DNA from: Acinetobacter wanghuae
GTDB lineage: Bacteria > Pseudomonadota > Gammaproteobacteria > Pseudomonadales > Moraxellaceae
Length of the DNA: 32,000 nt
Assembly: GCF_009557235.1 (NCBI RefSeq)
Contig: NZ_CP045650.1
Location: 1,650,001 to 1,682,000, forward strand
Reading direction: 5' to 3'
This document shows, piece after piece, positions 1 through 32,000 of this stretch. A model generated the notes under the pieces. That model saw nothing but the letters and a program-made list of their open reading frames with translations. It made no database searches and was not told the origin of the DNA. Every line of letters begins with the position of its first letter. Positions within the stretch are counted from its first letter, which is position 1. The translations under genes were made by a program, and so were the position numbers.

Positions 1-982
1 ACTCATGCACTTCACGCTGATTGAGAAAGCGAATTTCATGCTTGGTCGGATGCACATTGACATCAATATTTTCAGGATCAACTTCTAAAAACAGCAAATA
101 AGCTGAATATTGATGCCCATGTAAAATGCCGTCATACGCCATACGTAGTGCATGTGAAATGGTTTTATCTTTGACAATGCGCCCATTCACGTACACATAT
201 TGTAAGTCTGCTTGCGCACGAGCATCGGAGGGATGGCCAAGCCAGCCTGACAAACGCATATTGATACTATCTGAATCAATCCAATAGGCATTTTCAGTGA
301 ACTGGCGACCAAGCAATTGCTGTACACGTTGGAAACGGAGCGCACCACTGTCTGCAACAGGCAAATTCAACTTCACACTGTCATTATGTTCAAGTACAAA
401 ACGGATATCAAAATGGGTCAGTGCCAAACGGCGTACAATTTCTTCAATATGACCAAATTCTGTGCTTGGTTTTTTTAAAAATTTACGACGTGCAGGTACA
501 TTAAAAAATAAATCCTGCACCCGAATTAAAGTGCCTTTTGAAGCCGCTACCGCTTGAATTTCTTGATGATCAAACGCTGTGCCATTCACTTCAACCTGAT
601 AACCAATCCCTTCATCATCTTGACTGCTGACCATCGTTAAACGCGAAACCGCTGCAATGGATGCTAAAGCTTCACCGCGAAAACCGAGACTGGTAATGGC
701 ATAGAGTTCTTCGGCTTTTTGGATTTTACTAGTTGCATGACGCATCACAGCCAAAGATAAATCTTCTGGATGAATACCGCGTCCGTTGTCCTTAATTTCA
801 ATTAAGGTACTACCGCCCTGTTCAATTCGAATGATTAATTCAGTCGCACCGGCATCAATGGAGTTTTCAAGTAATTCCTTGACCACAGATGCGGGGCGTT
901 CAATCACTTCACCTGCCGCGATTTGGTTCGCCAAGGCAGGATCAAGTGAACGAATACGGCGTACGCTTAAATCATCAGACAT
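1..982 (-). CDS. mutL: DNA mismatch repair protein MutL, N-terminal ~327 codons (3' part lies outside the window)
   Basis: Minus-strand translation from the ATG at 982-980 reads MSDDLSVRRIRSLDPALANQIAAGEVIERPASVVKELLENSIDAGA...GFRGEAL (GHKL ATPase motifs). It ends with DVNVHPTKHEIRFLNQREVHE at the window edge. It is absent from the ORF track because it is open at position 1. Confidence 0.92.
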   Translation of the reverse strand, partial: MSDDLSVRRIRSLDPALANQIAAGEVIERPASVVKELLENSIDAGATELIIRIEQGGSTLIEIKDNGRGIHPEDLSLAVMRHATSKIQKAEELYAITSLGFRGEALASIAAVSRLTMVSSQDDEGIGYQVEVNGTAFDHQEIQAVAASKGTLIRVQDLFFNVPARRKFLKKPSTEFGHIEEIVRRLALTHFDIRFVLEHNDSVKLNLPVADSGALRFQRVQQLLGRQFTENAYWIDSDSINMRLSGWLGHPSDARAQADLQYVYVNGRIVKDKTISHALRMAYDGILHGHQYSAYLLFLEVDPENIDVNVHPTKHEIRFLNQREVHE

Positions 983-986
983 GTGA

Positions 987-1451
987 TTATTGCTGCTCCA
1001 ATGCTTGTTTTAATGCTTCATTTGAAAATGTCAGTGTTGCTGAACGTGTCAGTTCATCTTCTGATTTTAAAATTTCAATAATCAAATCTGCTTGTGGAAT
1101 TTCTTCGCCACCTTTTGATGGCCATTCAAACAAAAACAGTGCATTCGGTGTTTCCAAATAATCCCGAATCCCCATCAGTTCCAGCTCATACGGATCATTT
1201 AAACGATACAAGTCAAAATGGAAGATCTCTTTACCTTGTAAGCTATAAGGCTCAACAATAGTATAGGTTGGACTTTTCACCGCACCTTGATGCCCCATTG
1301 CCTGTAGATAATAACGCGTGAGCGTGGTCTTTCCAGCACCTAAATCACCAATCAAATACACCACCCCATCGGTGAAATGATTTGCCAAAATTTTGGCAAG
1401 ATTTTGGGTATCATCTTCATTGTTTAATGTGACATTAAATGAATAAGACAT
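987..1451 (-). CDS. tsaE: tRNA t6A37 biosynthesis ATPase TsaE (YjeE family)
   Basis: P-loop GDLGAGKTTLTR, SPTYTIVEPY and HFDLYRL motifs. I chose the ATG at 1451 (MSYSFNV...), giving about 154 aa. The 196-aa ORF in the track looks like an artificial N-terminal extension. The stop lies 4 nt upstream of the mutL start. Confidence 0.85.
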   Translation of the reverse strand: MSYSFNVTLNNEDDTQNLAKILANHFTDGVVYLIGDLGAGKTTLTRYYLQAMGHQGAVKSPTYTIVEPYSLQGKEIFHFDLYRLNDPYELELMGIRDYLETPNALFLFEWPSKGGEEIPQADLIIEILKSEDELTRSATLTFSNEALKQALEQQ

Positions 1452-1577
1452 ATGACTCACGACATGATGCAAAAGAATAAATATGATAGCATCGCAACGC
1501 CTGAAAAGCCTATTCTGATCCTTCAGAAAATGGTTTTTTTCAGCATATCTGTTTAAGCTTTGAGTGACCCATTCCAC

Positions 1578-2486
1578 ATGACATCACCGCATGAATTTGT
1601 ACCGCCTATGATCAATGGTGTCAGTGCAAGTAAAGTATTTTTAAAAGTCATTACGCCTGAACCTGCTACTGTGTTCGCCTACTTATGTAATGAGTTTCCA
1701 CATATTGCAATACAAGAATGGAAATCGCGTTTTGAAGATGGTTTGGTCTACGATGCATTGGGCAATCATTTAAGTTTAAGCAGTGCTTATCAAGCCAATA
1801 CACATTGTTTTTACTATCGATTCTTAGCACACGAAGTGCATGTACCGTTTGAGCATCACGTCATCTTTGAAAATAAGCATTTTATGGTAGTGGATAAGCC
1901 ACACTTTTTAACCATGAGCCCGACGGGACAATATGTTCAAGAAACACTATTGGTTCGATTAAAAAATCAAACGGGCAATCCCGACTTAACCCCGATTCAT
2001 CGTCTTGACCGCGAAACAGCCGGTATCGTGTTAATTTCAAAATGTGTCGAGTCACGCGGTCTTTATCAGCAGATGTTTGCAACGCGTAATGTACAAAAGA
2101 CCTATCATGCCATTGCAGGCTTTAAAGCAGATTTACATTTTCCGATCACCACACAATTAAGAATGGAAAAAGGTCAGCCTTTCTATACCATGCAAGTGAT
2201 TGAGGGTGAAGCCAATAGCGAAACGCTTATCGAATTACTCGAACATGATCAACATCGCGCAAAATATTTACTGAAACCACATACGGGTAAACAGCATCAG
2301 TTGCGTGTGCATTTAAATCATTTAGGCATTCCCATTGAGAATGATCCTTTATATCCACATGTGGCACACAAAGCTGAAGATGATTTTTCAGCACCGCTAC
2401 AACTCTTAGCCAAGCATATTCAATTTCAAGATCCAGTGACATCAGAGATCATGCAATTTAGTTCTCAGCGTGAATTGACACTGTAA
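1578..2486 (+). CDS. RluA-family pseudouridine synthase
   Basis: HRLDRETAGIVL catalytic Asp motif, KTYHAI, and PHTGKQHQLRVHLNHLGIPIENDPLY. I prefer the ATG at 1578 over the TTG at 1560. The gene is divergent from tsaE. Confidence 0.8.
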   Translation: MTSPHEFVPPMINGVSASKVFLKVITPEPATVFAYLCNEFPHIAIQEWKSRFEDGLVYDALGNHLSLSSAYQANTHCFYYRFLAHEVHVPFEHHVIFENKHFMVVDKPHFLTMSPTGQYVQETLLVRLKNQTGNPDLTPIHRLDRETAGIVLISKCVESRGLYQQMFATRNVQKTYHAIAGFKADLHFPITTQLRMEKGQPFYTMQVIEGEANSETLIELLEHDQHRAKYLLKPHTGKQHQLRVHLNHLGIPIENDPLYPHVAHKAEDDFSAPLQLLAKHIQFQDPVTSEIMQFSSQRELTL

Positions 2487-2599
2487 TGTATTTGTCATTA
2501 CTATTTATTTTGCACTTTCTATAGCATAAAGATTGAATTTCAGTTGCAATGGATTAGAATAAATGCGAAAAGTTAAGTAATTTAAAGCTTTGAAAAATT

Positions 2600-2947
2600 A
2601 TGAGAAAAACTGAAGTCTATCAAGTTCGTCTTGACTCTCAAGAAAAGAAGCAAGCCTTTGCTGTTTTTAAGCAATTGGGGATTACACCGGCACAAGCGGT
2701 GCGTCTTTTTTTCAAACAGGTGGTGCTGACTAAGTCCATCCCCTTCTCGATTGAAAATCAGAGTATCAACCTTGAGCAATTAATTAAGCTTCGCAAACTG
2801 AAACAAGGCGAAGCCAAAGTTGATGCATCTGGTCATGTGATTGAAGATTCCGCAGAACAACATGATGCAGAGGCACATACTGATGATGATCACTTTGATT
2901 TATTTGAGGAACTGAACGCTATTTTAGGTGAGAGTGACAAAACTTAA
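2600..2947 (+). CDS. RelB/DinJ-like ribbon-helix-helix antitoxin-family protein with a long acidic C-terminal tail
   Basis: The N-terminus VYQVRLDSQEKKQAFAVFKQLGITPAQAVRLFFKQVVLTKSIPF resembles DinJ, from my recollection of the family. The tail is rich in D/E/H. No RelE/YafQ-like gene is adjacent. Confidence 0.6.
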   Translation: MRKTEVYQVRLDSQEKKQAFAVFKQLGITPAQAVRLFFKQVVLTKSIPFSIENQSINLEQLIKLRKLKQGEAKVDASGHVIEDSAEQHDAEAHTDDDHFDLFEELNAILGESDKT

Positions 2948-3042
2948 CACTGTCGCATTTTCAAACAATTTATCACGCATCTCGTGTGCTAATTTCGCTA
3001 TGCTTCATGCTGAAAACACAATAATAATGCATGGAGTATTCA

Positions 3043-3486
3043 ATGATCGTCCGTCGTGCCAAAGCCCAAGATTTACCCAAACTCAATATCTTATTTGACG
3101 AATACCGCCAATTTTATGGTGCATCCTCTCAGTTAGCTCTTTCTTTAAGCTTCTTAGAGCAACGCTTTAGAGATAATCAGACGGTCATTTTTATTAATAC
3201 CAAGGATGATCTGTTTACTGGTTTTATTTTACTTTATATGGGATTTTCCTCGGTCGCATGTTCAACGTATTACATTTTAGATGATGTCTATGTCAGCCCT
3301 GCTTTTAGGCGTCAAGGCGCTGCCAAGCAACTGATCGATACTGCAATTTTGTTTGCAAAAAACGAAAATGCCCTGCGAATTAGTTTAGAAACCCAAAAAA
3401 ATAATGAAAAATCCCACAGACTCTATGAATCTATGGGATTTATAAAAGATGATGAATTCCAAACCTATCACTGTTTCTTAAAATAA
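3043..3486 (+). CDS. GNAT-family N-acetyltransferase
   Basis: Acetyl-CoA binding motif VSPAFRRQGAAKQLI and the C-terminal NNEKSHRLYESMGF. GGAG at 3033-3036 favours the ATG at 3043. An alternative ATG is at 3031. Confidence 0.8.
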   Translation: MIVRRAKAQDLPKLNILFDEYRQFYGASSQLALSLSFLEQRFRDNQTVIFINTKDDLFTGFILLYMGFSSVACSTYYILDDVYVSPAFRRQGAAKQLIDTAILFAKNENALRISLETQKNNEKSHRLYESMGFIKDDEFQTYHCFLK

Positions 3487-3519
3487 AGATTTGAACATCT
3501 ATATGCTGTGTTTAAGCTT

Positions 3520-4230
3520 TTAGAGCTTTGATCTAAACTTAGCTTGCTCTATTTGTTCCGCATTTAGATGAATCCACTCACCTTCAGGCAAATCATTTAA
3601 CGTCAACTGACCAATTTGTGCACGATGCAATTTTTCGACTTTATTGCCCACTGCTGCAATCATACGTTTTACCTGATGATAAACCCCCTGATGAATGGTC
3701 ATTTGCAGACCCTTTTCATCTAAACGCATAACCTCTGTTGCAGCAAAAATACCCTCTTCATTGCGCAGTTCAACGCCTTGTGTCAATTGTCGTACTTGTT
3801 CATCAGTTACAACATCAGCAACTTCCATTTGGTAGACTTTTGCAACATGCTTTTTAGGATGGGTCAGTGCTTGTAAAAACTGACCATCGTCGGTCAATAA
3901 TAATAAACCTGTGGTGTCTTGATCTAAACGCCCGACACATTGAATACCACGGTTCATCGAAACATCATCAAATAAATCAAAAACGCTAAAATGATGAGTG
4001 GCTTGATGCGAGCATTCATAACCTTGTGGCTTATTTAAAGCAATATAAAGATGTTCGCGATAGGTATACGGTTTGCCATACACTTCAAAATTAGGTTGAG
4101 TTAAATCTAGTTTATGTTTTGGATTAGTGATGATTTCATCTTGGATGGAAAATGCACCATTTTTAATCAGTTGCTGGCAATGTTTGCGTGAACCAAAACC
4201 TTGTGACTGCAACATTCTTTCCAACAACAT
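3520..4230 (-). CDS. rsuA: 16S rRNA pseudouridine synthase, RsuA family (S4 domain plus catalytic domain)
   Basis: LNKPQGYECS, GRLDQDTTGLLLLTDDGQ and GVYHQVKRMIAAVGNKV align with the E. coli RsuA layout as I recall it. Confidence 0.8.
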   Translation of the reverse strand: MLLERMLQSQGFGSRKHCQQLIKNGAFSIQDEIITNPKHKLDLTQPNFEVYGKPYTYREHLYIALNKPQGYECSHQATHHFSVFDLFDDVSMNRGIQCVGRLDQDTTGLLLLTDDGQFLQALTHPKKHVAKVYQMEVADVVTDEQVRQLTQGVELRNEEGIFAATEVMRLDEKGLQMTIHQGVYHQVKRMIAAVGNKVEKLHRAQIGQLTLNDLPEGEWIHLNAEQIEQAKFRSKL

Positions 4231-4362
4231 CTTTTATGACCTATAAACTGAAATAAGCGCTTATTCTAACTGAAAATCGCGTTCATTGATCAGTACATGC
4301 TGGATTCATTGTTGCACGCGAACAGGCTACAATAGCCGCATTGTTCTTTTGCTCTCCCGCTC

Positions 4363-4815
4363 ATGTCGCAACTTGATTTCAATCTCTTAGTTTTACTGAT
4401 TTTATTGGCATGTGGCATTTTTAGCCATAATAATGCAGTGACGATTGCAGCAGCCGTTTTAATTATTCTAAAAATCACACCGCTAAGCCAATTTATGCCT
4501 TATGTACAAGCACATGGCTTAAACATTGGTATTATCATTTTAACCATTGGGGTATTAAGTCCGATTGCCAGTGGAAAAATTTCAGGTGAAAGTATTTTAA
4601 AATCTTTCCTGAGCTGGAAGTCTTTGTTAGCAATTGCGATTGGTGTGTTTGTAGCGTGGCTCGGTGGACGTGGTGTCAAGCTGATGGGGAATCAGCCTGA
4701 CATTGTGGCAGGTTTGCTTTTAGGTACGGTTGCTGGTGTTGCCCTGCTACGTGGAGTCCCTGTCGGGCCGCTAATTGCAGCAGGGATATTATCTTTGCTG
4801 ATTGGTACCAAATAG
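4363..4815 (+). CDS. UPF0756/DUF441 (YeaL-like) inner membrane protein
   Basis: Four or five hydrophobic helices. [21 protein letters not shown]...[22 protein letters not shown] matches the YeaL family pattern. Confidence 0.75.
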
Positions 4816-4937
4816 ATCAGCACAGCTCTTCAATTCATACAAGACTCAAGTAGCATTAATGTTGATGCTGAGATTAAGCAGATGTAAATTCTGAGTTTCT
4901 TTTTTGAGCAACCCTATCATATATAAAATATCACCCA

Positions 4938-6653
4938 TCACTCCACGAAGAGTAATGCTAAACGCACTTGGTCATAGCCCATACGTGGTGTGGTTAATTC
5001 CACAATTGGACGCAATTTAATCGAGCCATCATCGTTAAAATGATCTGGGCTTTTACGCTTAATGAGACGTTTATAAATTTTCCGGACTTGCTCAACCACT
5101 TCTTCACCCGGACTGGCCACAGAAATATCCAAGCCTTGTTCTTTATGCAAACGTCCTAAATGATTAATAATGGTCGCAGGCGTTAAACCACGTTCTGTTG
5201 CAATATCTGAAATTTCATAGCCTTCTTCAAACAATTCTTTGGTTTCATCTAAAGTGGCTGATGCATAATTTTGCTTGCCCGAACTGCGCGCTATTTTTTT
5301 CTCATTGCGTTCAATTTCAACATCATTCAATGTGCCACCACAATGACGAATAAAGGCTTTGTGCTGTGGGGTTAAATCAATATTTTCGAAATGATCCTCA
5401 GCTTCGTTCGATAACTCTTGAAAACGACGATCGGCTTTAATCGCAAGACTATCTAACTCTAAAGCCTGTTCATTAAAGCCTTTGAGTCTTAAACCATCTA
5501 AACTTTTTAAACGCGACAAAGCCACGTAACCTTGCCCATTTTCGAAGGTATGGCTGAGATCAATTTCCGCAGCTTCAAGTGTCATCCCTTGTGATTTATG
5601 AATGGTAATTGCCCATGCTAAACGTAAGGGAATTTGCTGAAAACTGGCAATTGTCTTACCGGCATCGTTATCCACTGACCATGTTTCAGGTTCAACCAAT
5701 AAGGTCGTGCCATCGGTGATTTTCACTTTCGGTAAGATGCCATATTCGTCATCTTCTTCAAAACTGATGACTTCACCCAAACTGCCATTGATATATCCCA
5801 TATCAAAGTTATTTTTTACAAACATCACTTTGGCATGTTTTTTTAGAGTCAGTGACTCAGGTGCACGTACCGATGATTTTAGGGTTTCAATCAGTTTTTC
5901 ATTACCATCACATTGTGCATCAAATTGACGTGGATCATTATCAATTTCATTCAAATGCTTATAATTAATGCTATCGACGTCCATATTATGCGTGTACAAG
6001 CGCGTATAGGTCTCGCCAATATTTTGATGGCGCGTACCTTGTAAAGCAGCACGATGTTCATCAGTGATGGCTTGCGCACGAATAGCATTCAAGATGTCAT
6101 TTAAATAATCATTGCCCTGACGATGCTGCTCAGTTAAATAGCAGACACGGAATTTTGCTTCCACCCAAGCGTCAGACATGAAACAGAATTTATCGCGATT
6201 ACGTTCATCATTACGACCGACAGGCGGTAACTGAAAGAAGTCACCAGCAACAATGACTTGGATCCCGCCAAAAGGCTCATCGCTGTCTTTAAAAAACTTA
6301 AGCACTTTATTTACAAGATTGAGTTGCTTGGCATGTAGCATTGAAATTTCATCAATGATGAGTACCTGTGCATTTTCTAAATGTTCTTTTAAGTATTTAC
6401 GTTCTTTCATGCGCTTCATATCGTCTTCGGATAAGAAGTCTTTAATGCCAATCCCTGCCCATGTATGAATCGTCATGCCATTCATATGCGTTGCAGCAAT
6501 ACCTGTAGAGGCAGTAATGGCAACAGCGACCTTACGAGCTTTTAAATAATTGATGTATTGATTCAGCGTATAGGTTTTCCCCGCACCAGCAGAACCTGTC
6601 AAAAATACATTTTCTCCTGCTTTTAATAACTTAAGTGCAGTTTCCTGTTTCAT
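4938..6653 (-). CDS. SF1B PIF1/RecD-like DNA helicase with C-terminal helix-turn-helix domain
   Basis: Walker A GSAGAGKTY, Walker B LIIDEISML, GDFFQLPPV, EQHRQ and TIHKSQGMT. The C-terminal ISDIATERGLTPATIINHL looks like an HTH (HTH_40-like). Confidence 0.85.
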   Translation of the reverse strand: MKQETALKLLKAGENVFLTGSAGAGKTYTLNQYINYLKARKVAVAITASTGIAATHMNGMTIHTWAGIGIKDFLSEDDMKRMKERKYLKEHLENAQVLIIDEISMLHAKQLNLVNKVLKFFKDSDEPFGGIQVIVAGDFFQLPPVGRNDERNRDKFCFMSDAWVEAKFRVCYLTEQHRQGNDYLNDILNAIRAQAITDEHRAALQGTRHQNIGETYTRLYTHNMDVDSINYKHLNEIDNDPRQFDAQCDGNEKLIETLKSSVRAPESLTLKKHAKVMFVKNNFDMGYINGSLGEVISFEEDDEYGILPKVKITDGTTLLVEPETWSVDNDAGKTIASFQQIPLRLAWAITIHKSQGMTLEAAEIDLSHTFENGQGYVALSRLKSLDGLRLKGFNEQALELDSLAIKADRRFQELSNEAEDHFENIDLTPQHKAFIRHCGGTLNDVEIERNEKKIARSSGKQNYASATLDETKELFEEGYEISDIATERGLTPATIINHLGRLHKEQGLDISVASPGEEVVEQVRKIYKRLIKRKSPDHFNDDGSIKLRPIVELTTPRMGYDQVRLALLFVE

Positions 6654-6733
6654 AGAACCAATACCGTAAAAGAACGGCTATAGCCTAACGATTTTTACAA
6701 CAAAAGTTAAGCGCAGATATTTTAAATAACCGA

Positions 6734-8746
6734 TCAGCACGACGAACTTGGTCGCTGATTAAACTCATGTATGAAATGAATCGCGATATTACAGTATTCC
6801 AATTCTGCTTTTTGATTATTGGCATATTCCAATTGATCGAACACCAAGCTGTGATCACGTAAATGACAGCCCAATAATAACGGCACTCGCATTTCTGCAT
6901 GTGTCATATAAAATACGACATACTCACCTTCAATAATGCGCTGCGCATAACTTGCAGCTAAACAGTTTCGAAATATTTTAGCTGTTTCAATGATGTGATC
7001 GATGCTTTTAATTTCTTCAAAGGTCCAATTAAAGTAATTTAGCGTTTTTTCTTGCGTCAATGTTTGCCAACGCGCGAGCGCAAAGTCTTTTTTAAGTTTG
7101 GCAATAATTTCTTGTTTTTGAATCGTGTCGTGCCATTCAACGGCTTGGTTAAATAAACCATTCCACGTTAAGCTTTTCGGTACATCTTTATGACTAGAAA
7201 AATAATCTGATAAATAATCACGGACATAACTGTCAAAAATAGACTCTCTGACATTACCTTGTTGCAAATAAAAACGTTTACGGAAGTCATTGATTTGAAT
7301 ATGGTAGCGTTGCAATACGCTATGAAAATCCCGATTTTGCTGCGTATGCGGTCGAATATATCGGATCGCTTCTTCGGGTAAATCTTGAGTGACTTTCAGC
7401 AAATGCTGCATATATGCCTGCATGACCCGGCTTAAACCGGTATACACCTTCTTCACCACCACATCATCCATTTTCACGACATCGCGGATCAAGCCAATCC
7501 ATTCATCTAAATATAAAATAGAAGGACTAATAGCAACACGATGATCATCAATCGCTTGGCGAGTGCCTTTTAACACCACCGATTGATTATTGGAATGTTG
7601 AAACCAACGCTCCTGAATTGCCATATGATGCGCACGATGAATAAACAAGCGGGCTGAGGCATATTGAAAATATTGCAAGGTGGAGAGAATAATTTGCGGA
7701 TGAATTCGATTGGTATCTAGAAAGCTCATGGCAGTTACAGCAACACGTACACTGCTGTGCTGAATATTGGCACTTAACCAATCAAGCACCTCAGAAGACT
7801 GTTTAAAGAGCCAATTGACCGCACGATTGCAATCAAATAACGGAAGTTTCGCAACTTTTTTTTGCCATAAACTCGCATTCGCTTCTAAAAAATTCTTTTT
7901 GGCTAACAAATTATCCTGCTGCCAAAAGTTACGGTTCATCAAGCGCACAAAACCAAGCATATTGTTATGTTCAAGCGCATGCTGAAATAACAGTTCGACA
8001 TCATCTACATGCTCATTTAATTCATGTAAATTAAAGCGCTCTTCAAAAGACAAACTCATAATGCGATAAATAGCAGGATTTAAAAATTGCCCTGCACTAA
8101 AACAAAATTCATCCAAGCTATCCATCAAACTTTGCACTGATAAAAAATGTGTATCGTGTAAATAATCTAAAGAGAAAAGCCCTTGCATCATTTCTGAAAT
8201 ATCTTCAGGAATAGGCTCTTGATGCAAAACGTGCTGAATCATGATGGGCTTTTTATAAAAGCCTTCTTTCATCATCAGATGATCGATAATATCCGCTTGC
8301 ACGGTCGATAAATGGTCAAAAAAAGCCGTTACACGCGCTCGCCCATTGACCCATTGATAGACCTCATCAATGATCATTTGACGTAAATACTGCGCTTTAT
8401 CTCTGAGAAAAATCGAATGCTGCGGCTTTTGATCACCGGTTAAAAAATATAAATCCTGTAGGAAAAATTCTTCTAAAGATTCTGATGAATATTGAGCTGC
8501 ATAAAAATTAGCAAGTTGTTGGGCTTGCTGCTTATGCATACTGCGCGGGGTATGAAATTGCAGTTCAAATAAACCATTCAGCAGCACAACACCATGCTGA
8601 TCATGATTGATCCTAAACATATTTTGAGCAGTCAGATTCCCAACAATCGCCAATTGATCTTGATAAATCTCATGTAGACTTTGCGAAATCCGCGTCAATT
8701 GTTTAGCGAGTTGTTGATATTGCGTTAATAGACCTTCCTGTTCCAT
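6734..8746 (-). CDS. 670-aa protein of unknown function; the C-terminal ~150 aa resemble the PcfJ-like domain
   Basis: Long uninterrupted ORF with AAGGTG upstream of the ATG. The C-terminus ...FRNCLAASYAQRIIEGEYVVFYMTH...LLLGCHL...QLEYANNQKA resembles the PcfJ family pattern, by recollection only and without an HMM search. The N-terminal 500 aa have no motif I recognise. Confidence 0.6.
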   Translation of the reverse strand: MEQEGLLTQYQQLAKQLTRISQSLHEIYQDQLAIVGNLTAQNMFRINHDQHGVVLLNGLFELQFHTPRSMHKQQAQQLANFYAAQYSSESLEEFFLQDLYFLTGDQKPQHSIFLRDKAQYLRQMIIDEVYQWVNGRARVTAFFDHLSTVQADIIDHLMMKEGFYKKPIMIQHVLHQEPIPEDISEMMQGLFSLDYLHDTHFLSVQSLMDSLDEFCFSAGQFLNPAIYRIMSLSFEERFNLHELNEHVDDVELLFQHALEHNNMLGFVRLMNRNFWQQDNLLAKKNFLEANASLWQKKVAKLPLFDCNRAVNWLFKQSSEVLDWLSANIQHSSVRVAVTAMSFLDTNRIHPQIILSTLQYFQYASARLFIHRAHHMAIQERWFQHSNNQSVVLKGTRQAIDDHRVAISPSILYLDEWIGLIRDVVKMDDVVVKKVYTGLSRVMQAYMQHLLKVTQDLPEEAIRYIRPHTQQNRDFHSVLQRYHIQINDFRKRFYLQQGNVRESIFDSYVRDYLSDYFSSHKDVPKSLTWNGLFNQAVEWHDTIQKQEIIAKLKKDFALARWQTLTQEKTLNYFNWTFEEIKSIDHIIETAKIFRNCLAASYAQRIIEGEYVVFYMTHAEMRVPLLLGCHLRDHSLVFDQLEYANNQKAELEYCNIAIHFIHEFNQRPSSSC

Positions 8747-8882
8747 ACACGCACCTTTTCATCATGTCTCACTCATATTAAATCATATTCAGCATTTTAA
8801 ACACTGTATAGAGCAACTCACCAAAGCTTAAAACAAAACGCACAGAATAGCTAAACGACAGCCACAATCGTTATCACAACGT

Positions 8883-9650
8883 TTAAAAGCGTTCAGGATG
8901 ATCGAGATGTCTTTGCTGTTTTAAAGTTTCAATACCGTTATAAATGGTGTATTGGAGTTGTTCTCGATATTCAATTAGCTGTTCTTGAGTTTGAATATGC
9001 GCAATGGACTGACGCGCTAGAAACTGAAAATAAAAAGGTAAGCGTTTGGGAATCACATTTTTAGGCAAAGATGGAATCACTTCACCGTGACGTAATAATT
9101 GATCAAGCTTCGGTATTTTTAATAATTTTTTAAAATATTTATTGTCTGTAATGGTCTTTGCATCCAAGCCAATCTCAAATAGTTCATCGCCCCCTAAGGC
9201 AGCAAATGGCACGATGTCATATTGAAATTCTTGCGCAAGCTTTAAAAAGCCATAGCGTTCTTTCCAAATCAGTTGATATTGCTCGCCTTCATGTTTGGAT
9301 ACTTCGCGCCCGCCCCCCGGAAACACCAAAATCGAATAGCCTTGGCGCATCACTTCACGTACGTATTCGCGCACACCATCAATCGCGCCAAATTTTTTAA
9401 AAATCTCACGCCACAGTGGCACATAAAAATGGCTATGATCCGCAATGCTGACCACAGCCACTTTATGTTCATTAAACAGATAGTCCACGATAATCGGTGA
9501 ATCAAACACCCCATAAATGGAATGATTACCGACGTACATCGCAGGCTTAGACGCATCAATATGTTCTGCGCCTAAAAACGTGGGCGTGAAATACAACTTG
9601 GACAGTGCTGTAAAGCGTTTAATCCATTTTGCATCATGCCCAAGTTGCAT
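8883..9650 (-). CDS. Acyltransferase (lysophospholipid acyltransferase / PlsC-DGAT2-like superfamily)
   Basis: GNHSIYGVFD and VFPGGGREV blocks. The start is 10 bp downstream of the KASIII stop, so the two are probably co-transcribed. Confidence 0.6.
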   Translation of the reverse strand: MQLGHDAKWIKRFTALSKLYFTPTFLGAEHIDASKPAMYVGNHSIYGVFDSPIIVDYLFNEHKVAVVSIADHSHFYVPLWREIFKKFGAIDGVREYVREVMRQGYSILVFPGGGREVSKHEGEQYQLIWKERYGFLKLAQEFQYDIVPFAALGGDELFEIGLDAKTITDNKYFKKLLKIPKLDQLLRHGEVIPSLPKNVIPKRLPFYFQFLARQSIAHIQTQEQLIEYREQLQYTIYNGIETLKQQRHLDHPERF

Positions 9651-9660
9651 GTCTTAACCC

Positions 9661-10770
9661 TTAAGCGACATGTTTTTTCACAAGGATTGAGCCTACTGAG
9701 TAGCCCGCACCGAATGAACACAATACGCCATACTCGCCATCATTTACTTCATGCGCGGTACGGTGTAATGCAATGATCACGCCTGCTGATGAAGTATTTG
9801 CAAATTCATCAAGAATGATTGGCACAAGATCAGGTTTTGCATGTTCTTTACCAACCACCAATTTCAGAATAAGTTCATTCATGCTGGCATTGGCTTGATG
9901 CAACCAGAAACGCTTCACTGTTTCAGGGGCAATCTCATTCTTCGCCAATTGCTTGGTGATCATTTTCGCAACCAACGGACACACTTCTTTAAACACTTTA
10001 CGACCATCTTGTTTAAAGCGCTTATCATCGGTATCTGTGGTTTCACTTGGGTTTAAGAAACCAAAGTTGTTACGAATGTTGTTTGAGAACTGAGTAAATA
10101 ATTGAATGTCTTCAACTTCAAAGCCAGTTTTGGTGGTCGTTTCTTCAATAATAGAAGCCGTTGCGACATCACCAAAGATAAAGTGACAATCACGTGAACG
10201 GAAATCAGTGTGACCAGAGGTAATTTCAACGTTTACGAGCAATACGCGACGTGCACCCGCTTTAATCGCATCATAAGCTTGCTTGATCCCGAATGTTGCA
10301 GCAGAACATGCCACATTCATGTCATAAGCATAACCTTGAATACCAAGTGCAGTTTGGATTTCAATGGCAACCGCAGGATAAGCACGTTGCAAGTTAGAGC
10401 AAGATAAAATCACGACATCGATGTCTTCTGCAGTTACACCTGCATTTTCCATCGCTTGTTTAGCCGCAGTCACGCCCCACTCTGCTTGAATGGAGAGTTC
10501 GTCGTTTGAACGTTCACGTAGCAATGGACGTAAACGTTTTGGATTTAAAATACCGCTTTTTTCTGCAACATAACGCGCTTTTACGCCTGATGCTTTTTCA
10601 ATAAATTCTGCGCTTGAACCGCGACGAGCTTCAAGTTCACCCGCCTCAATTTTGTCAGCATTTTCGCTGTTGTACTGTTCCACATAAGCATTTAAAGCAC
10701 CAACCAATTCTTCATTGGTGATGATATCTTCTGGATGGTAAAGACCTGTACCCGTAATGCGGATGCCCAT
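9661..10770 (-). CDS. Beta-ketoacyl-ACP synthase III family (FabH-like) condensing enzyme
   Basis: Cys-His-Asn triad context: [28 protein letters not shown], and the C-terminal SFGAGYSVG. Confidence 0.8.
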
Positions 10771-10800
10771 GTAAAACTCCTTTTCGAAATTACCTATATC

Positions 10801-13800
10801 TTAACTGATTCCAAGCTTATCCCAAACTTTTTGCAAGCGAGTGGGCGAAATTGGACCTTTTGTTTTCATGGGTTGTGAAAATAAAGAGATGCGCAATTCC
10901 TCGGTCATGAAATACAATTCTTTCAGGCGAGTGTCATTTTTAAATTTGAACAATTTTTCCATCCAAGGGTCAACTTGATCAATGGCAGAATTGTCCCTTT
11001 GTAAATTATTCGGCAAACGGTCTAAACGCATGATGAGTGCTTTTAAATAGCGTGGGAATTCAATCCAAATATCAGCAGACTTACTATACACAAAGTCACC
11101 TAAGTTCATTAAATCTAGCTGATCTTCAATGTCATCAATGTTCTTTCCAAACACAGAATCGTCTAAAACCAATAATTTCCGACGTATTTCCTGCCACTGT
11201 GTGTAGATTTCCGTGATATGACGCAGTGCAACTTGCCCGTGAGTTAGGAAAGATTTTTTTACATCTTCGTTCAGCTTTTGGAACTCTTGCGCATTGACAG
11301 GCAACTCATTTATTGCAAGGTGCAGTGTGGCATAAACTAACATTTGCTCGAGTTTGGCTTTATCGCCAAGCGGTGAATAAGCAAGCGCGAGTGGTTTTGA
11401 AATCTGTTTCTTGAGTTGACGAATTAAATCACCCAGTTGCATATGAATGAGTCGAATCACCCCTGCACGGTGTTGTTTAATCGCTTCCGCTTGATCGTTA
11501 AAGGTTTGAATCACCACACCCGATTCATCTTTTTGCTCAAGCACAGCAAAGTCTTTGGTCGGAACTAAAGCTTGATATTGCTTCACCACCACACCTGTCA
11601 CTTTTTGTGAGGCTTCAAATACGAAGTTTTCAGGGAAGTCTTTAAACTCACCCTTGAGTTGCTTCACAGGACTGTGCGTTTCGGTACGGCAACGTGCTTT
11701 GAGTTCATCCAGATCACGTCCTTTTTCAATGACACGACCTTTTTCATCAATGACTTTAATCAGCGGCAATAAATATTGCTCAACACGATCAAGATTAAAA
11801 TCTTTTTCGGTAATTTGTTCGCCACGCAACTGAAACATCAAGAAACTCAAAATATGTTTTTGTAAATCTTGCGCATCAATTTTGGCTATGAGTTTACGTG
11901 CCATATCTGGAATCGGAACTAAATTACGGCGTTTTTCTTTGGGTAAACTTTTCAGTAAGGCTTCGATCAAATCTTGACGCCAGCCCGGAATGCCCCATGA
12001 CCAACGATTTTCATCGACCTGAGCCAAAGCTTGAATTGGCACTTTGACCGTTGCGCCATCTTCATCATGACTTGGGTCGAAACGATAGCTGGCTGCCAAG
12101 CGCAAATCGCCATTACGTAAATAATCTGGGAATTGCTGCGTAGTTGGACGGTCATTCATCCATAGCGCATCATCATCGACAAATAAAATACGTGGATTTT
12201 GCGGCTCGACCGTTGCTCGCCAATCTTCAAATGAACGACGGCTCGCGACCTCTTCTGGCACTTTCGATGCATAGAATTGATAAATCGTTTCTTCATCGAC
12301 CACCAAATCGCGACGGCGCAATTTATCTTCAACACGCTCAACTTCTTCAAGTTTTTGCAAATTGAATTTTAAAAATGGCGGCACAATACCTAAATTACCT
12401 GTGGTTAAAGCATCTCGTAGGAAAATTTCATGTGCCGCAGGTTGATCTACTTTTTCATAATTGATTTGACGTTTTGGCTCAATAATCAGACCGAAGAGCG
12501 AAATCTGATCATAGGCATTCACCACACCTGATTTTTTCGACCAATGTGGTTCAAAGTAATGATGTTTGAGGAGATCACGTGCCGCCAATAAAATCCATTC
12601 GGGTTCAATTTTGGCAAGGGTACGCAAATATACCTGAGATGTTTCCACCATCTCAAACGCCATCACCCAAGGCGTATTGGTTTTATGCAAGGTTGATGCT
12701 GGGAAAATACGCGCTTTTTGCTGACGCACGGCCATAAAGACATTACGTTCATCGGTTTTATTGGCAATAAACGAAAGTAAGCCAGTGAGTAATGCACGGT
12801 GTAAATTTTCATAACTGGCTTTCTTTTCATTGAAAGACAGTTTTAAAACGCGTGCAAGATCAACCAATTGTTCATGGGTTTTTTTCCATTCACGTAAACG
12901 TAACCAACTGAGGAAATGATTGCGCGCAAAGGTGCGACGCTTATTCTCGCTCATGTCACGATTGGCAACCAAGCTTTCCCACAGCTTAATGTAGAACAAG
13001 AAATCAGAATCTTCTTCGCGGAACAAGGCATGCTTTTGGTCCGCTTGCATTTGCTTATCGGCAGGACGTTCACGTGGGTCTTGAACAGCGAGCGCAGCCA
13101 CAATAATTAAGACTTCATTGAGTACACCAAAATGTGCCCCGCCCAAAATCATACGCGCAAGACGCGGGTCAATCGGCATTTTCGCCATTTGATGACCGAT
13201 TTTGGTAAGGGAATCAGCCTTATTCTGAGCAAGTCTCCCTTTTTCAAAGGGAGATTTAGAGGGATTAGTTTCAATAGAATCTCCCCCTTGCGTAGCAGTG
13301 CTACTCCCTTTTTCAGAAAGAGGCGCTTTACTCTTATCCACCATCGCACCAAGCTCAATCAAGAGCTTACGACCATCATTCACTAAACGATGATCAGGCG
13401 GTTCAATGAAATCAAAATCTTCCAACGAACCTAAGCCTAGACTTTGCATTTGCAAAATCACTGATGCCAAATTGGTTCGTTTAATTTCAGGTTCGGTAAA
13501 TTCAGGACGACTTAAAAAATCATCTTCTGAATATAAACGAATGCAGACACCCGGTGCGATACGACCACAACGCCCTTTACGCTGATTGGCTGCTGCTTGA
13601 GAAATCGCTTCAATCGGTAAGCGTTGTACACGCGAACGATAGCTATAACGTGATAAACGCGCAAAACCACTATCAATGACATAACGAATATTTGGGACAG
13701 TTAAAGCAGTTTCCGCCACGTTGGTGGCAATAATAATCCGTCGGCCACCACCCGTAGGATTAAAGATTTTTTGTTGTTCAGCTAACGCCAAACGTGCATA

Positions 13801-14769
13801 CAGCGGTAAAACTTCAGTGTGTTTTGGACCATGTTTAATCAGGGTTTCTTGTAATTCGCGAATTTCACGTTCGGTACTGGCAAAAATCAAGGTATCCGCA
13901 TATTCAGGATGCCCCTTATCAATTGCATCTTGGAAGCATTCCTCTACAGCTTTAACCACAGCACGTGGTAGATTTTCCTCAAAATCATCAAACTCATCAT
14001 CATCACTGCCGCCAATGGTCATTTCTGAAATAGGACGATAACGCAGTTCTACGGGGAAACTGCGCCCTTCCACTTCAAAAATTGGTGCGCCATTAAAATA
14101 ACTCGAGAAACGATTTACATCTAAGGTTGCCGAGGTAATGATGACTTTCAAATCTTTACGACGTGGCAAGAGCTGCTTTAAATAGCCCATGATGAAGTCA
14201 ATATTCAATGAGCGTTCATGTGCTTCATCGATAATAATGGTGTCGTATTTGGTCAGGAAGCGGTCATTGCTTAATTCCGCCAACAAAATACCGTCTGTCA
14301 TTAAACGAACGATGGAATCTTGTGAACCTTGTTCATTAAAACGAACTTTAAAGGAAATAGATTCACCGAGCTTTTCACCCACTTCTTCAGCAATACGCTG
14401 CGATACACTACGTGCAGCAAGTCGTCGTGGTTGAGTATGCCCGATGAGACCCGTCAGACCGCGTCCTGCAAGCATGGCAATTTGCGGTAGTTGTGTGGTT
14501 TTACCCGAACCGGTTTCGCCTGCCACAATAATGACTTGATGCTTATGAATCGCTTCAATCAGTTTATCGGCATATTGGGTAACAGGTAAGTCTTGGTTAA
14601 GCTTAATATTGGGAATTTTATCAACGCGCTCAAGCACTTTTGCATGTGATTTTTCAAATAAGTCTTGATACTGTTGTTCGTTGGCGTCTTTACCTTTACG
14701 TAATCGATTTAAACGGTGAATATCGCGTACCATCACCAAGTGATCTACATTTAAACCTTTCGCAGCCAA
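10801..14769 (-). CDS. hrpA: ATP-dependent RNA helicase HrpA (DEAH box)
   Basis: GETGSGKTTQLPQ, DEAH (IIIDEAHERS), TNVAETALTVP, QRKGRCGR, an HA2 region with PIDPRLARMILGG, and a long C-terminal domain. The start is provisional (TTG at 14769). The first ATG at 14733 would remove conserved N-terminal residues. Confidence 0.9.
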   Translation of the reverse strand: MAAKGLNVDHLVMVRDIHRLNRLRKGKDANEQQYQDLFEKSHAKVLERVDKIPNIKLNQDLPVTQYADKLIEAIHKHQVIIVAGETGSGKTTQLPQIAMLAGRGLTGLIGHTQPRRLAARSVSQRIAEEVGEKLGESISFKVRFNEQGSQDSIVRLMTDGILLAELSNDRFLTKYDTIIIDEAHERSLNIDFIMGYLKQLLPRRKDLKVIITSATLDVNRFSSYFNGAPIFEVEGRSFPVELRYRPISEMTIGGSDDDEFDDFEENLPRAVVKAVEECFQDAIDKGHPEYADTLIFASTEREIRELQETLIKHGPKHTEVLPLYARLALAEQQKIFNPTGGGRRIIIATNVAETALTVPNIRYVIDSGFARLSRYSYRSRVQRLPIEAISQAAANQRKGRCGRIAPGVCIRLYSEDDFLSRPEFTEPEIKRTNLASVILQMQSLGLGSLEDFDFIEPPDHRLVNDGRKLLIELGAMVDKSKAPLSEKGSSTATQGGDSIETNPSKSPFEKGRLAQNKADSLTKIGHQMAKMPIDPRLARMILGGAHFGVLNEVLIIVAALAVQDPRERPADKQMQADQKHALFREEDSDFLFYIKLWESLVANRDMSENKRRTFARNHFLSWLRLREWKKTHEQLVDLARVLKLSFNEKKASYENLHRALLTGLLSFIANKTDERNVFMAVRQQKARIFPASTLHKTNTPWVMAFEMVETSQVYLRTLAKIEPEWILLAARDLLKHHYFEPHWSKKSGVVNAYDQISLFGLIIEPKRQINYEKVDQPAAHEIFLRDALTTGNLGIVPPFLKFNLQKLEEVERVEDKLRRRDLVVDEETIYQFYASKVPEEVASRRSFEDWRATVEPQNPRILFVDDDALWMNDRPTTQQFPDYLRNGDLRLAASYRFDPSHDEDGATVKVPIQALAQVDENRWSWGIPGWRQDLIEALLKSLPKEKRRNLVPIPDMARKLIAKIDAQDLQKHILSFLMFQLRGEQITEKDFNLDRVEQYLLPLIKVIDEKGRVIEKGRDLDELKARCRTETHSPVKQLKGEFKDFPENFVFEASQKVTGVVVKQYQALVPTKDFAVLEQKDESGVVIQTFNDQAEAIKQHRAGVIRLIHMQLGDLIRQLKKQISKPLALAYSPLGDKAKLEQMLVYATLHLAINELPVNAQEFQKLNEDVKKSFLTHGQVALRHITEIYTQWQEIRRKLLVLDDSVFGKNIDDIEDQLDLMNLGDFVYSKSADIWIEFPRYLKALIMRLDRLPNNLQRDNSAIDQVDPWMEKLFKFKNDTRLKELYFMTEELRISLFSQPMKTKGPISPTRLQKVWDKLGIS

Positions 14770-15287
14770 GTCAACGCCCTACAACTATTTCAGAACGTTC
14801 TATTCTACTCACTTTCCGACATTTTCCCAATCCTGTTCATGCACAGTTCGATGTTATATTTGTGGTAAATAGATAGATTATTTTTATTGTGACTTACATG
14901 AGTACCGATAGTCATCATTTGCAAAATGAAGATCAAGTGTAGATCTCTGCATAACGTTCTTTATGAATAAGGCAAACATCTTTGCTCAGTGTATTTACCT
15001 GATTCATTTAAAATGCAATCAAAAAGATTCATCATTTATTTAAGGTTTAACCTTGAAATTTGGCAGGCAAGACATCATGTCTGTAAACGTGGTGATGAAG
15101 CTGTACATTTTTGTATGTATCCGTTAAATGATACATAGCCGATAAAATGAAATGCGGTTAAATCAGGTCTTGCTGACTTAGTTCGGTTTTTCCGATTTCT
15201 GTAATGTAAAAATACCATTTCAGCAATCCGCCAATTTTAGATACTCTAATTGAAAATTAAACACTATCGTCAATCATGGAGACAATG

Positions 15288-15851
15288 ATGAGCTTAATTA
15301 ATACTGAAGTTAAACCATTTGCTACAACAGCATTCCAAAACGGTCAATTCATCGAAGTAACTGAAGCTGACCTTAAAGGCAAATGGTCTGTTGTTTTCTT
15401 CTACCCAGCTGACTTCACTTTCGTTTGCCCAACTGAATTGGGTGACCTTGCTGACAACTACGAAGAATTCAAAAAACTAGGTGTTGAAATCTACTCAGTT
15501 TCTACTGACACTCATTTCACTCACAAAGCTTGGCACGATTCTTCTGAAGAAATCAAAAAAATCCAATACGTAATGGTTGGTGATGCGAACTGGACACTTG
15601 CTAAAAACTTCGACGTTTTAATCGAAGCTGATGGCCTTGCTGACCGTGGTACTTTCGTTATCGATCCAGAAGGTAAAATCCAAATCGTTGAAATCAACGC
15701 TGGTGGCGTAGGTCGTGATGCTCAAGAACTTCTTCGTAAAGTGAAAGCAGCTCAATACGTACATGCTCACCCAGGTGAAGTTTGCCCAGCTAAATGGAAA
15801 GAAGGCGATGCAACTCTTGCTCCTTCAATCGACTTAGTAGGTAAAATCTAA
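15288..15851 (+). CDS. ahpC: Alkyl hydroperoxide reductase subunit C (2-Cys peroxiredoxin)
   Basis: [11 protein letters not shown]..., peroxidatic FTFVCPTEL and resolving EVCPAKW. GGAGA at 15278-15282 precedes the ATG at 15288. Confidence 0.95.
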
Positions 15852-15876
15852 TTTGTATTAGATTGAACTGATAAAA

Positions 15877-15905
15877 AAACCACGCTTTTTAGCGTGGTTT
15901 TTTTT
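15877..15905 (+). terminator. Rho-independent terminator after ahpC
   Basis: Stem AAACCACGC / GCGTGGTTT with a 6-nt loop, followed by a T-run (15898-15905). Confidence 0.8.
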
Positions 15906-16038
15906 ATGGCAAAAGCAGATCAAGCGATCCCAGCCAATAACATTAAAAATCTAACAATTACAATGCAACTATATAGAAAGCGATTCAATTCTATTAACGT
16001 CAAATGATGTTGATGCGCTATATGAATTGGAGGTGCAA

Positions 16039-16245
16039 ATGAATATAGGTTTAACTGTGGTAAGTTATAAATATAATGCCTCGAGCCATCATTTACATAT
16101 TTATTATAATACGGGTCTCATCGAGCTTTATCATCCTGTGCCAGAATACATCTATAACAACTTACTTAGACGTGAAGATAAAACTGCTTTTGTGCAAAAA
16201 TATTTGCAATATGATTTAAATTTCAACAAAGTCTATAGCAATTAA
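16039..16245 (+). CDS. Small protein, possibly KTSC-domain
   Basis: GGAGG at 16029-16033 lies 5 nt before the ATG at 16039. HLHIYYNTGLIELYHPVPEYIYNNLL resembles the KTSC pattern, but this recollection is weak. Confidence 0.5.
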   Translation: MNIGLTVVSYKYNASSHHLHIYYNTGLIELYHPVPEYIYNNLLRREDKTAFVQKYLQYDLNFNKVYSN

Positions 16246-16253
16246 ATTTTAAC

Positions 16254-16844
16254 TTAGCGATAACCAATAAGACATAACCCTGCGCCCACAGAGATGGTCG
16301 ATGATACAAATCGACCATCCCGATTCACTAAGTTCATAAAGTCTTGCACTTGCTCGGCATGTGATAGTACGTTGTCTACCACCAATAGACCGCCTTTTGG
16401 ATTGATCAATCTTGCGAGATGTTGCCAATAATCGACATAAGCATCACGTTCGGCATCGAGCAAAATAAAGTCAAAAACTTCTTGATTTTGCTGTAAAAAA
16501 TGGAATGCATCCGTAACTCGATAATCTACAATACCATCCAACTTCAAATCTTTTGCATAGCGTTGAGCTTGCTCAGATCGCGCGGCATCGATTTCAAGTG
16601 TAATCATTTTGCCTTGTGTTTTTGAGAGTGCTTCCGCCAACCATAAGGTGGAATAGCCTGTCGATGTACCAATTTCTAAGAGCTTTTTGGATTTTTGCGC
16701 TTTAACTAAAATCGATAAAAACTGGGCAGATTCAGGCTCAATATTACGATAACGTTTTAACCGATCTGAATGTGTCGCATCATGCTGACAAAATTGCAGA
16801 TATAAATCGTGCATATAGCGTTCAAAATTAATCATGTCTTGCAT
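16254..16844 (-). CDS. Class I SAM-dependent O-methyltransferase (caffeoyl-CoA OMT-like)
   Basis: LLEIGTSTGYSTLWLAEAL SAM motif, FDFILLDAERDAY and LLVVDNVL. Confidence 0.75.
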   Translation of the reverse strand: MQDMINFERYMHDLYLQFCQHDATHSDRLKRYRNIEPESAQFLSILVKAQKSKKLLEIGTSTGYSTLWLAEALSKTQGKMITLEIDAARSEQAQRYAKDLKLDGIVDYRVTDAFHFLQQNQEVFDFILLDAERDAYVDYWQHLARLINPKGGLLVVDNVLSHAEQVQDFMNLVNRDGRFVSSTISVGAGLCLIGYR

Positions 16845-16888
16845 GCGTTCAACATCCTTGTTGTATTAAATTTTAATTTTCTTTGCCT

Positions 16889-17107
16889 TTAAACCGCTGA
16901 CACAAACTTAAAACGTTCTATTTCACGATCATCTTCAAGCGTTACCATTTCAGTAAACATCGCGAGCGGTCGCACCCAAATCGAATAATCACCGTATAAA
17001 CACTGATACACCACTAACGCTTCTCGCGTTTCGCTATGCGTTGCCACATGCAGCACTTGATACAACTGCCCTTTATAATGTTGATAAATCCCGCGTGTTA
17101 AAGTCAT
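16889..17107 (-). CDS. DUF1653 family protein
   Basis: YQHYKGQLYQVLHVATHSETREALVVYQCLYGD..WVRPLAMF matches the DUF1653 signature. Confidence 0.7.
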   Translation of the reverse strand: MTLTRGIYQHYKGQLYQVLHVATHSETREALVVYQCLYGDYSIWVRPLAMFTEMVTLEDDREIERFKFVSAV

Positions 17108-17342
17108 ATATTTTTCTCATCAAATGAACAGTTCATATTAGCGGATAATACCGCGCGATAGCATCTGGTTAACTTGAAATTTACAGTATTTACCTCATAT
17201 AGAGATTTGAAATGCTTGATGAAATTACTCATATATCTAATTTTCCGATTATTTAGATAAGAATTAACCGTTTTACCTATTCAGTAAATTCTATTAATAT
17301 TCTCTCATCAAATAAACATTTACTCCTTTGGAGACGTTAGCA

Positions 17343-18908
17343 ATGTTAGACACAAATACAACAGCCCAACTGAAAACACTTTTAGAACGCCTTGAAGGTC
17401 CAATCGAAATCGTTGCGACTTTAAATGGCTCTGACAAATCAGACAAAATTAAAGAATTGGTTGAAGAGATCGCTGCATTATCTTCACTTGTAACTGCACG
17501 TTTTGATGGTCAAAACAAACGCGCACCAAGCTTTGGTATTGCAAAAGCAGGTGAAGAGCCACGTGTTTACTTCGCAGGCTTACCAATGGGGCATGAGTTC
17601 ACATCACTCATTCTTGCATTGCTACAAACTTCAGGTTATGCACCGAAAGTCTCTGATGAAGTACTCGCTTCTGTAAAAGGCTTAGGCGTTCAATCTAACT
17701 TTGACGTATTCGTATCACTTAGCTGCCATAACTGTCCTGACGTGGTTCAAGCGTTGAACTTGATTGCAATCTACAACCCAGGCACAACCACCACCATGAT
17801 TGATGGTGCATTCTTCCAAGATGAAGTTGAAGAACGCAAAATCATGGCGGTACCTATGGTGTTCCAAGACAACGAACATATTGGTCAAGGTCGCATGACT
17901 TTGGAAGAAATCATTGCCAAACTCGACACCAACTCTGCAGCCAAAGATGCTGAAAAGTTAAATAGCAAAGATGCCTTTGATGTGCTTGTGATTGGTGGTG
18001 GTCCTGCAGGGAATACTTCTGCCATCTATGCAGCACGTAAAGGCATTAAGACTGGTATTGTGGCTGAACGCATGGGCGGTCAGGTGATGGATACCATGGA
18101 CATTGAAAACTACACTTCAGTGCAAAAAACTCAAGGTCCAAAGTTTGCTGCTGAAATGGAAGCACACGTGCGTGAATATGGTGTCGACATCATGAACCTA
18201 CAACGTGTATCCAACATCAAAGGTGCGGATGAAACGGCTAATGGTCTGGTTGAAGTCACACTAGAAAACGGTGCAAAACTTGAATCAAAAACTGTCATCC
18301 TATCTACAGGTGCACGTTGGAGAGAAATGAACGTACCGGGTGAGCAAGAATACAAAACACGTGGTGTTGCGTACTGCCCACACTGTGATGGTCCACTTTT
18401 TAAAGGCAAACGTGTTGCAGTCATTGGTGGCGGTAACTCAGGTGTAGAAGCTGCGATTGACTTGGCAGGTATTGTTGAACACGTAACATTGGTTGAATTT
18501 GATACCAAACTTCGTGCTGACCAAGTATTGCAAGACAAACTCAACAGCTTGCCAAACACCACTGTGATCAAAAATGCGTTGTCGACTGAAGTGGTCGGCG
18601 ATGGCAAACAAGTGACTGCACTCAAATACAAAGACCGTACGACTAATGAAGAGCACACTGTTGAACTTGCCGGCATCTTCGTACAAATCGGTTTGTTACC
18701 AAACACGGATTTCTTAAAAGAAACCAAAGTTGAGTTAAGCAACCGTGGTGAGATTGTGATTAACGAGCGCAATGAAACCAATGTGAAAGGTGTATTTGCT
18801 GCGGGTGACTGTACGACAGTGCCATACAAACAAATCATCATTGCCACAGGTGAAGGCGCGAAAGCATCATTGTCAGCATTTGATTACATTATCCGTTCTG
18901 GTCAATGA
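17343..18908 (+). CDS. ahpF: Alkyl hydroperoxide reductase subunit F
   Basis: [17 protein letters not shown]..., N-terminal CHNC, FAD motif [19 protein letters not shown], redox CPHCDG and [15 protein letters not shown] at 17330-17334 lies upstream of the ATG at 17343. Confidence 0.95.
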
Positions 18909-18932
18909 GTTGATTAGTTCCTGAATCTAAAA

Positions 18933-18959
18933 AGCCAGTCTTAATGACTGGCTTTTTTT
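18933..18959 (+). terminator. Rho-independent terminator after ahpF
   Basis: 8-bp stem AGCCAGTC / GACTGGCT, 5-nt loop, then T7. Confidence 0.8.
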
Positions 18960-19132
18960 ATGCTAAATGCATCAATCTATCTGCATTAGCTCATGATGTA
19001 AGAGATTCCCCTACCGTTATATCATCAAAGTCTCATATGAAAAACTACAAATTTACATAGAACATTCACAGATCTATCCGTTATTGTTATTGCAAATAAT
19101 AAAAAAACTCAAAACAGAGTAAGGAGACCAAA

Positions 19133-19378
19133 ATGCATTATCAATATCACTGTGGTTGTTGCGATCAAGTCGTTACATCAATGCAAAAAGAGTGTTCTCA
19201 CTGTGGTTCACATAATATTCGAAGCCCCTTTGGCTTTTGGATTTTCTGTTTAGTGGCTTGTTTGGCTGCTGTGATCGTAATTAAAACGGTGCATATGTAT
19301 ATTCAGTCTCATCATGAAGTACCGGTTCAACCCTCTTTATTCGAGGTACTCGATCAAGACAATAAAAAACCACATTAA
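19133..19378 (+). CDS. Small zinc-ribbon (CxxC...CxxC) protein with one transmembrane helix, function unknown
   Basis: AAGGAGA lies 6 nt upstream of the ATG. CGCCDQ...CSHCGS is followed by the hydrophobic FGFWIFCLVACLAAVIVI. Confidence 0.6.
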   Translation: MHYQYHCGCCDQVVTSMQKECSHCGSHNIRSPFGFWIFCLVACLAAVIVIKTVHMYIQSHHEVPVQPSLFEVLDQDNKKPH

Positions 19379-19488
19379 AATTTTAAAAATCGCTTAAAAC
19401 AACGGTCTTTAATACACATTAAGACTGGAAATTTAAACCTTTTAAAAGATTTTACATTAGAATACCGGCAGTTTTAAGGAGATTCAGT

Positions 19489-19686
19489 GTGGTGCAGTTA
19501 ATTAAAAAAGGTGGTTTACGCGAACGTGCTAATCGCAGTCGTCGCTATCAAGGTTCAGAAAATACTGAAACGACCTTGCAGCCCAACGCCTATAAACAAG
19601 CTGCTAAAAAAACAGATCTAGATGTTCAAGTGAAATTACCTGAACATCCGCGTCCATTATCCCACAGTGTAGAAGAGCATGAATGA
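19489..19686 (+). CDS. Small basic hypothetical protein
   Basis: AGGAG at 19477-19481 lies 7 nt before the GTG at 19489. No family recognised. Confidence 0.4.
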   Translation: MVQLIKKGGLRERANRSRRYQGSENTETTLQPNAYKQAAKKTDLDVQVKLPEHPRPLSHSVEEHE

Positions 19687-19704
19687 TCATTCATGTGATT
19701 CGAT

Positions 19705-20343
19705 TTAAGACATCAAGAGAATAGCGTCATAACACAACCAAACAGCAAACATCAGGAACAATGCTCCTGAAATAATATCGATGTAGCTGCCTGAACGTTG
19801 GTATAAGTCTTTGATTTTTGGCTGTGAAATCAGCAGCATTAACAACGTAAAAGTAATAAATGTTTGTATAGGAATAATAAAGGCAAGTTGAGTTTTCAGT
19901 GATGTACTTGCAGATGAACTGAGCGCTAGTGAGAAAACACTGCCAAAATAGATTAAGGTCTTCGGATTGGCTAAATTGGTCAACAAACCTAATGTAAAAT
20001 AGTTACTCGGCTGCTGAGCAGGATTCAATTCAGCTGAGTTTTGATGTCTATTCTTAAATGTTTTCAGACCACCATTCAACATTGCCCAACCCATTTTAGC
20101 CAAAAACACCGCACCAACCAGCATCAGAATCTGTTGGATCCATGGGAATTGATCAATCAGAACGGTAAAACCCGCAAGCGTAAGTACGACCCAAACTACA
20201 ATGCCTGCACTAATACCTGCAATGACTTTTAGAGCATTCAGTCGCGTGGTGGACGCTGAACTTTTGGCAATGAGTAGAATATCTGGACCTGGGCTCAATT
20301 GAGCCACAAAATGAAGCAAACAAATCGTAATCAGCAAAGACAT
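19705..20343 (-). CDS. LysE/RhtB-family amino acid exporter
   Basis: N-terminal LSPGPDILL motif and six hydrophobic segments in about 210 aa. Confidence 0.8.
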   Translation of the reverse strand: MSLLITICLLHFVAQLSPGPDILLIAKSSASTTRLNALKVIAGISAGIVVWVVLTLAGFTVLIDQFPWIQQILMLVGAVFLAKMGWAMLNGGLKTFKNRHQNSAELNPAQQPSNYFTLGLLTNLANPKTLIYFGSVFSLALSSSASTSLKTQLAFIIPIQTFITFTLLMLLISQPKIKDLYQRSGSYIDIISGALFLMFAVWLCYDAILLMS

Positions 20344-20407
20344 TTAAATATTATAAATCAAGTAAAAATACAGTATAACGTTAAAAATAGCCGATGATAA
20401 AGTAGGC

Positions 20408-20435
20408 AAAAAAAAGCCGAACCTCATGATTCGAC
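20408..20435 (-). terminator. Rho-independent terminator after fxsA (minus strand)
   Basis: The minus strand reads GTCGAA-TCATGAGG-TTCGGC (one G-U pair) followed by T8. Confidence 0.6.
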
Positions 20436-20454
20436 TTTTTCATAAAGATATAAT

Positions 20455-21030
20455 TTATTTAGGATTTACATCTTTAAATTCAATTTTCTTCGCATCGGGT
20501 GTCACTTCACGCGCTTCACCATCAATGATGGTTGAATCGCCACGACCACTCTGTTGGTTTTGCATCTCTTGCATTTGACGCATCATGTCAGCAAATGGGT
20601 TTTGACCTTGTGCACCGCCCATGCCTCCCATATCGCCCATCATGCCACCCATCATTTTTTCCATCATGGCTTGTTGACGTTTCATCATGATTTTCATCAT
20701 GCCCGCTTGGAAAGCTTTTTGTACCGCAGGAATCAACATCAGCACGGCGATAACATCCGAGATCAAACCGGGAATCATCAAGAAAAAGCCTGCCAAAATT
20801 TTAGGTAGATTTGATGCGAGTGCAGGATCACCGCTCATTTGACCCATTTGCATTTGTTGCATCTGAGGCATCAGACCTGATGAATATTTGCGAATGAGGT
20901 TTAGACCGATAAAGAACGCTGCCATAAACCAGAAAAATACGTACCACATGCTCCCGACGAGGTCACCCACGCCAATCCAGACACATACTTCTAGGATTAA
21001 GCCTGCAAAAATAATAAGAAATAATTTCAT
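20455..21030 (-). CDS. fxsA: FxsA-family (UPF0716) membrane protein with a Met/Gly/Gln-rich C-terminal extension
   Basis: LILEVCVWIGVGDLVG... and LMIPGLISDVIAVLMLIP are typical of FxsA. The tail reads MMKIMMKRQQAMMEKMMGGMMGDMGGMGG. Confidence 0.75.
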   Translation of the reverse strand: MKLFLIIFAGLILEVCVWIGVGDLVGSMWYVFFWFMAAFFIGLNLIRKYSSGLMPQMQQMQMGQMSGDPALASNLPKILAGFFLMIPGLISDVIAVLMLIPAVQKAFQAGMMKIMMKRQQAMMEKMMGGMMGDMGGMGGAQGQNPFADMMRQMQEMQNQQSGRGDSTIIDGEAREVTPDAKKIEFKDVNPK

Positions 21031-21152
21031 GAAAATTAATCTAAACTCATTTAAATAAATAGGATGCTGTCATCAAGTGCTTAATCACTATCAAGCTTTT
21101 TTGATACGCTTATGTAACAATATGGGCATTATATTATTTTTAAAGTGCAGGC

Positions 21153-21698
21153 ATGTCATTAATTATTGGAATTGACCCGGGTTCGCGTTTAACAGGTTAC
21201 GGAATTATTGAAAAACAAGGTCAAAACTTAACTTTTGTCGATGCCGGCACCATTCGTACTGAAACACCCGAAATGCCAGAACGCTTAAAGCGAATTTTTG
21301 CAGGTGTGGAACGTATTGTAAAATTTTACGGTCCAACTGAAGCATCGGTCGAACAAGTCTTTATGGCACAAAACCCAGACTCTGCGCTTAAACTGGGTCA
21401 AGCACGTGGTGCTGCAATTGCTGCATTGGTGAATTTAGATTTGCAAGTGGCTGAATATACCGCACGTCAAATCAAACAATCGGTGGTCGGTTATGGTGCT
21501 GCGGACAAAGAGCAAGTGCAAATGATGGTGATGCGTATTTTAAAATTAAGCGTTAAACCCCAACAAGATGCTGCCGATGCCCTTGCTGCTGCCATTTGCC
21601 ATGCCCATGCTTCAGGAAGTATGAGTAAAATGGCGGTACTCAATGCCCTTGGCGGTATGTCACGAGGTCGTAGCCGTGTGAGTACACGTCGTCGCTAA
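21153..21698 (+). CDS. ruvC: Holliday junction resolvase RuvC
   Basis: [36 protein letters not shown] and [12 protein letters not shown]. Confidence 0.93.
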
Positions 21699-21701
21699 TA
21701 T

Positions 21702-21977
21702 TTAGCGTAAGATCTTAAAGCCTTGAAAATGACATTCATCTATAGTTAATTCGAGCTGCTGAATGTCATCAACCACTGCATGGCGAGGTCCTTCATAACT
21801 ACGCTTTATCATTTCAACAATCTTCTCTTTATCTCCAACCAGTGTCGCTGCAACATTTCCATTCACTAGATTTTTAACAGTTCCTTTTAGACCCAAAATG
21901 GTTGCTTGATCATGAAACCATCTACGGTATCCCACACCTTGAACTTTCCCACGTATGGTTAGTTGGATTGATTGCAT
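21702..21977 (-). CDS. acyP: Acylphosphatase
   Basis: IRGKVQGVGYRRW motif in a 91-aa protein. Confidence 0.85.
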   Translation of the reverse strand: MQSIQLTIRGKVQGVGYRRWFHDQATILGLKGTVKNLVNGNVAATLVGDKEKIVEMIKRSYEGPRHAVVDDIQQLELTIDECHFQGFKILR

Positions 21978-21987
21978 CGCCCAACTC

Positions 21988-23460
21988 CTACTGATTTACA
22001 ATCTTATAAATGGCGTGTTTCATATCTTGCGCCTGTAAGCCGCGCTCACCTGTATGAGCAAGTTCATCACCTGCAAGTGCATGTAGCATAACGATTTCAT
22101 TTAACTGAATATCTTCATGGAATTGGGCTTTTAAACTAGCAATCATGCCAGCCAGAACATCGCCCATGCCTCCTGTGCCCATCCCAGCATTGCCCGCTGT
22201 ACAGATATATAATTCATTTTCCAAGGTTAAACTGCCTGAGCCTTTTAAAACCCATTGCCCTGCATAGCGTTCTTGAAGCTGATGAATGGCTGCGATCCGA
22301 TCATTTTCAATTTCTGCTGTAGAGATCCCTAACAATTTTGCCGCTTCCCCGGGATGTGGCGTGAGATAAGTTTTAGGATGCACTTTATTTGGCTGCTCTG
22401 CTAAAAACCAAAGCGCATCGGCATCTAAAATCACATCAACATCGGTATTTTGCAGAAGATTAAACCATTGCTCATATTGTGATTTTGCCCAAGCATCTCG
22501 CCCGAGCCCCATCCCGAAACACACTGCATCGATATGCTGCAATATAGAGACTCGCTCATCCTCGGTCATTGCATTGATATCTGCCAACATGATGTTCGGT
22601 GCACGCGCGAGAATAGCCGTATGATGTTTCGCATCACAAATCACGGTGACTTTGCCTGCACCTGATGCGAACGCAGCTTCAGCCGCCATAATGACAGCCC
22701 CGCCCATAGTAGCATGTCCACCAATCACCAAAACATGCCCATAGCTCCCTTTATGCCCATAGGCTTTTCGTTTGGGCAGCGAAACCGAGGTATGACTTAA
22801 ATAAGCCATCGGACGTAATGTATCATCAGGTGGAATTGCAGAAATCAGCTCCAACATTCCAACAAATTCCTTAGCCTGACCTGTAAATAATCCTGCTTTT
22901 AGTCCTAAAATGGTATAGGTGTAATCTGCTTGAATACACACAGGCATGGCACGACCGGTATTGGCATTCAATCCGCTCGAGATATCCACTGCAATTTTTA
23001 AACCTTGCTGATGATTTATCGCTTGGATAATAGTTTGCCACTGTTCATCTAAAGCACGATTTAATCCAATACCAAACAAGGCATCAATATAAGCGTCGTA
23101 TTGGATTTTAAAATCAAAATGAGGGTAGATTTCCACCCCACAATCTAAAGCTTCTTTCTGCGCTTTTTTCAATTGAGCCGATTGACCTTTTTCAGCAGCA
23201 TAAATATCAACGTTTAAACCTGCTTGTTTAAGATATTTGCTAATCAAATAACCATCACCAGCATTATTGCCCTGTCCGCAACATACGGCTATTTTCTGAA
23301 TGTTTTTATCTTTAAATAAAACAATTAAGCGCTGTGAGATGAACCAAGCCACTTGCTGCATCAAACCATACGCACTATTGTTCTGCTGAAACCAACGCTG
23401 CTCCCATGCTTGAATCACTTGGCGATGATAAACAGGGCTATGGTAAACTTGTGGCTGCAT
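21988..23460 (-). CDS. nnr: Bifunctional NAD(P)H-hydrate repair enzyme Nnr (YjeF: epimerase plus ADP-dependent dehydratase)
   Basis: N-terminal YjeF_N (CGQGNNAGDGY) and a C-terminal kinase-like domain (GSYGHVLVIGG, GTGGMGDVLAGMIASL). Confidence 0.88.
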   Translation of the reverse strand: MQPQVYHSPVYHRQVIQAWEQRWFQQNNSAYGLMQQVAWFISQRLIVLFKDKNIQKIAVCCGQGNNAGDGYLISKYLKQAGLNVDIYAAEKGQSAQLKKAQKEALDCGVEIYPHFDFKIQYDAYIDALFGIGLNRALDEQWQTIIQAINHQQGLKIAVDISSGLNANTGRAMPVCIQADYTYTILGLKAGLFTGQAKEFVGMLELISAIPPDDTLRPMAYLSHTSVSLPKRKAYGHKGSYGHVLVIGGHATMGGAVIMAAEAAFASGAGKVTVICDAKHHTAILARAPNIMLADINAMTEDERVSILQHIDAVCFGMGLGRDAWAKSQYEQWFNLLQNTDVDVILDADALWFLAEQPNKVHPKTYLTPHPGEAAKLLGISTAEIENDRIAAIHQLQERYAGQWVLKGSGSLTLENELYICTAGNAGMGTGGMGDVLAGMIASLKAQFHEDIQLNEIVMLHALAGDELAHTGERGLQAQDMKHAIYKIVNQ

Positions 23461-23483
23461 TTTATGATTCCTGTCTTTGGTTT

Positions 23484-24578
23484 ATGACAACATCCGACTC
23501 TCAAGCGAAAATTCAACTTTATCAAGAAAATCCGAGCGAACTAAAAGCTTGGATTAAAGCACAAGCGTTGGAATTAGGTTTTTCCGATTGTGTCATTGCC
23601 AAACCAGATGCTCAAGTAGAATTAGCACGACTACAAGCCTATCTTGATCGTGGCTATCACGGCGATATGAAGTTTTTAGAAGAAAATTTAGAAAAACGAG
23701 CCAATCCTGCGTTACTTGTGCCCAATACGAAATCAATTATTTGTGTCCGCATGGACTACTTGGTGGAAACTCCTGAACCGCGCATTGTGCCTTTTGCACC
23801 CAATTCAGCAATTATTGCACGCTATGCACGCGGACGTGACTATCATAAAACCTTGCGCGGACGCTTAAAAATATTGGCAACGAAGATCCGTGAAAAAGTA
23901 GGTGAATTTGATTCACGTCCATTTGCCGATTCTGCACCGATTTTTGAAAAATCTCTGGCTGAAAATGCAGGGATGGGTTGGACAGGCAAACACACTCTGC
24001 TCATTCATAAAAAATCTGGTTCATTTTTTGTGTTAGGTGAATTATTCACTTCTCTCGATTTACCTTTTGATGAAGCCACAAGTAAGCACTGTGGCTCGTG
24101 CACAGCCTGTATCGATATTTGCCCGACGCAAGCGATTGTTGAACCCTATGTTCTGGATGCACGTCGCTGTATTGCGTATCTTACGATTGAATATAAGGGA
24201 ATTATTCCTGAAGATTTGCGCCGTGGTATTGGCAATCGAGTCTTTGGTTGTGATGATTGTCAGCTCATTTGCCCGTGGAACAGTTTTGCTCAAACCACTT
24301 CGGTCACAGATTTTCATCCGCGTCATGGCTTAGATCAAGTCAGTTTATTAGATTTATGGAAATGGGATGAAGCTACTTTTTTGGCATCAACGGAAGGCAG
24401 TCCGATGCGTCGCACTGGCTATCAAAGTTTTATGCGAAATATTGCGATTGGGCTAGGCAATGCGCCCTATCATAATGATATCCTGGAAGCACTTAAAAAT
24501 GCGCGTGAGCAGCATGATGACATTGTTCGCGTTCATATTGATTGGGCAATTCAAGAACAGTTATTCAAAGCTGCATAA
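23484..24578 (+). CDS. queG: Epoxyqueuosine reductase QueG
   Basis: Two 4Fe-4S motifs (CGSCTACIDICP and CDDCQLICPWN) in a DUF1730-like context. I chose the ATG at 23484. The track start at 23406 would overlap the nnr start codon region. Confidence 0.88.
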   Translation: MTTSDSQAKIQLYQENPSELKAWIKAQALELGFSDCVIAKPDAQVELARLQAYLDRGYHGDMKFLEENLEKRANPALLVPNTKSIICVRMDYLVETPEPRIVPFAPNSAIIARYARGRDYHKTLRGRLKILATKIREKVGEFDSRPFADSAPIFEKSLAENAGMGWTGKHTLLIHKKSGSFFVLGELFTSLDLPFDEATSKHCGSCTACIDICPTQAIVEPYVLDARRCIAYLTIEYKGIIPEDLRRGIGNRVFGCDDCQLICPWNSFAQTTSVTDFHPRHGLDQVSLLDLWKWDEATFLASTEGSPMRRTGYQSFMRNIAIGLGNAPYHNDILEALKNAREQHDDIVRVHIDWAIQEQLFKAA

Positions 24579-24687
24579 AATTTCATTCGCTTACGTCCTT
24601 TCACTTTTTCACTGTGAAGCCTTACACATGGGGCAATAGATCTATGGCATAAAATAAGCATAGATCATTTCAGCGGAGGGATCAGCG

Positions 24688-24882
24688 ATGAAACAGCATC
24701 AACAAAAGGCGAATCAACAGCAACTGGATGAACTGCAACAGAATCAGCAACAACAGCAACCGCAATCAGGTCCAGTAAATTCACCCAAAAACAATCAGCA
24801 TGAGCAAGATGAACGCGTGCTTAACCAACAGCACCGAACTGATTTACAAAACCAAAAGGTTCATAGTAACCATCGAGAATAA
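24688..24882 (+). CDS. 64-aa Gln/Asn-rich hydrophilic protein, function unknown
   Basis: GGAGG lies 7 nt upstream of the ATG, and a terminator follows 25 nt after the stop. By my count 20 Q and 8 N of 64 residues, with no hydrophobic core. Confidence 0.55.
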   Translation: MKQHQQKANQQQLDELQQNQQQQQPQSGPVNSPKNNQHEQDERVLNQQHRTDLQNQKVHSNHRE

Positions 24883-24907
24883 ACACCCAAATACATTACC
24901 TTCAGAA

Positions 24908-24932
24908 GTCCACTTTATGGTGGGCTTTTTTT
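24908..24932 (+). terminator. Rho-independent terminator after the Q-rich ORF
   Basis: Stem GTCCAC / GTGGGC (one G-U pair), 6-nt loop, then T7. Confidence 0.6.
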
Positions 24933-25025
24933 AATGAAAAATCTAAAGTGATTTTAGTCATACAGCTTTCTCTTTCATTGCCTAATCAAGAAAAAACGTA
25001 ATGAAATATCCACTTAAAGTAAAAA

Positions 25026-25250
25026 TTACTGAGCAAAATTATGCGCAGTAATTAAAATCCCATAGCTTGCATTTAGATAATCCCCGACCCGAATCTGATC
25101 GATTCCATTGGCATGATGCACCGTAAGCTCTTTTGAAATCACATCATAGTGAAAGGCATCAAAGCTATCTTGATGTAAGGTGAGCCAATGTAAAGTATCC
25201 GCTAAATTATCATCTACAATATAAGTCAGTTTTTGAAAGTCTTTGGTCAT
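25026..25250 (-). CDS. Hypothetical 74-aa protein
   Basis: ORF only. No motif recognised. Confidence 0.4.
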   Translation of the reverse strand: MTKDFQKLTYIVDDNLADTLHWLTLHQDSFDAFHYDVISKELTVHHANGIDQIRVGDYLNASYGILITAHNFAQ

Positions 25251-25302
25251 GTGATCACCATAAAATTTGTGTGAATTTTAAATGATTTCAAGTCTATGGG
25301 CT

Positions 25303-25330
25303 TAAAAAAAAGTGAGCCTAAGCTCACTTT
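25303..25330 (-). terminator. Rho-independent terminator (minus strand) after ORF 25345-25542
   Basis: 8-bp stem AAGTGAGC / GCTCACTT with loop CTAA. On the minus strand it is followed by T8. Confidence 0.7.
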
Positions 25331-25344
25331 TCATTTGAAAAAGA

Positions 25345-25542
25345 TCATTCTTTATTGATACCACATTTACGACATTCTCTATGTGCACCAATTTCTTCCA
25401 TTTGTTCGTACTCATAGATGTGCAAACAAAAAAGTTTTTTCAGTAGCTGAAGCATGTTTAAAACTCCTGTCTCATCATTTCTTTTGATTATTGCTTCTTT
25501 ATATTTCATCCTGAAACATCGTGATTTAGATGAATAAATCAC
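25345..25542 (-). CDS. Hypothetical small protein with a C-terminal CxxC
   Basis: ORF followed by a strong terminator. The start codon is uncertain because there are several in-frame Met codons. Confidence 0.35.
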   Translation of the reverse strand: MIYSSKSRCFRMKYKEAIIKRNDETGVLNMLQLLKKLFCLHIYEYEQMEEIGAHRECRKCGINKE

Positions 25543-25910
25543 CTCATATTAATTAACATATTTTTAGTGAATGTAAAATGCATTTCATCTCATTTTTCAT
25601 CTATTCGATTTCTGAGTAATTGGTCACCTTTGGTGAGTGGATTGATATGCAACATGAACATGCATACATGCCATATAAAAAGCCTCGAAATAGTGCGATT
25701 TTAATTACTCAGCAAACAATATTCTTCTTCTAATCAGTTACATAATTTTCCATTCATCAATGAACATCATGCTTGCTTTCAGGATGGGTGACATATTGTG
25801 TTTATTTGTAATAAAAAAACCATGCTAAAAAATTATCCTTATAATTCAACAACAAATATAGTTGCGTCATTTTTTATTTTGAATATAGGTTTTAATTTAA
25901 GGAAATATTG

Positions 25911-26912
25911 ATGAGAATCAAAAGTGTTGGTCGAGGCATGGTTCATTTGCTGCATGAATTTTGTCTAGAGCATCAATTCATTTCTCCCGTAAAACGAAAT
26001 TATGCCATTGATGAACTTATTTCATTTGAAAAATGGTTAAAAATGTTAGGGGCTGTTCAAGATCAATATCAAAAACCAGGTTTGGGAATTGAGCTTGGAA
26101 AAAGAATTCAACAATCTCACATCGGTATTTCTTCATATATTGCACAATCATGTGAAACTTTTATTCAATTTTTAGAATATGCCAATAGGTACAATCGCAT
26201 TTGGTATAACTTTATGCTGCGTGAGATTGAAGTCACGGATCAGTATTTAATTGTACATTGGGATAAACCTGCCTATTTAAATGTAGGCTTATATTCCACT
26301 GAAACTGCCATTTCTGAAGAACTACAAATCTCGATATTATTTAAACGAGTAGAGCAAATGATTGGCCATCAAGTTTTTTTTGAAAAGCTTGAACTTACAA
26401 TGAAGAAACCCGCCAATACACGTCTATACGAGGATTACTTTAAGTGTCCTATCTCCTTTGAAAGTGACAAAACTAGCTTGTATTTTTCAAAATCGATGAT
26501 GAATGTAAAACTGAGTAAACCCGATCCTTTACTCATTGAAATTCTTACACCGCAAGCAAATAAACTGTTAAATGATATTCCGACTCAGTATCAATTTATC
26601 GAACGTGTCAATCAATTGATTGTTCTTTCTATCAGCAAAAATAATCCTCAAATTGAATTTGTAGCGGATCAACTGAACATGAACGTACGGACACTTCAAA
26701 TAGAACTTAAAAAATATGACCTGACCTTTAAAGTCTTGCTGAGTAAGATTCGGCATAAACTTGCTTTAAAATATCTCTCAGATGCGGATTTATCCTTAAT
26801 GGATATTGCCTTTTTGCTCAGCTATAAGGAGCAAGCCTCTTTCAATCGCGCTTTTAGAAGCTGGTGTGATTTATCTCCGTCGGAATGGCGGAAATTAAAT
26901 GATAATAATTAA
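25911..26912 (+). CDS. AraC-family transcriptional regulator (N-terminal ligand-binding domain plus C-terminal double HTH)
   Basis: The C-terminal LSLMDIAFLLSYKEQASFNRAFRSWCDLSPSEWR is the classic AraC HTH2. AAGGA lies 7 nt upstream of the ATG at 25911. Confidence 0.85.
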   Translation: MRIKSVGRGMVHLLHEFCLEHQFISPVKRNYAIDELISFEKWLKMLGAVQDQYQKPGLGIELGKRIQQSHIGISSYIAQSCETFIQFLEYANRYNRIWYNFMLREIEVTDQYLIVHWDKPAYLNVGLYSTETAISEELQISILFKRVEQMIGHQVFFEKLELTMKKPANTRLYEDYFKCPISFESDKTSLYFSKSMMNVKLSKPDPLLIEILTPQANKLLNDIPTQYQFIERVNQLIVLSISKNNPQIEFVADQLNMNVRTLQIELKKYDLTFKVLLSKIRHKLALKYLSDADLSLMDIAFLLSYKEQASFNRAFRSWCDLSPSEWRKLNDNN

Positions 26913-27001
26913 CGTTTTTTAAGACAAAACTTCTTTATGACTTGTTGTTAACATACTTTCCATCACCTCTCCACAGTGATTTTCAGGATAGTTTCCTGTT
27001 C

Positions 27002-27037
27002 GCTATATCTTTTCCCCTTAAAGATATAGCTTTTTTT
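27002..27037 (+). terminator. Rho-independent terminator downstream of the AraC-family gene
   Basis: Perfect 11-bp stem GCTATATCTTT / AAAGATATAGC, 7-nt loop, then T7. Confidence 0.8.
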
Positions 27038-27085
27038 AATTTTAGGAGAATATAAATCTTTGAATTAAATGATTGATTTTTTACC

Positions 27086-27128
27086 CCATACCTTCGCTAT
27101 CTCCTCCTCTGGAAGGTATGGTCTTTTT
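27086..27128 (+). terminator. Second terminator-like hairpin
   Basis: 10-bp stem CCATACCTTC / GAAGGTATGG with a 16-nt loop, then TCTTTTT. There is no gene immediately upstream, so its role is unclear. Confidence 0.35.
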
Positions 27129-27149
27129 ATATCTCAAAATATTTCGTTA

Positions 27150-27233
27150 TTTCTAAATTGCATCTATAGCAGTGACCAAGCCACCAAATATATTTATTCT
27201 CTGAAATTTCTAAGGCATTTCTGACAGTGAAAC
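27150..27233 (-). repeat. Two decayed CRISPR-repeat relics (degenerate type I-F repeats) with a ~29-nt spacer-like gap
   Basis: 27150-27177, TTTCTAAATTGCATCTATAGCAGTGACC, matches the array consensus TTTCTAAGCTGCCTATATGGCAGTGAAC at 22 of 28 positions without gaps. 27207-27233, TTTCTAAGGCATTTCTGACAGTGAAAC, keeps the first 8 nt and the CAGTGAA end, with a 2-nt deletion in the middle. Both have the same orientation as the array and start 57 bp apart. Confidence 0.7.
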
Positions 27234-27353
27234 AGATAATCTTCATGGAAATTCGTGGACTATCGTCGCCTGTTTATACTGAATAAAATGATCTTGGCTT
27301 TGCTTTCACGCCTCAAGCATTCAATTCATTGCACTTAGCATTAAATGATGGAC

Positions 27354-27391
27354 CATAAAAAACCCCTTAGGATTAGTACACCTAAGGGGTT
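27354..27391 (-). terminator. Rho-independent terminator 8 nt downstream of the tRNA 3' end (minus strand)
   Basis: The minus strand reads AACCCCTTAGG-TGTACTAAT-CCTAAGGGGTT followed by a T-run. Confidence 0.8.
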
Positions 27392-27399
27392 GATTTATT

Positions 27400-27444
27400 T
27401 GGTGGGCCCACACAGACTTGAACTGTGGACCAACGGATTATGAG
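27400..27444 (-). pseudogene. 3' 45-nt fragment of a tRNA with CAU anticodon (Ile2/Met type); att-like direct repeat, 5' half missing
   Basis: The minus strand reads CTCATAA-TCCGT-TGGTC-CACAG-TTCAAGT-CTGTG-TGGGCCC-A-CCA. These are the anticodon loop, the 3' anticodon stem, the variable loop, the T arm, the 3' acceptor strand, the discriminator base and CCA. Upstream sequence (27445-27476) cannot pair with either the acceptor or the anticodon stem. Confidence 0.75.
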
Positions 27445-27538
27445 TTCTTAAGCTTATTTGTTGATTGGAGTTTACTTTTACCTATTAGTTTATTTAAATC
27501 ATACACCTAAATAACCTTACCACTTATCTTAAAAATTC

Positions 27539-27594
27539 TAAAGTTGATTAAAGTTGCTTTAAAATGACCTAATCTGCTACCTATTTGCTACCTA
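27539..27594 (+). promoter_or_regulatory. Two pairs of short tandem direct repeats just upstream of the integrase start (candidate integrase/Xis arm-type or operator sites)
   Basis: TAAAGTTG occurs at 27539-27546 and 27549-27556 (period 10). TGCTACCTA occurs at 27575-27583 and 27586-27594 (period 11), ending 4 nt before the ATG. Confidence 0.3.
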
Positions 27595-27598
27595 GAAA

Positions 27599-28873
27599 AT
27601 GAGTGTCACCACTTTTAAATTTACCACAGCACGATTAACTCAATGTTCATGTCCTGTTGGAAAGAGCTATTTCATTTATTGGGATGAGTTGGTCAAAGGT
27701 TTAGGACTAAAAACTTACCCGACATCTAAGAAGATGTTTATTTACCAATCTCGCCTTGGTGGTAAGGTTTTAAAAATCTCTATTGGCGTTTTTCCTAACT
27801 ACTCTATTGATCAAGCTAGGCAAATGGCCAAAGAATACGATGTGATGATTCTACAGGGTATCGATCCAAGATTAGAAAAAAAGCGTCTCATCGAAAAAAA
27901 TGAAGAGGAAATTAAAAACTATAAGCGTCAAAAATTACTTTTCCGAGACGTATGGGATGACTATTTAAATGCTAACAAAGAGCGTTGGAGAGATCGCACA
28001 TATCAGGATCATGTACGCTTAGCTTCAGGTAATAATGAAATTTTCAAAGGTAAGCATAGAACACTTTCTAAGCCGCAACCGATATATGCTCTTCTAGATA
28101 TTCCCTTAAATGAATTAAGTAGTAACGTGCTCTCTACATGGTTGAATCAGGAAAATCTTGAAAGACCAACCTCTGCAGCTTTGTCGTTTCGTTTAGTCAG
28201 AGCTTGCCTGAATTGGGCTGATGAACAAAGCATGTATACCGGTTTACTTCCAGATAGATCCATTCATTCGAAGAAAGTGAAGCAGGCCGTAACGCCGACT
28301 AAAGCAAAGAAAGACTGTCTGCAAAAAGAACAACTTGCTTCCTTTTTCAAGGCTGTCATTGAGCTGCCTAACCCTTATATTTCAGCTTATTTACTTGTGA
28401 CTCTGATTACTGGCGCACGACGAAACGAAATTGCCACGCTCAAATGGCAAGATGTAGACCTAAAATGGAATACCTTACACATCAGCGATAAGATTGATGA
28501 TGATGGTCGCATCATTCCCTTAACGCCTTTCGTCAAACAACTGATTCTAAATTTAGAAAGACATAATGAGTATGTATTTTACTCTGAGAAATCATCAATA
28601 GGTTATATCGTTGAACCTACTAAAAGCTTAAAAATTGCTGCATCAAATGCAGAGATTGATGACATTACCATTCATGGGCTACGGCGTTCATTCAAAACGC
28701 TATCAGAGTGGGTATCACTACCAAGTGGGATCGTTGCTCAAATTGCAGGTCATAAGCCTAGTGGCACAGAGGAAAAGCACTATACGGTTCGACCTATAGA
28801 CTTGCTGAGAAAGTGGCACATCGAGTATGAAGAATGGATTTTAAAACAAGCCCATATAAAATTAGAATTATAG
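27599..28873 (+). CDS. int: Tyrosine site-specific integrase, P4-like (DUF4102 N-terminal domain)
   Basis: The N-terminal GLGLKTYPTSKKMFIYQSRLGGKVLKISIGVFPNYSIDQAR matches the DUF4102 pattern. Catalytic residues: ARRNEIATLKW (Arg), HGLRRSF (His-x-x-Arg) and AGHKPSGTEEKHY (His and Tyr). No obvious Shine-Dalgarno sequence. Confidence 0.9.
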   Translation: MSVTTFKFTTARLTQCSCPVGKSYFIYWDELVKGLGLKTYPTSKKMFIYQSRLGGKVLKISIGVFPNYSIDQARQMAKEYDVMILQGIDPRLEKKRLIEKNEEEIKNYKRQKLLFRDVWDDYLNANKERWRDRTYQDHVRLASGNNEIFKGKHRTLSKPQPIYALLDIPLNELSSNVLSTWLNQENLERPTSAALSFRLVRACLNWADEQSMYTGLLPDRSIHSKKVKQAVTPTKAKKDCLQKEQLASFFKAVIELPNPYISAYLLVTLITGARRNEIATLKWQDVDLKWNTLHISDKIDDDGRIIPLTPFVKQLILNLERHNEYVFYSEKSSIGYIVEPTKSLKIAASNAEIDDITIHGLRRSFKTLSEWVSLPSGIVAQIAGHKPSGTEEKHYTVRPIDLLRKWHIEYEEWILKQAHIKLEL

Positions 28874-28937
28874 CTCTACCCTTTCCGCTCGAATGCAAGG
28901 CTAAATTTTCAATCAAACCAATAAAAAATTTGTTAGC

Positions 28938-31900
28938 TTTTTAAGCTGCCTATTCGGCAGTGAACAGCGGTATATCGTTTACAGATTCGTTTTGAATTTT
29001 CTCAGCTGCCTACATGGCAGTGAACCATAGAACGTTGGGTTCGACGCATTAACTACATTTCTAAGCTGCCTATATGGCAGTGAGCATCGGTAAATTTCTT
29101 GCTAAAAATGCTGCAATTTTCTAAGCTGCCTATATGGCAGTGAGCATCGGTAAATTTCTTGCTAAAAATGCTGCAATTTTCTAAGCTGCCTATATGGCAG
29201 TGAACAAAGAATTAAAAAAGGGTCGTCCTGTATTCACTTTCTAAGCTGCCTATATGGCAGTGAACGCAGTAGCAGAATCTTTAAGCCGAATAACAACATT
29301 TCTAAGCTGCCTATATGGCAGTGAACCAAAAACCCCTAGCCCCACATTATTAAAAATATTTCTAAGCTGCCTATATGGCAGTGAACATTGCATGCGATTT
29401 TCTAAAGAAAATATCCACTTTCTAAGCTGCCTATATGGCAGTGAACAACAAGACAGGTGAAGCGCGATTTATTAAGAATTTTCTAAGCTGCCTATATGGC
29501 AGTGAACTTTTTAATTAAGTAAATTTGGCTCATAGAATCTTTCTAAGTTGCCTATATGGCAGTGAACAGACATCCTCAGCGGACATCCCTTCGTATTTAT
29601 TTTCTAAGCTGCCTATATGGCAGTGAACTCATCAACAAGCACGACACGTAGCTTTGTGATTTTCTAAGCTGCCTATATGGCAGTGAACCGGATCAACTGA
29701 TTCAGCGCGTCAAAGATTTATTTCTAAGCTGCCTATATGGCAGTGAACCTTATACAGCACTCTTGGTATACATAGACAATTTTCTAAGCTGCCTATATGG
29801 CAGTGAACGTTGTTAATGCCAAAAATAGAGCCAAAGTCACTTTCTAAGCTGCCTATATGGCAGTGAACAGTCCATTGATTCTTGTGCTGTCCAAAGATTT
29901 TTTCTAAGCTGCCTATATGGCAGTGAACCTAGGGCAAGGTATTAATAACGAACCGCTGTTTTTCTAAGCTGCCTATATGGCAGTGAACCTGCAACGTACT
30001 TAATCGCGGGCTTTCGTCTCTTTCTAAGCTGCCTATATGGCAGTGAACAGGTGGGGTTTATGATTGATGAAGATTATCAGTTTCTAAGCTGCCTATATGG
30101 CAGTGAACAACCACGCTGAACGCATGTTTGATATGTATAATTTCTAAGCTGCCTATATGGCAGTGAACCATTATGGGTATTCATAAGCTTTTAGATGATT
30201 TTTCTAAGCTGCCTATATGGCAGTGAACCCAAGGCTGACAAACAAGGGTGGTGGAAACATTTTCTAAGCTGCCTATATGGCAGTGAACTCGATCATCCCA
30301 GTCATTCGTTAATTCTATCGTTTCTAAGCTGCCTATATGGCAGTGAACTACTTTGTAGGTTTCTTATCTTTCCCTTGAAATTTCTAAGCTGCCTATATGG
30401 CAGTGAACTTGTGTGTCTGATTTTCCGACAGCATCTTAGCTTTCTAAGCTGCCTATATGGCAGTGAACGGCGTGATGTTTAAAACACCACCCTCAACTTT
30501 TTTCTAAGCTGCCTATATGGCAGTGAACTTTGATGCATTTACGTTTAAAGAAATTGTTAATTTCTAAGCTGCCTATATGGCAGTGAACTAACAATCCGAA
30601 CTTGTGAACCACTTCTAATATTTCTAAGCTGCCTATATGGCAGTGAACCATCAACATAGTAGCAAAACAACCCACGCACATTTCTAAGCTGCCTATATGG
30701 CAGTGAACACATCACTGATTCAAGCTTACACCCAAATTTATTTCTAAGCTGCCTATATGGCAGTGAACTAAAATTAAAATCATCAGTACCTTTTGAAATA
30801 TTTCTAAGCTGCCTATATGGCAGTGAACGTTCCGTATTTTTATCGTCACGTAGATCTTCATTTCTAAGCTGCCTACATGGCAGTGAACGAATCAACAATG
30901 ATTGAACAGATTGATGCGATTTTCTAAGCTGCCTACATGGCAGTGAACACCATGAAGCGAAAAGCTACCAACTTATAAAATTTCTAAGCTGCCTACATGG
31001 CAGTGAACACACCACAGACACCTTGTAAACGTCTTTGGTTTTTCTAAGCTGCCTACATGGCAGTGAACATTCTGTGATTGGGCTGCAATTGTCTGTGATT
31101 TTTCTAAGCTGCCTACATGGCAGTGAACGTGCTGCGTGGTGAAGAATTCAACTCCGTCATTTTCTAAGCTGCCTACATGGCAGTGAACTCATAACCATTT
31201 TTTGGTTGTCGAGCTTCCGATTTCTAAGCTGCCTACATGGCAGTGAACGGATTGAATGACACCACGCGAGCGGGCAATGATTTCTAAGCTGCCTACATGG
31301 CAGTGAACATTTCTCATTGTTATCTCCAGTGATCGTTACATTTCTAAGCTGCCTACATGGCAGTGAACTTTGGCTTCTCGGAGAGTCCACGTCTTCTAAT
31401 TTTCTAAGCTGCCTACATGGCAGTGAACGTTCCGTATTTTTATCGTCACGTAGATCTTCATTTCTAAGCTGCCTACATGGCAGTGAACTCTTTCCAAAAG
31501 ATCAAGAACTCATTGCATAATTTCTAAGCTGCCTACATGGCAGTGAACTTAGGGGGTAAATAATATGTATTTTTCAGATTTTTCTAAGCTGCCTACATGG
31601 CAGTGAACTGGAAAGTGGCATATTTCCTTTTAAGCATTCATTTCTAAGCTGCCTACATGGCAGTGAACGTAAACCATACGAAATTGAACGTGCAGGCACA
31701 TTTCTAAGCTGCCTACATGGCAGTGAACCCTCGACGCTCTTAACGTCTGGCGATTCATCATTTCTAAGCTGCCTACATGGCAGTGAACTGTTTGATCCAT
31801 CCTCAAGCGTTGCCTTGACTTTTCTAAGCTGCCTACATGGCAGTGAACCCGTGTGCTATGAAGTCGATGAGCCACAGCCTTTTCTAAGCTGCCTACATGG

Positions 31901-32000
31901 CAGTGAACAAGTTATCGTTTATCTACCCCGTCCTTCCCCAATTTCTAAGCTGCCTACATGGCAGTGAACTTATACGATGCCTAAGGCTGATAAACAGGGA
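28938..32000 (-). CRISPR. Type I-F CRISPR array, 51 repeats, truncated by the window end; read on the minus strand with the trailer end at 28938
   Basis: The 28-nt repeat on the + strand is TTTCTAAGCTGCCTA[T/C]ATGGCAGTGAAC. Its reverse complement GTTCACTGCCAT[A/G]TAGGCAGCTTAGAAA is the canonical I-F form, with stem CTGCC/GGCAG and 8-nt handle CTTAGAAA. Spacers are 31-33 nt, mostly 32. Repeats 1-2 (28938, 28998) carry 3 and 2 substitutions, as expected for a trailer end. Repeats 3-32 have the TATATGG variant and repeats 33-51 have TACATGG. Confidence 0.98.

Follow-up and report, generated by a model that had tools for sequence, protein, structure and literature searches.

Degenerate or orphan CRISPR remnants that persist after the loss of a CRISPR-Cas system are well known, a case in point being Escherichia coli strains that have residual I-F repeats but no I-F cas genes. 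CreTA/CreR is known among the cr-like RNAs. In the regulatory mini-arrays described for I-F1 systems, which lie inside the cas locus, the stem-loops are retained (Shmakov et al., bioRxiv 10.1101/2023.03.03.530964), and in A. baumannii the I-F systems are one of several alternative islands at ssrA (Rubio et al., bioRxiv 10.1101/2023.09.20.558655). Set against these cases, the feature described here, a pair of decayed I-F repeats (the relics) near the 3′ end of a tRNA(CAT) gene, is a further and ordinary example of something already known. The relics are most likely the non-functional remnant of an older I-F array, and they lie outside the tRNA-integrated island to which the present I-F array belongs.

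The window, that is, the whole 32,000-nt stretch of Acinetobacter wanghuae DNA that was analyzed, contains both sides of this island boundary. On the backbone side, a gene for an AraC-family regulator (25911-26912, plus strand; Pfam), with terminator hairpins located by a terminator scan at 27002-27030 and 27086-27121, is the left neighbor of the segment that holds the relics. Homology of this AraC module to the loci L018 and L012-L017 ends at 27133, and homology on the conserved 3′ flank of the tRNA starts at 27341 with L004 and at 27356 with L007; between the two lies a lineage-specific backbone segment (27134-27340). Within it are relic 1 (27150-27177), a spacer-like stretch of 29 nt that we call the pseudo-spacer (27178-27206) and relic 2 (27207-27233), all read on the minus strand. 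On the same strand follow the rho-independent terminator of the tRNA(CAT) gene (27356-27389), recognized by reading the sequence and conserved with compensatory stem changes in L004 and L007, and a 46-nt 3′ fragment of tRNA(CAT) (27400-27445), the att repeat that marks where the island starts on its left. ARAGORN found no whole tRNA in the window, and no second tRNA fragment marking an older island boundary was found there at a level of at least 28/48. Two small open reading frames run over the relics, neither of which was called as a gene in any relative: 27069-27224 (plus strand) has no Pfam hit and 27127-27246 (minus strand) has no obvious ribosome-binding site on reading, and we do not take them as genes.

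The island begins with the tRNA fragment and continues with an intact gene for a P4-type tyrosine integrase of 424 aa (27599-28873, plus strand; Pfam Arm-DNA-bind_3 and Phage_integrase) and with the type I-F CRISPR array (28938-31969, minus strand), which has its trailer at the left, counts 51 repeats in the window and continues past the window end. Rfam assigned the array repeats to CRISPR-DR4 on the minus strand, so transcription of the array runs leftwards; the leader is to the right of the last window position, and the repeats at 28938 and 28998, at the trailer end, are degenerate. The tRNA terminator, the tRNA 3′ fragment and the integrase gene therefore separate the relics from the array by their coordinates, as the preliminary description of this DNA had reported.

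The array itself falls into two blocks by one repeat position, CTATATGG in the trailer half (to 30828) and CTACATGG in the leader half (from 30861), and its two commonest repeat sequences occur in 27 and 19 exact copies, respectively, in these blocks. A repeat-spacer unit is also duplicated (29058-29117 is the same as 29118-29177), with a GAGC repeat variant in both copies.

On the plus strand the array repeat reads TTTCTAAGCTGCCTAYATGGCAGTGAAC, and this was the reference for all comparisons of the relics. Relic 1 (TTTCTAAATTGCATCTATAGCAGTGACC) matches it at 22 of 28 positions without gaps and is the best non-array match in the window, the runner-up among ungapped matches to positions 1-28900 on both strands having 18/28. 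Relic 2 (TTTCTAAGGCATTTCTGACAGTGAAAC) can be aligned once 2 nt are taken as deleted and 1 nt as inserted (a surplus A close to the end), and the 8 nt of its would-be 5′ handle, CTTAGAAA, are unaltered. In gapped fitting alignments, relic 1 scored 16 and relic 2 scored 12, the two highest values found on either strand outside the array; after them came 11 and 9, and in about 120 kb of unrelated loci no score exceeded 10. Nowhere else in the 28.9 kb outside the array is there a site as repeat-like as these two, and the 22/28 match of the first and the gapped match of the second are as originally described. When used as a BLAST query, 27149-27231 aligned in register to repeat-spacer-repeat units of real arrays with E-values down to 4e-6.

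The geometry of the pair was also described correctly: the relics start about 57 bp apart, on one strand and in the orientation of the array, they have the substitution C13A in common, and they lie 1.7 kb from the repeat at 28938. If transcription runs as in the array, relic 1 would be the downstream repeat. The statement that they are in phase with the array is true of the relics between themselves, which are about one unit apart, but not of their distance from the array, since relic 1 and the array start at 28938 are separated by 1788 bp, which is no multiple of 60. Mismatches are mostly found in the central stem-loop and the repeat ends are kept (rough binomial p ~0.01, a value that is biased because the relics were spotted by their conserved ends). 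A search with the Rfam CRISPR-DR4 model recovered every array repeat of the window, the lowest at 34.4 bits, and at E-values up to 1 reported neither relic. What the relics do have is residual similarity to the repeat family, unit spacing and a single strand, as is expected of a decayed remnant. Ungapped and gapped scans of both strands from 26900 to 28940 found no decayed units beyond these two, so the search for further weak units that had been proposed gave nothing more.

Because the relic region has only ~33% GC and the repeat ends are themselves AT-rich, one might suspect a chance resemblance in AT-rich intergenic DNA. The preliminary description had thought this unlikely on a binomial estimate, and the shuffling test that we ran agrees with it: a maximum of at least 22/28 was reached in 0.05% of 2000 first-order Markov shuffles of the 28.9 kb, or about 5 per 10,000 shuffled sequences (p ≤5e-4), and never in shuffles with intergenic base composition. 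In addition, the two best gapped matches in 57.8 kb of two-strand sequence stand 56 bp apart on the same strand, and we give chance a negligible probability. Judged by these sequence comparisons, the homology of 27150-27177 and 27207-27233 to I-F repeats goes beyond chance.

A third-best repeat-like site was seen on the minus strand at 25663-25690, upstream of the AraC gene and in an orientation opposite to the relics. It matches at 18/28 with a gapped score of 11 and alone is not significant.

As relatives at the orthologous site we took contigs that encode members of the 90%-identity cluster of the window's AraC protein and that come from independent assemblies; one member was named Acinetobacter wanghuae by its source. 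In 10 contigs from other assemblies, the relic block 27140-27263 (124 nt, including both relics) is unchanged, and it always stands 166 nt from the tRNA(CAT) 3′ end (10/10 contigs). In L028 (GCA_041805055.1), the AraC gene, the relics and the terminator are followed by a whole tRNA, called by ARAGORN as tRNA-Met with anticodon CAT, and then by housekeeping genes (acyltransferase, YebC, AsnC, GST, YchF and SodB). The equivalent of the terminator at 27356-27389 here comes after an intact tRNA, and the 3′ 46 nt of that tRNA are identical to the fragment in the window. No cas genes were called in the ~9 kb that follow, and neither an integrase nor a canonical repeat was found in 11 kb of L028. This strain has the empty site.

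Other strains are occupied differently. L029 and L030 have a variant integrase of the same family after the same 46-nt fragment. L024 (GCA_048549275.1), which has the synteny of the window (LysE-FxsA-RuvC-Nnr-QueG-AraC), shares just 14 nt of the tRNA end and then runs into an island that carries a DUF3987 gene; in L025 and L026 the shared part is ~18 nt and yet another element follows. Counting the island of the window, no fewer than four different islands branch off within the 3′ end of this tRNA. The tRNA(CAT) gene is a hot spot for integration, for which a single species shows at least five states: empty, two islands of one integrase family (one of them with the I-F array) and two unrelated islands. 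With L028 empty and other islands behind the identical tRNA terminus, it follows that a strain-specific, tRNA-integrated island carries the integrase and the I-F array as its cargo. The relics lie outside that island and form part of the chromosomal backbone, on the side of the hot spot that does not vary. Integrase and array came in jointly, across the att site from the relics.

These comparisons decide against one of the two histories that had been offered, in which a 1.7-kb module consisting of the terminator, the tRNA fragment and the integrase gene (27234-28937) was inserted into the old, decaying trailer of the present array and split it. The array-like orientation of the relics, their position on the trailer side and their spacing of about one unit do fit such a split. 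It demands, however, that the relics were contiguous with the array before the integrase came, and the empty site shows that the tRNA and its terminator are their ancestral neighbors, so this history is refuted. Identical relics lie in L028 beside an intact tRNA and no array, unrelated islands of other strains begin inside the same tRNA 3′ end, the order of terminator, fragment and integrase gene is the standard left end of an island family that has unrelated left flanks in other species, and ungapped and gapped scans found no third relic and no split spacer at either junction. We consider an insertion into the array extremely unlikely. The claim that a recombinase had been active at or inside a CRISPR array does not stand either: the preliminary description would have counted relatives with the motif far from any CRISPR locus as a refutation, and relatives do carry it with no CRISPR array in the ~10 kb readable on the tRNA side.

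A comparison of the window with L028 found no differences in 27080-27263 and 8 and 15 differences in the two flanks. The relic block shows no polymorphism among 11 sequences, in a sample with few haplotypes, and both of its flanks are polymorphic; mosaic recombination accounts for an invariant block between polymorphic flanks. The 136 bp next to the att site (27264-27399) hold 15 of the 23 differences from the empty-site strain, and these separate the window from all other strains (L024-L032). The 15 differences probably came in with the island by homologous exchange, as a recombination tract.

Outside this group of strains, we found no other version of the relics. Exact look-ups of the window's AraC protein and of a 74-aa protein encoded nearby gave no match. 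A scan of GTDB genomes with the AraC protein gave only homologues at 26-44% identity and no sister-lineage version, no copy of the relic segment was found in JGI metagenomes or IMG/VR, and a plasmid BLAST search with 27130-27400 matched the terminator hairpin only.

Some observations on the neighborhood of the site are recorded here in their own right. Between L028 (1563-2870) and L007 (8469-9850), which is from another Acinetobacter lineage, the tRNA(CAT) gene is inverted relative to the acyltransferase-YebC block, and this may represent an inversion at the hot spot. In L018 (1536-2643), whose AraC protein is 98% identical to that of the window, an IS30-family element begins exactly where the AraC-module homology ends (window equivalent 27133/27134), and the contig ends inside this element. 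In L012-L017, an AraC orthologue at 85% identity and its terminator have very different neighbors, a P-type cation ATPase in front and small genes, an IS630 and an Imm40 gene behind. The AraC module, too, could be a mobile or accessory element.

The integrase places the island in a family that is not confined to this species, with integrases 75-80% identical to that of the window found in other Acinetobacter genomes and in metagenome contigs. Three of these loci (L003, L004 and L007) share one layout, consisting of the terminator, the tRNA 3′ fragment found in the window, a conserved stretch of ~150 bp, the integrase gene and then variable defense cargo, for example a type I restriction-modification system or McrBC with a Schlafen-like helicase. 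Homology among the integrase loci runs from the terminator to the integrase stop codon, and the left flanks are all different. Terminator, fragment and integrase gene are therefore the usual left end of a tRNA-integrating island, and in the window the array is the first cargo. The junction from the integrase gene to the array trailer recurs in two other sequencing samples (L001 and L002). As in tRNA-integrated P4-type islands generally, an arm-binding tyrosine integrase sits at the island edge, and a copy of the tRNA 3′ end marks the boundary, with an empty site in a relative to match it (46 nt identical to the L028 tRNA). Acinetobacter plasmids have I-Fv (Cas5fv/Cas7fv) loci with exactly the repeat of this array, which suggests that the island may carry an I-Fv system.

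Tests for a remaining function of the relics were almost uniformly negative. Predicted folding energies are -2.1 kcal/mol for relic 1 and -1.3 kcal/mol for relic 2, with z near 0 and no better than shuffles. Real repeats, including the degenerate ones of the trailer, form a 5-bp Cas6f hairpin at -7.8 to -10.5 kcal/mol, and the relics have lost it. No promoter-like site was found upstream of them on the minus strand, where the tRNA terminator sits. As a candidate leader remnant, 27234-27355 was compared with I-Fv leaders and with the flank of a plasmid orphan array; the similarity is not significant (p 0.08-0.7), although a MAFFT alignment had looked suggestive. For the pseudo-spacer (TTTCAGAGAATAAATATATTTGGTGGCTT), neither the window nor related plasmid I-Fv loci, which have the repeat of the array, contained a seed- and PAM-compatible target. 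The preliminary description had asked for a comparison of the 29 nt between the relics with phage and plasmid databases, and this produced no credible protospacer, the matches having E-values of at least 0.07 and belonging to unrelated hosts. Features of a functional type I-F array, namely a match to the repeat model, the Cas6f hairpin and a leader with nearby cas genes, are all wanting in the relics. Two observations lean weakly towards a function, namely that mismatches spare the repeat ends and the octamer of relic 2, and that the block 27080-27263 is unaltered relative to L028 between flanks that differ; the former is biased by the way in which such relics come to be noticed, and the latter fits a recombination tract.

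In their architecture, the relics nevertheless recall a functional mini-array that would produce a regulatory cr-like RNA, of the CreR/CreA or I-F1 kind, which would be loaded into an I-F Cascade and repress a partly matching promoter. They are two repeat-like sequences around one short spacer, the spacer-proximal positions are kept to the extent that CTTAGAAA, the 8 nt of the upstream repeat next to the pseudo-spacer, is intact (downstream, GGTCACTG stands in place of GTTCACTG), and there are zero polymorphisms in 11 sequences. Elements of this type have moreover been documented in I-F1 systems, including those of Acinetobacter (bioRxiv 10.1101/2023.03.03.530964). Those that have been described keep their stem-loops, however, whereas the relics do not, and the terminator in place of an upstream minus-strand promoter and the failed search for a seed/PAM target in the window and in related I-Fv loci also speak against a working element. 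Co-inheritance with a CRISPR-cas locus is lacking as well: the relics are present in the empty-site strain and beside unrelated, non-CRISPR islands, so they do not travel with a cas locus. We regard a functional mini-array as very unlikely. It is highly unlikely, too, that a living mini-array is kept in the backbone beside the hot spot and acts as a cr-like RNA or decoy on the Cascade that incoming I-F islands bring, for example by lowering the expression of these islands or by influencing which of them settle there, though if true this would explain the intact 5′-handle octamer, the conserved repeat ends and the absent polymorphism.

Having exactly two repeat-like copies and one spacer, the pair could also be imagined as a neo-CRISPR, in which Cas1-Cas2/3 would have integrated a spacer off target and thereby duplicated a repeat-like sequence of the backbone. 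Fresh duplicates should resemble each other most, but the relics agree with each other at only ~19/28 and with the canonical repeat at 22/28 (relic 1) and ~20/27 (relic 2), and they have only one derived change in common. No relative has a single pseudo-repeat either, as all 10 contigs that carry the block hold the same two relics. This origin has a very small probability in our estimate. Two derived relics that are both nearer to the canonical repeat than to each other, with one shared change, fit the independent decay of two true repeats, and we infer that the relics descend from a real array.

We return to an old array as the source, and think it quite likely that the relics are its non-functional fossil, separate in origin from the present array. 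They would be what is left of an old I-F array, its last two repeats with the spacer between them, decayed by ~20% substitutions and small indels. Their place is in the conserved backbone of this Acinetobacter wanghuae lineage, on the downstream side of the tRNA(CAT) gene at a distance of 166 nt. In the strain of the window, an island with a P4-type integrase has recombined into the tRNA 3′ end, and its left edge is the 46-nt tRNA fragment, followed by the integrase gene and by the large I-F array as the first cargo. The original tRNA 3′ end and its terminator, with the relics behind them, were displaced in this way to the left border of the island.

How the old array had come to the site is a separate matter. 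The second history that had been offered, an earlier occupation of the tRNA hot spot by another CRISPR-bearing element, is compatible with our results insofar as the hot spot has been observed directly in the relatives, but the arrival of the old array on an island is unproven. An older island that had used this tRNA would be found left of the newer one, its tRNA-proximal end would supply the terminator that follows the tRNA, and deletion of the rest of it could leave a ~200-bp stub like the relic segment. As there is neither a second tRNA fragment nor a less-decayed version of the relics, an old island and a chromosomal array lost by deletion are indistinguishable; we put the chance that an earlier mobile element brought the old array to the hot spot at close to, or slightly short of, even. 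A counterpoint to the fossil is that an I-F relic just outside an island with an I-F array of the same repeat family is a coincidence, for which repeated use of the hot spot is the only explanation offered.

The main value of this analysis is a correction, in that the supposed recombinase inside an array is the ordinary boundary of a tRNA-integrated island beside an older CRISPR fossil. The locus also serves as a clean, compact illustration of a hot spot at a tRNA(CAT) gene. Should the fossil derive from an earlier island, this would suggest more than one visit of CRISPR-carrying islands to the site, and such repeated visits would be of modest interest for the spread of I-F systems in Acinetobacter, with no bearing on an open mechanistic question.

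Like the orphan remnants known from other bacteria, the relics are a few decayed repeats of a recognizable subtype that have no cas genes next to them, are fixed in the backbone and seem inert; unlike them, the remnant in the window consists of two repeats only, at ~75-80% identity, and stands beside a tRNA hot spot that now has a live array of the same repeat family. With regulatory mini-arrays and cr-like RNAs they have in common the two repeats around one spacer and the degenerate distal repeat, and differ from them in having no stem-loops and no target that was found, in lying neither within a cas operon nor beside one and in being present without the CRISPR island.

The plasmid I-Fv (I-F2) loci of Acinetobacter (pANC7974.1, an A. 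lwoffii plasmid and p8E072658) are close to the array of the window, with a 28-nt repeat that is identical or 1 nt off, degenerate trailer repeats and a tyrosine integrase adjoining the locus. Their integrases, however, are only ~24% identical to that of the window and lie at the cas1 end, and the plasmids have no sequence like the relic segment. On one A. baumannii plasmid (L020, CP061706.1; 5426-6900) we observed an orphan array of ~18 repeats of the same family, 16 of them identical to the repeat of the window and two, at the trailer, degenerate. To the right of this array, the flanking sequence shows homology to the cas1-integrase intergenic region of pANC7974.1 (L021, NZ_CP156769.1), which implies that the leader and all cas genes were deleted and the array was left beside the integrase.

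Compared with the I-F islands at tRNA and tmRNA hot spots in Acinetobacter, the island of the window differs from those at ssrA in its host gene, tRNA(CAT), in the species and in the integrase, and its cas genes are outside the window. In other respects the two are alike: the I-F system is one alternative island at a small-RNA gene, a direct repeat of the 3′ end of that gene marks the boundary, and the other occupants are restriction-modification or other defense islands.

What the first reader, a model, noticed from the sequence alone, without database searches (positions are those of the whole stretch)
27354..32000. Large type I-F CRISPR array sits directly behind a tRNA-fragment/P4-type integrase junction: CRISPR(-Cas) as apparent cargo of a tRNA-targeting island
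27400-27444 (minus strand) holds only the last 45 nt of a tRNA(CAU), from the anticodon loop to CCA. An intact terminator follows on its 3' side, but there is no 5' half. This is the architecture of the distal direct repeat left when an island integrates into the 3' half of a tRNA gene, with chromosome to the left and island to the right. The first island gene is a P4-type integrase. Only 64 bp after its stop codon the decayed trailer end of an array with at least 51 repeats begins. The array is transcribed toward the integrase gene, so the two are convergent and I see no terminator between them. No cas gene is in the window. Repeat orientation predicts that the leader and a cas1-cas2/3-csy-cas6f operon lie beyond 32000 on the minus strand, with the intact tRNA further on. 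If so, a complete adaptive immune system of more than 3 kb of spacers is being carried by, or trapped in, an integrative element. Read-through pre-crRNA would be antisense to int, which might damp excision, but that part is speculative.
Basis: partly seen in the sequence, partly recalled or inferred. Interest (0 to 1): 0.7.

Follow-up and report, generated by a model that had tools for sequence, protein, structure and literature searches.

The report
CRISPR array beside tRNA-island integrase
A large type I-F CRISPR array in Acinetobacter wanghuae occupies the swappable cargo position of an integrase-driven island that inserts into a tRNA(CAU) gene; immune systems are already known to travel this way, so the finding is real but ordinary.

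Summary
There is a 46-nt 3' piece of a tRNA(CAU) at 27400-27445 (minus strand), followed by a strong terminator. Next comes an intact P4/IntF-type integrase (27599-28873). After a 64-bp gap there is an array of at least 51 type I-F repeats, transcribed toward the integrase. No cas gene is in the window. The organism is Acinetobacter wanghuae.

Integrases 73-80% identical occur in eight other Acinetobacter contexts. Where the upstream DNA was assembled, it shows the same terminator-fragment-integrase layout. What follows the integrase differs each time: type I restriction-modification, McrBC-type and candidate defence genes, a kinase/phosphatase set, catabolic operons, or an IS. A more distant integrase (45% identical) on the same tRNA gives a complete example: an occupied site with an intact tRNA at the far end, and a matching empty site. 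The array therefore sits in a cargo slot.

I could not reach the far end of this island or any cas genes. A decayed two-unit mini-array lies left of the junction and remains unexplained. Type I-F CRISPR-Cas on integrase islands at tRNA or tmRNA genes is already described in Vibrio and A. baumannii. My verdict is a new member of a known kind, of modest interest.

The parts
27150..27233 (-). Decayed two-unit CRISPR-like mini-array. The units are 27150-27177 and 27207-27233, separated by a 29-nt spacer, in the same orientation as the main array. It lies outside the island as delimited by the tRNA fragment.
   Evidence: Unit 1 matches the repeat at 22 of 28 positions. The next best match outside the array is 18 of 28 in the window and 19 of 28 in the other loci fetched up to then, roughly 0.4-0.5 Mb (a few later loci were not scanned this way). 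Both units have lost the Cas6f hairpin. Not reported by Rfam.
27355..27391 (-). Intrinsic terminator just 3' of the tRNA fragment.
   Evidence: 11-bp stem followed by a U-run, -19.7 kcal/mol, z = -4.15. Homologous hairpins with compensatory changes follow the same tRNA in L007, L010, L019, L020, L044 and others.
27400..27445 (-). 3' 46 nt of tRNA(CAU), from the anticodon loop to CCA. This is the integrase-proximal direct repeat (attR-type junction).
   Evidence: 100% identical to nt 33-78 of the intact tRNA. ARAGORN calls no tRNA here. The same fragment lies upstream of the homologous integrase wherever that DNA was assembled.
27446..27598 (+). Island-side arm between the att core and int. It includes the conserved motif ATCTGCTACCTATTTGCTACCT at 27572-27593.
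   Evidence: GAGTTCTTA follows the core in the window and in L003, L010 and L011; L007/L008 read GAGTTCTAA (L007 also has TAG for GAG). The GCTACCT doublet before the start codon is conserved in L003, L007, L010 and L011.
27599..28873 (+). Tyrosine integrase of the P4/IntF type, 424 aa, apparently intact.
   Evidence: Pfam PF13356 and PF00589. 100% identical to an NCBI A. wanghuae protein; homologues are 420-431 aa. 41% identical to E. coli IntF.
28874..28937 (.). 64-bp junction between the int stop codon and the last (trailer) repeat. This is the left edge of the cargo slot.
   Evidence: Homology with L011 ends at 28872. No significant structure or terminator.
28938..32000 (-). Type I-F CRISPR array. 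It has 51 repeats, with the trailer at the left, and runs off the window on the leader side.
   Evidence: Two repeat variants, ATATAG in the older part and ATGTAG in the newer part. The repeat is identical to arrays next to complete I-F1 cas operons in pANC7970.1; ANC 3789 has it with a final G. Phage protospacers carry a CC PAM.

Best explanation
The 27355-28873 block is the integrase end of an integrative island that inserted by site-specific recombination into the 3' 46 nt of a tRNA(CAU) gene of Acinetobacter wanghuae. The fragment plus terminator is the displaced original 3' end of the gene (attR-type junction). The island extends to the right, and an intact, reconstituted tRNA is expected at its far end. 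In this integrase family, the DNA that starts within about 15-380 bp (mostly under 100 bp) after the integrase stop codon is an exchangeable cargo slot, often filled with anti-phage systems. Here that slot holds a type I-F array and, by inference, its leader and a cas1-cas2/3-csy1-3-cas6f operon on the minus strand beyond 32000.

Shown: the junction anatomy, the family-wide layout, the cargo variability, and that the array is a genuine I-F immune record.

Inferred: the far end, the cas genes, and that the element can still move.
For: 1. The same fragment-integrase layout is seen in 11 of the 13 further int-homologue loci examined (eight gene contexts, 73-80% identical integrases); the other two contigs start too close to int to show it. 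A terminator-like hairpin precedes the fragment in the six loci inspected that reach it.
2. Cargo immediately after int differs between loci:
- type I RM plus DUF927 (L006);
- Schlafen-like helicase/NUDIX/SRA-HNH/McrBC, with PADLOC hits PDC-S41, PDC-S07 and type IV REase (L007);
- a similar set in L066, with a type I HsdR where L007 has McrBC;
- kinase/PP2C/VWA (L067);
- catabolic operons (L003, L011);
- an IS (L010).
Sources.
3. L011 shares the ruvC-yjeF-queG flank. After the chromosome it is homologous to the window only over terminator, fragment and int, ending at the stop codon.
4. L051 and L018 are an occupied/empty pair for a 45%-identical integrase on the same tRNA. The order is fragment, int, SIR2, DUF3987, terminator, intact tRNA. 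The flanks are 95-99% identical to the empty site.
5. At least five short-read contigs carrying the integrase start inside the tRNA fragment and two more a few bases before it. This is what a second genomic copy of that segment would cause.
6. The int-array junction recurs at 99.8% identity in two other sequencing runs.
7. The array is bona fide I-F: Rfam CRISPR-DR4 matches, and the same repeat lies next to full I-F1 operons (ANC 3789 differs in the last base). Two spacers hit Acinetobacter phages with a CC PAM.
8. In other Acinetobacter the same CRISPR-Cas type sits at other chromosomal sites or on plasmids, so it does move.
Against: The far end, the intact tRNA and the cas genes were never seen for this genome.

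No Cas1 named for A. wanghuae, or carried on a contig of its genome's size, appeared among the 120 best Cas1 clusters or the members read from 10 of them. That sampling was incomplete.

Two decayed CRISPR repeats lie on the supposedly chromosomal side, 120 bp beyond the terminator. The simple model does not predict them.

No replication, excision (RDF) or transfer gene is visible in the window.

In L003 and L011 the 'cargo' is at least 10 kb of ordinary metabolic genes. In some genomes the integrase module may therefore be a stranded remnant.

No empty site was found in a close relative of A. wanghuae.
Confidence: 0.62

Rival explanations
1. Tandem accretion. The tRNA(CAU) gene is a hotspot where islands stack. 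The 220-bp segment with the decayed mini-array, and perhaps the terminator beside it, would be the tRNA-proximal end of an older CRISPR-bearing island. That island was mostly deleted and later overlaid by the AraC block. The present integrase plus array would then be a newer island inserted in front of it.
For: Decayed repeats at 27150-27233 have the same orientation as the main array. In L051 the island itself supplies a terminator of the same type next to the reconstituted tRNA, so 'terminator plus fragment' can be flanked by island DNA. The segment 25598-27354 is not homologous to L011 and has low G+C. The AraC block has sharp edges and also occurs elsewhere, once beside an IS.
Against: There is no second integrase or tRNA fragment, nor any cas remnant, to the left. 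Terminators of this type also look native to the tRNA in other species, as in the L044/L010 pair. The 220-bp segment matches nothing else that was fetched.
Confidence: 0.15
2. The array is resident and the integrase is a latecomer. The array, with or without cas, was already at this chromosomal position and its decayed trailer reached 27150. The 1.7-kb block of terminator, fragment and integrase later landed in or next to the trailer by rearrangement or island decay. It would therefore not be the array's own recombinase.
For: Repeat decay is broadly graded toward the left: 28 of 28 matches, then 27, 27, 26 and 25 on the right of the block, and 22 plus a second unit with an indel on its left. 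In the L011 comparison the conserved block is exactly terminator to int stop, with unrelated DNA on both sides. Touchon et al. report an ancient I-F locus fixed at one site across distant Acinetobacter species (PMC4224351).
Against: A site-specific insertion would put the att core at an end of the inserted block, not 160 bp inside it. The array trailer holds no attB-like tRNA sequence. The array starts 64 bp after int, exactly where unrelated cargo starts in eight other contexts. In ANC 3789 and A. johnsonii the I-F locus lies at other sites.
Confidence: 0.13
3. Orphan array. The island carries only a CRISPR array, with no cas operon. The array would be either a decaying relic or one that uses Cas proteins encoded elsewhere.
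For: No cas gene is in the window. No A. wanghuae Cas1 surfaced in the searches. An array with a similar leader-like sequence but no match to the six I-F Cas queries in the 5.4 kb upstream occurs in an IMG/VR contig (L078).
Against: 46 of the 51 repeats are exact copies of one of two variants, and the switch between variants is clean. Spacers match current phages with correct PAMs. Both points argue for recent activity of a cognate I-F system. In pANC7970.1 and ANC 3789, cas6f and the leader directly precede arrays with this repeat.
Confidence: 0.1

Closest known systems
Vibrio genomic islands carrying type I-F CRISPR-Cas: VPI-6 in V. cholerae and the 25-kb island at tRNA-Met in V. vulnificus 93U204 (McDonald et al. 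2019, PMC6360697, read)
   Same: A type I-F system lies inside an island with a tyrosine integrase and attL/attR repeats. One of these islands is at a tRNA-Met(CAU-type) locus. VPI-6 was shown experimentally to excise as a unit.
   Different: The genus, the integrase lineage and the attachment site are different. In this window only the integrase end and the array are seen. Excision and the cas genes are not shown.
A. baumannii I-Fa CRISPR-Cas at the ssrA (tmRNA) 'archipelago' and on the phage-plasmid PPTOP (Rubio et al. preprint, 10.1101/2023.09.20.558655)
   Same: The genus is the same. A type I-F CRISPR-Cas behaves as one of several alternative islands, including restriction-modification islands, at a small-RNA gene hotspot.
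   Different: The target there is ssrA, not tRNA(CAU). That system has a different cas order and two arrays. In the passages read, the paper proposes no dedicated adjacent integrase for the CRISPR island. Here the repeat is that of the canonical cas1-cas3-csy-cas6f type.
P4/IntF-type integrases and P4-like elements with defence hotspots next to int. E. coli CP4-6 IntF was matched here. The link to P4-satellite defence hotspots is from my own knowledge of Rousset et al. 2022 and was not checked here.
   Same: The integrase has arm-binding and catalytic domains. It integrates into the 3' end of a tRNA gene. Variable anti-phage cargo sits directly beside int. Primase-helicase genes (DUF927, DUF3987) occur in related islands.
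   Different: Identity to IntF is only 41%. There was no match to any record in the phage collection at E<=1e-20. No satellite hallmark genes were seen in this window.
Acinetobacter plasmid pANC7970.1 (NZ_CP156773.1) and the Acinetobacter sp. ANC 3789 chromosome
   Same: pANC7970.1 has the identical 28-nt repeat, GTTCACTGCCATGTAGGCAGCTTAGAAA; ANC 3789 has the same repeat ending in G. In both it follows cas1-cas3f-csy1-3-cas6f and a leader. These loci are the template for what should lie beyond 32000.
   Different: The plasmid's neighbouring integrase is unrelated (24% identity) and lies upstream of cas1. In ANC 3789 the locus sits next to hrpA-fabH, with no integrase or tRNA.
Type I-F1 regulatory mini-arrays (Shmakov et al. 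preprint, 10.1101/2023.03.03.530964)
   Same: Two repeat-like units flank a short spacer, as at 27150-27233. Intact versions sit after cas3 in L013, L062 and L063.
   Different: The units here have lost the hairpin. They lie outside any cas locus and in the opposite relative orientation. Their spacer has no target in the window. They look like a relic.

Membership tests
Type I-F CRISPR array | 28-nt repeat with the I-F hairpin and CUUAGAAA handle | tested here: met
   All eight repeats in the stretch scanned (26900-29400) match Rfam CRISPR-DR4 (RF01317) at 35.6-44.8 bits, against a gathering score of 35, on the minus strand. The hairpin folds at -7.8 kcal/mol.
Type I-F CRISPR array | Regular 32-nt unique spacers derived from mobile elements, with a 5'-CC PAM | tested here: met
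   46 spacers are 32 nt and 4 are 33 nt. Spacers 30409-30440 and 31849-31880 match Acinetobacter phages, and each protospacer is preceded by CC.
[quoted passage not shown] | Adjacent leader and cas1, cas2/3, csy1-3 (cas8f, cas5f, cas7f) and cas6f | not testable with these tools
   None is in the window and the array runs off the end. The source contig could not be extended. Loci with the same repeat do have the operon.
tRNA-integrating genomic island with P4/IntF-type integrase | Tyrosine recombinase with an N-terminal arm-binding domain, next to an att site | tested here: met
   PF13356 and PF00589. The gene lies 153 bp from the tRNA fragment. 41% identical to IntF.
tRNA-integrating genomic island with P4/IntF-type integrase | Direct repeat equal to the 3' part of the target tRNA at the island border | tested here: met
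   46 of 46 nt are identical to the intact tRNA(CAU). The same holds at the homologous integrases.
tRNA-integrating genomic island with P4/IntF-type integrase | Second copy of the repeat inside an intact tRNA at the other border | not testable with these tools
   It is outside the window. It was shown only for a 45%-identical relative (L051). Contig breaks inside the fragment are an indirect hint.
tRNA-integrating genomic island with P4/IntF-type integrase | Presence/absence polymorphism: an empty site in relatives | tested here: inconclusive
   L011 has the same chromosomal flank and integrase but different cargo. Empty sites were found only for other species (L018, L044). None was found for A. 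wanghuae.
tRNA-integrating genomic island with P4/IntF-type integrase | Excision to a circular form | not testable with these tools
   This needs PCR or read-level data.
P4-like phage satellite | Primase-helicase and satellite regulatory or capsid-redirecting genes | not tested
   Nothing of this kind is in the window. DUF927 or DUF3987 proteins occur in related islands L006, L051 and L058.
Regulatory I-F1 mini-array (for 27150-27233) | Well-kept upstream repeat, a Cas6f hairpin, and a spacer partly complementary to a promoter with a PAM | tested here: not met
   The hairpins are lost (-2.1 and -1.3 kcal/mol, no better than shuffles). No target longer than 14 nt (with one mismatch; longest perfect match 11 nt) was found in the window.

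The most novel reading that the evidence does not exclude
The integrase/att module is embedded in CRISPR sequence on both sides, with decayed repeats at 27150-27233 and the main array from 28938. If that is not an accident, CRISPR-bearing islands may repeatedly replace one another at this tRNA(CAU) hotspot. Each would leave its array ends behind, and array-array recombination could then be the mechanism that swaps cargo. Alternatively, read-through trailer RNA antisense to int could tie island stability to CRISPR expression.
Probability: 0.1. Interest if true: 0.5.

Novelty: new member of a known kind. Interest (0 to 1): 0.3.

Why it matters
The finding adds an Acinetobacter example of adaptive immunity carried in the cargo slot of a tRNA-targeting integrative element. 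In this integrase family, restriction-modification, McrBC-type, kinase/phosphatase and catabolic modules are interchangeable at the same slot, and a more distant integrase on the same tRNA carries a SIR2 gene. That helps explain the patchy, multi-site distribution of one I-F lineage across Acinetobacter chromosomes and plasmids. It does not change current understanding, because the phenomenon is documented in Vibrio and A. baumannii.

Tried and rejected
1. Extending the contig. An exact look-up of the integrase returned only two 1.6-kb Logan contigs; the long source contig was not shown. An exact look-up of the AraC protein failed.

2. Finding A. wanghuae cas genes. I searched with Cas1 of a plasmid that has the identical repeat. 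No hit named A. wanghuae or sat on a contig of its genome's size, either among 120 clusters or among the members read from 10 clusters. This is not evidence of absence.

3. Finding an empty site through the nearest flanking gene. AraC homologues lie in unrelated contexts, beside a cation ATPase or an IS30 element. This showed that AraC is a portable block, not a stable flank.

4. Looking for the integrase family in viral collections. There were no hits in IMG/VR or in the phage collection.

5. Testing whether 27150-27233 is the cas3-csy1 regulatory mini-array or a trailer flank. No cas remnant was found. There is no homology beyond the repeats to L013 or L062, nor to the present trailer flank.

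6. Testing whether spacers target rival islands or the window itself. There were no significant hits.

7. Looking for further tRNA remnants left of the junction that would mark an older island border. None was found.

8. Rfam did not report the truncated tRNA at E<=1.

Full report
**What is there**

The window comes from Acinetobacter wanghuae: the integrase at 27599-28873 is 100% identical to an NCBI protein of that species. ARAGORN finds no tRNA anywhere in the window. Even so, 27400-27445 on the minus strand is identical over 46 nt to positions 33-78 of an intact 78-nt tRNA(CAU), which I recovered from metagenome contigs. The rest of the window holds no other piece of this tRNA.

Just 3' of the fragment, 27355-27391 forms an 11-bp hairpin followed by a U-run (-19.7 kcal/mol, z = -4.15).

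The integrase is full length. It carries the Arm-DNA-bind_3 and Phage_integrase domains and shows R, HxxR, H and Y motifs consistent with a tyrosine-recombinase active site (not checked against a reference alignment). Its closest named relative is E. coli IntF, at 41% identity.

Sixty-four bp after its stop codon, an array of 51 repeats begins and runs off the window. Three things place its transcription on the minus strand, toward int:
- The repeats match Rfam CRISPR-DR4 on the minus strand.
- The degenerate repeats lie at the integrase end.
- Two spacers (30409-30440 and 31849-31880) match Acinetobacter phages, and each protospacer is preceded by the I-F 5'-CC PAM when read in that sense.

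No cas gene or cas remnant is in the window.

**Is the fragment an island border?**

Integrases 73-80% identical to this one were found in 13 further loci (eight gene contexts), from isolates, MAGs and metagenomes. They include Acinetobacter sp. SFB and A. faecalis. Eleven of these loci show the same fragment a similar distance upstream of int; the other two contigs start too close to int. In the six loci I inspected that reach beyond the fragment, a terminator-like hairpin precedes it. The island-side bases GAGTTCTTA follow the core in the window, L003, L010 and L011 (L007/L008 read GAGTTCTAA), and a GCTACCT doublet before the start codon is conserved.

No intact tRNA lies in the fetched flanks of any of them (up to 10 kb on each side where the contig allows). 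The integrase therefore sits consistently at the distal, attR-type border.

A 45%-identical integrase that uses the same tRNA gives a full picture:
- Locus L051 has the fragment with the native terminator, then int, a 919-aa SIR2 protein, a DUF3987 primase-helicase, a terminator and an intact tRNA 12.2 kb away.
- Locus L018 is the matching empty site. Its flanks are 95-99% identical to those of L051.

At least five short-read contigs carrying the integrase start inside the tRNA fragment, and two more a few bases before it. A second genomic copy of that segment would cause this. Two independent sequencing runs contain the same int-array junction at 99.8% identity.

**Is the array cargo?**

In the relatives, the DNA after the integrase stop codon differs every time:
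- type I restriction-modification plus DUF927 (L006);
- Schlafen-like helicase, NUDIX, SRA-HNH and McrBC, with PADLOC hits PDC-S41, PDC-S07 and type IV REase (L007);
- a similar set in L066, with a type I HsdR in place of McrBC;
- a kinase/PP2C/VWA set (L067);
- catabolic operons (L003, L011);
- an IS (L010).

L011 is the most telling. It shares this window's chromosomal neighbourhood (fxsA-ruvC-yjeF-queG and three small ORFs; window 20689-25597 at 72% identity). After that, homology resumes only over 27355-28872, which is the terminator, fragment and integrase, and it ends at the stop codon. The array therefore occupies the exchangeable slot of this element family.

The CRISPR type itself is mobile in the genus. 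The repeat lies next to complete cas1-cas3f-csy1-3-cas6f operons on plasmid pANC7970.1 (identical) and in the ANC 3789 chromosome beside hrpA-fabH (last base G). A remnant of such a system lies at yet another site in A. johnsonii.

**What remains open**

I could not see the far border, the intact tRNA or any cas gene of this genome. The source contig was not returned. The single genome-collection scan found no conspecific locus. A Cas1-based search did not surface an A. wanghuae protein, although sampling of the large clusters was incomplete. 'CRISPR-Cas' as opposed to 'CRISPR array' is therefore an inference from loci with the same repeat.

**An unpredicted feature**

Left of the junction, 120 bp beyond the terminator, lie two repeat-like units in the same orientation as the array:
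- 27150-27177: TTTCTAAATTGCATCTATAGCAGTGACC, matching the repeat at 22 of 28 positions;
- 27207-27233: TTTCTAAGGCATTTCTGACAGTGAAAC.

Nothing else outside the array reaches 20 of 28, either in the window or in the other loci fetched up to that point, roughly 0.4-0.5 Mb. Both units have lost the Cas6f hairpin. Their spacer has no target in the window.

They sit in a 220-bp segment between the terminator and a portable AraC block (25597-27133). That block recurs at 97% identity beside an IS30-family element and at 79% beside a cation ATPase.

Intact two-unit mini-arrays are a normal part of this I-F1 lineage, between cas3 and csy1 (Shmakov et al.). The one here has the opposite relative orientation and no cas remnant around it.

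I see three possible readings:
- It is a relic of an earlier CRISPR-bearing island stacked at the same hotspot. L051 shows that such islands can bring their own terminator.
- It is the severed old trailer of the present array.
- It is an unrelated ectopic relic.

None of these can be settled here. The first two are listed as rival explanations.

**The antisense idea**

The simple scan finds no terminator-like site in the 64-bp gap. It finds only weak ones inside int on the minus strand. Read-through is therefore not excluded, but nothing supports a regulatory role.

**Comparison with what is known**

Type I-F CRISPR-Cas inside integrase-bearing genomic islands is well documented in Vibrio. One example is at a tRNA-Met locus, and another was shown to excise as a unit (PMC6360697). 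In A. baumannii an I-F system is one of several alternative islands at the ssrA hotspot and also travels on a phage-plasmid. Defence cargo beside P4-type integrases is a familiar pattern; that statement rests on my own knowledge and was not checked here.

This case is therefore a new member of a known kind. It differs in host species, in integrase lineage and in attachment site, which is tRNA(CAU) with a 46-nt core. The intact gene is called tRNA-Met by ARAGORN. To me its variable loop and T-arm resemble tRNA-Ile2, but that comparison is from memory and is not tested.

**Verdict**

| Item | Assessment |
|---|---|
| Observation | confirmed |
| Confidence in the cargo-of-an-island reading | about 0.6 |
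| Interest | about 0.3 |

Noticed in passing
window 27150-27233: A decayed two-unit CRISPR-like mini-array lies on the 'chromosomal' side of the tRNA fragment, 120 bp beyond the terminator. It has the same orientation as the main array. The hairpins are lost and no target was found.
   Followed up: yes
window 25597-27133: The AraC-family regulator gene sits in a sharply bounded block. The block recurs at 97% identity next to an IS30-family element (L077) and at 79% next to a cation ATPase (L073-L076). It is absent from the syntenic locus L011. It looks like a portable module, not a stable flank.
   Followed up: partly
window 28938-32000: The array has two repeat variants. The older part (29058-30828) has ...CCTATATGG... 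and the newer part (30861-31969) has ...CCTACATGG..., with a clean switch. Two spacers are duplicated: 29086 = 29146, and 30829 = 31429. This suggests internal recombination or duplication.
   Followed up: partly
window 4938-9650, compared with L062/L063 (ANC 3789) and L064 (A. johnsonii): In ANC 3789 the same I-F1 cas operon and array follow hrpA-fabH; those genes lie at 9.6-14.8 kb in this window. In A. johnsonii a cas remnant lies a few kb from the DUF441/rluA/relB cluster, which lies at 1.5-4.8 kb here. In this window the interval between them holds a PIF1-like helicase, a 670-aa protein with no Pfam hit, and an acyltransferase. The interval may be a second variable hotspot.
   Followed up: no
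L013 7050-7125; L062 14501-14587; L063 14498-14584: A well-preserved inverted two-unit mini-array lies immediately after the cas3 stop codon in Acinetobacter I-F1 loci. This fits the autoregulatory mini-arrays described by Shmakov et al.
   Followed up: partly
L051 12890-13028, compared with L018: The island supplies its own terminator behind the reconstituted tRNA. That terminator belongs to the hairpin family that appears native to this tRNA in other Acinetobacter species. This suggests the island's att region was captured from such a species.
   Followed up: partly
L078 5250-6400 (IMG/VR UViG 2791355504_000004): A 16-repeat array with the same repeat and a similar leader-like sequence lies in a predicted viral region. 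The 5.4 kb upstream has no match to the six I-F Cas queries and no Pfam hits for its three large ORFs.
   Followed up: partly
L013 876-2084 (plasmid pANC7970.1): An unrelated arm-type integrase (24% identity to the window's) lies about 500 bp upstream of cas1 on a mobilizable plasmid. This is another pairing of an integrase with the same CRISPR-Cas lineage.
   Followed up: partly
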